The notes: a model not told the origin generated them from the letters alone. DNA of 64,000 nt from Candidatus Latescibacterota bacterium (GCA_965226795.1 CBDDDZ010000002.1:160001-224000), one strand, 5' to 3'; shown: positions 1 to 64,000, counted from the first letter of the stretch. Numbers and translations are program-made.

Positions 1-81
1 GAAAACGCAAAAATGTACTTTAAAACCCCCGATGATTTCGATCGCGTGTGGCGTGAGGAACTAGGCGATGAAGAAGAATAA
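1..81 (+). CDS. 3' end of an upstream gene, possibly a STAS-like (DUF4325) protein
   Basis: Frame 1 reads ENAKMYFKTPDDFDRVWREELGDEEE* and overlaps the PIN start at 68; the NAKxYF tail resembles DUF4325 proteins found before such PIN genes (recollection). Confidence 0.4.
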   Translation, partial: ENAKMYFKTPDDFDRVWREELGDEEE

Positions 82-622
82 GGCGTACGACTTGGCTGCA
101 TATCCGTTCAGCAGAGGCGAGACTTTTTTGCTTGATGCCAACGTCTGGCTCTATTTGTATCCACCGCCATCCGGGAACGGGAGCAAAATCACCGCGCAAT
201 ATAGTAACGGCTTAAAGTCCATTCGATCTGTAGGTTCGCCGTTGATTATGGACGCTATGGTGTTGAGTGAATACTTGAATACCTATTGTCGCATTGAATG
301 GAAGGCTCTACACCTGACCCGGTATCCCAATTTCAAATCATTTCGCAAATCGGCGGCCTTCAGTGGGGTCGGCAAAGGTGCGGCATCCTTTGCAACGTCC
401 ATGCTCAAGCTCTGTGTGCGCCACGATCATCCGTTTGCCACGGCCAATATCAAGCAAGTGCTGGCAGATTTTACAGCGGGAGTGACTGATTTCAATGACG
501 GATTGCTGGCTGAAACCTGTCGTCACAATGGCTGGAAACTGATTACGAACGACGTCGACTTCAGGACGGGAGGGATAGAAGTGTTAACCGCAAACTCAAG
601 ACTCCTGGCAGCATGCCAATGA
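68..622 (+). CDS. PIN-domain ribonuclease
   Basis: Acidic PIN motifs LLDANVW, VLSEY, DFNDGLL and ITNDVDF. Confidence 0.85.
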   Translation: MKKNKAYDLAAYPFSRGETFLLDANVWLYLYPPPSGNGSKITAQYSNGLKSIRSVGSPLIMDAMVLSEYLNTYCRIEWKALHLTRYPNFKSFRKSAAFSGVGKGAASFATSMLKLCVRHDHPFATANIKQVLADFTAGVTDFNDGLLAETCRHNGWKLITNDVDFRTGGIEVLTANSRLLAACQ

Positions 623-828
623 AGGCTTTCACAATACGTGCATCGACCTCACCCTATATCTTAATGCCATCGCCGAGGCAAATCCCCGGCCGAGCGCGTT
701 CGTCTCCAAACGTCTGACGAACTGAGTCAGGCGTCTTGCGATCTACGCGACGCAGTCGAAGAGAATTCTTGTCTGAGTTCATCTGACATATCCTGAGGAG
801 AGGTCGAAGTAAGATCTGAATTGCCCGT

Positions 829-863
829 GAGGATAGCCTGCCTGACACAGGCCGGCTATCCTC
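829..863. repeat. Strong hairpin upstream of the higA-like gene
   Basis: GAGGATAGCC-t-GCCTG-aca-CAGGC-c-GGCTATCCTC. Confidence 0.7.
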
Positions 864-881
864 GCAGGCGGAGAACAACTG

Positions 882-1330
882 ATGGCGACGAACCAGTACC
901 GCCCCGACTATGCGGTTCCCCCTGGTTGGGTCCTGGCGGAAAGACTTTCGGCCCAGGATATTTCGCGCGCGGAGTTTGCGCGACGATGTGATCGATCGGC
1001 GAAACTCATCAGCGAGATTATCTCGGGGAAAGCCGCCATAGAGCCGCAGACAGCGCTTCAGTTCGAAAGGGTGCTGGGGGTCGATGCGGATATCTGGTTG
1101 GATATTGAGAAGGACTATCAGTTGCACCAGATCCGACAAGCCGGGGCCAGGGAAGCGTAGCCGGTAGCGGCGCCGAAGGCGCATTCGCGAGTTCGGACAT
1201 TTGCCGCTTTGCCGATGAGCAGGGCATAGCTCCAGGTATTGTTGTCGGAAGACTCCAGCACGAGGAGCGTCTGCCGTGGAGAAGCCGACTCAATAGATTA
1301 AAGGTACCGCTGGAATGGTCGGAGGGTTGA
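882..1330 (+). pseudogene. HigA-family HTH antitoxin / ImmA-IrrE fusion with internal deletion
   Basis: 882-1160 is an Xre HTH (PDYAVPPGWVLAERL...LISEIISGKAAI); about 1172-1330 encodes the typical C-terminus FADEQGIAPGIVVGRLQHE...LKVPLEW*; the HExxH peptidase middle is missing. Confidence 0.75.
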
Positions 1331-1381
1331 TGTGGAACCAGAAAACCCCCCACGATGGGCGCCGGATCGGAGAACAAAGAC

Positions 1382-2914
1382 ATGGATCAGCTAGCCGCCA
1401 AAGACGTGCTTGAACTCGAAGTGTCCGATTTCGGGCCGATCGTTAATGCCAAGATCGATCTGCGCCCGCTGACGGTATTCGTCGGACCGAGCAATACAGG
1501 AAAATCTTATCTGGCGATTCTGATCTATGCGCTGCATGTGTATTTTACGGGTAGATCGACCACTTCGCGGTTCTTCTTGAACTATGAGAGGCTTCTTAAT
1601 CTCGGTCCAAGCTTTGTAGACAGGGAAACTCTCAACGCGCTCAACGAATTTCTGAAGCAAGTGACGAACGGGATAGGAGATATCCGGAGCGAAAAAGAAG
1701 CTGTTCTTCCCATCCCTATTGTCAAGGCAATTTGCTCAATGTTTGAGTTACAGAACGATCAACTCCACAGTGAAATCGAAAGGTGCTTTGGGATCGACAG
1801 TGCCAGCGCACTTATCCGGAAAGGGAACAGGCGATGTGCGCGGATTGTATTACGGAAATCTACTTCAAGGGATTCGGCATCGTTTGAACACGAACTGATT
1901 CTGAAGTCTAATGCACCAGAATTCGTGACGGCGATGCCTAATGTGGAACAACTGAGGGTTAAACTCGACGATAGGAAAGAGTTCGTTGAGTACTACGACC
2001 GCCTGAAGAATACGTTCTTGAGAGCTGATCAAATGGGCCAGGATTCGTATCGACAAGCCTTGGGGCCAATCAATCATTTGCTTGGACTCGCTCTTCCGCA
2101 CCTTGTAGGTTCCCTTTATCGCGCGGCATTCTATCTCCCCGCCGATCGAACCGGCGTGATGAATAGCCATCAGGTGGTAGTGAGTGCGTTGATCCAGAAC
2201 GCTACAACTGCCGGTCTGCGTCCCGATGAAGAAACTCCAATGCTGTCGGGTGTTTTGGGTGATTTTCTGCAAAACTTGCTCGTATTGCCCAGCGCGGCAA
2301 TTCGTCAAAGCACGTCCAGGAAACATCTGGGTGCGCGAATTGAAGATCTGATTCTCGGCGGATCGATTCAGGTCGAAAGATCGGAGTTGATTAGCTACCC
2401 GCACTTCACCTACCAGCCATCGGGATGGAAACATCCGATGCCGTTGATGAATGCCTCTTCCATGGTATCGGAAATCGCACCGGTAGTGATGTTTCTTCGC
2501 CATCTGGTCAGCCCCGGCTGCACGCTCATTATCGAAGAACCCGAGTCACACCTGCACCCTGCCATGCAGGTCGAATTTACCCGTCAGATCGCCGCGCTTG
2601 TTAAGGCGGGAGTCAGGGTAATCGTCACGACGCACAGCGAGTGGGTACTTGAGGAACTCGCCAACATCGTGCGACGCTCCGAACTTCCCGAGTGCCGTCG
2701 AAAGGACATACCCAACGGCGAATTTGCCCTTCGTCCCCAGCAGGTGGGGGCATGGCTGTTCAAGCAGAAGCGTCGACCGAAGGGGTCGATCGTCGAAGAA
2801 ATTCGATTCGATCCGGATGCCGGTGGGCTCGAGAGTGATTTCAGCGAAGTTGCCGAGCAACTTTACAATGAGTGGGCGACGATCGGTAACCGTATTGCAG
2901 GAAGCACCGAGTAA
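1382..2914 (+). CDS. ABC/AAA-family ATPase (AAA_15/AAA_21 type), defence-associated
   Basis: Walker A GPSNTGKS, signature-like ASSMVSE, Walker B IIEEPESHLHP and H-loop TTHS; ORF is open from 1355. Confidence 0.85.
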   Translation: MDQLAAKDVLELEVSDFGPIVNAKIDLRPLTVFVGPSNTGKSYLAILIYALHVYFTGRSTTSRFFLNYERLLNLGPSFVDRETLNALNEFLKQVTNGIGDIRSEKEAVLPIPIVKAICSMFELQNDQLHSEIERCFGIDSASALIRKGNRRCARIVLRKSTSRDSASFEHELILKSNAPEFVTAMPNVEQLRVKLDDRKEFVEYYDRLKNTFLRADQMGQDSYRQALGPINHLLGLALPHLVGSLYRAAFYLPADRTGVMNSHQVVVSALIQNATTAGLRPDEETPMLSGVLGDFLQNLLVLPSAAIRQSTSRKHLGARIEDLILGGSIQVERSELISYPHFTYQPSGWKHPMPLMNASSMVSEIAPVVMFLRHLVSPGCTLIIEEPESHLHPAMQVEFTRQIAALVKAGVRVIVTTHSEWVLEELANIVRRSELPECRRKDIPNGEFALRPQQVGAWLFKQKRRPKGSIVEEIRFDPDAGGLESDFSEVAEQLYNEWATIGNRIAGSTE

Positions 2915-3381
2915 TGTGTGGCTTAGTCGAACAGCTGAAAAATGGACTTCCTGAAGGGACCATCGTTAAGAGATGCTCGAAAGAGGGTTGCAAGGTTCCG
3001 TTGAAAAACGCCCCGTCGCCGCATCTGGTTATGGATTTGGATCACCCTTATTTCGACCTGAAGGATAAGACACATTGCGATTTTCTGTTCATCAGTTGCG
3101 ACTGCAATGGTGGTGCCAACTGGGTTGTGCCGCTGGAACTAAAACGCGGCAGTCCGGATGCAACAGAAATGGTATCGCAGCTTCAGGCAGGATCAGGCGT
3201 CGCCCAAGCTAGGATTCCTGAAAAACACAGGGCGCAATTCCTTCCGGTGGATGCCTTCGGAGGTCGTTTGCATATAATACAAAGAGACAAGCTCAGAAAG
3301 GCTCGAATCTCGTTTCGGAGGAAAGAATACGAAATTAGACTCATCCGATGCGGGACTCCCCTGAAAACCGCTCTTCCGTGA
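2914..3381 (+). CDS. Small PD-(D/E)xK-like nuclease partner of the ATPase
   Basis: HCDFLF...VPLELKRG motif; TAATG stop/start overlap with the ATPase. Confidence 0.55.
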
Positions 3382-3394
3382 GTACAAAATCCTT

Positions 3395-6300
3395 ATGACT
3401 CCTCCACGCAAAAAACTCATCGAAGTCGCCCTTCCGCTTGACGCTATAAATGCTGCATCCGCCCGGGAAAAGTCCATCCGTCACGGCCACCCCTGCACCC
3501 TCCACCTCTGGTGGGCGCGGCGGCCATTGGCGGCAGCGCGGGCGGTGATCTTCGCGCAGATGGTGGATGATCCATCGGGGCACCCGGATCTGTTTCCGAC
3601 CGAGGCTGATCAGGAGAAAGAACGCCAACGCCTGTTTCGCCTTATCGAGGAATTGGTGAAGTGGGAGAACACCACCAACGAGGCCGTTCTGGAACGGGCT
3701 CGGTCTGAGATACGGAAAAGCTGGCGTCGAACCTGCGCCGATAATGCTGACCATCCACGTGCCAGCGAGTTGTTCGACCCGGATAAACTACCGGCATTCC
3801 ACGACCCTTTCGCCGGTGGCGGCTCGTTGCCGCTGGAGGCCCAGCGCCTGGGTCTCGAAGCCTATGCCAGTGACCTCAACCCGGTGGCGGTGCTCATCAA
3901 CAAGGCGATGATCGAGATCCCGCCGAAGTTCGCAGGAAGGCCACCGGTTAATCCTGAAGCGCGGGCGAAGTATTTGGACGCGCGTACATCGCGCACGAAT
4001 GAGCCCTTGCTGGGTGTGCGGGCGTCCCGCCCGCACAATGCTTGGCACAGCCGCGGATATCTTCCGCATCTGGATCAACCTGACATCATTCAGTCCATCA
4101 CGTTTCGCCTTGCTGATTCAGTCCCGGCCGATGTCATTGCCGCATGGAAGAGCGAATTGGCGCTCAAAGGCAGGGAGGCCGCGAGCGATCCCAGATGCGC
4201 GGAGTTGCGTGAGAGAATTGAACGATACGCTGGACAGGGACATGGAGCCTGCTGGCTAAGAGATGAGCGGATAGCGGGTCAAGTCGAAGACGCCCTACTT
4301 CACTTTGACGGCGTACGCTACCGCTTGCTGTCGTGGGTCATCATGCCCAATCACGTGCATGCGCTGATCGAAACGACTCCCGGCTTTCCACTTGAGGCCG
4401 TCGTTCATTCGTGGAAATCGTTTACAGCCAAGCAAGTTAACAAAATACTTGGCCGGAGCGGCCAGGTCTGGGAAGAGGACTACTTCGACCGTTATATCCG
4501 CGATGAAAATCATCTATCAACTGTGGTAGACTACATCGAGCAGAACCCTGTAAAAGCGGGTTTGGTTGACACGGCCAGCGATTGGCGTTGGAGCAGCGCA
4601 TCAAGAAATGGCAGCAATACAAAACTTGGAGGAACTGCAAGGGAAAATGCGGACGGGACGTCCGCGTTCCCAGGATTGTGGACCGGAGCAAAAGGCCTCG
4701 CGGAGGACGTACGCTATTACGGCCGGTGGATGCGCGACGAAGCCGAGAAACGAATCGGACATCTCTATCCTAAGATCGAGGTTACCCCGGAGATGGTACG
4801 GGAACGCCCCGACCTAAAGAAGTACGAGGACCGCAAATTGACGGTGATAGCGTGGCTATGGGCGCGGACGGTGAAAAGCCCGAACCCGGCTTTCGCCGAC
4901 ATCGAAGTGCCGCTGGCGTCGACTTTTGTGTTGTCCACGAGAAGGGGGAAGGAAGCCTATGTCGAGCCGGTGATTGAAGGCCGTGGGTATCGGTTTGCTG
5001 TGAAGGCGGGAACTCCGTCGGATCCCCAGACAGCGAAGGCCGGGACCAAACTATCGCGAGGAGCGAACTTCCGCTGCTTGATGTCCGGAGCCCCAATGTC
5101 GGGGGATTACATCAAGGCCGAGGGAAAGGCCGGGCGAATGGGATCGCGGCTGATGGCGATCGTGGCCGAGGGCGACCGCGGGCGCGTGTACCTTTCGCCC
5201 ACCCAGGAGCACGAAGCGGTTGCAGACGAGGCGAATCCGGAGTGGCGGCCGGAAGTGACCATATCTGGAAGCACGCAGTATCTCGGTATCAAGCCCTATG
5301 GTATGACCCATTTCGACCAACTATTCACCCCCCGCCAACTAGCCGCCCTGACCACCTTCTCCGACTTGGTTACGGAAGCGATGGGGCGAGTCGAGCGGGA
5401 TGCTGCTACCGTCGATCTATCTAAGGACGAGCGACCCCTGCGGGATGGGGGCACTGAGGCCAAGGCGTATGCGGAGGCGGTGGGGGTGTACGTGGCGTTT
5501 GCTATTGATAAGGGAGCGAACTACTGGTCATCCCTATGCGCTTGGCATCAAACACGTGATGGGATCGTCTCCACTTTTGGACGCCAAGCATTGCCGATGG
5601 TTTGGGACTATACCGAGGCGAATCCCCTCAGTAGCTCGTCTGGTAATGTCCTGCTTGGTGTAGAGCAAGCTGCGAAGATGATCGCCTTACTTGGGGCGGG
5701 GGCTTGCGGTTTGGTGTCTCAAGAGGATGCAGCCACTCAATCAACTAGTGTGGACAAAGTCGTTTCCACTGATCCTCCCTACTACGACAACATCCCCTAC
5801 GCTGACCTGTCTGACTTTTTCTACGTCTGGCTACGGCGCTCGCTCAATCCGGTTTTCCCCAGCCTATTCGCTACACTCGCTGTCCCCAAATCCGAAGAAC
5901 TGGTCGCTTTCGCGTACCGCCAGGATGGTAAGGCAGGTGCCGAGGCCTTTTTCCTCAACGGAATGACCGAGGCGATGCGCCGCCTCGCCGAGCAAGGCCA
6001 CCATAGCTTTCCCGTAACCATATATTACGCCTTCAAGCAGTCCGAGACCAAAGGCGACGCTGGTACTTCCAGCACCGGTTGGGAGACCTTTTTGGATGCC
6101 GTCATCCGCGCTGGCTTTGCACTCACCGGCACTTGGCCGATTCGCACCGAATACACCGGGAACCTAAAGAGAAACCACGCGGCCCTTGCCTCCAGCATCG
6201 TCCTTGTCTGTCGCAAGCGTCTTGCGCGCGCGCCTCTGGCCACACGCCGCGAATTCGTCGCTGCGTTGAGAGAAGAGCTTCCTTCCGCTCTGGCTCACCT

Positions 6301-6976
6301 GCAAAGCGGCAATATCGCCCCGGTGGATCTCGCACAGGCCGCTATCGGTCCCGGCATGGCCGTGTTCACACGATACGCCAAAGTTCTCGACACCCAGGGC
6401 AATCCCGTATCGGTGGGCGAGGCATTGGCGCTGATCAATCAGATACTGGACGAGGTGCTGGCCGAACAGGAGGGAGAATTTGACGCCGACACGCGGTGGG
6501 CGCTGGCGTGGTTCGAGCAGCACGGCTTTGGCGAGGGCGAGTACGGCGTGGCGGAAACCCTGGCGAAGGCAAAGAACACCAGCATCGCCGGCATCGTCGA
6601 GGGCGGTATTCTCGCCTCCCGGGGTGGCAGGGTGCGCCTTTTGCGTCCGAACGAGTTGTCCGGCGATTGGGATCCGACGTCCGACACTCGGCTGACCGTG
6701 TGGGAGGCGGTCCACTACCTGGTCCACGCTCTTGAATCTGGCGGCGAATCAGCCGCAGCTACGCTGGTTCATCAACTAGGGGGCCTCGCCGAGACCGCAC
6801 GCGAACTGGCCTATCGACTATACGTGGTCTGCGAACGCAAAAACCGCGCCGAGGAGGCCCGCTCATACAACGGCCTCGTGCAAAGCTGGCCTGAAATCGC
6901 GCGCCTGTCGCGGGAACGAGCTCCGGCGGAGCAGGGCGACATATTTGGGGACAGAAATTCGGGAAGTGTCGCATGA
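3395..6976 (+). CDS. DUF1156 adenine DNA methyltransferase (copy 1) with in-frame RAYT domain
   Basis: [24 protein letters not shown]-terminus, motif I DPFAGGG, catalytic DPPY; about 235 aa longer than typical because of the insert. Confidence 0.92.
3974..4673 (+). mobile_element. REP-RAYT-REP cassette (Y1 HUH transposase) embedded in frame in MTase 1
   Basis: [20 protein letters not shown] motif [19 protein letters not shown], catalytic [15 protein letters not shown]; REPs at 3974-4000 (degenerate), 4010-4036 (+) and 4647-4673 (-). Confidence 0.9.
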
Positions 6977-6983
6977 CGTAACC

Positions 6984-7010
6984 CTGGGAGCGCGGGCGTC
7001 CCGCCCGCAT
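6984..7010 (+). repeat. REP hairpin (consensus copy)
   Basis: CTGGGAGCGCGGGCGTCCCGCCCGCAT, stem GCGGGCG/CGCCCGC with TCC loop; degenerate copies follow at about 7100-7156. Confidence 0.85.
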
Positions 7011-7647
7011 GTGGGACTTCAATTCTGTCCCGTAGCGCCACGATTGAGCGCCGTTTTGACGATGCCCCACGTCTTGTGGGCATGTCGTTTGGCAAACTTC
7101 TGGAAGCGCGGGCGCCTGCCCTCGATAGGGAGCGCGGGATTTACTCCCTATCGATAGCGTCAGCAGCGCCATTGCGTTGTGACAACCAACGGCGCAGATT
7201 CCGGCGCAATGCCCGCAGGCCCGCCGAACTTTCGCTGTCTCGCCGCAATAAATATTCGGCTATCCATTCCATTATCTAACCTGATCAATTCATGAATTGT
7301 CACGGATTGCAGTTTCGGGAAGTAGAAACAGGTTCCGAGTGAATCGAGAAACGGAAGGAAAGACCTGGCTGTGACGGATTTGGAGTTTTCAAGCCGCTTC
7401 AGTGGCACGTGCTGGTAACACGGTAGCGCCGGTGCGTCAGGTTGTCCTTTATGCCCCGGTCAAAAGCACAGAGGTCTCCCTGTGTTTTGGTGATGGCGAT
7501 CAAAACGTGAAGGCGGATTCAACCGGACGATGCGTTATGGAACGGACGATGCCAGATTGTAGAGGATCTTGGCATAGAGGTGTTTGAGTGGAAACGCGGT
7601 TGGCAGATGGAACGTGATTTTGGTTTTCATCTCACAGACGCGTCCGG

Positions 7648-7677
7648 CCTGCCTGCCGAGCATCCGGCGCAGGCAGG
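7648..7677. repeat. 30-bp palindromic micro-insertion (in frame)
   Basis: CCTGCCTGC-CGAGCATCCGGC-GCAGGCAGG between G and C; removal restores LKVAGRV. Confidence 0.85.
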
Positions 7678-7883
7678 CGACCTTCAAGAGGCGATTTTGC
7701 AGCGTATTATACTGGGCGTTCGTCCACTTGGTGCCGCGCAATCCCATTTCAGCCAAGGTCTGCAACAGGACATAGGCGGCGCTGTGGAGAAAGAGCCGGA
7801 AGTGATTGGCCTCGAAGGTGTGACAAGAGGTGCGATCGGAATGGAGAAAGGTCTTGTGATTCTTGATAAAGCCTTCCATCCTG

Positions 7884-7904
7884 CCTGCCTGGCCGGCAGA
7901 CAGG
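7884..7904. repeat. 21-bp palindromic micro-insertion (in frame)
   Basis: CCTGCCTG-GCCGG-CAGACAGG between G and C; removal restores YCRRGRMEG. Confidence 0.85.
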
Positions 7905-8320
7905 CCGCGTCTACAATAGACGGTTTTGTAGATGAATGAAGGGTTGGCGCGTTGCAGGTTGGTGGCCACGAAACGGATATTGTCTCCTTGCGGTGTCACT
8001 TCCGCCTTGCAGATGATGCGGCGTGGCGAAGCCCAGGTGCTGGCCTGATAGTTCCACGCGTTATATAGGCGTACGGTTTTGCCGGAAACGGCATACAGCG
8101 CTTTGGCCTGGTCCATCAAGGGCTGTGCCCTGGGCAGCAACTTGGCATTGCCGCTTTGTCCAAGGGAAAAATACACATTCTGTGTGTCACACAACGCGTG
8201 AACTTCCGGACACGAAAAATGTGAATCGCCACGCAACAGGATCGCCACATTGGGCCAGGCTCGACGCAAGTAGGCGATCACCCGTTTGAGAATCGAAACG
8301 ATCTCTTTCCCCGTGGGCCG

Positions 8321-8339
8321 CCTGCCTGCAGCAGGCAGG
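8321..8339. repeat. 19-bp palindromic micro-insertion (frameshifting)
   Basis: CCTGCCTGC-A-GCAGGCAGG between G and C; removal restores LRPGVRPTGKEI. Confidence 0.88.
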
Positions 8340-8856
8340 CACGCCAGGACGCAGAATCGTCGTGATCAACCTGCCGGTTTGCCCTTCATAGATATGCAAC
8401 GGTTGGTAGCAATGACTCTTAAATTACGCATTGAATAACGACAACTGCCCAGACCCATACACCTTATCTTCCGTATCGTCGATATCCAACAGGATGGCTT
8501 TGGGCGGTTTCTTATACGAGGCGATAAACACGTCGGCAAAGGCCTTCGCGATCCGATATAAGTCACCTCTGGTGATCCGGTTCTCGAACCGACTCATCGT
8601 GGGTTGACTGGCCAGATCCGCACCGGTCAGCGGCAACCGATCACAGGCCGCCTTGAAGCCGGGGTCCCCGCGTAACGCATTGCAGTCGTTCGCATCCTCA
8701 TACCCACACGCCATCTGAATGACACGCTGACTGACCAGGTCCGCCGTCGGGTGATCCACGTAACTGGGATGCCGACGATCTGTTATGGCCTCAATGATCC
8801 GACGCAAAATGCCGATTTTGGACGCCACCTCCCGCAGCAGCATTACCCCGCTGTCG

Positions 8857-8886
8857 CCTGTCTGCGTGCGTACACGCACAGGCAGG
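8857..8886. repeat. 30-bp palindromic micro-insertion (in frame)
   Basis: CCTGTCTG-CGTGCGTACACGCA-CAGGCAGG between G and C; removal restores GGILTSDSGVMLL. Confidence 0.85.
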
Positions 8887-9128
8887 CTGGTCAGAATACC
8901 CCCATCGAAGGCGGCTTTCACCTGTTTTCCGGAAAGACTTGCGAAAGACATCCTGTGTTGTTTATCTTGAATCTCCACGGTAGTTTCCTCCCGATTCATT
9001 GTGTTAAGGTTATTCGTCTAACCATAATATAATACAATGACTTGGGTACGGAAACTACCTTTTTTGTGAATTATTCAGGCTAATTGAACCCAAACGAAGA
9101 TTGAAAATTAAAAGGCGTTGACTCGAAG

Positions 9129-12100
9129 ATGAATACCTACCGCAAAAAACTCATCGAAGTCGCCCTACCGCTTGACGCGATAAATGTCGCGTCGGCCAAG
9201 GAGAAGTCCATCCGACACGGCCACCCCAGCACCCTTCACCTCTGGTGGGCGCGACGGCCGTTGGCAGCGGCACGGGCGGTGATCTTCGCACAGATGGTGG
9301 ATGATCCATCGGCACATCCCGATCTGTTTCCATCCGAGGCTGACCAGGAGAAAGAACGCCAGAGCCTGTTTCGCCTTATCGAAGAATTGGTGAAGTGGGA
9401 GAACACCACCAACGAGGCGGTACTGGAACGGGCGCGATCGGAGATCCGCAAGTCCTGGCGTCGAACCTGCGCAGAAAACGCAGACCATCCGCGTGCAAGC
9501 GAGTTGTTCAACCCCGACAAGCTGCCGGCATTTCACGACCCTTTCGCCGGCGGCGGCGCATTGCCGCTGGAGGCCCAACGACTGGGGCTCGAAGCCTATG
9601 CCAGTGACCTCAACCCGGTGGCGGTGCTCATCAACAAGGCGATGATCGAGATCCCGCCGAAGTTCGCAGGAAGGCCGCCGGTTAATCCTGAAGCGCGGGC
9701 GAAGTATTTGGACGCGCGTACATCGCGCACGAATGAGCCCTTGCTGGGTGTGCGGGCGTCCCGCCCGCACAAGGCCTGGCACAGCCGCGGATATCTTCCG
9801 CATCTGGATCAACCTGACATCATTCAGTCCATCACGTTTCGCCTTGCTGATTCAGTCCCGGCCGATGTCATTGCCGCATGGAAGAGCGAATTGGCGCTCA
9901 AAGGCAAGGAGGCCACGAGCGATCCCAGATGCGCGGAGTTGCGTGAGAGAATTGAACGATACGCTGGACAGGGACATGGAGCCTGCTGGCTAAGAGATGA
10001 GCGGATAGCGGGTCAAGTCGAAGACGCCCTACTTCACTTTGACGGCGTACGCTACCGCTTGCTGTCGTGGGTCATCATGCCCAATCACGTGCATGCGCTG
10101 ATCGAAACGACTCCCGGTTTTCCACTTGAGGCCGTCGTTCATTCGTGGAAATCGTTTACAGCCAAGCAAGTTAACAAAATACTTGGCCGGAGCGGCCAGG
10201 TCTGGGAAGAGGACTACTTCGACCGTTATATCCGCGATGAAAATCATCTATCAACTGTGGTAGACTACATCGAGCAGAACCCTGTAAAAGCGGGTTTGGT
10301 TGACACGGCCAGCGATTGGCGTTGGAGCAGCGCATCAAGAAATGGCAGCAATACAAAACTTGGAGGAACTGCAAGGGAAAATGCGGACGGGACGTCCGCG
10401 TTCCCAGGATTGTGGACCGGAGCAAAAGGCCTCGCGGAGGACGTACGCTATTACGGCCGGTGGATGCGCGACGAAGCCGAGAAACGAATCGGACATCTCT
10501 ATCCTAAGATCGAAGTCACTGCGGAGATGGTCCGTGAACGGCCCGACCTCAAACCGTACGAGGGTAAAAGGTTGACGGTGATCGCGTGGCTTTGGGCACG
10601 GATGGTGAAGAGTCCAAACCCGGCCTTTGCCGACGTAGACGTGCCGCTGGCCTCCACATTCATGCTATCGACAAAGAAGGGGAAAGAGGCGTATGTAGAG
10701 CCGGTGATCGAGGGGCGCGGTTATCGGTTTACGGTTAACGTGGGGAATCCAAATGATGCGGAATCGACGAGGCGGGGCACCAAGTCGGGTGGAAGCGGTA
10801 GCTCTTTTCTTTGCCTCATGTCAGGGACTCCAATGCCATTCGATTATCTTAGGAGCGAGGCCAAGCAAGGTCGAATGGGTGAGAAACTGATGGCAATAGT
10901 CGCAGAAGGCGACCGCGGCCGGGTTTACATCCCCCCGACCGAAGTGCAAGAAGCGATCGCAAAGCGCGCTACGCCGGCTAATACCCCGGAAACCGACCTA
11001 CCTGAACGGGCACTCGGATTTCGCGTGCAGCAGTACGGTATGACCAAGTGGCGGGATCTCTTTGCAGCACGCCAACTCGTCGCCCTGACCACCTTGTCGG
11101 ACTTGGTCGCAGAGGCAATGGAGCGCGTCAACCGCGATTACTTGGCAGCACAGGTCCCTGACATACCTTCGAGCGGGACAGCCTCGGTCCCAGACAACGA
11201 TACGCCCCTACGCAACGGGGGCGCTGGCGCAATGGCGTATGCTGAGGCGGTGGGGGTGTATCTCGGATTGGCTGTGAGTAAGGAGACGGTTTTTCTCGTA
11301 ACACAGGCTCGCTGGAGAGCAGGCGAGGGCAAATCAGCACCTGGGTTTGGGAGGCAGGCGTTGCCAATGGTCTGGGACTACGCAGACCTGAATCCGTTTG
11401 CAGGAGCTGGTGGCGACTTTCTTGGCGTCATTGAGGGGATTGAGAAAACCCTGCGCAATGCGCCTCCTCCGATCGCTGGGTACACTGATCAAGCGGATGC
11501 GATGAATCAGAAATTAAGTCTCGACAAGGTTGTGTCAACGGACCCACCCTACTACGACAACATTGGCTACGCCGACCTTTCCGATTATTTTTACGTTTGG
11601 CTGCGCCACCCGCTTAAGCCGATCCTTCCCTACCTCTTTACTACGCTCGCCGTACCAAAGGTCGACGAATTGGTCGCCACACCATACCGTCACGGCAGCA
11701 AGGTGAAAGCAGAGAAGTTCTTTCTCGATGGTATGGGCCAGGCGATGTGCCGCTTGGCCGAACAAGCGCACCCCGGCTTTCCGGTCACCATCTACTATGC
11801 CTTCAAGCAGTGCGAGACCAAAGGCAACAGTGGTATTTCCAGTACCGGGTGGGAAACTTTCCTGGCTGCCGTAATCCAGTCAGGCTTCGCAGTCACAGGC
11901 ACATGGCCGATGCGTACGGAGAATTCGACTCGGCTTGTCGGTATGATCACCAACTCACTCGCATCCAGCATAGTCCTCGTCTGCCGCAAGCATTCGGCCA
12001 ATGCACCGCTGGCCACGCGCCGCGAGTTCGTCGCCGCGTTGCGGGGAAAACTTCCAAGCGCTCTAGCCCGACTTCAATCCGGAAACATTGCCCCGGTCGA

Positions 12101-12749
12101 TCTGGCGCAGGCAGCCATCGGACCCGGCATGGCAGTGTTCACGCGCTATACCAAAGTACTCGATGCCCAGGGCAATCCCGTATCCGTAGGTGACGCCTTG
12201 GCGTTAATTAATCAGACACTCGACGAGGTTCTTGCCGAGCAGGAGGGCGAATTCGACGCCGACACGCGGTGGGCGCTGGCGTGGTTCGAGCAGGAAGGCT
12301 TTGGCGAGGGCGAGTACGGCGTGGCGGAAACCCTGGCGAAGGCAAAGAACACCAGCATCGCCGGCATCGTCGAGGGTGGTATTCTCGCCTCCCGGGGTGG
12401 CAGGGTGCGCCTTTTGCGTCCGAACGAGTTGTCCGGTGACTGGGATCCGACGTCCGACACTCGGCTGACCGTGTGGGAGGCGGTCCACTACCTGGTCCAC
12501 GCTCTTGAATCTGGCGGCGAATCCGCCGCCGCCACGCTGGTTAACCAACTCGGCGGTGTCGCCGAGACCGCACGCGAACTGGCCTATCGGCTATATATCG
12601 TTTGCGAGCGCAAGAACCGCAATGAGGAAGCCCGCTCTTACAACGGCCTCGTACAAAGCTGGCCTGAAATTGCACCCCTGTCTCGGGAGCGAGCTCCGGC
12701 GGAGCAGGGCGACATCTTTAGGGACCGAAATCCGAGAAGTGTCGCATGA
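9129..12749 (+). CDS. DUF1156 adenine DNA methyltransferase (copy 2) with in-frame RAYT domain
   Basis: Same motifs as copy 1 (DPFAGGG, DPPY); central specificity region differs. Confidence 0.92.
9708..10407 (+). mobile_element. REP-RAYT-REP cassette embedded in frame in MTase 2
   Basis: Near-identical to 3974-4673 (offset 5734); HUH and catalytic Tyr intact. Confidence 0.9.
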
Positions 12750-12756
12750 CGTAACC

Positions 12757-12783
12757 CTGGGAGCGCGGGCGTCCCGCCCGCAT
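12757..12783 (+). repeat. REP hairpin
   Basis: Identical to 6984-7010. Confidence 0.85.
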
Positions 12784-12955
12784 GTTGGAACAGCATATGG
12801 CCGCAGTCCTATCGCTATATCTATGCCATTCCAGAGGCGTAGCGGAAGAAATAACAAGATGCGACCGGCAAGCGGCCCCGTCGGCCGAGATTGGGGACTG
12901 TGAGAACTCACTTTATGAGTGTCCGCTGTGACGGCATAAGTAGAGGTCCAACGGA

Positions 12956-14329
12956 ATGAGTTTAGTGCAATATCTACGTCGTTTTCGTGAGACCCGACGC
13001 ATAGCCCGAAGACAGGCTCGTAGCTGGGGGCGCGATTTATCGAGGTCTATCAAGGCCAATCAAGGTCGGCTCGCGCTAATCGTCATTCTGGTGGTCGCTC
13101 TCGGGGCCGTCGCCTGGATGCTGATTGCCTCCTGGAACTGGCTGAGCACAGACTTCTGGACTTGGCTACGAGGGGAGCCGAATCGGATGGAATCAGGTAG
13201 CACGACCGTTCGCAATCTCGGCTTGCTTATCGCTGGCCTAATCGCCCTGCCGCTCGCGATTTGGCGCAGTTGGGTCGCCCATCGCCAAGCCGACACGGCA
13301 CAGCAGAATCTATTGAATGAACGCTACCGACAAGGGGCCGAGATGCTTGATAGCGAGATCCTGTCGGTCCGCTTGGGTGGGATCTACGCGCTACAACGTC
13401 TTGCGGTGGAAAATCCAAAGCAATACCACGTCCAAGTGATGCAGTTATTGTGTGCGTTCGTGCGACACCCCCCAAAAGGTAACAGCGACAAGCAAAAAGA
13501 GGTAATCGGGGATCGAAAGAAACCCGAGTTGCGCAGTGACGTGCAAGACGCCGTGAGCGCAATTAGCGCATGTCATGCTCGACAAAGCAAATTGGAAAAT
13601 AGATTGGGTTTTCGATTAGATCTGCGTGGCGTTAATCTCTCCAGTGCGGACTTGTTTAAGGCAGTGCTAAGCAAAGCGAATTTTTCCGATGCAGACTTGT
13701 CGGGAGCAGGGCTTATCGGCGCGAATCTGGCAGGGGCAGTGTTGACTCGCGCGAATCTGGCAGGGGCGCGGCTGACCGGCGCTAACCTAAATGGCGCCAG
13801 ATTCGAACGTGCGAACCTCTCGGAGACGCGGCTTGAAAGTTCAGATTTAGCTATGGCAGGCCTCGCGAACGCGAACCTCTCTATGGCACGACTATCCAAT
13901 GCAAGCCTGACCGAAGCACATCTCTCAAACGCAAACTTGGCCGGGGCATCGCTTCACGACTCTGATCTATCCAAGACACGGCTCCAGGGAGCGAACTTGG
14001 CCAGAGCATCACTGTATCAGGCTAGCCTGACCGGGGCAATACTCTCACGAACGAATTTCGACGGCGCAGGGCTTGGTGGTGCGAATCTGCTGGGCTCGGA
14101 CTTGTCCAACGCGAATATGTCCAATGCAAATCTGTCGCCGGTTGTTACGACTACACATGAAGTCGGGAAAGAACCGTACCAGGAGAAGTTCCTAACCAAA
14201 TTGACGCAGGCTCAGCTTGATGTCGCCTGCGCCGAGTCGGACACACCACCTAATCTGAGCGGTGCCGTAGATGCTGAATCTGGCAAGCCGCTGGTGTGGC
14301 GTGGCAGACCTTTAAATAGTCATTCGTAG
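12956..14329 (+). CDS. Membrane-anchored pentapeptide-repeat protein
   Basis: Two hydrophobic segments, the ERY..GAEML..VRLGGIYALQRLA motif and long A(N/D)LxxAxL repeats. Confidence 0.9.
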   Translation: MSLVQYLRRFRETRRIARRQARSWGRDLSRSIKANQGRLALIVILVVALGAVAWMLIASWNWLSTDFWTWLRGEPNRMESGSTTVRNLGLLIAGLIALPLAIWRSWVAHRQADTAQQNLLNERYRQGAEMLDSEILSVRLGGIYALQRLAVENPKQYHVQVMQLLCAFVRHPPKGNSDKQKEVIGDRKKPELRSDVQDAVSAISACHARQSKLENRLGFRLDLRGVNLSSADLFKAVLSKANFSDADLSGAGLIGANLAGAVLTRANLAGARLTGANLNGARFERANLSETRLESSDLAMAGLANANLSMARLSNASLTEAHLSNANLAGASLHDSDLSKTRLQGANLARASLYQASLTGAILSRTNFDGAGLGGANLLGSDLSNANMSNANLSPVVTTTHEVGKEPYQEKFLTKLTQAQLDVACAESDTPPNLSGAVDAESGKPLVWRGRPLNSHS

Positions 14330-14600
14330 ATGTATGAAGACGCCGCGCCCGCGATCTCGATTGGAACCTACAGTGAAATGTATCGACTGTACGCATCTCG
14401 TTCCAACTGGATCATCCGCGTCTGGGAATGGCGAGCTTGGCGACGGGTCCGCCAATTTTGTAGCGCGCCGGTCGCGCCAAAAGGTGCTGTGCGAATAGGG
14501 CGAGTTATTCGGAGGCGGAGCCGACACACTATAAAGTAAATGACTAAGTCGCTATACATTTTTGTACGGAAAATTCACGAGTGAGAAGGGAGACACGATC

Positions 14601-17435
14601 GTGACATCAGATCCAAGTAGCCGCTGGCGTTACCCGGGTGCACGATGGTGGAAGTTTGACTTCCACACCCACACACCTGCGTCAGCGGACTATGGCCGAG
14701 GACCGGACCAAGCTGCTCTACGGCAGATAACTCCTACCGACTGGCTACTAGCATTTATGCGCGCTGGCGTGGATTGTGTGGCGGTAACTGATCATAACTC
14801 GGGCGAGTGGATCGACGGGCTCAAAACGGCACTCCTTGACCTAAAGCACGATCCGCATCCAGACTTTCGGCCCCTTTGTCTGTTTCCAGGAGTTGAGATC
14901 ACTGCCAACGGTGGCATTCACATTCTCGCGATACTCGACACTGACAAGTCCTCTGCGGACGTCGCGTCGCTTCTTGGAGCAGTCGAGTACCACGGTGAGC
15001 GCGGTGAGACTGATGTTGCCGCTAATAAAGCACCTATCGGGGTCGTAAAAGCCATCGTCGATGTCGGCGGTATTCCAATTCTTGCACATGTAGACGAGCC
15101 GGGGGGAGCCTGGAAACTTTCGGGAAACACGCTTAACCCGTTGCTGGAATTCGATGGATTGTTTGCAATGGAAGTTGTCGATTCGACCGCGAAAAAACCT
15201 GAAAAATACCGACAAATGAAGCTCAATTGGGTTGAAATTCTTGGGTCGGACTCACATGACCAAACCGGCAAGACTGGCTCCCGTGTTCTCGGTTGCCATT
15301 ACACGTGGGTAAAGATGGCGGAACCGTCTCTCGAGGGGTTGCGCTTGGCACTCCTGGACGGCGGCGGTTTTTCGATTCGGCGCAGTGATGATTCGCGTCC
15401 TTTTGATCCGTTTGGATTGCCTGAGCACTTCGTTGAAGCTTTCGAAATCGAAGATGCGCAATACATGGGGCGTGGAGATTCGGCGAAACTCAGCTTCAGT
15501 CCGTGGCTCAACGCGCTGGTTGGAGGGAGAGGTACGGGAAAATCAACAGTAATCCATGGTATAAGGCTTGCGTCAAGACGTGAGCAGGAATTGGCAAATT
15601 TCGAAGAGAATTCCGAGCCCCGCTTGATCTTCGATCAATTCAACCGGGTGCCTGGGGACCGCACGGACCGTGGTGGTTTGACAAATTCAACAGAAATCAG
15701 GTTGACTGTGATGCGGAACGACGTTCGGTATCGAGTGCGCTGGCGGCGCGACGGTTCCGGGATAGTAGTAGAGGAGGACGCAGGCGAACAGGGTTGGGGC
15801 CCGTCGAACATTCAAAGTGTTACGCCCGAACGCTTTCCAATCCGGATTTTTAGCCAGGGACAGATTGCAGCAATGGCGGGAGAGAACCAACAGGCATTGT
15901 TGCAGGTGATTGACGACGCTGCGGGTGTGGTCGGGCTACAGCGTCAACTCTATGATGCCAGGAGCGAATTCTATGCGGCGCGGGCGCGGATTCGCGAACT
16001 GGACGGCAAGTTAGTTCGCTGGGATGATCTAAGGGTTGAGAAGGATGACGTGGAGCGAAAACTGAAGCGTTTTGAGGAAGCGCGACATGGGGAAATTCTA
16101 ACCCTTTACCAACGCAGCATTCGGCAGCAAAGGGAGATGGAACGCCAGTTTGAGTCAACGGATGCTGCCGCACAACATATTGAAGATGCAATTAGCGCGG
16201 TACATTCCGAAGATGTGCCGGAAGGATTGTTCGACACGGAATCTGACGAAGATCGCGAAGCCCTGTCAGCCATAGATGCGTTGGCTTCCGCCATAAAGAC
16301 TGCTGCCGAAACCCTATATTGCACCGCAGAGGGACTACGTGCGGTCGTCAAGACACAAAGGAGCGAGTTGTCCAAAAGCGAATGGCAGACGGCTGTGAAT
16401 GAGATCGTCTCTGAGTATGAGCAGTTGGTCGAAACACTTCAATCGGAGGGTGTCTCTGATCCGAGCGAGTACGGCCGCCTTGTGCAGGAGCGACAGCGAC
16501 TGGATAGCGAAATCGAAGTTATGAAGTCGATCAGGAAGGAACGTTGTGGATTGGAAAAGCAATGTCGATCGCTGCTCGAGCGAGTCTTGGAAACTCGGCG
16601 TGCCGTGAGTACAGAGCGCGACGAATTCCTTGAAGACGCTTTGGCGCAGAACAGTTTCGTGCGTATCCGAAACCTATCATACGGCGACGACCCCCGTGTT
16701 ATTGAAGGTGGATTGCGCGAGGCATTGGGCGTTCTCGACGAACGTTTTCAGCTCGACATTTTGGATATGGATGGCGAGTCGCCGGCGAAAGGAATCGTTG
16801 CAGAAATAATGAATGGCTTGCCGAAGGAGCCCTCGGAACGCGGTTCTGAACTGGAAGACCGGATTGACCGTCTAAAAGACCGCTTTCCCGCTGCTTGTAA
16901 GGGTCACGGTGACTTTGGAGGTCGTTTCAACAACTATCTGAAACGTGAATTCGAGAGACGACCTGAATTCCTCGATGGATTGCTGACGTGGTTCCCGGAT
17001 GATTCCTTACGGGTGGAATATAACCGGGTGGGCGATGGAACGGATTTTCGGCCCATTACACAGGCTTCGTCCGGACAGCGGTCGGCGGCGATGCTGGCGT
17101 TCCTACTGGCACACGGCGAGGAACCGCTGGTGCTGGACCAACCGGAGGACGATCTGGACAACCATTTGATCTATGACTTGGTTGTTCGCCAAATCCGTGA
17201 AAACAAACTAAGGCGACAGATCATAGTTGTGACACACAACCCCAACATCGTGGTGAACGGAGATGCGGAGATGTTGCATGCACTTGAATTTGTAAGCGGA
17301 CAGTGCATTGTGGAGCAATCTGGATCATTGCAGCAGGAGGCCATGCGCGAGGAAGTCTGCCGCATAATGGAGGGAGGGCGCGAAGCGTTCGAGCGCCGCT
17401 ATCGCAGACTTGGACCGGAGCCAACCCATGTTTGA
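14601..17435 (+). CDS. PHP-domain phosphoesterase fused to an ABC/SMC-like ATPase (TrlF/Ppl-like)
   Basis: DFHTHTP, TDHN, AHVD and GSDSH metal motifs; Walker A GGRGTGKS; SSGQRS, LDQPEDDLDN, VTHNPN; start placed at GTG 14601 (ORF open from 14562). Confidence 0.88.
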   Translation: MTSDPSSRWRYPGARWWKFDFHTHTPASADYGRGPDQAALRQITPTDWLLAFMRAGVDCVAVTDHNSGEWIDGLKTALLDLKHDPHPDFRPLCLFPGVEITANGGIHILAILDTDKSSADVASLLGAVEYHGERGETDVAANKAPIGVVKAIVDVGGIPILAHVDEPGGAWKLSGNTLNPLLEFDGLFAMEVVDSTAKKPEKYRQMKLNWVEILGSDSHDQTGKTGSRVLGCHYTWVKMAEPSLEGLRLALLDGGGFSIRRSDDSRPFDPFGLPEHFVEAFEIEDAQYMGRGDSAKLSFSPWLNALVGGRGTGKSTVIHGIRLASRREQELANFEENSEPRLIFDQFNRVPGDRTDRGGLTNSTEIRLTVMRNDVRYRVRWRRDGSGIVVEEDAGEQGWGPSNIQSVTPERFPIRIFSQGQIAAMAGENQQALLQVIDDAAGVVGLQRQLYDARSEFYAARARIRELDGKLVRWDDLRVEKDDVERKLKRFEEARHGEILTLYQRSIRQQREMERQFESTDAAAQHIEDAISAVHSEDVPEGLFDTESDEDREALSAIDALASAIKTAAETLYCTAEGLRAVVKTQRSELSKSEWQTAVNEIVSEYEQLVETLQSEGVSDPSEYGRLVQERQRLDSEIEVMKSIRKERCGLEKQCRSLLERVLETRRAVSTERDEFLEDALAQNSFVRIRNLSYGDDPRVIEGGLREALGVLDERFQLDILDMDGESPAKGIVAEIMNGLPKEPSERGSELEDRIDRLKDRFPAACKGHGDFGGRFNNYLKREFERRPEFLDGLLTWFPDDSLRVEYNRVGDGTDFRPITQASSGQRSAAMLAFLLAHGEEPLVLDQPEDDLDNHLIYDLVVRQIRENKLRRQIIVVTHNPNIVVNGDAEMLHALEFVSGQCIVEQSGSLQQEAMREEVCRIMEGGREAFERRYRRLGPEPTHV

Positions 17436-18675
17436 TAGCCAGAAGGAACTGCTTGACAAGATTCGACTGGGCGAAGATACGTTCCTGGAATGCAAGGAGG
17501 TCCGGTTTTCGGGAAAGCGTGTCACCGGCCCTCATCGCGACTCCATGGCTGCTTTTGCAAACAGTCAAGGGGGAGTTTTAGTGTTAGGCGTGGAAGACGA
17601 ATCAAGGGAGATCCTTGGTATTTCACTTGACCGTCTCGAATTGGTAGAGAGCTTCGTTCATGAGCTTTGCCAGGACTCTATTGACCCACCCTTGGCGCCT
17701 ACAATACGGCGCCTGCGGCTACCGACGACTACCGGTGAGGAGGTAGCTGTCATTAAAATTGATGTACCACGCAGTCTATTCGTCCATCGAAGCCCGGGCG
17801 GTTTCAAGCATCGAGTCGGCAGCGCCAAACGTGTAACGTCTGCCGAATTCCTGGCCCGCCTCTTTCAACACCGTAGCCAAACCGGGGTTATTCGGTTCGA
17901 CGAACAGACCGTGACGCAGGCCGAATTGGAAGATTTGGACCCGCATCTGTGGGAAAGGTTCCTCACGCCCCGTTCGGGAAATCAGCGAGAGGACTTTCTG
18001 TCCCAATTGGGTATGGCACGTACTGAGAATGACAGCTCTATCCGGCCAACGGTAGCAGGTGTCCTAATGGCTAGTCATGATTCGCGGGAATGGTTGCCTA
18101 ATGCATACATTCAAGCTGTCGCCTACCGGGGAGACCAAATCCGACTGGAAACATCCGGCGACCCCTATCAACTTGATGCCGCAGATATATATGGTCCACT
18201 GGATGCCCAGGTAGCGCAAGCCTGTAGATTCGTGATGAAGAACATGAGGACAGCAGCAGATAAAGAATTAGGGCGCCGCGACCTACCTCAATTCGATATG
18301 ACGGCAGTTTTTGAGGCATTGGTCAATGCAGTAGCTCATCGCGATTACTCCATTCATGGGTCGAAGATCAGACTCAGGTTATTTTCCAATAGGCTGGAAT
18401 TGTATTCACCGGGGACGCTACCTAACACGCTGACGATTGACAGCCTTCCATACCGGCAGTCTGCCCGTAATGAGACAGTATGCAGCCTGCTTGCACGATC
18501 TACGGTGCCAGATAATGCGCCCTGGCTCGAAACGGACCGCAATACACTTATGGATTGGCGTGGAGAGGGCGTGCGTATCATCCTCGATAATAGTGAGATG
18601 CTGTCCGGTCGTCGCCCCGAGTACACTCTGATCGACGAACGTGAGTTGCAGCTTGTTATCTGGGCGGCAACTTAG
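17428..18675 (+). CDS. AlbA_2 (Schlafen-like) DNA-binding + HATPase_c_4 domain protein
   Basis: GED..LECK, AAFANSQGGVLVLGVED, EALVNAVAHRDY, LELYSPG. Confidence 0.85.
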   Translation: MFDSQKELLDKIRLGEDTFLECKEVRFSGKRVTGPHRDSMAAFANSQGGVLVLGVEDESREILGISLDRLELVESFVHELCQDSIDPPLAPTIRRLRLPTTTGEEVAVIKIDVPRSLFVHRSPGGFKHRVGSAKRVTSAEFLARLFQHRSQTGVIRFDEQTVTQAELEDLDPHLWERFLTPRSGNQREDFLSQLGMARTENDSSIRPTVAGVLMASHDSREWLPNAYIQAVAYRGDQIRLETSGDPYQLDAADIYGPLDAQVAQACRFVMKNMRTAADKELGRRDLPQFDMTAVFEALVNAVAHRDYSIHGSKIRLRLFSNRLELYSPGTLPNTLTIDSLPYRQSARNETVCSLLARSTVPDNAPWLETDRNTLMDWRGEGVRIILDNSEMLSGRRPEYTLIDERELQLVIWAAT

Positions 18676-18718
18676 ATTTTCGCCGATTGGCTAGCCGGGA
18701 TACTCGGGAAATGTGCCA

Positions 18719-19156
18719 ATGAAAATCTCCACCATCGGCTTCACACGAAAGCCTGCTCGCCTTTTCTTCGACCTGCTGCGTGAGTCGGGTGTCAGTCGCG
18801 TCGTTGACGTAAGGCTCAATAATGGGTCGCAATTGGCCGGTTTTGCGAAGAAGGAAGACCTCGCGTTTTTCTTGGGCGAGCTTTGCGGCATGGAGTACGT
18901 CCACCTGCCGGTGCTGGCCCCGACGAAGGAGTTGCTGGACGACTACAGGAAACGGCGTTGCGATTGGGTAGCTTACGAGGACCGATTCATCGCGCTGATG
19001 CGTGACCGGCGGATCGAGGAGACGGTTCCGAAAGAGATTGTCGCCGACGGATGCCTGTTGTGCAGCGAGGATAAGCCGCACCGTTGCCACCGACGGCTTG
19101 TCGCCGAGTACCTGAAACAACATTGGAGCGACGTGGAAATCGTGCATATCAGATAG
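18719..19156 (+). CDS. DUF488 family protein
   Basis: TIGFT, VVDVRL.N.SQLAGFAK, CLLCSE..PHRCHRRLVAE. Confidence 0.85.
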   Translation: MKISTIGFTRKPARLFFDLLRESGVSRVVDVRLNNGSQLAGFAKKEDLAFFLGELCGMEYVHLPVLAPTKELLDDYRKRRCDWVAYEDRFIALMRDRRIEETVPKEIVADGCLLCSEDKPHRCHRRLVAEYLKQHWSDVEIVHIR

Positions 19157-19362
19157 AAAGCGCGACATGTATAGACCCGCGTCGGAAACGTTCATCACAA
19201 CGATCGTGGACCGTATCGTGAGAGGCTTTCAGCCTTCGCGGATTGTCCTTTTTGGTTCCCATGCGCTTGGCACGGCACAGGAATTGTGCCCGTGATGATT
19301 TCTACCATCGACTTCCGAAAAAACCGGCCCGCCGTTTCTTCGAAAACTCGGAGGCTTGATCC

Positions 19363-20538
19363 ATGCGAATTGAGCAGATTGAGATCAGGAATTACCGGCC
19401 CTTTCGTCACGCCGTGCTTGACAATCTGCCGCCCATGGCCGTAGTTGTCGGTGCCAACGGCTCGGGCAAGTCAACGCTCTTTGATGTGTTTAGCTTTCTC
19501 AAGGACGCGCTGGTCCAAAACGTCGCCATGGCGGTGGCGCGGCGCGGCGGGTTCCGCGAGTTGATTAGTCGGGGAGAGAATGGGCCGATTGAGGTCACCA
19601 TCAAATTCCGCGAGAGCGGCGGGCGGCTGGCCACCTATCTTTTGCAGGTGGTCGAGGACCATGGGCGCGTAGTCGTGGACCGCGAGATTCTGCGCTATCG
19701 TCGGGGCCAGTACGGAAAGCCCTGGCATTTTGTGGACTTCTCGTGTGGAGTGGGAACGGCGATCACGAATGAGTCCGTTTATGGTCAGGAAGGGGCTGTC
19801 GAGGAGCGGGAAGAATACGAGCTTGACGATCCAAGCATCTTGGCGATCAAGGGGCTGGGTCAATTCCGCGAATTCCGTGTTGTCTCGGAGTTCCGTAGTC
19901 TGATCGAGAACTGGCACGTCTCGGACTTCCACATCGCCGACGCCCGGCCAAGTGCCGAAGCCGGTTACGCCGAACATTTGTCTAACCGTGGCGATAATGT
20001 CGCTCAAGTCGCTCATTACCTCTATGAGCATTACCGCGAGTGCTTTGACCGAGTGCTGGAGGCCATGAGCCAGCGTGTTCCGGGCGTTAGCGGTGTTGAA
20101 GCCAAACCGACGGAGGACGGACGTCTCGTCCTACGCTTTCAGGATGGCAGCTTCAAGGATCCATTTATCGCCCGTTACGTCTCCGACGGCACGATCAAGA
20201 TGTTTGCCTACCTCGTGTTGCTTTATGACCCCAAGCCCCATCCGTTGCTTGCAATCGAAGAACCTGAAAACCAACTCTACCCCGAATTGTTAATAGAGTT
20301 GGCTGAGGAGTTTCGCGACTACGCCCGGCGCGGCGGCCAAGTGTTTGTTTCAACCCACTCGCCCGATTTTCTGAACGGGGTGGAAATCGGAGAGATTTTC
20401 TATCTGGTCAAGAAAGATGGCTTCACTACCGTACGTAGAGCGTCCAACGTCAAGTTGCTACGCGACCTCGTCGTTGAAGGCGACCTGCCAGGTTCGCTCT
20501 GGAAGCAAAGGCTCTTTGAGGGAGTCGGACCACGATGA
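19363..20538 (+). CDS. AAA_21/SMC-like ABC ATPase
   Basis: GANGSGKS, SDGT signature, IEEPENQLYP, STHS. Confidence 0.9.
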   Translation: MRIEQIEIRNYRPFRHAVLDNLPPMAVVVGANGSGKSTLFDVFSFLKDALVQNVAMAVARRGGFRELISRGENGPIEVTIKFRESGGRLATYLLQVVEDHGRVVVDREILRYRRGQYGKPWHFVDFSCGVGTAITNESVYGQEGAVEEREEYELDDPSILAIKGLGQFREFRVVSEFRSLIENWHVSDFHIADARPSAEAGYAEHLSNRGDNVAQVAHYLYEHYRECFDRVLEAMSQRVPGVSGVEAKPTEDGRLVLRFQDGSFKDPFIARYVSDGTIKMFAYLVLLYDPKPHPLLAIEEPENQLYPELLIELAEEFRDYARRGGQVFVSTHSPDFLNGVEIGEIFYLVKKDGFTTVRRASNVKLLRDLVVEGDLPGSLWKQRLFEGVGPR

Positions 20539-21087
20539 AGCGCATTGTTTTCCTATTGGAAGAGTTCTCAATGGAGGGCATGCTGGACGTCTTGCTGCCG
20601 AGGTTGTTTCCCGGACTGTCCTTTCAGTGCGTACCTCATGAAGGCAAACAGGACTTGGAGAAGAGCATACCTCGAAAGTTGAAGGCTTGGCATGAGCCGG
20701 GGGTGCTTTTCTGTGTGATCCGGGACAACGATAGCGGAGATTGCCGGGCACTGAAAGAAAAGCTTGTCGTGCTGTGCAAGTCGGGGGGCAGAGACGATAC
20801 GCTGGTCCGTATCGCCTGCCAGGAGTTGGAGGCCTGATATTTGGGAGAGCCGGACGGCGCTGGCGGAGGCGTTTGGAAATGAGAAGCTGCGGGGAATCGA
20901 AAATAAGGCACGCTTTCGTGACCCGGATGCGGTCATCAAGCCATCTGCGAAAATCCGCGATCTCGTTCCCGAATTCCAAAAGGTATCGGGCGCTCGCCGA
21001 ATTGCCCGGTATCTGACCCGTGACAGGAATAGGTCGGCGAGCTTTCGGGCTTTTCTCGGGGGAATCGAGAACCTGTGGCGCAATTAG
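20535..21087 (+). pseudogene. DUF4276 (TOPRIM-like) partner, disrupted
   Basis: FLLEE.SM, HEGKQDLE, RDNDSGDC, then ELEA*YLG (TGA at 20835 replacing the expected Trp) and a frameshift into ALAEAFG...RFRDPD...NRSASF. Confidence 0.8.
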
Positions 21088-21138
21088 TCGCGCTGCGGGT
21101 AGGGTCGCCCGTTCGGCTATCTATAAAGGAATAAGACC

Positions 21139-24100
21139 ATGGCCATTACAAATCAAGAACGCGTCGGCAAGGCGCTCGAACTCCTCAAGGCCGGGCTCGG
21201 CCCGTTTGTCGGGCGCGAGGTCCAGGACAGAATCGAGGTCGGTGGCGTACACATGGACGTGATCCGGCGCTTCGTCGATGATCCGCACCTGACGGACAAG
21301 CCCATAGAGAAGTGGGATGCCTCCGCACTCCTCAAGCTGATGTGGGATACGTGGAACGACGTATTCCGCAACACGTTGGGCCATGCCGAGCGCAGCCTCG
21401 TCAGCGAGATTCGCAGCCAGCGCAACAAGTGGGCGCACCAGGACAGATTCTCCGGCGACGACGCCGACCGCACGCTCGACTCTATCGCCCGCCTGCTGAT
21501 GGCAGTCTCCGCGCCGGAGGCGGACGAGGTCAACCGCATGAAGATGGAGTTGCGCCGTCTGATCTTTGAGGAGCAGGCGCGCAACGAGCACCGCCGAGGT
21601 GCCGGCGCCACCGTCGAAAGCCAGGTCGCCCCCGGCCTGAAGCCCTGGCGCGAGGTGGCAACGCCGCACACCGACGTGGCGACTGGCGGGTATCAGCAGG
21701 CGGAGTTCGCGGCGGATTTGTGGCAGGTTCATCTCGGAGAGGGCTCGGACGAGTACCGTGACCCGCGGGAGTTCTTCCGTCGGACGTACCTTACCGAAAG
21801 CCTGAGACGTCTGCTGGATGGCGCGGCGAGGAGGCTGGCCGGCAAGGGAAGTGACCCGGTGGTGCAGTTGCAGACCAACTTCGGCGGGGGCAAGACGCAC
21901 TCCATGCTGGCGCTTTACCACCTGTTTTCAGGCATTGCACCGGGAAAGCTCGAGGGTATGGACGAGGTGCTGGCGGGAGCGGCAGTCGATACGCCCTCGG
22001 CCGTACGGCGCGTGGTGCTTGTTGGCAACCGCATCTCCCCTGGCAATCCGGTGGAAAAACCGGACGGGACCGTGGTGCGCACTTTGTGGGGCGAACTCGC
22101 CTACCAGCTTGGCGGGCGAGATGCGTTTGAGCGGGTCCGCGCCGACGACGAACAGGCGACGAATCCCGGTGATGCGTTGCGCGAGCTATTCAACGAGTAC
22201 GGACCTTGCGTGGTGCTAATCGATGAGTGGGTGTCGTACGCGCGACAGCTCCACGATGAGGGAGATCTGCCCGGCGGCAGTTTTGAGACGCAGTTCACCT
22301 TTGCGCAGGCGCTAACCGAATCGGCGAAACTTACGGGCAACTGCCTGCTGGTGATTTCGCTTCCGGCTTCGGACACATCCGATTCGAGTTCGCCGCACGC
22401 AGAGGCTGACGATGCCGAGGTGGGCGGCATCCGGGGCCGCAGCGCCCTGGAACGCTTACGCAATGTACTCGGGCGGGTGGATTCGCCCTGGCGACCGGCA
22501 AGCGCAGAGGAGAGTTTCGAGATCGTGCGGCGGCGGCTGTTCGAACCGCTCGCGGGGACGGACGCCTTCAAACAACGCGATTTAACTGTGCAGGCTTTTG
22601 GGGAACTTTACCGCTCTCAACAGGTGGAGTTTCCCGTCGATTGTCGCACCATGGAATACCAGCGCCGCGTTCAGGCCGCATACCCGATTCATCCGGAGAT
22701 CTTTGACCGGCTCTACACGGACTGGTCCTCGCTTGCCAGGTTCCAGCGCACCCGCGGCGTGTTGCGACTGATGGCTTCGGTGATCCACAGCCTGTGGGAG
22801 AGTGGAGACCGCAATCCGATGATTCTTCCGTCCACCATCCCCATTGACGATCAGCGGGTGCAGAATGAGTTGACACGGTATTTGCCTGAAAACTGGACGC
22901 CCGTCATCGAAAAGGATGTTGACGGTCCCGGCGCCTTACCCCTCAGGATCGACGCCGAGGCGCCGAACCTCGGCAAACTCTCTGCGGCACGGCGGGTGGC
23001 GCGCACCGTTTATCTCGGTTCCGCGCCGACCACGGCAGCGGCCCACCGGGGTATCGATGATGCCCGGGTCAAGCTCGGCTGCGTGATGCCGGGGGAATCG
23101 CCTGCCATATTCGGCGATGCGCTGCGCAGGCTGGCGGCGGCGGCGACCTATCTCTACCAGGACGGTGCCCGGGTGTGGTATGCGACGCAGCCCACCGTCA
23201 CCAAGCTCGCCGAAGACCGCGCCGAGCAGTTGAGGGGGCAGCCCGACGAGGTGGCGGCGGAACTGGAAAAGCGACTCAAAACGGACCTGCGCGCGGCGGG
23301 AGACTTCGAGCGAATTCACCCGCTGCCCCGTTCAGGGGCGGACGTGCCCGACGACCTCGATGCACGGCTCGTGGTGCTTTCGGCGGAGCAGCCCTATTGG
23401 AAAGAGCCGGACAACGCGGCCCAGGTTGCCGCAAAAGACATCCTGGAGATGCGCGGCAACACGCCGAGGCTCTACCGGAATACGCTGGTCTTCCTTGCGG
23501 TGGACAGGGTGCGATGGCAGGACCTGGACGAAGCCCTGCGCAGGTACCTGGCGTGGGAGTCGATCCTCGAGGACAGGGTCGCACTCAACCTGGATCCGCA
23601 CCAGGCCCGCCAGGCCGAAAACCAGAAGAATGCGGCTAACGACACGGTCACGGCTCGCCTTCCGGAGGCATATCAGTGGCTGCTGGCGCCGGAGCAGTCT
23701 AACCCACAGTCGGCGCTGTCATGGAACGCGATCCGACTGACGGCCTCCGGCGGGCTCGCAGAACGGGCTTCCAGGCGACTGCGCAACGACGAGATGCTGG
23801 TTTCCACGCTCGGCGCCACGATTCTTCGGAAACACCTCGACGACGTGCCGCTCTGGCGCGGCGATCACGTAGAAGTCCGGCAACTCGTCCAGGACTTCGG
23901 GCAGTTCCTGTACCTTCCGCGGCTCGCGGGCCCGGACGTACTTATACGCGCGATTCAGGATGGCGTATCCCTGTTGTCCTGGAAAACCGACAGCTTCGCC
24001 TTTGCCGAGAGTTACGACCGTAGAGAAACGCTATCGGGGGCTGCGGGCAGCTGGAACGTCAATGTACCGCCAGAGAGCACGGCAATACTTGTGAAGCCGT

Positions 24101-24462
24101 TGATTGCCGGGGAGCAGTTGGAACGAGAGAAGCCGCGAGAACCGGGAGTAGAGACGCCCGGCGATCCTGAGGAAGAAATTCGACGTGACGACACACCACC
24201 TCCGACGCCGGAGCCACCCGAGGTGAAACCTCGCCGGTACCATGGCGCGGTGACGCTGGACGCCCAAAGGGTGGGCCGCGACGCCAGCCAGATCGCCGAC
24301 GAGGTAATCGCGCATCTTTCAGGGATCGTAGGCGCGGATGTGACGGTTACGCTGGAGATTCACGCGGAGATACCGGATGGGGCTCCGGAAACTGTCGTGC
24401 GGACGGTCACCGAGAACAGCCAGACGCTGAAATTCGAGAGCCACGGGTTCGAGGAGTCGTAG
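21139..24462 (+). CDS. Swt1-like HEPN + DUF499 AAA+ ATPase (restriction-like/BREX-related)
   Basis: MAITNQERVGKAL start, RNKWAH HEPN-type motif, EFAADL, QTNFGGGKTH Walker A, LIDE Walker B, FQRTRGVLR. Confidence 0.92.
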   Translation: MAITNQERVGKALELLKAGLGPFVGREVQDRIEVGGVHMDVIRRFVDDPHLTDKPIEKWDASALLKLMWDTWNDVFRNTLGHAERSLVSEIRSQRNKWAHQDRFSGDDADRTLDSIARLLMAVSAPEADEVNRMKMELRRLIFEEQARNEHRRGAGATVESQVAPGLKPWREVATPHTDVATGGYQQAEFAADLWQVHLGEGSDEYRDPREFFRRTYLTESLRRLLDGAARRLAGKGSDPVVQLQTNFGGGKTHSMLALYHLFSGIAPGKLEGMDEVLAGAAVDTPSAVRRVVLVGNRISPGNPVEKPDGTVVRTLWGELAYQLGGRDAFERVRADDEQATNPGDALRELFNEYGPCVVLIDEWVSYARQLHDEGDLPGGSFETQFTFAQALTESAKLTGNCLLVISLPASDTSDSSSPHAEADDAEVGGIRGRSALERLRNVLGRVDSPWRPASAEESFEIVRRRLFEPLAGTDAFKQRDLTVQAFGELYRSQQVEFPVDCRTMEYQRRVQAAYPIHPEIFDRLYTDWSSLARFQRTRGVLRLMASVIHSLWESGDRNPMILPSTIPIDDQRVQNELTRYLPENWTPVIEKDVDGPGALPLRIDAEAPNLGKLSAARRVARTVYLGSAPTTAAAHRGIDDARVKLGCVMPGESPAIFGDALRRLAAAATYLYQDGARVWYATQPTVTKLAEDRAEQLRGQPDEVAAELEKRLKTDLRAAGDFERIHPLPRSGADVPDDLDARLVVLSAEQPYWKEPDNAAQVAAKDILEMRGNTPRLYRNTLVFLAVDRVRWQDLDEALRRYLAWESILEDRVALNLDPHQARQAENQKNAANDTVTARLPEAYQWLLAPEQSNPQSALSWNAIRLTASGGLAERASRRLRNDEMLVSTLGATILRKHLDDVPLWRGDHVEVRQLVQDFGQFLYLPRLAGPDVLIRAIQDGVSLLSWKTDSFAFAESYDRRETLSGAAGSWNVNVPPESTAILVKPLIAGEQLEREKPREPGVETPGDPEEEIRRDDTPPPTPEPPEVKPRRYHGAVTLDAQRVGRDASQIADEVIAHLSGIVGADVTVTLEIHAEIPDGAPETVVRTVTENSQTLKFESHGFEES

Positions 24463-24475
24463 CGACGGCCCCACA

Positions 24476-24496
24476 ATGCGGGCGCGACGCCCGCGC
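24476..24496 (-). repeat. REP hairpin, truncated
   Basis: ATGCGGGCGCGACGCCCGCGC, 13 bp after the DUF499 stop. Confidence 0.7.
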
Positions 24497-24579
24497 ATAT
24501 GTGAGTGTTGGAACCCAGCCAATTCGACCTGATAAGGGAACGCACGTGGAGTTCGCCCCAGGCCAAATCGTATGCCTAG

Positions 24580-26207
24580 GAGTCTGCGCCGCAGGAGTTT
24601 TTACAAAGGGCGAGATGTGTGTGTGTTGGGTTCGGTGTTATGTTGGGAGTGGTATGATGAGTTTCGGGCGCGGTCATCGTGGCAGTCAGGCGTGTTGAGG
24701 GCGAGATATTAGGGATCGTGGCTTCCCCGAGTCCACAAGGACAGGACGCCCTAACTCATGCCTCAACACATCGTCAACGCTGCCATCCGCTTGGCGTTCA
24801 ACGCCAGGCAGACCAGGTACCACTCGGCACGCACCTTTTCCAGACCCCGGAAGCTGAAGCGTCGGAAGCCCAATATCTCCTTGATCCATCCGTTGGGCGC
24901 CTCCGAGAGCCACTTGCGCTTCGCATACAGGCCCCGACCTTCCGGGCTCGCCAGTTTTTCGCCCATGCGATGCGTCGCCGGAAGCGTCTCCGAATCGACG
25001 TCCACCCTTTCCTTGCCCTCCCGCCCCAGCGCCACGTAACCATCGATGCCACGTTCCTCAAGCGTGGCCAGGTCCTCCTCGTTGCAGTAGCCCGCGTCCG
25101 CCAGAACCGCACCGGGCTTGACCCCGAATGTCTCTTCCACCCCGTCGAGTAAGGGAAGCATGAGGCCCTGGTCGGTGGCCGCTGACCCCAGATGCGAAGC
25201 CACGATGATCTGACGCTCGGCGTCCACCACCGTCTGGGCGTTGTAGCACTGCTGGAAACCCTCCGCGCTCGTCTTCATGATCCGAGACTCGGGGTCCGTG
25301 AAGTTGCTCTGAGCTTTCGGGTCGGGCTCGCCATAGGCTCTTTTGTACGGCCGCCCGCCCTTCGGGTTGCGATCCTGACCGGGCTTGCGCCCGCGCGCAT
25401 CGTCGACGGCTCGTTGCGATGCTTTTAGACGCTCCCGAGCCGCCCTGATCGCCGCCAGACGAACCTGCCTGCGCTGCAACTCGACCGGCAACTCGTCGCC
25501 ACGAACATCCGCGCCGTAACGCGCGTCCTCCTCGGCATCAATCGACACAGCCCCCGCCAGCAACGCCTCGATCTCTTTCTCCAGACGAGCCTGTTCCTTC
25601 AACATCCGCTCGTAACTCATGGCCTTGCGCTTGCTCGCCTTCGCTCGTACCTTCGTGCCGTCTAAAGATAGCGTCCCGAAATGTACCAGACCCATCTCCC
25701 GCGCCACACCAACCACCTCCACGAACAAACGCCCGAAATCTTTTAGGTGACGACGACGAAACTCGCAGATCGTCCGGTGTTGTGGAAAATTGCCTGCCGC
25801 CAACATACGAAACGCCACGTCCTCCTCCAGCTTCCGAGCGATCGCACGAGACGAATGCACACCCGTCGCGTACCCATATATCAATACCTTCAACATCATC
25901 GATGGCTCATAAGGTGCGTTGCGACGCCCATCGCCTTCATACGGCGCGTAGAATGATCCCAGATCCAGTGAATCCACCAGATCGCTCACCTGATGCGACA
26001 GATGACCTTCAGGCACCCACTCCCGAAGATCGGGCGCCAACAGCAATATCTGGTCCGGGTGATACGCACGAAAGGTCGTCGGCATCGATAGCTCCCTCCG
26101 TTGACACAACGCACAACCTCTTTACTGCTTGACATTTCTAAACTGCACGACCCATTATACCTACCATTACCTGTCCATTGAAATGAATTTTCCTGCGGCG
26201 CAGACTC
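24580..26207 (-). mobile_element. IS1182-family insertion sequence
   Basis: Perfect IR GAGTCTGCGCCGCAGGA / TCCTGCGGCGCAGACTC with CTAG on both flanks (24576-24579 and 26208-26211). Confidence 0.92.
24763..26085 (-). CDS. IS1182-family transposase
   Basis: Y.P.MMLKVLIYGY, SSRAI, LDGTKV.A.AS, TDPESR, CYNAQ, LADAGY, GFRRFSFRGL; GGAGGGAG RBS before ATG 26085. Confidence 0.92.
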   Translation of the reverse strand: MPTTFRAYHPDQILLLAPDLREWVPEGHLSHQVSDLVDSLDLGSFYAPYEGDGRRNAPYEPSMMLKVLIYGYATGVHSSRAIARKLEEDVAFRMLAAGNFPQHRTICEFRRRHLKDFGRLFVEVVGVAREMGLVHFGTLSLDGTKVRAKASKRKAMSYERMLKEQARLEKEIEALLAGAVSIDAEEDARYGADVRGDELPVELQRRQVRLAAIRAARERLKASQRAVDDARGRKPGQDRNPKGGRPYKRAYGEPDPKAQSNFTDPESRIMKTSAEGFQQCYNAQTVVDAERQIIVASHLGSAATDQGLMLPLLDGVEETFGVKPGAVLADAGYCNEEDLATLEERGIDGYVALGREGKERVDVDSETLPATHRMGEKLASPEGRGLYAKRKWLSEAPNGWIKEILGFRRFSFRGLEKVRAEWYLVCLALNAKRMAALTMC

Positions 26208-26238
26208 CTAGTGTCCAATCCGTCTCTTAAAGGCGCGG

Positions 26239-26427
26239 TTGTCAAGCATTGGATCTGTGCAAACTCACTGGACGGATATGAAGACGATACTTGAAGTAGT
26301 GGCTGAGTCCGATTCCACTTTTGTGGACCGTAGTGATGCCTGGAGTGAGCAAGACCAGGAAGATCTAACGTCGGCTTCCTTACATTACGCAGAGACACTC
26401 TACCCGGAGGAGGAGGATCTTGTTTAG
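26239..26427 (+). CDS. Putative antitoxin (acidic, possibly 5'-truncated)
   Basis: DAWSEQDQEDLT..SL.YA...YPEEEDLV; overlaps the toxin start. Confidence 0.5.
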   Translation: MSSIGSVQTHWTDMKTILEVVAESDSTFVDRSDAWSEQDQEDLTSASLHYAETLYPEEEDLV

Positions 26428-26760
26428 TCCGAGTGATGTGGTGGTACTTGACTTTCCTGGGGTGACGGGCGTTAAACGCCGACCAACGGTGGTCGTTTCC
26501 TCCCCGGCTTATCATACTTCACGGCCCGATTTGGTCGTTGGCCTGATTACTGGCCAAACCGTGGCAGTTGGACCTACGGACTATGTATTTCAGGATTGGT
26601 CGCAGGCGGGCTTGAGGATTCCCTCGGTTTTTCGCAGTTTTTTCGTCACGCTGCCCCGTACTACCCATCCTGCGCGTGTCGGTCATCTGTCTGACCACGA
26701 TTGGAAGGGGTAAGTGGGTGTGTTAGAACTGCCTTGGAGCCACTGGCTTCCACTCCGTGA
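26420..26760 (+). pseudogene. PemK/MazF-family toxin with late frameshift
   Basis: DVVVLDFPG..GVKRRPTVVVS motif; stop at 26713, while the shifted frame continues GVSGCVRTALEPLASTP* to 26760. Confidence 0.75.
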
Positions 26761-26782
26761 TCGGCTCCCGACAGGCACAACA

Positions 26783-26864
26783 ATGCGGGCGGGACGCCCG
26801 CGCCCCCAGGAAGTGTTCGGGCGGTACCGAGCGATAGTCGAGGGCAGGATGCCCTCGGTCCCAG
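26783..26864 (-). repeat. Two tandem REP hairpins
   Basis: 26783-26809 ATGCGGGCGGGACGCCCGCGCCCCCAG and 26838-26864 TCGAGGGCAGGATGCCCTCGGTCCCAG. Confidence 0.85.
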
Positions 26865-27106
26865 GATCCCCACGTTGGGTGTGACGGCTTTGGGCCAATA
26901 TCACCGCCCCCCAGGGAGTTCACGCGAAACGAGTAGGTCGAGTCGTTGAATGAACCAATACGAATACCCACCGAATTTTGATCCAACTCAGCGGTTCGCG
27001 CAAAACGGCCGGTTTTGAATTTGCGTTGACGCCCGGCGTGCGCGGACCTGGGCGACTCATTGTTGCGCTCGAGGAGGTATTCGAGCCGAACGGAGGAGGT
27101 TGAACC

Positions 27107-30100
27107 ATGGCATTCTCACATGCGATTCACGAGACGGATCTGAGGAAAGGTGTCTGTATTTCTGCGCCGGCGGCGGGTCCCTACCAGGATGCGGCCGGGC
27201 GTCTGAAGGTGACGCTGGAGGACACGCTATCGGGCCAAGTGGAGGTGCTGCCGGACGGGGAGTTGGATGCGGGGGGGCGACACGTGATCGCGCTGGGGAA
27301 TATGATGGACAGCGCGTTCCTGCGCACGCTCTACTTCCGGGCCTACGATCTGACCGACCGGGTGTGGCCGGGTCCCGGGGGGTGGGTAGTGCGTACGGCG
27401 CCTCATTCGTTGGCCGGCGTGGGGCACGTTGTCGTGGCGGGCGTGAGCAGCGCGGAGGACATACACGGTGCGGCAGGGGCGCTGGCCGGTGCGATAGCGG
27501 AAAATGGTGCTATACTGCCGTTCCACTACGAGGTGCATCCGGGGCGGTGGTCGGACCATTACGTAACGCCGGCGAACGAGTTGATGTCAAAAAGTAATCG
27601 GGACATCGAGCAGGAATCCATTGGCGGGGGATCGGGCGACTGGACCTATATGATGGTTGTGGCCGATATCGGGATGCTCGCGGTGCAGACGGGAAATGAA
27701 GCGTTGATGTCGATGTTCTGCCATCAAATCTGCCACTTCGCCCGCACGCGCTGGTTCGAGCGGAAGCTGGAGGACCCCACGTTGATCCACGGGTTCATCC
27801 GGGTGCTGCTGCTGCCGTTCTCAATTCTCGAAAACCACCCCTCGCTTCCCTCCGCACAGCGGGAGGAGACACTGGAGGCGCTGCTGGGACTCTTCAGATC
27901 CGCGGAAGGGGCCGGCAATACCGGGCTTCTGAACTGCGTGGGCGTGGACCGGGTGCGCCAGAACCATCAGACCCGTTCCGCGTTGGACCTCTTTTACGGC
28001 GGCCGGTATTTCCACCAGGTGCATGGACTTGCGGAGGGCTTGGCGTGGATGAAGTTGGCCGAGGTTTTCTTCGCGCCGCAGATGGAGTCCAACAAGCCCG
28101 TTTGTGACTCATGGGGACATCAGTGGGGGGCCTCTCTGTTCAATACGGCGGACTACGCGCTGGCCTCGGGTAAGACCGGCTACTTTTCAAGCGTCCCGTA
28201 CCTGGAGGGCGTGGACCGGGCGCTTGTCGCGCATAGCAACCTGGAACGCGGGCCGGAACAATACTGCCGTATGGCCGCGGCGGTAACGGGCAACGACGAG
28301 TACCTGCAGCTTTGTGAATCCATCGACGAAGACGCGGTGGCGGAACGGACCATTCGGGGGGCTGAGGAGCCCCTGCGGACATGGGTGACGGGACGGCGGG
28401 CGGCGGCGCCCGAACGTTTGGGTCGGGTCGGCGTGGCCCCCCTTTCGCGGTTGTTCTACGATTCGATCGAAGACTATACCACGTTTGCGCCGGAGAATGG
28501 CGTGTATCTGCGGAATCTGCCCTATGAACGGACGTTCGACAAGGTGTACTTCCGATCCGGATGGACGGATCAGGACGATTACCTGCTTCTGGACGGGATC
28601 TCGGGAGGCTCGCATTCGTATCAGGATGGCAACTGTATCGTGCGTTACACGAGCCGGGGCGCGTCGTGGTTCAAGAGTTCCGGTGGCAATGCGCCGGCAA
28701 CCGTTCGGGATTACACGGGCGTGAGTGTTTCGGTAGACGGCGCCGGACCGGGGTGCGAGTCCAGGTACGCGGCGCTGCGGTATCTTGAAGAAGGCGAGTC
28801 GCTTTCCGTAGCCGGCACGTCGATGACCTATCCCGAGCAGGGGGACTGGTATCGGCATATCGTGTCCAGCCGCGACGGATGGTTTCTGGTCGTCGACGAG
28901 GTCTGGCCCGCTGTGTCAGGAGAGTTTCTGGTGGAGTGCCGGTGGCACCTTCCGGGTGACGCGACCCTGTCCGGTGGGCTGTTGCGTTCGGTTCAGGGCG
29001 ATGCGCAATTGAGCATGCGCCACGTGGGAAGCGGTCGCCAGGAATTGGTGGCATCGGACTATTGGTGCGTAGAGGACCACTCGCGGTGGATACAGCGATC
29101 GGTGGCAACGCTCCAGCCGGGCACAGGGATCCGGTTCGGAACGCTTTTCTGGTCTGACCCGGTCAGTGGTGGCAGGGATTTCAGTCTGGTCGAGGAGAAA
29201 GCCGGCTTTCGGATTGAGGGGGGCGGCGAGCCCGTCGCGGTTGTACTCGCGGAGACAATTGAGACCCCGGTGGTCACGGCCTCCGTTGCGACGCTGCCCA
29301 CAGCCGGCCGAAATGTCGATGCGTCCGATTCCACGCCATTCCGGATTGCCGGCGGCGAAGCGGGGCCTGTATGGCGTACACGGTGTGTAAATGCCGTGAC
29401 GGCACTGGACATCGGGATGGACAGAGGGTTCGGCGGCGACGGCGGCGGGGTGACCGCGTTCAATCCCGACGGAGGCGTACTCTGGAAACGAGAGATCGAA
29501 GGCGGCGTCCGGGCGCTCGCGGCCCTGAGTGACGGCGGCGCCGCAGCGGGCGGCGACGGGGAGACCGTGCACCGGCTGGATGCTTCCGGAGACACGGTCT
29601 GGTCCTATCGGATCCGGTGGCAGCCAATGAACTGGGATAGCTGGTCCAGGAAGAACTGCGTGGTACTGAGCCTGGCGACCGGCGATATTGACGGGGATGG
29701 CCGGGAGGAGATTCTGGTAGGATGTGCGGACCGGCACGTCTACGCTTTCGAAGCCGAGGGCAACCTGTTGTGGCGTTCCCCCTGCCAATGGGGTCCGCCG
29801 GTTTGTCTGGAAACCGCGCGCCTGACGGAGGGTACGGAGCAGCAGACGCTCGCCGGCCTGGCGGACCCGGCCATTCACGCGCACACCCTGGTTTTCGGGA
29901 AGGACGGGAAGCTCTCGCGGACCCTGCAGCGCCCGGACATCGTGAGTTGGTCGATTCCTTCGTGGTCCCGCTGCCTGCGGGTGGCGGACGTGGACGGGGA
30001 CGGCCGGGACGAGGTGATCAGCGGGGTGGATACGAACCACCGGCAGTTGATCGTGTACGGGCGGGACGGCGAGGTGGTCTGGGACGCGGACCTGGGAGGC

Positions 30101-30421
30101 GCCGTGCTCGCGGCGGAGGTCATTGACGGACACGTGTTTGCGGGCGCGTCGAACGGCTTTGTGCAGTGTTTCAACGCGGCAGGCAGCCGGTTGTGGCGCC
30201 GGTTTCTGGCCGCGCCGGTGGCCGGCCTGGCGCCGAATGAGAATGGCGGGTGTCTGGCGGTCCTGCGCGACGGGACAGTGGTTCGCCTGGACGGTTCGGG
30301 CGAGGTCGAGACCATCAACGCCGGCAAAACGGACGCCACTGCGGTGCAGTGGGCATCTCGATGGCCGGGGCGGGGCCTACTGATGGGCGGGACGGACGGT
30401 TCGCTCGAGTTCTACCGGTAG
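27107..30421 (+). CDS. Heparinase II/III-like lyase + FG-GAP/PQQ beta-propeller protein (paralog 1)
   Basis: RQNH, FDKVYFRSGW...LLLDG..GGSHSYQDGN; C-terminal GDIDGDGREEILVG repeats; GGAGG RBS. Confidence 0.7.
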   Translation: MAFSHAIHETDLRKGVCISAPAAGPYQDAAGRLKVTLEDTLSGQVEVLPDGELDAGGRHVIALGNMMDSAFLRTLYFRAYDLTDRVWPGPGGWVVRTAPHSLAGVGHVVVAGVSSAEDIHGAAGALAGAIAENGAILPFHYEVHPGRWSDHYVTPANELMSKSNRDIEQESIGGGSGDWTYMMVVADIGMLAVQTGNEALMSMFCHQICHFARTRWFERKLEDPTLIHGFIRVLLLPFSILENHPSLPSAQREETLEALLGLFRSAEGAGNTGLLNCVGVDRVRQNHQTRSALDLFYGGRYFHQVHGLAEGLAWMKLAEVFFAPQMESNKPVCDSWGHQWGASLFNTADYALASGKTGYFSSVPYLEGVDRALVAHSNLERGPEQYCRMAAAVTGNDEYLQLCESIDEDAVAERTIRGAEEPLRTWVTGRRAAAPERLGRVGVAPLSRLFYDSIEDYTTFAPENGVYLRNLPYERTFDKVYFRSGWTDQDDYLLLDGISGGSHSYQDGNCIVRYTSRGASWFKSSGGNAPATVRDYTGVSVSVDGAGPGCESRYAALRYLEEGESLSVAGTSMTYPEQGDWYRHIVSSRDGWFLVVDEVWPAVSGEFLVECRWHLPGDATLSGGLLRSVQGDAQLSMRHVGSGRQELVASDYWCVEDHSRWIQRSVATLQPGTGIRFGTLFWSDPVSGGRDFSLVEEKAGFRIEGGGEPVAVVLAETIETPVVTASVATLPTAGRNVDASDSTPFRIAGGEAGPVWRTRCVNAVTALDIGMDRGFGGDGGGVTAFNPDGGVLWKREIEGGVRALAALSDGGAAAGGDGETVHRLDASGDTVWSYRIRWQPMNWDSWSRKNCVVLSLATGDIDGDGREEILVGCADRHVYAFEAEGNLLWRSPCQWGPPVCLETARLTEGTEQQTLAGLADPAIHAHTLVFGKDGKLSRTLQRPDIVSWSIPSWSRCLRVADVDGDGRDEVISGVDTNHRQLIVYGRDGEVVWDADLGGAVLAAEVIDGHVFAGASNGFVQCFNAAGSRLWRRFLAAPVAGLAPNENGGCLAVLRDGTVVRLDGSGEVETINAGKTDATAVQWASRWPGRGLLMGGTDGSLEFYR

Positions 30422-30557
30422 GCGTCCGCGACCGGAACAGCGATGGAACGCGAGACCCGCATCGGACAACGTGGTCAAGAGTCGGTGCAGGTACAGGGGT
30501 TGGATTTGTGCGCCTTTACAAATGGAATGGTTTCAGGTTCGTAGAGAGGATATCGAC

Positions 30558-33500
30558 ATGACGTTCTGCAAACCGATTCACGAGACGGATCTGACTTTGG
30601 GCGTCTGCATATCGGCGCCGGAGACAGGGCCGTATCGGGCTGCGGCGGAAGGATTGAAGGCCGTCCTGGAAGGGACGGTCCCGGGTAGCGTGGAGATTCT
30701 GCCGGACGCCCGTCTCGACGCGGGCGGACGCCACGTGATCGCACTGGGCAATATGATGGACAGCGCGTTCCTGAGAACGCTGTATTTCCGGGCGTACGAT
30801 CTGACGGACCGGGTCTGGCCGGGTCCCGGCGGATGGGCGATCCGTACTACACCGCACTCCCTGGAGGACGTGGGGCACGTGATCGTGGTTGGGGTGAGCG
30901 AGGCGGATGACGTTTCCCAGGCGGCGGATGCGCTGTGCAGTACGATCGGGGCCGAGGGAACCGCGCTACCGTATCAGCATCGGGTGAACCTGGGGAAATG
31001 GGCGGATCTGTACATGAAACCGGCGCAAGAGCGGCTGAACGTGGGCGACGAAGCGCTGGAGCGGGAGTTCACGAGCGGTCCGGGAGACTGGACCTACATG
31101 TGGGCCATATCGGAGATCGGGATGCTGGCCGTGCAGACCGGCATGGAGGCTCTGATACAGATGTTCTGCCGGCAGGTCTGCAACTTTGCGCGCACGCGGT
31201 GGTTCGAACGCCACCTGCCGGACCCGCCCCAGATCCACGGGTTCCTGAGGACCATGCTGCTTCCGTTCACCGTTTTGGATAACCATCCCGGCCTTCCCGG
31301 CGATCAGCGAGAGGAGACGCTCGAGGCGTTTCTGGGGCTATACCGGTCCACGGAGGGCGCCGGAAATCGCGGATTCCTGAGCCACGTGGGGGTGGACGGG
31401 GTGCGGCAGAACCATCAGACGATGTCGGGGCTGGATCTGTTTTATGGGGGCCGGTATTTCCACCAGGTGCATCAATTGGCGGAGGGTCGGGCATGGATGA
31501 AGCTGTCCGACGTGTTTTTCGAGCCTCAGATGACGTCGAACAAGCCGGTCTGCGATTCGTGGGGGCACCAGTGGGCGTTTTCGCTCTTCAATACCGCCGA
31601 TTATGCGCTGGCTTCGGGAAAGATGGACTATTTCTCCAGCAAACCGTATCTGGAAGGCGTGGACCGGGCGTTGATCGCGCACAGCAACCTCGAAGGCGGG
31701 CCGCAGCAGTATATGTTGATGGCCGCGGCGGTGACGGGGAACGACGAATACCTCCAGCACTGCGGGACCCGGGATGACGACACCCTGGCGGAGAAGGCCG
31801 TGCGGCAAAACGTGGAACCGTTCCGTACCTGGGTGACGGGACGGAACGCCGCAGAGCCGGAGCGGATGGGGCGTGTTGGGGTGGCTCCGCTCTCGCAACT
31901 GTTCTACGATTCTATTGAGGATATCGGAGGATTCGCCCCCGAGGGGGTGTACCTGCGTGACGTGCCATTCGAACAGGCGTTCGACAAGGTGTATTTCCGT
32001 TCGGGCTGGGCGGATGACGACGACTATCTGCTGCTTTGCGGAATTTCGGGGGGATCCCATTCCTACCAGGACGGAAACTGCATTGTGCGGTATACCGGCC
32101 GTGGGCGGAACTGGTTCGGGGGGCGCGTGGGTCCGGCGTCGGTAAGGGATCACAACGGGGTGAGTATCGCGGTTGACGGTGCGGGGCCTGGCTGTGAATC
32201 CCGGTATGCGGCGCTGCGATACCTCGAGGAAGGAGAACGCCTGTGCGTGGCGGGCACGTCGATGAAGTCTCCCGGCCAGGCGGACTGGTATCGCCATATC
32301 GTGCATGGCAAAGCGGGATGGTTTCTGGTCATCGACGAAGTCTGGGCGAAGGCTGATGGCGAGTACCTGGTTGAGGATCGCTGGCACGTTTACGGGGACG
32401 TGGAAATGGCGGATGGGGCGCTGCGTGCGGTCCAGGGTGATGCGCGGCTACAGATGCGGCATACGGGAAGCGGGTGTCAGGAACTGATTCCGGTCTCGTC
32501 CGCCCTGGCGGAGGAAGGGACGCGGTGGGTGCAGCGCTCGCTGAAAGGACTTCGTTCCGGCGAAGGGGTAAGATTCGCCACCCTGTTCTGGAGCGACGAA
32601 ATTGCACATCCCCGGACGTATGCGCTGAATACGGAAGCGTCGGGATACCGGATTGAAGGCGAAGGGTCTGCCGCAACCGTCTCCCTTTCTGCCGAATGTG
32701 CCGTGGTCGAGGTAAGGGACGACGCGGCGATCCTTCCCACGAAGGGAACCACCTGGACGCGTCGGACGCCGGCCCGTTCATTGGCGAAGGGGGAGAGGCG
32801 AAGCCGGCCTGGCGAGGTTCGTGCGGCGCAGCCGTTACGGCGATGGATGCGTGGGAAGGAGGCTGCTTCGCGGGCGACGATAGCGGAGGCATCACGGCAT
32901 TCGACCGTAACGGCGGGATACGATGGAAGCATGCAATTTCGGGAGGGGTCCGAACGGTCCTTGCCCTCCCGGACGGAGGCGTGGTTGCCGGCGGGGAGGC
33001 CGAGGCGGTGCACCGGCTGGACGGGTCGGGCAGGGAGGTGTGGTCGTATCAGCTCGAGTGGCAGCCGATGAACTGGGACTACTGGACGTGGCTGAACTGC
33101 AAGGTGCTGAGCCTGGCGGCCGGAGATATCGACGGGGATGGCAGGCAGGAGATTCTGGCCGGATGCGCGGACCGTCACGTCTACGCGTTCGACGAGGGCG
33201 GCGGTTTGATGTGGCGTTCCGCCTGCCAGTGGGGTCCTCCCACGTGCCTGGCGGTGGCGCGGCTGCGGGACGGGCGCGGCCGGCAAGTGCTGGCCGGTAT
33301 GGCGGACCCGTCGATTCACGGCTGTGTCCGGGTGTTCGAGTCTGACGGAACGTGTACACAGACGCTGTCGCGGCCGGATGTCATGAGTTGGTCCATTCCG
33401 TCGTGGTCGAAGTGTATTCGTGCGGCGGATCTGAACGGGGATGGCCGCGACGAAGTGCTCAGCGGCGTGGATACGAATCACAGGCAGTTGATTGTCTATG

Positions 33501-33850
33501 GCGGGGATGGGCAGGTGTTGTGGGATGCGGACGTGGGGGGTGCGGTGCTGTCGGTGGCGGTTGCCGATGGGAGGGTGTATGCGGGCGCTTCGAACGGGTA
33601 CGTGCAGTGTTTCGAGGCAGGTGGGCGGCGGCTGTGGTACCGGTTTCTGGCGGCGCCGGTGGTGGGACTGTCGCCCGGGCGCGAAGGTAAATGTCTTGTC
33701 GCCCTTGGGGATGGGAGGGTAGTGGGTCTGGATGAAAACGGAGAGATAAGCTGGTCGGGTGGAGGAACCGCAGCCACCTCGGCGGCGGCGTGGCCGGACG
33801 GCGGGCTGGTGGTGGGCAAGAGGGACGGAACGGTGGCATGCTTTGTTTAG
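30558..33850 (+). pseudogene. Paralog 2, split by a 1-bp deletion
   Basis: ACCACCTGG at about 32748 versus ACCACCCTGG in paralog 3; the propeller continues in ORF 32696-33850. Confidence 0.8.
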
Positions 33851-33887
33851 CATACTGAAAGCCGACAGATAATCGGAGGATTGAGAG

Positions 33888-36800
33888 ATGGCCTTTACCG
33901 ATCCGATCCATGAAACAGATTTGTCTTCTGGCATCTGTGTTGTCTCGCCTTCCACCGAGCCTTATCGCATGGCGGCCGAGCGCCTGAGAACGGTCCTGGA
34001 GGAGGTGCTCCCGTCTACAGTTGACGTTCTGTCGGACGAGGGGGGTGAGATCGGCGGACGCCATGTGATTGCGCTGGGGAATATGATGGACAGCGCGCTT
34101 TTGCGAACGCTATATTTCCGGGCGTACGATCTGACAGACCGCGTGTGGCCGGGGCCCGGAGGGTGGGCGATCCGGACGGCGCCTTGTTCCGTGGAGGGTG
34201 TGGGGCACGTGATTGTGATGGGGGTGAGCCGGGCGGAGGATGTGTCTGAGGCGGCGGACGCACTGGCGGCGGTGATCGAGGCAAATGGACCTGTGTTGCC
34301 CTTTCAGTATCGTGCAAAGCCGGGGAAGTGGGCGGACTTGTATCTGGTACCGGCGCGGGAGCGGCTGGAGGCGGGCGATGCCGATCTGGAGCGAGAGTAT
34401 ACCAGCGGGGCGGGTGACTGGGACTATATGAGCGCTATTGCTACAATTGGTATGCTGGCGGTGCGTACCGGTATGGAGGCGTTGATGGCGATGTTCTGCA
34501 GACAGGTCTGCCATTTCGCCCGCACGCGGTGGTTTGAGCGAGACCTGCCGGACCCGCCGCAGATCCACGGGTTTCTGAGGACGTTGCTGCTGCCGTTTAC
34601 GATCCTGGAGAACCACCCGTGCATTCCGAAAGAACAGCGGGAGGAGACGCTGGAGGCCTTCCTGGGGCTTTACCGGTCCTCGGAGGGCGCCGGAAATACC
34701 GGTTTTTTGAGCCATGTGGGTGTGGATCGGGTGCGGCAGAATCACCAGACCCGGTCGGCACTGGACCTCTTTTACGGGGGCCGCTACTTTCACCAGGTGC
34801 ACGGGCTGGCCGAAGGTCTTGGGTGGATGAAACTGGCGGAGGTGTTTTTTGCTCCTCAGATGACGTCGAACAAGCCGGTGTGTGACTCGTGGGGTCACCA
34901 GTGGACCGCCTCGCTCTTCAACACGGCAGACTATGCGCTGGCTTCGGGGAAGGCGGACTATCTTTCGAGCAAGCCGTACCTGGAGGGTGTGGATCGGGCG
35001 CTGGTTGCGCACAGCAACCTGGAAGGAGGGCCTCGGCAGTATCTGTTGATGGCCTCGGCGGTGACGGGTAACGACGAATATCTGCATTTCTGCGGTGTGT
35101 CGGACGAAGATGCGTTGGCCGAGCGAGCGATAGGAGGACGGGAAGAGCCGCTTCGCACGTGGGTGACGGGGCGAGAGGCGGCAACGCCCGAGAGATTGGG
35201 GCGTGTGGGCGTGGCCCCGCTCTCGCGACTGTTCTACGATTCGCTGGAGGATTTCGGAGGACTCGCCCCCAAGGGCGTGTATCAACGTGACGTGCCGTTC
35301 GAACAGACGTTCGACAAGATCTATTTCCGTTCCGGCTGGACGGATGACGACGACTATCTGCTGCTTTGCGGAATCTCGGGCGGCTCCCATTCCTATCAGG
35401 ACGGAAACTGTATCGTACGGTATACCGGTCGCGGTCGGAACTGGTTCGGGGGGCGCGTGGGTCCGGCGTCGGTACGGGATCACAACGGGGTGAGTATCGC
35501 GGTTGACGGCGCGGGGCCTGGCTGTGAATCCCGGTATGCGGCGCTGCGATACCTCGAGGAAGGAGAACGCCTGTCCGTGGCGGGCACGTCGATGAAGTCT
35601 CCAGGCCAGGCGGACTGGTATCGTCATATCGTGCACGGCAAAGCGGGATGGTTTCTGGTTATCGACGAGGTATGGGCGCAGGCGGAAGGCGAGTACCTGG
35701 TTGAGGGTCGTTGGCACGTTTACGGGGAAGTGGAAATGGCGGATGGGGCGTTGCGTGCGGTCCACGGCAATGCGCGGCTCGAGATGCGGCATACCGGAAG
35801 CGGGTGTCAGGAACTGATTCCGGTCTCGTCCGCCCTGGCGAAGGAGGGGACGCGGTGGGTGCAGCGCTCGCTAGTAACCCTCCGGTCCGGCGAAGGGGTG
35901 AGATTCGCCACCCTGTTCTGGAGCGACGAACAGACGCATCCCCGGATGTATGCCCTGAATCCGGTAGCGTCGGGCTACCGCGTTGAAGGCGAAGGGACTG
36001 CCGCAACCGTCTCCCTTTCCGGCGAGTGTGCCGTGGTCGAGGTAAGGGAGGACGCGGCGATCCTTCCCACGAAGGGAACCACCCTGGACGGATCTGATGC
36101 CGGACCGTTCGTTACCGAACGGGGAGCGGCGAAGCCGGCCTGGCGAGGATCGTGCGGCGCAGCCGTTACGGCGATGGATGCGTGGGAGGAAGGCTGCTTC
36201 GCGGGCGACGATAGTGGAGGCATCACGGCGTTCGACCGCAACGGCGGGATACGATGGAAGCACGCAGTTTCGGGGGGCATCCGAACGATCCTTGCCCTCC
36301 CGGACGGAGGCGTGGTGGCCGGCGGGGAGGCCGAGGCGGTGCATCGGCTGGACGGGTCAGGCAGGGAGGTGTGGTCGTATCAACTCGAGTGGCAGCCGAT
36401 GAACTGGGACTACTGGACGTGGCTGAACTGCAAGGTCCTGAGCCTGGCGGTTGGAGATATCGACGGTGACGGCAGGCAGGAAATTCTGGCCGGATGCGCG
36501 GACCGTCACGTCTACGCGTTCGACGGGGGCGGCGCGTTGATGTGGCGCTCCGCGTGCCAGTGGGGTCCGCCCACGTGCCTGGCGGTGGCGAAGCTGCGGG
36601 ACAGGGAGGACCGACAGGTGCTGGCCGGTATGGCGGATCCGTCGATTCACGGCTGCGTCCGGGTGTTCGAGTCCGACGGGACGTGCACACAGACGCTGTC
36701 GCGGCCCGATATCATGAGCTGGTCGATACCGTCGTGGTCGAAGTGTATTCGCGCGGTGGACCTGAATGGAGATGGCCGCGACGAAGTGCTCAGCGGCGTG

Positions 36801-37181
36801 GACACGAATCACAGGCAGTTGATTGTGTACGGCGGGAAGGGCGAGGTGTTGTGGGATGCGGACGTGGGGGGTGCGGTGCTGTCGGTGGCGGTTGCCGATG
36901 GGAGGGTGTATGCGGGCGCTTCGAACGGGTACGTGCAGTGTTTTGAGAATGATGGCACACGGTTGTGGCGCTGTTTCCTGGCCGCGCCCGTGATTGGTCT
37001 GTCGCCTGGTAGCGGGGGCGAGTGCATTGTGGCCCTTGGGGACGGGAAGGTGGCGGGTCTGGGTGGCAACGGTGAGAAAAGGTGGTCGTGTGAAGGAACC
37101 ACAGCCACAGCGGCGTCGACGTGGCCGGTGGGCGGGCTGTTGGTGGGACGGCGGGACGGATCGGTGGAATGCTTTTTCTAG
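33888..37181 (+). CDS. Lyase-like + beta-propeller protein (paralog 3)
   Basis: Same motifs as paralog 1; near-identical to paralog 2 in the 3' half. Confidence 0.7.
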   Translation: MAFTDPIHETDLSSGICVVSPSTEPYRMAAERLRTVLEEVLPSTVDVLSDEGGEIGGRHVIALGNMMDSALLRTLYFRAYDLTDRVWPGPGGWAIRTAPCSVEGVGHVIVMGVSRAEDVSEAADALAAVIEANGPVLPFQYRAKPGKWADLYLVPARERLEAGDADLEREYTSGAGDWDYMSAIATIGMLAVRTGMEALMAMFCRQVCHFARTRWFERDLPDPPQIHGFLRTLLLPFTILENHPCIPKEQREETLEAFLGLYRSSEGAGNTGFLSHVGVDRVRQNHQTRSALDLFYGGRYFHQVHGLAEGLGWMKLAEVFFAPQMTSNKPVCDSWGHQWTASLFNTADYALASGKADYLSSKPYLEGVDRALVAHSNLEGGPRQYLLMASAVTGNDEYLHFCGVSDEDALAERAIGGREEPLRTWVTGREAATPERLGRVGVAPLSRLFYDSLEDFGGLAPKGVYQRDVPFEQTFDKIYFRSGWTDDDDYLLLCGISGGSHSYQDGNCIVRYTGRGRNWFGGRVGPASVRDHNGVSIAVDGAGPGCESRYAALRYLEEGERLSVAGTSMKSPGQADWYRHIVHGKAGWFLVIDEVWAQAEGEYLVEGRWHVYGEVEMADGALRAVHGNARLEMRHTGSGCQELIPVSSALAKEGTRWVQRSLVTLRSGEGVRFATLFWSDEQTHPRMYALNPVASGYRVEGEGTAATVSLSGECAVVEVREDAAILPTKGTTLDGSDAGPFVTERGAAKPAWRGSCGAAVTAMDAWEEGCFAGDDSGGITAFDRNGGIRWKHAVSGGIRTILALPDGGVVAGGEAEAVHRLDGSGREVWSYQLEWQPMNWDYWTWLNCKVLSLAVGDIDGDGRQEILAGCADRHVYAFDGGGALMWRSACQWGPPTCLAVAKLRDREDRQVLAGMADPSIHGCVRVFESDGTCTQTLSRPDIMSWSIPSWSKCIRAVDLNGDGRDEVLSGVDTNHRQLIVYGGKGEVLWDADVGGAVLSVAVADGRVYAGASNGYVQCFENDGTRLWRCFLAAPVIGLSPGSGGECIVALGDGKVAGLGGNGEKRWSCEGTTATAASTWPVGGLLVGRRDGSVECFF

Positions 37182-37207
37182 AACTTCGGCTCTGCCGAAA
37201 GGAGCTA

Positions 37208-37235
37208 CCGGGAGTGAGGGCATCCTGCCCTCACT
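37208..37235 (+). repeat. REP hairpin variant
   Basis: CCGGG-AGTGAGGGCA-TCC-TGCCCTCACT. Confidence 0.8.
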
Positions 37236-37367
37236 ATGCCCGCGTCCCATATTCAGCAGGTTGGCCTCAATCTCGAATTTCCATTGACACCGGGGAGCGC
37301 GTCAGACCCAAAAGGCGGCTCGCCGCGGGCCTGAAACGAATCAAAGCGCCATAGGAGGGCGACTGGC

Positions 37368-40300
37368 ATGGTAATCGAACGTCCACGCGCGCTCGTACCG
37401 GAAACACCTCTGCATGCGGGGAAACGGGTCACGGTGGCGGCGCCACGGTCCGAGCACGGCCGAACGGCCGCAAGACGCATCCACCGCGCGCTGCGGGATC
37501 TGAAGGCCCCTGTCGAACTTCTGGATGATCCGGCCGGCGACGTGCTGACGGGGGCGGACGGACCTGTGATCGTCGTCGGAAACCTGGCGGACAGCCGGAG
37601 CGTGCGGGAACTCTACTTTCGCTTCATGTGTGCGACGGATCTGTGGTACCCTGGCCCCGGGGGGTTCGAACTGCGCACGCTGTGCGACCCGTTCGGGACG
37701 GGTCATAATGTCATCCAGGCCGGATACAGCGACGCCGCGGGCGCAAACGCGGCGGCAGAAGCGTTCTGTTCGCGCCTGGACGACCCGATCCCGCACCTGG
37801 CGGCCCTTGAGGTGACGCGGCTGCCGCTCTCGCCCACGGAGACCAGGCAGGTCCGGTCGGAGCCGCTTCTCCCGGCGGCATGGCAGATCGCGAATACGAT
37901 GCAGGGAGATCTGAAGGGTTATCTCTACTATCTGACGGGAGACCCGCAACTCGGAGAGGAATACCGCCGTGCGTGGGAGGCGGTGGTCGAGAGTGGATAC
38001 GAGAAGTCCGAAAAGATCGTCCAGGCGCACCTCTACAGCCTGAGCCGGCTGCAGCCCTGGCGACTGGTTGAGCACATGAACCTGTTCAGCGAGGCGGAAC
38101 GTCTTGCCATTACACGTTTCATCTACGGCTGGGCGGAAAGCAGAGAGGGATGGCATCACGTCGCGCACTGTCCCCGCGTGGTGAGTATGCACGTGCCCAG
38201 GCAGAACCACGAACTCATCCCGGCCCTGGCGCTGGCGTACGCGGCGGCGTATTTCCGGACGTACTTCCCGGAACTTCCCGGTCCGGAGCAGTGGGAGCAG
38301 GCCGCCCGGCGGGCGTATGCTCCCTACGGGCCGTCCTGGAAACCGCTGTGCGACGGACTCTGCCACGGATGGTGGATGTCGCAGCCGGTGATGGTGGAGT
38401 ACGGGCTGAATGACCCGGACCACGGATATTTCGAGCAGGGAGGCGCCAGACAGGCGGCTGACGCGGCGATGGCCGTGGTGAACAACGAGGGATGGCTTCC
38501 GTCGGCTGGAGACAGCGACCTGAAACGGCAGTTTCCCGGTCCCAGCCTGCGGGCGGCGGCGGCCTGGTTCAACGACGGGCGATACCGGTTCGTCCACGAC
38601 CTCGCGCCGCCCGACCGACGGCTGGTCAGCCTGACGTCGCTGCCGCGGGCGTTCGACGCCGGCGTGGTCCCGAGGGTGCCGGATGATCGTACGGGTGTGA
38701 CCGTTGTGCCGGTGGACCCGCTTCTGTACCATGCGTGGGAACGGGATCCGCATGGCGCGCCGGGAGTTGTGACCACGTCCCCATCCGCACCGATTGACCG
38801 GTGTTTCGACAAGCTCTCCGTGCGTACCGGCTGGGAGCCGGAGAAGGATTTTCTTCTGATCGACGGCCTGGGCGGCGGCAGCCACTCGTACGACGACGCG
38901 GGCGGCATTCTGGACTACGCCCGGCTGGGTCTCTCGCTGATCGTGCAGGAGGACAGCTTTGTGCACTCCGCGCCCGAACACATGTCGGTCGTGACGGTCG
39001 TGCGGGACGGGGAATCCGGCGAGATCCCTGGATTCGCGATTCTGGAGGCGAACGAAACCGACGCAGAGGGGAACGTGTACCTGCGAATCCGGTTGAAGGA
39101 CTACGCGGGTGCGGACTGGGTACGGGAAGTTCACCTGCGTCCGGGAAGCTGCGTTGTCTTCAACGATACGGTAATTGCCGGCGAGGCGGGCGACTATGCC
39201 GTGGAAGCCCGCTTCAGAACCCCCGCCCGTCTGGTTCTGGAAGGGCGGGAGGCGCGGTGCAAGAGACGGAGCCCGTCAGCCGGGGGCGTGACGTTTCGGA
39301 TCGAAAGCCCCTGCGAGGCCGCTTCGCTGGCGGTAGTGGAAGATCCTGTACATCTGCGGTACAAGAATGCGGAGGACCAGGAACTGTGGAGGGAGCGGTA
39401 CCATACCGACGATGTCGTGCTTTCGACGTTTGTCGCGCGCCGCGCCTTGCGCCTGGAAGCCGGGCAGGGCGTGCGTCTGACCCATGTCGCGCAGGTGTGC
39501 GGTCCGGGAGAAGCCCCGGTCCATCTTCAGGAGACGGGAGACGAGGTCCGCCTCTTGCAGGGCGAAACGTCGCAGCGGCTGGATGTGCTTTCCCTGCGGC
39601 CGCAAGCGGCGGAGCATTTGACTGGTAACGCTCGTTCGGAACTGGTCGGTATCACCCTGGTCTTCGACGCCGTGGATCGGGTCCGTGCAGTGCGCCCGCT
39701 GGCGGATGGATCGGTGGTGGTTGGCGCGGAAAGCGGCGTCGTAACCTTCCTGGATCCGGAAGTGCGGGCGGTCTGGTCCGCAGAGCTCGATGGACCGGTT
39801 TACGATATCGGCTCTGCGGAGGGAGACGAGACGCTTCTTGCCGTCGGGCATGGTGCGAGCAGGCTGACCGGACTGGATACCCGGGGCCGGCGGACCTGGC
39901 AGACGGACATCGAGCGGGAGCCCTGCCCGTGGCCATGGTGGGAACTGCCGACCCCGGCCCCTGTACAGGTGGAGGGCAGTATCTTCGAGGGGGCGGCCTT
40001 CTTTGCCGTGGGCTGCGGGGACATCCAGATCCGGGGTTTCGACGGTGCGGGCAGGGAGTTGTGGCGACAGCGCTACAACGAGGGCGTGCCCGGGCGTATC
40101 CGTGTGGCGGACGTGAACGGGTGCGGCGAACCGGAGATCGTCGCCGGGGGCGAGGTGCTCAGCGACACGTCCAAATGCCGCGTCCTGGATCCGCGCGGCA
40201 ATTTTCAGGCTCACCTTGACGTGGAGGGGTGGACGAGTATCCTGACGGCGCTGGCGTTTGACGCAACCGACGGGCGGCATTTAATCGGCTGCGGCGCAAA

Positions 40301-40691
40301 CCGGGGCCGGAACCTGCACGTGTTCGAACTGGATGAGGGAGGGGAATGGAAAAGGCGCTGGATGAAGCGGCTGGGCGGGAGGGTCACCGGCATCCGGTTT
40401 GCCGGGTCCGAGCGCCGCGTGATCGCAGGTACGAGCCAGGGATTCCTGCTCTGTTACGATCCGGACGGGAATCCGATCTGGCACCGGCTCTTCGAGCAGG
40501 GCATCCGGCACCTGGCGCCGTTGGGTAACGAGACACTTGTGATTGACAATCAGGGGAAACTCAGCACGGTCTTCGCGACGGGGAACGGTCGAACACTGGG
40601 CCGGATGCCGGGGCCCTGTTCCATCGCGGAGACTGACGGCGCGGGGGTACTCGTGGCGTGCGGGCGCGAAGTCTGGCGCGTTGAACCCTAG
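37368..40691 (+). CDS. Lyase-like + beta-propeller protein (paralog 4, divergent)
   Basis: VIVVGNL, YPGPGG, RQNHE, KPLCD, LPSAGDS, FDKLSVRTGW, GGSHSYDD. Confidence 0.65.
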   Translation: MVIERPRALVPETPLHAGKRVTVAAPRSEHGRTAARRIHRALRDLKAPVELLDDPAGDVLTGADGPVIVVGNLADSRSVRELYFRFMCATDLWYPGPGGFELRTLCDPFGTGHNVIQAGYSDAAGANAAAEAFCSRLDDPIPHLAALEVTRLPLSPTETRQVRSEPLLPAAWQIANTMQGDLKGYLYYLTGDPQLGEEYRRAWEAVVESGYEKSEKIVQAHLYSLSRLQPWRLVEHMNLFSEAERLAITRFIYGWAESREGWHHVAHCPRVVSMHVPRQNHELIPALALAYAAAYFRTYFPELPGPEQWEQAARRAYAPYGPSWKPLCDGLCHGWWMSQPVMVEYGLNDPDHGYFEQGGARQAADAAMAVVNNEGWLPSAGDSDLKRQFPGPSLRAAAAWFNDGRYRFVHDLAPPDRRLVSLTSLPRAFDAGVVPRVPDDRTGVTVVPVDPLLYHAWERDPHGAPGVVTTSPSAPIDRCFDKLSVRTGWEPEKDFLLIDGLGGGSHSYDDAGGILDYARLGLSLIVQEDSFVHSAPEHMSVVTVVRDGESGEIPGFAILEANETDAEGNVYLRIRLKDYAGADWVREVHLRPGSCVVFNDTVIAGEAGDYAVEARFRTPARLVLEGREARCKRRSPSAGGVTFRIESPCEAASLAVVEDPVHLRYKNAEDQELWRERYHTDDVVLSTFVARRALRLEAGQGVRLTHVAQVCGPGEAPVHLQETGDEVRLLQGETSQRLDVLSLRPQAAEHLTGNARSELVGITLVFDAVDRVRAVRPLADGSVVVGAESGVVTFLDPEVRAVWSAELDGPVYDIGSAEGDETLLAVGHGASRLTGLDTRGRRTWQTDIEREPCPWPWWELPTPAPVQVEGSIFEGAAFFAVGCGDIQIRGFDGAGRELWRQRYNEGVPGRIRVADVNGCGEPEIVAGGEVLSDTSKCRVLDPRGNFQAHLDVEGWTSILTALAFDATDGRHLIGCGANRGRNLHVFELDEGGEWKRRWMKRLGGRVTGIRFAGSERRVIAGTSQGFLLCYDPDGNPIWHRLFEQGIRHLAPLGNETLVIDNQGKLSTVFATGNGRTLGRMPGPCSIAETDGAGVLVACGREVWRVEP

Positions 40692-40817
40692 TTCCGTTCT
40701 CTATGGCGGCACGGACGCGGGCACGGTGAATCCATCCAGGCCGCCGAACTCGCGACCGCGCGCGGGATCTCCCGAGCCAATTCCAGAGCAATTTCGGCTC
40801 ATTTCACGGAGGGACGT

Positions 40818-41678
40818 ATGGACGCCTATGAGCGATATCATTTCGACGTAAACGGTTATATCGTGATTGAGGATATTCTGACAACCGACGAGGTGGCGGC
40901 GTTGAATGAGGCGATCGACCACAACCCGGACCACGTCCATATCCGGGCGGGAGAGGCGTTGCTGTCCGGTGCCGCCAAACAGCACGGGGGCAAGGCCGCG
41001 CCGTTGTTGAAGGGCACACACGGTCGCGGGGATATCATGGACGTTCTGAACTGGCCCAAACCCTGGTGCCAGCCCTTCCGGGACCTGCTGACGCATCCCC
41101 GGACGATGCGATATATGCTTGAGTTGATCGGCGACGGGTTTCGTTACGGAAATGCGAATGGGATCAGCATGACGGCCGGCGCCGAGGGTTTTCTGTTTCA
41201 CGGCGGCGGTACGCCGAGGGGTCCGTATTATTACCAATTTCAGGACGGGCGGATGTGGAACGGGCTGATGGCGGTCTGTTACCAGTTGACGGATATCGGT
41301 CCGAGCGACGGTGGATTCGCGTGCATTCCCGGCAGCCACAGGGCGAACTACCCGTGTCCGGCGGATGTTCGCCGCCTGGATATCCACCCGGAGTGGTTCA
41401 GACATCTTCCGATGAAGGCCGGTTCGGCGTTGATTTTCACCGAGTCGCTCACCCACGGTACGTTCCCATGGAAGGCGTCCCACGAGCGCAGAACGTTGCT
41501 GTACCGATACGGGGCGGGGGATATGGTCTTCGGATCCGGGCCCGGCATCCACCCTGCGGGCTACGATTCGTTCAAGGATGAGTTGACGCCATTGCAGCGC
41601 GCTGTGATGGAGCCGCCTTACGCCAGCAGGCGGCCCAGCCTCGTGCCGCTAATGGAAGAAGAGGAAGCACGCCGGTAA
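40818..41678 (+). CDS. PhyH-family Fe(II)/2-oxoglutarate oxygenase
   Basis: YHFDVNGY, DGGFACIPGSH, AGSALIFTESLTHG, RR.LLYRY. Confidence 0.88.
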   Translation: MDAYERYHFDVNGYIVIEDILTTDEVAALNEAIDHNPDHVHIRAGEALLSGAAKQHGGKAAPLLKGTHGRGDIMDVLNWPKPWCQPFRDLLTHPRTMRYMLELIGDGFRYGNANGISMTAGAEGFLFHGGGTPRGPYYYQFQDGRMWNGLMAVCYQLTDIGPSDGGFACIPGSHRANYPCPADVRRLDIHPEWFRHLPMKAGSALIFTESLTHGTFPWKASHERRTLLYRYGAGDMVFGSGPGIHPAGYDSFKDELTPLQRAVMEPPYASRRPSLVPLMEEEEARR

Positions 41679-41733
41679 GGCGCGCCCGCCGGAGAGGCCT
41701 GATGCGCTCATCCGATAATTCGGAGAGGTACGT

Positions 41734-44088
41734 ATGCTCTATTTAATCGATTCGGACGCCAGTTTCCTGGAAATGGTCATTCTGACGCTGCCCCTCGTCC
41801 TGCCCTGCGTGGGAGCGGTGTTCTACCTGGCGACGGACGGCGACGACTCGGGGGTGGGCGGGCGCGCGTCTCCCTGGTGGAGTATCGAGCGCGCGAATGC
41901 CGCACTAAGGCCGGGCGACACTCTGGTCTTTCAGCCGGGGGTCTACGCAGGCACGATTGCGCCGGAGCATAGAGGGGAGCCGGATGCTCCCATCCATTAC
42001 CTGTCTGACGTCAGGCACGGCGCGGTGCTAGCGGGTGGGGGCGGCAATCGGCTGGCGGTGGATCTTCAGGAGAAGCACAATATCCGAATAGAGGACTTCC
42101 GGATTGCGCCCGGGGACGGACGATGGCTGCGCGCCGATGGGTGCGATCGCCTCGCCGTCCAGGGATGTTATATGGAGAAGTCCGGGCATTCGACGCCGCT
42201 GGTGCTGAACGGGTGCGAGCACGTCCGGCTCATCGACAACGTGTTCCGCAAGGACCGCGTTGGTGGCAATATGTGCCAGGTGGTCGAGTGCACGTACGTG
42301 GTGATCGAGGGGAACGCGTTTGCGCGGGTGGGACACTGCCCGCTGCAGATTTCCATGACGAATAACCTCGTGGTACGGTCGAATTGTTTCCACAACCCGT
42401 GGGGGCGCAACTATGAATTCTGGGCTTCAGGGAGGGCGCTGGTCGAGGGAAATATCGTTACCGAGGCGCTCGACAGCGCGCATTCGGCCGACAGCCGGGC
42501 GAAGAATCTGCTGATCGACAGTATCATCCGCTTCAACCGTGTGTATCGCAACCGGCACACGCCGCTCAACTCGTCGAGTTACGTGCCCGTGAATTACGTG
42601 GTGCGTGATCCGTTCCGCTTCGTCAATTCCAGGGTGTACCACAATACGATTGCGGGCAACCTGGGGTACGGTTGGGAGCTTACCGGGATCAACGTGAGCT
42701 CAAATGTGTTTGTAAACAATATCTTCTATCAAAACGACAAGTACGGGGGCAATGTCCAGATTGTGAGGGGAGCGGGAATTGCAGGCGACAACCTGTTTTT
42801 GAACAATGTATTCCGGGGCACGGAAGCCGGACAGCGGGTGGTGCGGTACGGAGATCGGTTCTGGACGGTGCATGAGGCCAACAGGAATTCGGTGGTCCGG
42901 GGACACTGGCGGGAATTCGAGGATAACATAGACGTGGACCCCGGCTTTGTGGATTCCGAAAACCACGATTTTCGCCTGCACGCGAACAGTCCGTGTATCG
43001 ATGCCGGGCGTGCGCTGACGCGGACGAGGCGGAGTGGCAGGGGCCGGGAGGTTCCGGTTGATGACGGCAGATACTTCTACGATGGGTTTGGGATCAGCGG
43101 CGAAACGGGAGACCGGGTTGCCATCGGGACGGGAGATCGGATCGCCCGTATCGAGAAGGTCCTGCTCAACTATTACCAGCCGGACCTGCTCGTCCTGGAC
43201 CGGGAGATGGAATGGAAGGCCGGTGATCCGGTGAGCCTGCCCTGGTCCGGGGAGGCGCCGGATATCGGCGCATACGAGCATGGTCTGCGGGGTTCCAGGC
43301 GGGCGATCGCAAGGGCCGAGCCGGCCGACGCCCAACCCGGGGAGAAAGTGAGGTTTCGTGTCGAGCCCGCGGGCACGGACGTCGCGTCTGTCGAGTGGGA
43401 TTTCGGCGATGGAAGAACCCAGGAGGCGCCCGAAGCGGTACACGTTTATTCGGATTGCGGCCACTATACGCCTCGGGTCCGGGTTCAGTATAAGGGCGGG
43501 CATGAGGGCGTGGACGTGGCATTTGTGAAGGTGGAGCTGCCGGTGGAACCCGCTGCGCCGATGCTGGTGGTCGACTTTGAAGAAGAGACGACGCTGGATT
43601 GGGGGTACCTGTTCAAGATCTACCGCGGAAACCGATTGACAGGGCACGGGTTCGTTAACGGTGGGTTCGGCGGTGGCAGGTGCGTTCGGCTTTTCGCGGA
43701 GGAAGACGGGTCCGACCTGGGCTGTAGTCTCGCTCCCGGGGAATGGGATATCGACACGTACCCGTTCATCCGGTTTGCCTACCGGATCCCGGAGGGCGTG
43801 CCGGTGGGGCTGTGGCTTCAGGCATTTCCCTCGGAAGCGTACGGTGAGGGGATAGTGATTGTGGGGGGTACGTCGTCGCGCAATTGCGGAACATACCCGG
43901 ACACGGACACCTGCGCGTTGCTGGACGACGGCCAGTGGCACCATGCAAAACTTGACGCACGGACGATACGCGAACACCTCAAGGAAGTTTGTTATTTGCG
44001 CCGGTTCCGGTTCTATACACACGGGAATGCGAAAGAAGGACAGCATTTCTGGTTCGACAATTTTGCAATATTGCCGTCTGAAGGCTAG
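41734..44088 (+). CDS. Right-handed beta-helix protein with PKD and C-terminal carbohydrate-binding-like domains
   Basis: GDD..G..SPW.SI..A, Asn-rich beta-helix coils, DFRL..NSPCIDAG, APDIGAYE, PKD motif WDFGDG. Confidence 0.8.
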   Translation: MLYLIDSDASFLEMVILTLPLVLPCVGAVFYLATDGDDSGVGGRASPWWSIERANAALRPGDTLVFQPGVYAGTIAPEHRGEPDAPIHYLSDVRHGAVLAGGGGNRLAVDLQEKHNIRIEDFRIAPGDGRWLRADGCDRLAVQGCYMEKSGHSTPLVLNGCEHVRLIDNVFRKDRVGGNMCQVVECTYVVIEGNAFARVGHCPLQISMTNNLVVRSNCFHNPWGRNYEFWASGRALVEGNIVTEALDSAHSADSRAKNLLIDSIIRFNRVYRNRHTPLNSSSYVPVNYVVRDPFRFVNSRVYHNTIAGNLGYGWELTGINVSSNVFVNNIFYQNDKYGGNVQIVRGAGIAGDNLFLNNVFRGTEAGQRVVRYGDRFWTVHEANRNSVVRGHWREFEDNIDVDPGFVDSENHDFRLHANSPCIDAGRALTRTRRSGRGREVPVDDGRYFYDGFGISGETGDRVAIGTGDRIARIEKVLLNYYQPDLLVLDREMEWKAGDPVSLPWSGEAPDIGAYEHGLRGSRRAIARAEPADAQPGEKVRFRVEPAGTDVASVEWDFGDGRTQEAPEAVHVYSDCGHYTPRVRVQYKGGHEGVDVAFVKVELPVEPAAPMLVVDFEEETTLDWGYLFKIYRGNRLTGHGFVNGGFGGGRCVRLFAEEDGSDLGCSLAPGEWDIDTYPFIRFAYRIPEGVPVGLWLQAFPSEAYGEGIVIVGGTSSRNCGTYPDTDTCALLDDGQWHHAKLDARTIREHLKEVCYLRRFRFYTHGNAKEGQHFWFDNFAILPSEG

Positions 44089-44251
44089 TGTCCCGTCCCA
44101 GAAATATGTTACCATCCATCCGCCGATTCATCCCGTCTCGCTGCGTTGCCTTCGCTCGCTGACCTTGCCCAGGTCGCCTCGCTCAGGCGCCTTGCCAGCC
44201 GGGTGACATAGGCGGCCGGATTTCGGCAATCTATTTCCGGGACAGAACACT
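44087..44251. mobile_element. MITE-like non-autonomous element (165 bp)
   Basis: Terminal IRs AGTGTCCCGTCCCAGAAATA / TATTTCCGGGACAGAACACT (17/20 match); no transposase inside. Confidence 0.7.
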
Positions 44252-44285
44252 CGGACCCCACAGCAAAACGCGGAAGAATACGGAC

Positions 44286-46271
44286 ATGGACCATCACGGG
44301 GTGAAATCCCTTCAGAAGAAGCAAGTCTCGAAATCGAGGGAGGGGATCACCCTCAGGTCGGTGTGCATCGGCGTGCTGGCCGTGGTGGCGATCAACCTGT
44401 GGGTGACCTATGCGGAAACGGTCGTACGCTCGTCCAGGCTCAACCTGAGTTTTTTTCAACTGACGCTGCTGAGCATCTTCATCGCACTTGTGGGCGGAGT
44501 GAACCCGTTGCTCAGGCGGATCCGTCGTGATGCCGTCCTGTCGCCTTCCGAGTTGTTGACGGTGGCGGCAATAGGGATGGTTGGCTCGGTCGTGCCCACG
44601 TCGGGAATCACCGGGTTCCTGGTGGGGGTGATCGGCAGCCCGATCTATTTCGAAACGCCTGAGAACAGGTGGGCCGAGTACTATCACCCGCATCTCAAAT
44701 CATGGATGGTGCCAACGGACAGCGGCGCCCTGCGGGCTTTCTTCGAGGGTGGCGCGGCAGGCGTACAGCCCTGGAAGACGTGGCTGGCGCCGCTTGCCTG
44801 GTGGGGCAGCCTGGTGGCCGCCCTCCTCGTGGGCTCTGCGTGCACGATGGTCATTCTGCGGAGGCAATGGGCCGAGCACGAAAAGCTGGTTTATCCCCTC
44901 GCGGCCGTGCCTATCGAGATGGCGGAAGGGGCGTCGTCCCGAAGCGCGCTGCCGGATTTCATGAGGGGCCGGCTCTTCTGGTTCGGAGCGGCCCTGGCGT
45001 TCGGGCTGTTCGCCTGGCACGCGACGTCCTGGTTCTTTCACGGGATGCCCGGCATCCGGTTCTTTCCACACGGGGGTTACTTTCGCTTCACGCGCTACTC
45101 CCCCGGCGTCTATATCCAGCCCCTGCAGTTCTACACCATCGGCTTCGCATATTTCGCCAACCTGCAGGTACTGTTCAGCGTCTGGTTCTTTTTCCTGGTG
45201 CACGTGGTTGAGGGCGGCATCTTCAACCGCCTGGGGTATCAGATCGAACGGTCCACGGATACCTTCAGTGCGGATCCCCCCACCGAGGCGTGGCAGTGCT
45301 TCGGCGCGCTGGCCTGTCTTGTCGCGTGGCGCCTCTGGGTAGCACGCGCCCACCTGCGGGACGTTTTCCTCAAGGCGCTGCGGGCGGACCATCCGTTGGA
45401 CGACGGCCGGGAGGTCCTTTCGTACAGGTCATCGGTCCTGGGCCTGTTATTAAGCGCGATATACGCGCTGTTCTGGCTTCAGCGATCCGGTATGGACGCG
45501 ATCTCGGCCGTGATGTTCCTGTTTGCCCTGGGTATTATCTATATCGGTCTGGCGCGTGTTGTTTCGGAGGCGGGGGTGGCCTATGCCCAGGGCACGGTGA
45601 CGCCGCAGGCCTTCGTAATGGACCTGCGGGGCACCTACGGACTTTCCGGTGCCTGCCTCACCTCCCTTGCGCTATCCTACGCGCTGATCGACTATATGCG
45701 CGGGCTCTTCACGCCGGGTCTGGCGCAGGCGGTGCGCCTGGGGGACCGCATCCGGGGCAACCGGCGCCTCCTGCTGTTCTACGTGACCGTGGGCGTGTTC
45801 GCCGGGCTCGTCACATCGGTCTGGTTTACACTCTACCTGGGCCATACGCACGGCGCCTACAACTTCTCGCGTCTGTTTTTCAACGGAAATCCAAAGGCGG
45901 TCTTCTCGACCACGCTGGGACAGATGCGCACGCCGGGGCCGCCCGAGTTGAGCCGGGTATTGTTCTTCGGGATCGGCGCCAGCCTGATGGGGGCGCTCAC
46001 GTTTCTGCGGTATCGGTTCTCCTGGTGGCCGATCCATCCCATCGGTCTGGCGGTTGCCGCCGCGGACAACGTGTACAGCCTGGCCATGCCGGTTTTCATG
46101 GCGTGGGCCGCGAAGACGGTCGTCATGCGGGTGGGCGGGGTTGCCCTCTACCGTCGGTCCAAGCCGCTGTTCCTGGGTTTGCTGGTGGGATATACGGCGG
46201 GCGTGGTGCTTGCCTTTACCGTCGACGCCGTGTGGTTTCCCGGGCAGGGACACCAGGTGCACTGGTGGTAG
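44286..46271 (+). CDS. DUF6785/DUF6784-like polytopic membrane protein
   Basis: Many TM segments; ILRRQW.E.EKL.YPL and RYRFSWWPIHPIG motifs. Confidence 0.75.
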   Translation: MDHHGVKSLQKKQVSKSREGITLRSVCIGVLAVVAINLWVTYAETVVRSSRLNLSFFQLTLLSIFIALVGGVNPLLRRIRRDAVLSPSELLTVAAIGMVGSVVPTSGITGFLVGVIGSPIYFETPENRWAEYYHPHLKSWMVPTDSGALRAFFEGGAAGVQPWKTWLAPLAWWGSLVAALLVGSACTMVILRRQWAEHEKLVYPLAAVPIEMAEGASSRSALPDFMRGRLFWFGAALAFGLFAWHATSWFFHGMPGIRFFPHGGYFRFTRYSPGVYIQPLQFYTIGFAYFANLQVLFSVWFFFLVHVVEGGIFNRLGYQIERSTDTFSADPPTEAWQCFGALACLVAWRLWVARAHLRDVFLKALRADHPLDDGREVLSYRSSVLGLLLSAIYALFWLQRSGMDAISAVMFLFALGIIYIGLARVVSEAGVAYAQGTVTPQAFVMDLRGTYGLSGACLTSLALSYALIDYMRGLFTPGLAQAVRLGDRIRGNRRLLLFYVTVGVFAGLVTSVWFTLYLGHTHGAYNFSRLFFNGNPKAVFSTTLGQMRTPGPPELSRVLFFGIGASLMGALTFLRYRFSWWPIHPIGLAVAAADNVYSLAMPVFMAWAAKTVVMRVGGVALYRRSKPLFLGLLVGYTAGVVLAFTVDAVWFPGQGHQVHWW

Positions 46272-46392
46272 TCGGGAACGGTCGCCGCATTGCCGCTGGT
46301 CGTACCCGGCGATACTCCGTTGCCCGCGCAAGCCGAATGAGCCGTCACGCGCTCCTGAATTTCCCATCTGAAACACATTCGAAACGATATCC

Positions 46393-48363
46393 ATGGAATC
46401 GTCGCCGATACATGCCGCGGAGCCACTGATTGGAAGTCCGCGGAATCCGCGATCCGGAGTCACGCCGAGGTCGGTGGGCATTGGCCTGCTGATGGTAGTC
46501 TTCGTCAATTCCTGGATACTCTACTCGCTGTACCTGATCCGGGCTTCGTGGCTGCAGGTGACCCACTTTCCCATGGGGCTGTTCGTGCCCCTGATGCTCC
46601 TTGCGCTACTGGTCAATCCAGCGCTGAGGGCGGTCCGGCGGGGAACGGGTCTTTCCCGGTCGGAGGTCCTGGTGGTCGGGGCGATGGGGTTGACGGGCGC
46701 CGTGGTGCCCGGTTTCAGTCTGATGACGACATTGCTGGGCACGATCTCCGTTCCGTACTACCTTGCGACGCCCGAAAACCAGTGGGGCGCCTTTTTTCAT
46801 CTGCACATGCCGGACTGGATCGCGCCGTCGAACCGCGGCGGCACGATGCGGATGTTGTTCGAAGGCCTCCCGTCGAAGGACGTGCCGATTCCCTGGGCCG
46901 CATGGGCGGGGCCGTTGAGCTGGTGGATGGCCCTGGTGGGCGCTCTTGCCTTCGCTTCGATGTGCCTGATGGTAATCCTTCGGCGCCAGTGGGTCGAGTA
47001 CGAACGCCTGGTGTACCCGCTCGCCCAGGTAGTTGCGGATATGGCCGGGGACGCGCGTGACGGGGGTTCGTTTCCCGGGTTCATGCGGACACGGGCGTTC
47101 AAGTTCGGTTTTGGCGCGGCCACGCTGGTGATGACCTGGAATATGATGTCGCATTTTGCGCCGGGTTTTCCCGAGATACCTCTCGGCATCCCGTCACGAT
47201 GGACCACTTTTTTCAAGGGATTTCCTGCGCTCCATACGACCATCAATTTCTACACGATCGGGTTTGCGTATCTGGCGAATCTGGACGTGCTCTTCAGTAT
47301 CTGGTTTTTTCACTTTATGGCCATGTGGGAGGTCTTTATTTTCGGTAGGCTGGGCGTTGGCGGGATCTCCGGACGGTCGGCCGTATCGTGGCAGAGCTTC
47401 GGCGCGTTATTCGCCCTGGTGGGTTGGGGGCTGTGGACCGCCCGGAAGCACCTCCGGCAGGTCATCAGGGAGGCGCTGCATCCTTCCCGCCAGGATGCAG
47501 AGGAGATCCTGTCCTACCGCACGGCCGCGGCCGGCGTGGTGTTGAGCCTGATCTTTATCGTTGCATGGTTTCATAGTTCGGGCATGGGCCTGCTTCTTTC
47601 AGCAGTGCTCGTGCTCCTCTTTTTTGTGACCTACGTGGGCGTGGCTCGTGTGGTTGCGCAGTCGGGCCTGTTGTACGTCAGTTCCCCGATGTTTCCACAA
47701 AGCGCGATTCTGAACGCCATCGGTCCAGCGGAGATCCCCGGGCGGGCGATGACGGCCCTGGCCTTTTCGTTCGCCCTGCGCAACGACGGCCGGGGGCTCT
47801 TTATGCCCGCATTGGCGCATGTCGTGAAAATCGGTGACCTGATCGGCAGGGACCGGCGACGGCTGGGGTTGGCCGTGGCGCTGGGCATGGCAGGGGCGGT
47901 GGCGACGTCTGTCGGCCTGACCCTCTACTGGGGGTATACGATCGGCGCGTATAATTTCGGGAGCATCGCGCTGCTGCGGCGAACGGCGCCCACGTTCAAT
48001 TCATTTGTGGGCATGATGTCCAGCCCGGATCCGGTGAAATCCGAGGTGTTCGGATATTTCGGGGCCGGCTTTGCCGCGATGCTTCTGCTTACCTTCCTGC
48101 GATACCGCCTGCCGTGGTGGCCGCTACACCCCATGGGGCTGGCCGTTACGTGGTCGGGAATGACGGTACATTCCGTGCTCTCGGTGTTTCTTGCCTGGGC
48201 GGTCAAGGGTATCGTTCTGAAGGCGGGCGGCGTTTTTCTGTACCGTCGGTCAATACCGTTTTTCCTGGGCTTGATGATTGGTTATGCGTTGAACGTCGGG
48301 GTTTCGTTCCTGCTGGACGTCACCTATTTCGGCGGAGAAGGGCACGGGGTACATGCGTATTGA
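46393..48363 (+). CDS. DUF6785/DUF6784-like polytopic membrane protein (paralog)
   Basis: ILRRQWVEYERLVYPL and RYRLPWWPLHPMG motifs. Confidence 0.75.
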   Translation: MESSPIHAAEPLIGSPRNPRSGVTPRSVGIGLLMVVFVNSWILYSLYLIRASWLQVTHFPMGLFVPLMLLALLVNPALRAVRRGTGLSRSEVLVVGAMGLTGAVVPGFSLMTTLLGTISVPYYLATPENQWGAFFHLHMPDWIAPSNRGGTMRMLFEGLPSKDVPIPWAAWAGPLSWWMALVGALAFASMCLMVILRRQWVEYERLVYPLAQVVADMAGDARDGGSFPGFMRTRAFKFGFGAATLVMTWNMMSHFAPGFPEIPLGIPSRWTTFFKGFPALHTTINFYTIGFAYLANLDVLFSIWFFHFMAMWEVFIFGRLGVGGISGRSAVSWQSFGALFALVGWGLWTARKHLRQVIREALHPSRQDAEEILSYRTAAAGVVLSLIFIVAWFHSSGMGLLLSAVLVLLFFVTYVGVARVVAQSGLLYVSSPMFPQSAILNAIGPAEIPGRAMTALAFSFALRNDGRGLFMPALAHVVKIGDLIGRDRRRLGLAVALGMAGAVATSVGLTLYWGYTIGAYNFGSIALLRRTAPTFNSFVGMMSSPDPVKSEVFGYFGAGFAAMLLLTFLRYRLPWWPLHPMGLAVTWSGMTVHSVLSVFLAWAVKGIVLKAGGVFLYRRSIPFFLGLMIGYALNVGVSFLLDVTYFGGEGHGVHAY

Positions 48364-49636
48364 CAGGCGGGGAAAGCTTAAAATGCGGATGGGTCTGGGG
48401 ATTTCCGTGGCTTTGTTATTCGGCTCTCTTCTAACCGCGTGTGACGGGACCGATGACGGATCGTCCGGTGATACGGTGAAGCTGAGAATCGCCTGGATGG
48501 GGCCGGAACGGGAAGCGTTCCGGGCGTGGAAAAAGGGATTTGAAGAGGAACATCCCGATGTGGAGATCGAGCAGCGGTTTATCCCGTACGATCAGGGTCC
48601 AACCGTCTATAATACCATGATACAGGGGGGAAATCTGCCGGATCTGGGATATCTGTTTATGGGGATGATTTCGGAGTATGCGGAGCGGGGGGTGCTGGAG
48701 CCGCTGGACGGATATATGACGGATGCCGAACGGGACGAGTGGATTGCCGCGGCGCTGAGCGCGGGCAAATACAGGGGAAAGATGTACGGCGTGCCGTTGT
48801 GGGGGGCAAACCGGGTTCTGTACGTGCGCAAGGATTGGATGGACGAGGAAGGGATGACCGGCCAGCCGGATACGTGGGAGGCGGTCCGGGAACTGGCAAT
48901 AAAGTTGAACAAGCCGCCCGAGCGCTACGGGATCTGCGTTGGCGCGGGACGGCCGAAACACCTGATGCAGGAACAGATCGCAATGATGTGGGGCTTCGGA
49001 GCCGATTTTTTCGACGGGGACGGAAAGCTGGCAATTAACAGCCCCGAAGCGGTGGCGTACGTGAAGTTTCTCACGGATATGCACCTGGTGGACAGGGTCA
49101 TGCCGCCGGGCATCCTGAATCTGAACGCGGATGACTGTTATGCCGTGATGGATGCAGGCAAGGCAGGGCTGACGTTCAGCGGGCCGTGGCAGTACAAGCG
49201 GTGTCAGGATGCCGGGATTGCGTGCGAGCCGCTGACGATGCCCGCGGGCAGGGACCGGAAGATGCTATTGATTCTGGATATCATCTCCGTGTTTTCCACG
49301 TCCAAGCAAAAGGATCTGGCGTATGAGTTCATCCGCTTTACGCAGCGGCCGGAGAATCGGGCGCTGATGGACGTGGAGAACGGGGGCGTGCCGGTGACCG
49401 GGACCGTGTCGGAGCACGCCTATTACAGGACGGTGCCGATCCGGAACTACCTGGCGCAGGTGGACCTGATCAAGCTCACGCCGCAGCACCCGGAATGGAC
49501 GAAGATCCAGGACGGATGGGGGGAGGCGATTCAGATGGTGCTGGCGGGTACGGCGTCTCCCCGGGAGGCGCTTGATATGGTTTATGCACGTCTGATGAGA
49601 GAGCTGGAAGACACGACGCTACCCCGCGGGGAGTGA
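48353..49636 (+). CDS. Sugar ABC transporter substrate-binding lipoprotein
   Basis: Lipobox LLTAC; FEEEHPDV, LEPLDGY, GKMYGVP, P.TWE (SBP family 1). Confidence 0.9.
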   Translation: MRIDRRGKLKMRMGLGISVALLFGSLLTACDGTDDGSSGDTVKLRIAWMGPEREAFRAWKKGFEEEHPDVEIEQRFIPYDQGPTVYNTMIQGGNLPDLGYLFMGMISEYAERGVLEPLDGYMTDAERDEWIAAALSAGKYRGKMYGVPLWGANRVLYVRKDWMDEEGMTGQPDTWEAVRELAIKLNKPPERYGICVGAGRPKHLMQEQIAMMWGFGADFFDGDGKLAINSPEAVAYVKFLTDMHLVDRVMPPGILNLNADDCYAVMDAGKAGLTFSGPWQYKRCQDAGIACEPLTMPAGRDRKMLLILDIISVFSTSKQKDLAYEFIRFTQRPENRALMDVENGGVPVTGTVSEHAYYRTVPIRNYLAQVDLIKLTPQHPEWTKIQDGWGEAIQMVLAGTASPREALDMVYARLMRELEDTTLPRGE

Positions 49637-49645
49637 GGAGGCCGC

Positions 49646-50512
49646 ATCGAGCGGGAGAAACGCAGGCTGGCGTACCTTTATATTGCTCCGGCGGCCCTGT
49701 GGCTGCTTCTGTTTATGGGGTTTCCCATTCTGGATGTGATGGGAACGAGTCTCTATCACACGTCCTATAAAGGAGAGACGTTTGTTGGGTTGGGGAATTA
49801 CCTGGGGCTTGTGGCGGACGATCTGTTTTGGCTGGTGCTGAAGAATACCGCGTTGTGGACGGCGCTGGCGGTGACGATGAATGTGGGGCTGGGGCTGGGC
49901 GTGGCGCTGCTGTTGAGCCGGGGGTCGGCTTTCAGCGAATGGGTCCGGGGCCTGCTAATCCTCGCCTGGGCTACGCCGCTGGTCGTGGCGGCAATCACCT
50001 GGAAATGGATGTACAACGGCGAGTACGGGCATTTGAATTCGCTCCTGCTCGGCCTTCACATTATCGACACCCCGGTTCAATGGCTGACGGATGCTTCAAC
50101 GGCTTTCGCCGGGGCGCTGGTGGCGCGGTTGTGGACCGCCCTACCGTTTACGACGTTCGCGTTTCTGTCGGCACTGCAGGCGATCCCTGTGGATCTGTAT
50201 GAAGCGTCTATGATCGACGGGGCCACGGGACTCAGGCGATTCCGGCATATCACGCTGCCGCTGCTGCGACCTGTCACGCTGGCGGTCTTGCTGGTCAGCG
50301 TTATCTGGTCGTTCAACAGCTTTGTATTTATCTACGTGATTACGGCGGGAGGGCCGGCAAACCAGACCCAGATTATGGTTACCGAAATCTACCGGCGGGC
50401 GTTCGGTTATTTCAACTTCGGGCAGGCCAGCACGTTGACCGTTCTGACATTTTTTCTGCTGCTTGCGATCAGTATTCTCCAGTGGCGCGTGCTATACAGG
50501 AGGGAGATATAG
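49646..50512 (+). CDS. Sugar ABC transporter permease (start uncertain)
   Basis: FVGLGNY and EAA-like YEASMIDGA..FRHITLPLL; the frame extends upstream of ATG 49715 as IEREKRRLAYLYIAPA. Confidence 0.85.
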   Translation: MEREKRRLAYLYIAPAALWLLLFMGFPILDVMGTSLYHTSYKGETFVGLGNYLGLVADDLFWLVLKNTALWTALAVTMNVGLGLGVALLLSRGSAFSEWVRGLLILAWATPLVVAAITWKWMYNGEYGHLNSLLLGLHIIDTPVQWLTDASTAFAGALVARLWTALPFTTFAFLSALQAIPVDLYEASMIDGATGLRRFRHITLPLLRPVTLAVLLVSVIWSFNSFVFIYVITAGGPANQTQIMVTEIYRRAFGYFNFGQASTLTVLTFFLLLAISILQWRVLYRREI

Positions 50513-50514
50513 CC

Positions 50515-51351
50515 GTGGGACCGATCCGTGCGCGGCCTGTCGACGGTTTGAAGGCGCTCCTGATGGTGGGCGTAGCCTCTTTCGCGCTGTTTCCGTTTCT
50601 GGTTGTCGTGGGAACCTCTCTGAAGACGCTGAGCGAGGTGTTTCAATCGCCGGCGACGCTTGTGCCGCGACTTATCGTGTGGCAGAATTACCTGGACATT
50701 TTCGTCCGGATTCCCATGACGCGCCATCTGGTGAACAGTTTGATTATTGCCACGGGAACGACGGTTCTGAACATCACGACCGCGGCACCGGCGGCCTATG
50801 CCATGGCCCGCATCAGGTTCCGGGGGCGCGGGGTGTTCGGCCTGGGTATCCTTGTGATGCAGATGTTTTCACCCGTGATCGTCCTGATACCCCTTTTCAA
50901 GGTGATGAAGGCGCTCAATCTGCTTGATACATACAGTGGCCTGATTCTGGTGAATACCGCCGTCACCCTGCCGTTCTCGATCTGGTTGTTGACCGGGTTT
51001 TTTAAACGTATTCCCGAAGAACTGGAAGATGCCGCGATGATCGACGGCCTCTCCAGGACGGGGATGCTGTTCAGGATCGCCCTCCCGCTGACGGGGCCGG
51101 GACTGGTAACGACCGCCATCTTTACGTTCATAACCGCCTGGAACGAGTTCATCTTCGCCCTGGTGCTGGTTTCCAGACGGGAGATGCAGCCGATTACAAT
51201 GGCGCTCTATTCGTGGGAGAAGAACAATGTGGTAGAATGGAACTATCTGATGGCAACCGCTGTCGTGGCGACCATTCCCACCGTGCTGCTGTTTCTGCTG
51301 GTCCGGAAGCGGCTGACGGCAGGACTGATGTCGGGCGCGGTGAAGTCGTAA
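50515..51351 (+). CDS. Sugar ABC transporter permease
   Basis: IPEELEDAAMIDG, AWNEF, GLMSGAVK; GTG 50515 follows a GGAGGGAG RBS. Confidence 0.9.
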   Translation: MGPIRARPVDGLKALLMVGVASFALFPFLVVVGTSLKTLSEVFQSPATLVPRLIVWQNYLDIFVRIPMTRHLVNSLIIATGTTVLNITTAAPAAYAMARIRFRGRGVFGLGILVMQMFSPVIVLIPLFKVMKALNLLDTYSGLILVNTAVTLPFSIWLLTGFFKRIPEELEDAAMIDGLSRTGMLFRIALPLTGPGLVTTAIFTFITAWNEFIFALVLVSRREMQPITMALYSWEKNNVVEWNYLMATAVVATIPTVLLFLLVRKRLTAGLMSGAVKS

Positions 51352-51377
51352 GCGCGTTGTGCCCGAATATCCGGTGG

Positions 51378-52493
51378 CTATCCGGTGGCATCCCGCAGCA
51401 GCGCGCCCCCGGTCTCCCGGTCGAAGAGGTGTAACGCTGAGAGGTCGAACGCCAGGTGGACCTCCTCGTTCACCGACGGCGTCCGGTCTGCGGACACCCG
51501 GGCGACACAGGAAGCGCGCCCGGCGGTGAGGTAGAGATAGGTCTCATGTCCCATCGGTTCGACCACTTCGACTTTCGCGGTGACGTCTTCTGTTTCCCGG
51601 TGCCCGTTGGTTGATGACGCATAGAAGATGTGCTCGGGCCGGATGCCGAGGATGACCCGCCGGCCGAGGTGGCTTTTCAAGCGGTGGTCGTATCGGTTCA
51701 GGATCGGGAGGCGGAGGCCATCTCCCGAGAATACCAGGCCACCGTCCTGAATGAGTTCGCCCTCCAGAAAATTCATCGACGGGCTGCCGATAAAGCCGGC
51801 TACGAACCGGTTCGCCGGGCGCCGGTAGAGATGAACCGGAGCGCCGATCTGCTGAATTCGTCCATCCTGCATCACGACGAGCCGGTCGCCCATTGTCATT
51901 GCCTCGACCTGGTCGTGGGTGACGTAGATCATCGTGGTGCCGAGCCGGGTGTGCAGCTTGCTGAGTTCGGTTCGCATCTGAACTCTCAACCTGGCGTCCA
52001 GGTTGGACAGGGGCTCGTCGAAGAGGAACGCCTTCGGTTTCCGAACGATGGCGCGACCTACGGCCACCCGCTGTCGCTGTCCTCCGGACAGTTCCTTCGG
52101 CTTTCGGTCCAGCAGGTCTTCGATTCCCAGGATGTCCGCCACCTCCCGCACCCGGGCGTCGATTTCCGCCTTCGGATATCTTCTCAGTTTCAGCCCGAAT
52201 GCCATGTTTTCGTAGACGGCCATATGGGGGTACAGGGCGTAGTTCTGGAAGACCATCGCGATGTTCCGGTCTTTGGGCGGGAGGTCGTTCGCCAGGCTTC
52301 CGTCAATGTGGATTTCTCCCCCGGTCACGTCCTCCAGGCCGGCAACCAGTCGGAGGGTGGTCGATTTTCCGCATCCCGAAGGCCCGACCAGCACGACGAA
52401 CTCCCCATCGTCAACGTGGAGGCTGAAGTCCTCTACCGCTACGGTGTTCCTGTTGTAGATCTTCCGGACGTTTTTCAGGGTTACGGTTGCCAT
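51378..52493 (-). CDS. MalK/MsmX/UgpC-type ABC ATPase
   Basis: GPSGCGKS, VFQNYALYPH, LSGGQRQR, DEPLSNLDA; start MATVTL with GGAGG RBS. Confidence 0.95.
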   Translation of the reverse strand: MATVTLKNVRKIYNRNTVAVEDFSLHVDDGEFVVLVGPSGCGKSTTLRLVAGLEDVTGGEIHIDGSLANDLPPKDRNIAMVFQNYALYPHMAVYENMAFGLKLRRYPKAEIDARVREVADILGIEDLLDRKPKELSGGQRQRVAVGRAIVRKPKAFLFDEPLSNLDARLRVQMRTELSKLHTRLGTTMIYVTHDQVEAMTMGDRLVVMQDGRIQQIGAPVHLYRRPANRFVAGFIGSPSMNFLEGELIQDGGLVFSGDGLRLPILNRYDHRLKSHLGRRVILGIRPEHIFYASSTNGHRETEDVTAKVEVVEPMGHETYLYLTAGRASCVARVSADRTPSVNEEVHLAFDLSALHLFDRETGGALLRDATG

Positions 52494-52617
52494 CCTGCCC
52501 CTTCCTCCCGGTGAGATGTGATGAACTGGATAAAGTAAGCATATCCATTCGGAATAACAAGCTCCCCGACATTCTTCCGGGGCTTTTGCTTCGCTCATTT
52601 TACAGGAGGGTGTTCCA

Positions 52618-55600
52618 TTGACCGGGACACGGATTGAGACGTTGAAGGAGATGCACCTCATCACGGACCTTCGGGAAGGGGCGGAGATCGTCGCGCCGAC
52701 CGACCCGGCCTGGACGCACCTGACCCAGCGGCTGCAGGAGATGATCCGGGAGCATGCGGGTGTGGATCTGCCGATTGTGGATCCGGCCGGCCGGTCGCCG
52801 CTGCCCGAGGGCAGGCACCGTGTGCTGTTGGGCAACGCGATGGTCAACGAATCCATCATGGCGTTGTACCGTCGGCAATATGCGTTTATGGATGAGTACT
52901 ATCCGGGTGGAGAGGGGTATGTGATCCGGACGGTGCACAATCCGGAGAACTGCGGCTATAACGCGTTGCTGGTGGGGGGCAGTTCGGTGGCGGGTGCCGC
53001 AGCGGCGCTGGTGGCGCTGGAGGGGGTTCTGGTGACGACCGGAGGGCGTCCGGGGTATACGAACCTGGCGCGGTCGGATACGCACGAGGCACTGTTGCCG
53101 AATATGACTCCGGAGGCGTTTCGGGAGCGGACGGTGGCGGCGTTTCAAGGCAACGCAGGCCGCGGACCGATCGAACAGGGGGTCACGCTGGGCCTCGCTC
53201 ACCACTTCACGAACGATCCGGACTGTGCGCGGATGTTCCGGGACGTCCTTTTCTACTACGAAGATCTGGTAAAGAACCGCTACGGCGGGGAGTGGTGTTT
53301 CGAGCATATGCTGTTTATCTACGCCTGGACCTGGCGGCTGTTTTACGTCTGGGATCTGATTGAGGAGAGCGATGCGTTCACGGATGCGGAGCGTCTCCGG
53401 ATGACCAACTTGCTCTGGGGGTTGACACATTACGTGGCGGGTCTGGGTTATTTCGCCGGCGAGGAGCCGCCGCCCCTGGAAATCCGGCAGAACCATCCCA
53501 CGTTCGCGGGACTGAGCATGTCGTCCAGCGCGGGGTATTTCAAGGCTTACTACGGGGTCGAGAATTTCGAAAAAGAACTCCGCTTCTGCCGGGCGATTTT
53601 CGACGGGCAGGCCGATTGTTACAAACCCAACGACGACGGCGGAGGCGGGGGGTACTGCTGGCTGGTGCCCAACCACCAGATGGTTTACGATCTGAAGCGG
53701 GATGATTTTCGCTATTTAAAGGGCGGGCACCTGCGGGAGATCGCGGACTACGCAATTCTGATTACGGACAATCTGGGATCCCCGGCGGGTTTCGGAGACG
53801 TGGGGGCCTACGGCTTGCGGCGAAGCGCTTCGCCCGGGGTGGCGGGCACGCTGTGCAAGGCAGCCTGGTACTATAAAGACGGGTGCTATCTCTGGGCGCT
53901 GGAATGGATGGGCGGAGCGCCGCGGCACGACTGTTTCTTCAAGTCGGTCCCGAAGCGGATTGCCGACCACATGGCGGGGATCGCGATCGCGCGGTTCAAC
54001 CGGCCGCTCTACGAGTGGACGCAGCGGCACGGTCCTGGCGGGGCGAACGTGCCCATCCGGGAGGCCTTTGACAAGTTAACGTTGCGGGGCGGTTTCGAGG
54101 AGGAGGATCTCTACCTGCTGCTGGACGGGACGTCGACGTTCGCGCACGGGCACGAGGACGGGAATTCGATCGAGCGGCTGACGTGGAAGGGGCGGATGTG
54201 GCTGGCGGAGACGGATTACATCTGGAAACGGCCGAGACACCACTCGTCGGTCGTGTCGATCTGCGACGGAGAAAGCTCGGAGATGCCGTCGCTGGTGGCG
54301 CTGAAGTGGGTGGAAGATTTCGGGGATGCCGCGTTTACCCGGACGGTCGTGCCGGATTACAACGGGGTGGACTGGACGCGGGATATCTTCTGGCTGAAGG
54401 GAAAGTACCTGCTGGTTGCGGACTCCCTAAGGTTGTTGAAAGATGCCGACTACGATCTGCGGTGTCTGTGGCGAACGCTCGGTGAGGTGCGGCAGGACGG
54501 AAGCGGGGTGACCGTGGAACAGGAGGGGGTGTACTTCCGGATTCAGAACGCGGATGACTCGGATAAGTCTCTGGAGACGGAGGAAGCGCGTGTTGCAGGG
54601 CAGGATCCCTACGGAGGGTACCCGTACGCAGACGGTCCGATCCGGATCTCCAAACAGCGCAAGACGCTTCGCGGACAGGCCGGAGAGGTGGAACGGTATT
54701 TCAATCTGCTTGTTGCAGGGACGGAGGCGGAAGTCACTGCGTGTCGAATGGAGCGGATTGGAGAGGGCATGGTGCGGATAGAAGGTCCGGACGGCCCGGT
54801 CGTCTTCGGAGTGGGGGAGGATGGGGTGCAGGTGGGCGGGATACGGATTGATGCGCGGGTGGAGCATGACAAAATCAGGTTTCTGGAAACGGATGGATCC
54901 GGGTCTCCTTACATACACCGGCGGGCGCCCGCCGAGAACCGATTCGTCCCGAAGGAGGAGCCGGCACTCAGGGCGGTCTGGGAGGCCGATGCGGGTGGTG
55001 AGGTTCGGTGCATAGATGTGAGGGGTGAATCGATTGCGGTGGGAACCGCCGGCGGGAAGGTTGTCCTGCTGGACCCGGACGGGCAGTCCCTGTGGACGCG
55101 CGAGACGGGCGCCGAAGTGCGTACGGTGCATCTGGCGGACCTGGGGGCGGGGAAGTTGCTGGCGGGCGGTCGGGACTGCGCGCTGACCCTGTTCGACGGT
55201 GCGGGCACGGTCTGCTGGAAGCGGGAGTTTATCGTGTCCCACGGGCGCGACCAGATCGTGAACGCCGTGAGGACGGCGGATCTCATGGGAGACGGGCAGA
55301 CGGAGGTCGTGGTCGCCACGGACGGGTGGCTGGTGTGGGCACTCGGTCCGGATGGCGAGGAGATCTGGCAGCGGCAGATCGAACACCACGCCGCGCAGTC
55401 GCTGGTAATTGGAGACGTGGAAGGGAACGGAAAGCAGGAGGTCCTGGTTGGAACTGAGTACCACACGTCGAATATGCTGGAGGCCGACGGAAGCGTCCGG
55501 TGGACGGTGCGTGGGGGACCCTGTTTTACCGCGCTGGCGCTTACGGATCTGAACGGGGACGGGGTGAAGGAATCGGTTTACGGGGCCATGGATGGCAGCG

Positions 55601-55995
55601 TCTGTGCGGTTGACTCGATTTCGGGAAAAACCATGTGGAAGGCGAATCTGGGAGATGATGTCCGTTACGGTGTTGTGGTGAAGAGGGACAGTCTGGTGGC
55701 GGGCAGCGAGAGCGGGAACGTGGCGCTGTTGAGCGCCGAGGGCGGGCGGCGGTGGCGCCGGGACCTGAACGCGGCGGTGACGGGTCTGGTACTTCTTGAT
55801 GACGGCGAAGAGGAGGTCATCGCTGCGGGGACTTCCGGAGGATGGATCGTGCTCCTTTCCCTTAGAGGCGAAATCGTTGGGAACCACCGGCTGGATGGGG
55901 GGATTTCCGCGCTGGCCGCCCTGGATCCTGCCGATGGACCGGGCCTCCTGGTGGGCACGGATACCAACGCTGTGACGGCGCTGAGTCGGCGATGA
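52618..55995 (+). CDS. Lyase-like + beta-propeller protein (paralog 5)
   Basis: VLLGNA, YPGG.GY.IRT, RQNHP, KPNDD, FGD, FDKL.LRGGF, AHGHEDGNS; AGGAGG RBS before TTG. Confidence 0.7.
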   Translation: MTGTRIETLKEMHLITDLREGAEIVAPTDPAWTHLTQRLQEMIREHAGVDLPIVDPAGRSPLPEGRHRVLLGNAMVNESIMALYRRQYAFMDEYYPGGEGYVIRTVHNPENCGYNALLVGGSSVAGAAAALVALEGVLVTTGGRPGYTNLARSDTHEALLPNMTPEAFRERTVAAFQGNAGRGPIEQGVTLGLAHHFTNDPDCARMFRDVLFYYEDLVKNRYGGEWCFEHMLFIYAWTWRLFYVWDLIEESDAFTDAERLRMTNLLWGLTHYVAGLGYFAGEEPPPLEIRQNHPTFAGLSMSSSAGYFKAYYGVENFEKELRFCRAIFDGQADCYKPNDDGGGGGYCWLVPNHQMVYDLKRDDFRYLKGGHLREIADYAILITDNLGSPAGFGDVGAYGLRRSASPGVAGTLCKAAWYYKDGCYLWALEWMGGAPRHDCFFKSVPKRIADHMAGIAIARFNRPLYEWTQRHGPGGANVPIREAFDKLTLRGGFEEEDLYLLLDGTSTFAHGHEDGNSIERLTWKGRMWLAETDYIWKRPRHHSSVVSICDGESSEMPSLVALKWVEDFGDAAFTRTVVPDYNGVDWTRDIFWLKGKYLLVADSLRLLKDADYDLRCLWRTLGEVRQDGSGVTVEQEGVYFRIQNADDSDKSLETEEARVAGQDPYGGYPYADGPIRISKQRKTLRGQAGEVERYFNLLVAGTEAEVTACRMERIGEGMVRIEGPDGPVVFGVGEDGVQVGGIRIDARVEHDKIRFLETDGSGSPYIHRRAPAENRFVPKEEPALRAVWEADAGGEVRCIDVRGESIAVGTAGGKVVLLDPDGQSLWTRETGAEVRTVHLADLGAGKLLAGGRDCALTLFDGAGTVCWKREFIVSHGRDQIVNAVRTADLMGDGQTEVVVATDGWLVWALGPDGEEIWQRQIEHHAAQSLVIGDVEGNGKQEVLVGTEYHTSNMLEADGSVRWTVRGGPCFTALALTDLNGDGVKESVYGAMDGSVCAVDSISGKTMWKANLGDDVRYGVVVKRDSLVAGSESGNVALLSAEGGRRWRRDLNAAVTGLVLLDDGEEEVIAAGTSGGWIVLLSLRGEIVGNHRLDGGISALAALDPADGPGLLVGTDTNAVTALSRR

Positions 55996-58745
55996 TGCGT
56001 TCGGGTTCGAAATCGGGATGGTCGAGGGGCTGCGCCCTCGCTGCTGCAATGGTGGTTGTATGGGGGTCGAGTTGTGAGGGTGAGAATGTGAACATCCGGG
56101 ATTTGCTGCGAGGCCGGGGGATCAGCGAGGCGCTGTTGAAGGCCGAACGGGCCCATCCCTACCTTTTCTTTGCGGCCGAAGATGTACCCCGTCTGCGCGA
56201 GATGGCCGGGCGGGAACCGTATCGGACGTGCGCGGAGGGGATCGTTCGCGCGGCCCGGCTGACGCTGGAAAATCCGATCCCGGCGGAACCTCTGGCAGGG
56301 GCGGCCGAGAGCCGGTTGCCCGATGGCAGCTACGACGGGTCGTTTCTGAAGGCGACCTACGATTTTCTGTCCTACGCATACGCGATGCAATACTATGGTC
56401 CGCTGTATGCGTTTGCCTACCTGCTGACGGAGGAGGAGGTGTTCGCAGAACGGGCAAAGGCGTGGGCGCTGGCGTTTGCGGGCTGGGAGAACTGGGGGCC
56501 GGCGGCCGATCCATGGGATATGGAGGCGGCCATGATCCTGTCGGGGGCGGTGATTGTCTACGATTGGATTCCGGAACAATTCTCCGATGCGGAGCGGGAG
56601 CGGCTGCTTTCGGGACTGCGCGAGAAGGGGCGGAAGCTGTGTGAGAAGGACGCGTACTGGCTGACACAGGACCCGGCGGCGCGGCGCGGAGGGCTCGCGA
56701 ATAACCATCGGTGGCGGAGCATACCGCTGGAGGGTCTGGCCGGGCTGGGGCTGCTCTACGAGGTCGAAGAGGCGCGGGACTGGCTGGATATGGGACTGGT
56801 GCTGACGCGGGAATACCTGCTGCCGGCGGCCTACGGGCGGGACGGGGAGCGGATGGAGGGACGGGGATGGCTGGGGGTCTGCCTGAGCGACGGAGGGCGG
56901 TTCATGGAGGCACTGGCCCGAAACAGAGGGCCGGATCTGTTCGATACGGCGCCGCTGCGCCGGCTTTCGCACTTTCTGATTTTCGGGATGGAAATGTACC
57001 GGTCACGCGGGCATTACAGCGAGCGGGCGGGTCTGCTGGTGCATGCCCGGAGGCTGCACGACACGGCGCTTCAATGGCTGGCTCTGAAGCACGATCTGGA
57101 CCCCGATATGGAGGGATATCCGGCGTACTGGTACAACCGGGACAAGGTGCTTTATATGCCAAAGACCCTATACACTGTATCCCTCCGATGGGATGCGGAG
57201 GCCGGCCGGGTGGAGGTCCGGGTGAACGGTGCCCTGAGGGATCGGCAGGGGATTGACGGCGTGCAGGGGATCGACCGGGTCACGATCCAGGTTGCGGGCG
57301 ACCGGGTTGAGATCGCTTCTTTGGAGGTCCTGGACGGGGCTGGCCAGGTCGTGGACCGCCTGGACGGACCGGTGGCGCTGGCGGGTGAGGGAGCGGAGAC
57401 GGCCCTCAGGTTTGACCGCCTGCGCGCCGGCGAGGTACGGGCATCTCTGCAAAAGGACCGATCGGACGCCGGACGGGCCTCGATGATGCTGATGTCCGGA
57501 GGGCGGCACGTGCGGGGCATTGTGTTTACCGGTGAGCACGAGATCGCCAAGGTGGTTGAAGGGATGGACGGAACGTATACGTTGGGCGTTGTCGCGGCGA
57601 AGGGGCTTTATTTCCACGGGCCATGGGAGTTCCTGTTCCACGACGAGAGTCTGGCGTCGGAGGCCCCGAAGAGGGATGTGACAGGGTTCCACTTCCGGGA
57701 CCTGGGGCTGGTGAAGTTACACGATTCGCTCCGCCCGGAGGGTGTGCACGTCACGTTCACGTCCGGGCCGGAAGTGAGCAAGGAGCAGGGGGATAAGAAT
57801 GCGTTTACGCTCAAGGCGTTCGGGGAGGAGTTGTTGACGCCTTTGCGGACGCCGAAGACGGGAGAGGCGGTCCTGACCCAGGCGCAGTACGATTTGACGG
57901 CCTGGTACGAAGGCACGCCTGGGCGTAACACCATCCTGGTGGATGGAAGGGGACAGCCGACGGTGCACGAGGAAAGCCCGGTTCCGCGTGAGTACGAACT
58001 GCAATGGCTGGGGGAAGAGGAGGTGGCGAAGAGCGGCCGGATCGAAGAAACATTTTTTTCCCCGGACTACGATTACGTACGAGGGGAGGCGGCGCGGGCG
58101 TACCGGCCCATGCTGGAGACCTACCGGCGCCATCTGATGTTTTTGAAGCCGCTCGGTGATCCGGACCTTCGCTACCTGGTGCTGTTCGATGAGATCGAGA
58201 CCGCGGGCGGGGCGCCCCGAAAGGTCGAGTGGCGACTGCTGAGCCCGTGCGGGAAGGTGACAGGCGCAGGCGGCGCGTTCCGGATCGAGGGACACTCGGC
58301 AATGGTGCACGTAACGCACCTCTGGCCCGAGGCGTCGACGGTGAGGATCGACTCCACGCCCGCGCCCCGGGAGTCGGACCGGCTGCCCTATCTACGGTTT
58401 CCGGCGCCTGGGCCGGTGCAACGGGTACACTACCTCCACCTGCTTCAGCCGATGCGGGCGGATTCCGGTGAGCCGGTTTCGGCGGAGCGGGTGATTGGGC
58501 AGGGCGGGATCGGCATGCGAGTGAGCGGCCCGGAGGAGACCGCGCTGGCGGTCTTCAGGACAGGAGATGGATCGGTAACCGCGGGTGGCTTGACCACTGA
58601 CGCCTACGCCTGTCTGATTCGGAGGGAAAAGGACGGCGGCGGGTCGGTTGTAATACACGGCGGGACGTTTGTCGAGTGGGAGGGGAGACGCCTCTTCACG
58701 TCGGACGATGCGGTGAGCGTCCGGGTTAAGGTGCCGGTGGAATAA
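55992..58745 (+). CDS. DUF4962/heparinase II/III-family protein with signal peptide
   Basis: HPYLFF, NNH, DG..EG..W, HFRDLG, NTILVDGRGQ, YVRGEA..AY. Confidence 0.75.
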   Translation: MMRSGSKSGWSRGCALAAAMVVVWGSSCEGENVNIRDLLRGRGISEALLKAERAHPYLFFAAEDVPRLREMAGREPYRTCAEGIVRAARLTLENPIPAEPLAGAAESRLPDGSYDGSFLKATYDFLSYAYAMQYYGPLYAFAYLLTEEEVFAERAKAWALAFAGWENWGPAADPWDMEAAMILSGAVIVYDWIPEQFSDAERERLLSGLREKGRKLCEKDAYWLTQDPAARRGGLANNHRWRSIPLEGLAGLGLLYEVEEARDWLDMGLVLTREYLLPAAYGRDGERMEGRGWLGVCLSDGGRFMEALARNRGPDLFDTAPLRRLSHFLIFGMEMYRSRGHYSERAGLLVHARRLHDTALQWLALKHDLDPDMEGYPAYWYNRDKVLYMPKTLYTVSLRWDAEAGRVEVRVNGALRDRQGIDGVQGIDRVTIQVAGDRVEIASLEVLDGAGQVVDRLDGPVALAGEGAETALRFDRLRAGEVRASLQKDRSDAGRASMMLMSGGRHVRGIVFTGEHEIAKVVEGMDGTYTLGVVAAKGLYFHGPWEFLFHDESLASEAPKRDVTGFHFRDLGLVKLHDSLRPEGVHVTFTSGPEVSKEQGDKNAFTLKAFGEELLTPLRTPKTGEAVLTQAQYDLTAWYEGTPGRNTILVDGRGQPTVHEESPVPREYELQWLGEEEVAKSGRIEETFFSPDYDYVRGEAARAYRPMLETYRRHLMFLKPLGDPDLRYLVLFDEIETAGGAPRKVEWRLLSPCGKVTGAGGAFRIEGHSAMVHVTHLWPEASTVRIDSTPAPRESDRLPYLRFPAPGPVQRVHYLHLLQPMRADSGEPVSAERVIGQGGIGMRVSGPEETALAVFRTGDGSVTAGGLTTDAYACLIRREKDGGGSVVIHGGTFVEWEGRRLFTSDDAVSVRVKVPVE

Positions 58746-58808
58746 GCAATGGATAGAACAGGGCTTTGAACGGGGTCGGGACCTGAGGGGTTCCGGAAGG
58801 GACGCGCG

Positions 58809-61800
58809 ATGGCCGAGGAACGTATTGAGAGGTTGAAGAAGATGCACCTGGCCACGGATCTCAGGGAGGGGGCGGAGATCGTGGCGCCGGCGGACCCGGC
58901 CTGGGCGCCCTTTGGCCGTCGGCTTCGGGAGATGATCCGGGCGCATGCGGGTGTGGCGCTGCCGGTAGTGGATCCGGCGGGCTTGTCGCCCCTGCCGGCG
59001 GGCCGGCACCGCGTGCTGCTGGGCAATGCGATGATCAACGAATCGATCATGGCGCTGTACCGGCGGCAATACGCGTATGTGGACGAGTTTTATCCTGGCG
59101 GCGATGGGTATGCGATTCGCACCGTGCACAACCCTGAGAATTGCGGCCGCAACGTGCTGCTGGTCGGCGCGAGCAGGGTGGAGGGCGCGGCTGCGGCGAT
59201 GGAAGTGTTGGAGGGGGTCCTGGCGAGGACCGGGGGGCGTTTGGGGTATACCAATCTGTCCCGGTCCGAGGTCCACGAAACGCTGCTGCCGGAGATGACG
59301 CCGGAGGCGTTCCGGGAGTGGGTGGCGGAGATGTTTCGGAACAACCTCAGCTACTACCCGGTCGAGCAGGGGACTTTCCTGGGGCTGGTCCACCACCTTA
59401 CGCACGATCCCGGCTGCGCGCGGATGTTCCGGGACGCCCTATTTTACTACGAGGACCTGGTGAGGAACCGCTACGGCGGGAACTGGCTGTTTGAGCATAT
59501 GCTGTTTATTTACTCCTGGGCGTGGCGGCTGTTCATGGTCTGGGACCTGATCGAGGAGAGCGATGCGTTTACCGATGCCGAACGCCTCCGAATCACAAAT
59601 GTGCTGTGGGGGCTGGCGAATTACGTAGCCGGCACGCGCTATTTCAAGAAGGAGACACCCCCGCCCGTGGAGATCCGGCAGAACCACTGGACGTTTGCGG
59701 GCTTGAGCGGGTCGTTCTGCGCACGGTATTTCGAGGCCTACTACGGAATCACCGAATTTGAGAAACAGACCCGGTTCTCGCAGGCGGTTTTCGACGGGCA
59801 GGCGGAGAGCTACAAGCCGAACGACGATGCAGGGGGCGGATGGTGGGGCTACTGCTGGCTGGCGCCGTACCACCAGGTGATTTACGATCTGAAGCGAGAC
59901 GATTTCCGCTTCCTGGAGAACGGCCAACTCCGGGCCTTTGCCGACTACGGCATCCAGGTGACGGACAATCTGGGCGTTCCGGTGAGCTTCGGGGATGCGT
60001 GGTCGTACATCGAACCGGGCCGGTACGCGGTAGCGCTCAAGAATAAAACCATCTCGCTCGAGTTCGCTATGGCCCTTTGTACCGCAGCCTGGTACTATGA
60101 AGACGGGAGCTATCTGTGGGCACTGGACTGGATGGGCGGCGCGCCGTATCCGGGCTGTTATTACCGGGAGCTTCCAAAGAGCGTACCCGACCGGTTGGCC
60201 GGGATCGCGATTTCGCCGTTCAACCGGTCGCTTTACGAATGGGTGGAGCGGCACGCGCGGGGCGGAGCGAACGTGCCGATCGAAGAAGCGTTCGACAAAC
60301 TGGTTCTGCGCGGAGGGTTCGAAAGGGACGACGAATATCTCCTGCTGGACGGTACATCGACATTTGCGCACGGACACGAAGACGGCAACTCGATCGAACG
60401 GCTGACGTGGAAGGGGCGGATGTGGCTGGCGGAATTGGATTATATCTGGAAACGTCCCCGGCACCATGGTTCGGTCGTGTCGATCTGCGGCGGTGAAACT
60501 GTGGAGTCGCCGCCGCTGGTGGCGCTGAAATGGGCGGAGGAATTCGGAAGGACCGCGTTCACACGCACGGTTGTGCCGGGATATAACGGCGTGGACTGGA
60601 CTCGAGATATTTTCTGGGTGAAGGGCGGGTTCTTTCTGGTCGCGGATTCGCTCAGGCTGCTTCAGGACGCGGATTACGATCTCAGGTGCCTGTGGCGGAC
60701 GCTCGGCGAGGTCCGGCAGCACGGGAGTGAGCTGACCGTGGAACAGAAGGGGGTGTACTTCCGTATCCAGAATGCGGATGATTCGGAAAAGTCCCTCGTG
60801 ACGGAAGAGGCCCGCGTTGCGGGAACCGACCCCTACGAATTGTACGCGTTTGCAGACGGCCCGATCCGGATTTTCAGCCAGCACAAGGCGCTGCATGGTC
60901 AGCAGGGACACGTGGAGCGGTATTTCAACCTGATGGTGGCGGGGTCGCAGGCGGAGATCGATGCGTGGCGGATCGAACGGATCGGCGAGGGCCTGGTCAG
61001 GGTGGAGCACACCGACGGCCCGGCTGTTTTCGGAATTACCGATGGGGAAGCGCAGATAGGGGGGTTCCGAATTGCCGCCGATGCGTTCGCGTTGACCGAA
61101 TCGTCCATCGTGCTGCTCAACGGGACCGGGCTGTGGGCGGATGGAGTGATGTTTGAGACCGAGGCGCCGGTGCATGTGATGCTGTATCCGGGCGGGGGGC
61201 GGGGGGAAGTTCGTGTGAACGAGGAGACTCGTATCCGGACGGAGGGCATTTGTCTTGACGGGGCGGCGGCGCCGGACACGCTTCCGGCTGGAACCCACGA
61301 AATGACGTTCGAATCCGGCTCTCCGGATGTACTGTACGAAGCCGTTCGGGCGGGCGCGTCCTACACGCATCGGAGAGCACCCAAAGCACATGGTTTTGTG
61401 CCGACGGATACACTGCCGCTCAGGCGACTCTGGGAGGCGCAGGTCGAGGGCCCGGTCCGATGCGCCGACGTGGGGGGTGAATCGACCGCTGTCGGGACGA
61501 GCGGGGGGCAGGTACTTCTGCTGGACCGGGACGGCCGGATCCGATGGAAGCGAGAAACCGGCGCGGAAGTGCGCGCCGTTCACCTTGCGGATCTGGAGGT
61601 GGGCGGGCTTCTGACCGGCGGCAGGGACCGAGCGCTGACGCTGTTCGATTCTGACGGCGAGGTTTGCTGGAGGCGGTCGTTTTCGGAGTCCCATGGGGTG
61701 GATCAGAATGTGAACGCTGTGACGACGGCGGATCTGACCGGAGACGGCAACCGGGTGATCCTGGCGGCTACGGATGGGTGGCTGGTGTGGGCTCTGGCGC

Positions 61801-62477
61801 CGGATGGCCAGGAGGTCTGGCAGCGGCAGATCGAACACCACGCCGCACGGACGATGGTGGTTGGAGACGTGGAGGGAGATGGAAAGCAGGAGATCCTGGT
61901 GGGCGCTGAATATTACAACTCGAATCTGCTGGAGGCCGATGGGAGGATCCGGTGGACGGTTCAGGGTGGTCCCTGTTTTTCGGCGCTGGCGCTGACGGAT
62001 CTGAATGGCAACGGGGTGAAGGAATCTGTTTACGGCGCCATGGACGGGAATGTCTACGCGGTGGATTCTATCTCCGGAGAGATCCTCTGGACGGCCAACC
62101 TGGGAGATGACGTCCGGCACGGCGTGGTGGTGGGTGGGAACGGGTTCGCGGCCGGGAGCGTGAGTGGGCAGGTGGCGCTGTTGAGCGGCAGCGGAGAAAA
62201 GCGCTGGCACCGGGACCTCGACGGAGGGGTGACCGGACTCGTCCTTCTTGAGGCCGCAGGTGAGGAGATGATCGTCGCGGGAACTTCGGAAGGATGGATT
62301 GTGTTCCTGTCCCTCGAGGGGGAGATTGTCGGTAACCATCGCATGGAAGCGGGCGTGACCGTGTTGACCCCCCTGGCGCTGCCCGGGGTGTCCGGTCTGC
62401 TGGTGGGTACGGACGGCTGGACGGTGAGCGCTTTCAGGGCTCGTCCGGAACTTTTCGATTTGCGGATGAATCCGTGA
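58809..62477 (+). CDS. Lyase-like + beta-propeller protein (paralog 6)
   Basis: Close paralog of 52618-55995; RQNHW and AHGHEDGNS motifs. Confidence 0.7.
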   Translation: MAEERIERLKKMHLATDLREGAEIVAPADPAWAPFGRRLREMIRAHAGVALPVVDPAGLSPLPAGRHRVLLGNAMINESIMALYRRQYAYVDEFYPGGDGYAIRTVHNPENCGRNVLLVGASRVEGAAAAMEVLEGVLARTGGRLGYTNLSRSEVHETLLPEMTPEAFREWVAEMFRNNLSYYPVEQGTFLGLVHHLTHDPGCARMFRDALFYYEDLVRNRYGGNWLFEHMLFIYSWAWRLFMVWDLIEESDAFTDAERLRITNVLWGLANYVAGTRYFKKETPPPVEIRQNHWTFAGLSGSFCARYFEAYYGITEFEKQTRFSQAVFDGQAESYKPNDDAGGGWWGYCWLAPYHQVIYDLKRDDFRFLENGQLRAFADYGIQVTDNLGVPVSFGDAWSYIEPGRYAVALKNKTISLEFAMALCTAAWYYEDGSYLWALDWMGGAPYPGCYYRELPKSVPDRLAGIAISPFNRSLYEWVERHARGGANVPIEEAFDKLVLRGGFERDDEYLLLDGTSTFAHGHEDGNSIERLTWKGRMWLAELDYIWKRPRHHGSVVSICGGETVESPPLVALKWAEEFGRTAFTRTVVPGYNGVDWTRDIFWVKGGFFLVADSLRLLQDADYDLRCLWRTLGEVRQHGSELTVEQKGVYFRIQNADDSEKSLVTEEARVAGTDPYELYAFADGPIRIFSQHKALHGQQGHVERYFNLMVAGSQAEIDAWRIERIGEGLVRVEHTDGPAVFGITDGEAQIGGFRIAADAFALTESSIVLLNGTGLWADGVMFETEAPVHVMLYPGGGRGEVRVNEETRIRTEGICLDGAAAPDTLPAGTHEMTFESGSPDVLYEAVRAGASYTHRRAPKAHGFVPTDTLPLRRLWEAQVEGPVRCADVGGESTAVGTSGGQVLLLDRDGRIRWKRETGAEVRAVHLADLEVGGLLTGGRDRALTLFDSDGEVCWRRSFSESHGVDQNVNAVTTADLTGDGNRVILAATDGWLVWALAPDGQEVWQRQIEHHAARTMVVGDVEGDGKQEILVGAEYYNSNLLEADGRIRWTVQGGPCFSALALTDLNGNGVKESVYGAMDGNVYAVDSISGEILWTANLGDDVRHGVVVGGNGFAAGSVSGQVALLSGSGEKRWHRDLDGGVTGLVLLEAAGEEMIVAGTSEGWIVFLSLEGEIVGNHRMEAGVTVLTPLALPGVSGLLVGTDGWTVSAFRARPELFDLRMNP

Positions 62478-62570
62478 GGGTATAAATTAGGTGATTCATC
62501 CAGCTTCGATTTGCTGCCCGATTCACGAGGTATGGCTTCGTCTTCAAACCCGTTTTTGGAGAGCAATACC

Positions 62571-63512
62571 ATGAAATTCGCACTCGTCCTGAATCCGCTT
62601 GACGAAGAACGGATGGCCCTCGCCCGCCAGATCGGCGTGACAGACTTAGTGACGAAGCTGCCCAACGGCGGTCCGATCTGGGATTTCGACGCCATCGTCC
62701 ATCACAAGGAACGCATCGCCGACGCGGGTCTCACGTGGTCCGTAGTGGAGTCCGTACCCATCTCAGACCGTATCACGCTGGGTCTGGAAGGCCGGGACGA
62801 GGACATCGACGCCTACTGCAAGACCATCCGCAACCTGGGAGCAGCCGGCATCGGAATCATGTGCTGGAACTGGATGGCCGTGTTCAACTGGATGCGCACC
62901 TCCTTCACCACGCGCGGCCGGGGAAACGCCTTTGTGAGCAGCTACGATCACACGCTGATGGAGGACGCGCCCCTTACGGAATACGGGGAAGTGAGCGAAG
63001 CGCTGCTCTGGGAAACCCTGGAGTACTTTCTCGAAAGGGTCATTCCCGTGGCCGAAGAGGCGGGTGTCAAACAGGCGCTGCATCCCGACGATCCGCCCCT
63101 GTCGCCGGTGAGGGGAATCGGCCGCATCATCACCAGCGTAGACGCCTTCCAGCGTGTGGTCGACATGATTCCAAGTGAATATAACGGGATTACCTTCTGT
63201 CAGGGCAACTTCGCCGCGATGGGCGCGGACGTGCCGGCCACCATCCGCCGGTTTGCGGACAAGATCCATTTTGCCCACTTCCGCGACGTGAGAGGCGTGG
63301 TGCCCCGTTTCGAGGAGACCTTCCACGACGAGGGCGACACGGACATGGCCGAGTGCATCCGGGCGTACCGGGACAACGGTTTCACCGGGCCCATTCGTCC
63401 CGACCACGTCCCGGTCCTGTCCGGCGAAGCCAACGACCCGCCCGGCTACACCCTGATGGGCAGGCTCTACGCCGTCGGCTACATGAAAGGGCTGTTGGAC
63501 GGAACGGCGTAA
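62571..63512 (+). CDS. uxuA: Mannonate dehydratase
   Basis: WSVVESVP, CWNWM..FNWMRT, LHPDDPP, GITFCQG, HFAHFRDV, RPDHVP, GRLYAVGYMKG. Confidence 0.92.
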   Translation: MKFALVLNPLDEERMALARQIGVTDLVTKLPNGGPIWDFDAIVHHKERIADAGLTWSVVESVPISDRITLGLEGRDEDIDAYCKTIRNLGAAGIGIMCWNWMAVFNWMRTSFTTRGRGNAFVSSYDHTLMEDAPLTEYGEVSEALLWETLEYFLERVIPVAEEAGVKQALHPDDPPLSPVRGIGRIITSVDAFQRVVDMIPSEYNGITFCQGNFAAMGADVPATIRRFADKIHFAHFRDVRGVVPRFEETFHDEGDTDMAECIRAYRDNGFTGPIRPDHVPVLSGEANDPPGYTLMGRLYAVGYMKGLLDGTA

Positions 63513-63529
63513 GGTCCTTGCCCCACCTG

Positions 63530-63555
63530 CGGAATCGCCAAACGCGGCGATTCCG
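63530..63555. terminator. 10-bp stem hairpin after uxuA (possible terminator or stability element)
   Basis: CGGAATCGCC-aaacgc-GGCGATTCCG; no strong U-tract. Confidence 0.4.
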
Positions 63556-63600
63556 GCAAATCGATTTCAGAAGTACAGTCGATTGTAAGATCGGGATTCC

Positions 63601-64000
63601 ATGCGCGACATCAGAATCGGCGCCGCCCAGTTCGAAGCGAGAGACGCCGACAAGCCCTACAACCTTTCCCGGATCGAGGCCCTCACGAGGCAGGCCGTCG
63701 ATAAGGGCGCAGAAATCGTCTGCTTCCACGAATGCTGCATTCCCGGATACACCTTTCTGCAGACCCTTTCGCGTTCCCGCCTGGTCGAACTGGCCGAACC
63801 CGTTCCGGGCGGCCCCTCCACGAAACGCCTTGTCGACATCGCAAGGGAATACAACGTCGCGGTCCTCGCCGGACTTGTCGAATCGGAAAACGACGCCCTG
63901 TATAACACCTGCGTCGCCGTGGGTCCGGACGGTTTCGTCGCGAAGCATCGCAAGCTGCACGCGTTCATCAGCAAATTCATCGCCTCCGGCGACGCGTTTA
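63601..64000 (+). CDS. Nitrilase/carbon-nitrogen hydrolase family protein (runs off the window end)
   Basis: MRDIRIGAAQFE..., catalytic Glu in CFHEC, YNT and Lys in HRKLH; absent from the ORF track because it has no stop in the window. Confidence 0.88.
   Translation, partial: MRDIRIGAAQFEARDADKPYNLSRIEALTRQAVDKGAEIVCFHECCIPGYTFLQTLSRSRLVELAEPVPGGPSTKRLVDIAREYNVAVLAGLVESENDALYNTCVAVGPDGFVAKHRKLHAFISKFIASGDAF

Follow-up and report, generated by a model that had tools for sequence, protein, structure and literature searches.

A RAYT (Y1 HUH transposase) and its REP hairpins are encoded in frame inside the gene of the DUF1156 adenine methyltransferase HmaB in the window, that is, the whole 64,000-nt stretch of Candidatus Latescibacterota DNA analysed here. 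This RAYT-in-protein arrangement is real, widespread and apparently unpublished. On comparison of filled and empty homologues, the whole REP-RAYT-REP unit is likely a mobile passenger, which would be translated unspliced with its host and whose nuclease has probably been kept for spread.

A RAYT within the reading frame of HmaB

The methyltransferase and the RAYT share a single ORF of 1193 codons (3395-6976, 1193 aa), which bears out the preliminary description of a RAYT and its REPs in frame within a methyltransferase. The REP-RAYT-REP insert of ~235 codons is stop-free: across 3974-4673 the coding frame contains 0 stops, and each of the other five frames contains 5-11. Domain calls rest on profiles and a PDB sequence search; Pfam placed DUF1156 at residues 12-82 and Y1_Tnp at residues 309-384, and the PADLOC HmaB profile breaks off at the insert and picks up again at residue 427 (profile position 210). 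The features of this gene, hereafter copy a, are as follows.

3395..6976, plus strand: HmaB / DUF1156 adenine methyltransferase ORF with in-frame RAYT insert, copy a (PADLOC HmaB, 1523 bits)
3803..3823, plus strand: methyltransferase motif I (SAM binding), 5' of the insert, by motif position
3854..4779, plus strand: tract near-identical to its copy b counterpart, with 6 differences over 926 nt, that extends ~120 and 105 nt past the insert
3974..4000, plus strand: degenerate REP, translated, at the left insert edge (site 1); relatives have a recognisable REP peptide there
4010..4035, plus strand: left REP hairpin, translated, with 5' tag GGTG against consensus GGAG
4043..4597, plus strand: RAYT (Y1 HUH transposase) core, without its own ATG or stop; HVH at residues 320-322, Tyr380
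4648..4673, minus strand: right inverted REP hairpin, translated, at the right insert edge, with tag GGAA
5390..5460, plus strand: site 2 loop of the methylase, empty in copy a and RAYT-filled or REP-scarred in relatives
5771..5782, plus strand: DPPY catalytic motif, 3' of the insert, by motif position

The NHVH motif is encoded at 4349-4360 and the catalytic Tyr380 at 4532, and the host-to-RAYT-core spacing is only ~70-80 nt on either side. Motif I and DPPY are intact on either side of the insert, as had been claimed. The lack of an obvious internal ribosome-binding site or start also held up, as in-frame TTG/GTG codons occur at residues 194, 205 and 208 and by-eye inspection found no clear ribosome-binding site before any of them. 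The protein family has two insertion sites: site 1 follows a PPVNP motif near residue 192, and site 2 is a loop near residues 670-690. The insert also takes the place of a 7-12-residue host linker; the preliminary description was silent on this replacement and on a second filled copy at 9129-12749.

The insert is a RAYT and a variant of the REPtron

As judged from its sequence, the inserted protein is a RAYT. It passed the NCBIfam RAYT model NF047646 (92.8 bits, cut-off 80), and its best PDB sequence match was 4ER8 (E. coli TnpA-REP, E 2e-7). It carries the motifs NHVH, WE and YIEQNP with an HUH-Tyr distance of 60, and in the motif table of Quentin et al. (2018) it resembles both subclass 2.1 and subclass 2.7. 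Its closest named relatives are found in the Candidatus Latescibacterota genomes L001 and L002.

The element shares several traits with REPtrons, as described for E. coli TnpA-REP (4ER8) in sections of PMC3479197, PMC3733652 and PMC6006769: an HUH and catalytic Tyr core, placement of the transposase between inverted REP hairpins that carry a 5' tetranucleotide tag on both sides, and extra REPs nearby. The tag differs, being GT[AG]G in REPtrons and GGAG in the present family, from which both internal copies deviate. In a REPtron the transposase gene stands alone between the REPs and has a start and a stop codon of its own, whereas the present insert has neither and is translated inside another protein; therefore, we classed the element, on its sequence features, as a REPtron variant and not as a standard REPtron.

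Three other element types were considered and rejected. An IS200/IS605 insertion sequence was ruled out, since the IS200-type TnpA model NF033573 scored 29.8 bits, below its cut-off of 55. No Hint domain was present among the Pfam matches, in line with the earlier statement that there is no intein motif, and the junctions are REP-coded peptides that are disordered in the structural model, which is not the picture of an intein. An IStron or a group I or II intron was rejected on 0 Rfam matches at E<=0.1 across 3300-13000 and on the short spacing between host and RAYT core given above.

REP hairpins and the surrounding defence locus

The features outside copy a are as follows.

C2:153.7-154.5 kb: free RAYT, on the same contig just before the window
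C2:154848-158435: HmaA, Snf2 helicase-nuclease, on the same contig just before the window
6984..7009, plus strand: extragenic consensus REP, directly 3' of the copy a stop codon
9129..12749, plus strand: second HmaB, copy b, 1206 aa, with the same in-frame insert (about 9708-10407), from PADLOC, Pfam and alignment to copy a
12757..12782, plus strand: extragenic consensus REP after copy b
21139..24462, plus strand: HmaC, the HEPN-DUF499 ATPase belonging to this locus (PADLOC)
26785..26810, minus strand: REP of the same family, beyond the locus end

A Snf2 helicase-nuclease, a DUF1156 adenine methylase and a HEPN-DUF499 ATPase thus occur together, which is the gene content of an Hma / Type-1 BREX-related system, and the gene arrangement matches the Type-1 BREX-related layout given in section 29 of PMC12839542. 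HmaB and HmaC were scored on the window proteins, and HmaA on its orthologue in G001, which is 91.5% identical to the gene of the window's genome (G000). By this gene content the host locus is an Hma / Type-1 BREX-related defence locus with a predicted anti-phage role. It differs from the described system in having two methylase copies, each with a RAYT insert, and the target-recognition region of copy b is only about 60-70% identical to that of copy a. The words 'transposase', 'HUH' and 'RAYT' have 0 occurrences in the main text of PMC12839542.

The REP core had 15 matches in the window (several hairpins being counted on both strands) against 1.4 expected. Genome-wide, the cognate family comprises 13 copies at <=3 mismatches, of which seven lie in the Hma locus and four beside a WYL/cas operon; so small a family counts against the mobile-passenger reading, as do the altered tags of both internal REPs. 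The left REP (4010-4035) had been called perfect. Its hairpin is indeed perfect, but it departs from the family consensus at two positions, one of them in the 5' tag, and it is the extragenic REPs at 6984 and 12757 that carry the consensus sequence. Sections of PMC3479197 describe E. coli TnpA-REP as monomeric and as cutting at CT under the 5' tag, cleavage being abolished by any tag change. Since both internal tags are altered, the window's copy may have lost the ability to cleave at its ends. For a group 3 enzyme, the tag bases choose CT, CA or CC in a guide-directed manner, as reported in part of PMC8266576; applied by analogy to the present family, this rule predicts that GGAG would pick out CT and CC. 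Among 267 distinct REPs drawn from 57 of 80 RAYT loci, 195 have CC or CT ahead of the tag, at positions outside the search pattern. None of the six frames of the consensus REP is closed by a stop, and 260 of these 267 REPs are stop-free in every frame, compared with 3858 of 5000 (77%) GC-matched controls.

Several origins and exchange of the insert

A single fused lineage was rejected by the RAYT tree and an AU test. In the tree of 187 rows (240 collected rows dereplicated at 93%), fused rows are scattered among free ones, with at least 16 switches between the two states, and a single fused clade was rejected with p-AU 0.0055 on a 32-row subset chosen after the first tree was known. At site 1, the left junctions can be sorted into several classes that between them use two REP reading frames, and the window's class comprises 44 of 84 proteins scored; because frame classes of the junction peptides, assigned by pattern matching, left many rows unplaced, these are the cruder left-junction classes. 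A host tree with both loops removed called for 24 changes at one site and 19 at the other, counts that overstate the independent events because the host gene recombines.

Relatives of the insert also occur in unrelated proteins, known here from protein records: inside PriA, between the 3'-binding and helicase domains; inside MmeI (in two places), a type III Mod, an Snf2 helicase, a WYL protein and a creatininase; and at the ends of HsdM, MiaB-like, MttB and HAD proteins.

Three comparisons show RAYT cores far closer to one another than their host alleles are. First, the RAYT cores of copies a and b differ at dS 0.017, whereas their N- and C-terminal parts differ at dS 0.57 and 0.46. Second, between copy a and the fusion of G008, a genome of the same genus, dS is 0.05 in the RAYT core and 1.6 and 0.96 in the flanks; this is an exchange between two filled alleles and not the invasion of an empty one. 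Third, the proteins P0010 and P0012 share cores 99% identical to that of the window protein with N-termini 86-87% identical. Copies a and b have a second near-identical tract (6518-6717, 97-98%), and therefore conversion between them extends beyond the insert. The whole HmaB gene is a recombining mosaic.

The free RAYT just before the window carries a scrap of methylase exon. It is 80.7% identical over 771 nt to the site 2 fusion of G016, a genome of the same family, and the similarity starts ~50 nt inside the host exon. The scrap aligned best at site 2 in 14 of 19 HmaB genes tested, and its score with G016 was 51, compared with a shuffled maximum of 42; a fused copy has therefore outlived or left its host gene. 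This free exon-carrying RAYT is found in five genomes of the genus and is still constrained, with dN/dS of 0.09-0.27.

The same observations could arise by hitchhiking, which we consider unlikely. The RAYT would then be kept for a benefit such as has been proposed for free RAYTs, the fusion would be a tolerated accident that provides expression, and the insert would move only via ordinary recombination of HmaB alleles. The mosaicism that runs throughout HmaB fits this account, as does the constraint on the free exon-carrying copy, which has no methylase attached, and section 30 of PMC6006769 describes formal evidence of autonomous mobility as lacking for the RAYT class. However, occupation of two HmaB loops, with several junction types, and of unrelated genes needs some insertion activity, and the tract exchanged between G000 and G008 is the RAYT core alone, both of which favour a mobile passenger over hitchhiking.

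Filled, empty and scarred alleles

To classify hosts at both loops, we used the host C-terminal half as query and took the 120 best matches. Of these closest hosts, 98 are empty at both sites, ten are filled at site 1 only, one at site 2 only and two at both; the remaining nine were not placeable at site 1, and one of them (P0152) has a RAYT domain. A query with residues 150-480 returned Y1_Tnp annotations in 119 of the 120 listed matches, which gives no frequency because the query itself selects for the domain. Within the genus, filled alleles are present in G000 (twice), G008 and G010, intact and empty ones in G001, G002, G005 and G013, and in G004 site 1 is empty and the gene is broken; in G016 both sites are filled. 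The preliminary description had supposed that the host gene is costly to lose, which is doubtful, as five of the 14 other genomes of the genus had no match to the fusion protein at E<=1e-30. A search of 168 genomes of the phylum gave 17 matches, spread over 12 of them. Ten of these lie in frames of 1203-1441 codons, nine being HmaB by their flanks and the tenth being locus L130.

Empty loops can bear traces of the insert. Site 2 of P0157 is empty but holds a REP-pair scar with junctions as in the filled protein P0032, and some other empty site 2 loops contain decayed forms of the REP pair. The alignment with homologues that had been proposed earlier yielded empty alleles and two insertion sites. 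Neither a target duplication nor a clean empty-site reconstruction was obtained from the empty alleles of the genus, because these differ by the replaced 12-residue linker at dS near 1.

Among the 80 best RAYT genome loci, 11 lie in HmaB (one, L009, is truncated after the insert) and 69 were labelled free, a label under which a few loci have long open flanks and one (L003) lacks the N-terminus; some of these 'free' copies may be fusion relics.

It is improbable, in our estimate, that the RAYT has been domesticated as an accessory nuclease whose nickase activity contributes to Hma defence or rearranges the island marked by REPs. Hma-type genes contain or adjoin 15 of the 80 closest RAYT loci (four of them nearby and the others in HmaB as above), an enrichment that is biased by the query; the concentration of cognate REPs in the Hma locus and beside the WYL/cas operon would suit such a role, as would selection on the RAYT as strong as on the host (see below). 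Against it, the insert is missing from most of the closest hosts, its position varies between two loops or falls in a helicase gene instead, the same RAYT clade resides in PriA and in metabolic enzymes, and the insert has repeatedly been lost to scars. The preliminary description had offered a stealth parasite and a domesticated fusion as its two options. The former gains from the patchy occurrence at two sites, the several origins, the purifying selection, the scars, the escaped copy and the unrelated hosts, while the 98 empty hosts and PriA do not favour the latter.

Selection, structure and transcription

Where filled alleles share a junction, the RAYT core has a dN/dS of 0.06-0.09 at dS 0.9-1.5, and the host's own N- and C-terminal parts have one of 0.05-0.10; for the REP-coded linker it is 0.3-0.7. 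The substitution pattern indicates that the RAYT insert is under purifying selection, so the neutral evolution that had been named as a refutation of the preliminary description was not seen. Motif I and DPPY are intact in all 103 long filled homologues. All 104 fused rows and all 69 free rows retain H320, H322 and Y380, among homologues that were gathered by similarity to an intact RAYT and hence under-sample decayed copies.

An AlphaFold model (pLDDT 82.9, pTM 0.76) gave confident RAYT and methylase parts, with the RAYT as a separate domain, and disordered REP-coded linkers at residues 195-218 and 407-426. The insert is predicted to be lodged in a surface loop of HmaB, the point that such a model had been proposed to examine.

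Structural constraint would be expected on a tethered 190-residue domain whatever its activity, so the insert might be a dead passenger that must stay folded to avoid poisoning the methylase. We give this little credence, since the invariant catalytic residues lie on the surface and simple deletion to a scar is both available and observed.

Metatranscriptome contigs from related strains span the left junction (3896-4045) and the right junction (e.g. 4505-4940); taken alone, and without a silent-DNA control, these RNA-library contigs are a weak hint that the fusion is transcribed. That the full fusion is not the product, with the insert removed from RNA or protein or the ORF being an assembly chimera, is hardly credible: two RNA-library contigs join the flanks over the insert (3937-4697 and 3948-4703, with short sides of 27 and 38 nt), but at both joints the two sides are separated by unknown letters and match empty alleles of other organisms, further contigs span each junction as above, neither an Rfam match nor a Hint domain was found, the same fusion recurs in the single-contig chromosomes of G008, G010 and G016, which answers the concern about a chimeric assembly, and an insert that was spliced from RNA would not need an open frame, yet >100 proteins keep it.

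A model for a translated passenger

In the mobile-passenger reading, the GC-rich REP, open in six frames, would supply flexible linkers, so that both enzymes fold and work. The RAYT, if monomeric like E. coli TnpA-REP, could act while tethered, borrowing the host promoter and start codon, and would nick single strands at a CT or CC dinucleotide next to a hairpin with the GGAG tag. Strand transfer or repair driven by the nick might then lead to occasional insertion at new places and to conversion of neighbouring alleles, and deletion between the two REPs would remove the core and leave an in-frame scar, which could be refilled. We put forward more tentatively a wider proposal, which we judge possible rather than probable, that RAYTs of this clade move autonomously and conceal themselves within genes in a third manner, with neither RNA nor protein splicing, by staying permanently in the product as a tethered domain that remains active; they would nick beside their translated hairpins, home into empty or REP-scarred alleles, jump to new loops, including those of housekeeping genes such as priA, and be able to leave again as a free gene.

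Inteins with homing endonucleases and IStrons are nuclease-carrying elements that are tolerated inside genes. The present insert resembles them in outline, with patchy alleles, loss and likely re-entry. Unlike them, it has no protein- or RNA-splicing module and stays in the product, it occupies variable loops and not conserved motifs, and its enzyme is a single-strand HUH enzyme. Intragenic REPs and the Rickettsia RPEs, as treated in section 15 of PMC3733652, are likewise in-frame palindromes, often in DNA-processing genes, that encode flexible linkers, and the REP pairs described there resemble the scars found here; those elements encode 20-82 residues and no transposase, whereas here the enzyme itself lies inside the gene. 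For REPtrons, PMC6006769 speaks of lacking formal evidence for movement, in contrast to which the filled, empty and scarred alleles here point to movement of the whole unit.

No description of whole RAYTs inside host ORFs was found in the full-text literature, a search in which subscription journals are largely uncovered and in which the supplements of PMC12839542, PMC3733652 and PMC6006769 may list such fusions. The main RAYT survey dropped unusually long proteins as fusions or annotation errors, as stated in part of PMC6006769, and self-driven movement of RAYT genes and the reason for their upkeep are treated as an open question in PMC6006769 (section 30) and in part of PMC5581495. Since close relatives carry one gene in filled, empty, scarred and escaped form, substrates for assaying mobility directly are available in nature. 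If the mobile-passenger reading is true, a splicing-free lifestyle joins those of inteins and IStrons, many long 'methylase/transposase' annotations discarded by surveys would be explained, and two loops of the Hma methylase would be marked as tolerating folded domains of ~200 residues. In the AlphaFold model, the site 2 loop sits between two helices.

A free RAYT upstream of hmaA

To judge from its sequence, the free RAYT (Y1 HUH transposase) about 5.5 kb before the window is a derivative of the HmaB fusion at site 2, the loop near residues 670-690 of this DUF1156 adenine methylase.

G000:C2:153700-154520, free RAYT

The gene contains a methylase exon remnant of about 45-50 nt and is accompanied by a second REP type, and both here and in its G013 counterpart the in-frame ATG is supplied by a decayed REP. 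This free RAYT precedes the helicase gene hmaA in G000 and in four other genomes of its genus (G001, G008, G010 and G013).

Other inserts at the two HmaB loops and in PriA

Among the collected homologous proteins, P0181, P0243, P0208 and P0257 have at the loops of site 1 (after the PPVNP motif) or site 2 peptides resembling other palindromic repeat families, probably repeats linked to DUF559, to other RAYTs and to GxxExxY. Site 1 of P0063, P0103, P0104 and P0113 is occupied by inserts of 137-198 residues with tandem repeats on their flanks, and these inserts matched none of the Pfam and NCBIfam families scanned. A possible origin of these inserts is out-of-frame translation of a small gene, perhaps a four-helix-bundle gene. 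An in-frame RAYT was also observed in PriA, immediately ahead of the helicase domain, in P0337 and P0384, and the flanking repeat peptides differ between these two proteins.

Further genes of the hma locus

The window's hma locus includes three further defence-type entries, a transposase gene in two pieces lies between both hmaB copies, and a transposase-like ORF immediately past the ATPase gene hmaC:

1355-2914, AAA_15/21 ATPase, defence-type
7535-8999, minus strand, IS1380-type DDE transposase split into two pieces, between both hmaB copies
14562-17435, Ppl-like PHP-ATPase, defence-type
19363-20837, HEC-01-like ATPase and small partner, defence-type
24763-26109, minus strand, transposase-like ORF, immediately past hmaC

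REP-like hairpins at 24478 and 26785 bracket the last of these.

Related loci elsewhere in the genome

Three loci were found on another contig of the same genome (gene names at the first and third are by inspection):

G000:C5:988000-1003000, second, distant Hma-like locus
G000:C5:2055900-2056530, distinct free RAYT, accompanied by repeats of its own
G000:C5:3052400-3052780, tandem array of four consensus REPs of the HmaB insert's family, period about 125 nt

The DUF1156 methylase of the Hma-like locus is without an insert, and a TIR-domain gene and an Argonaute-like gene lie between its helicase and methylase. On its downstream side the REP array has a WYL gene and a cas5/cas8-like operon. Directly downstream of the distinct free RAYT lies an ORF resembling a type I restriction specificity subunit.
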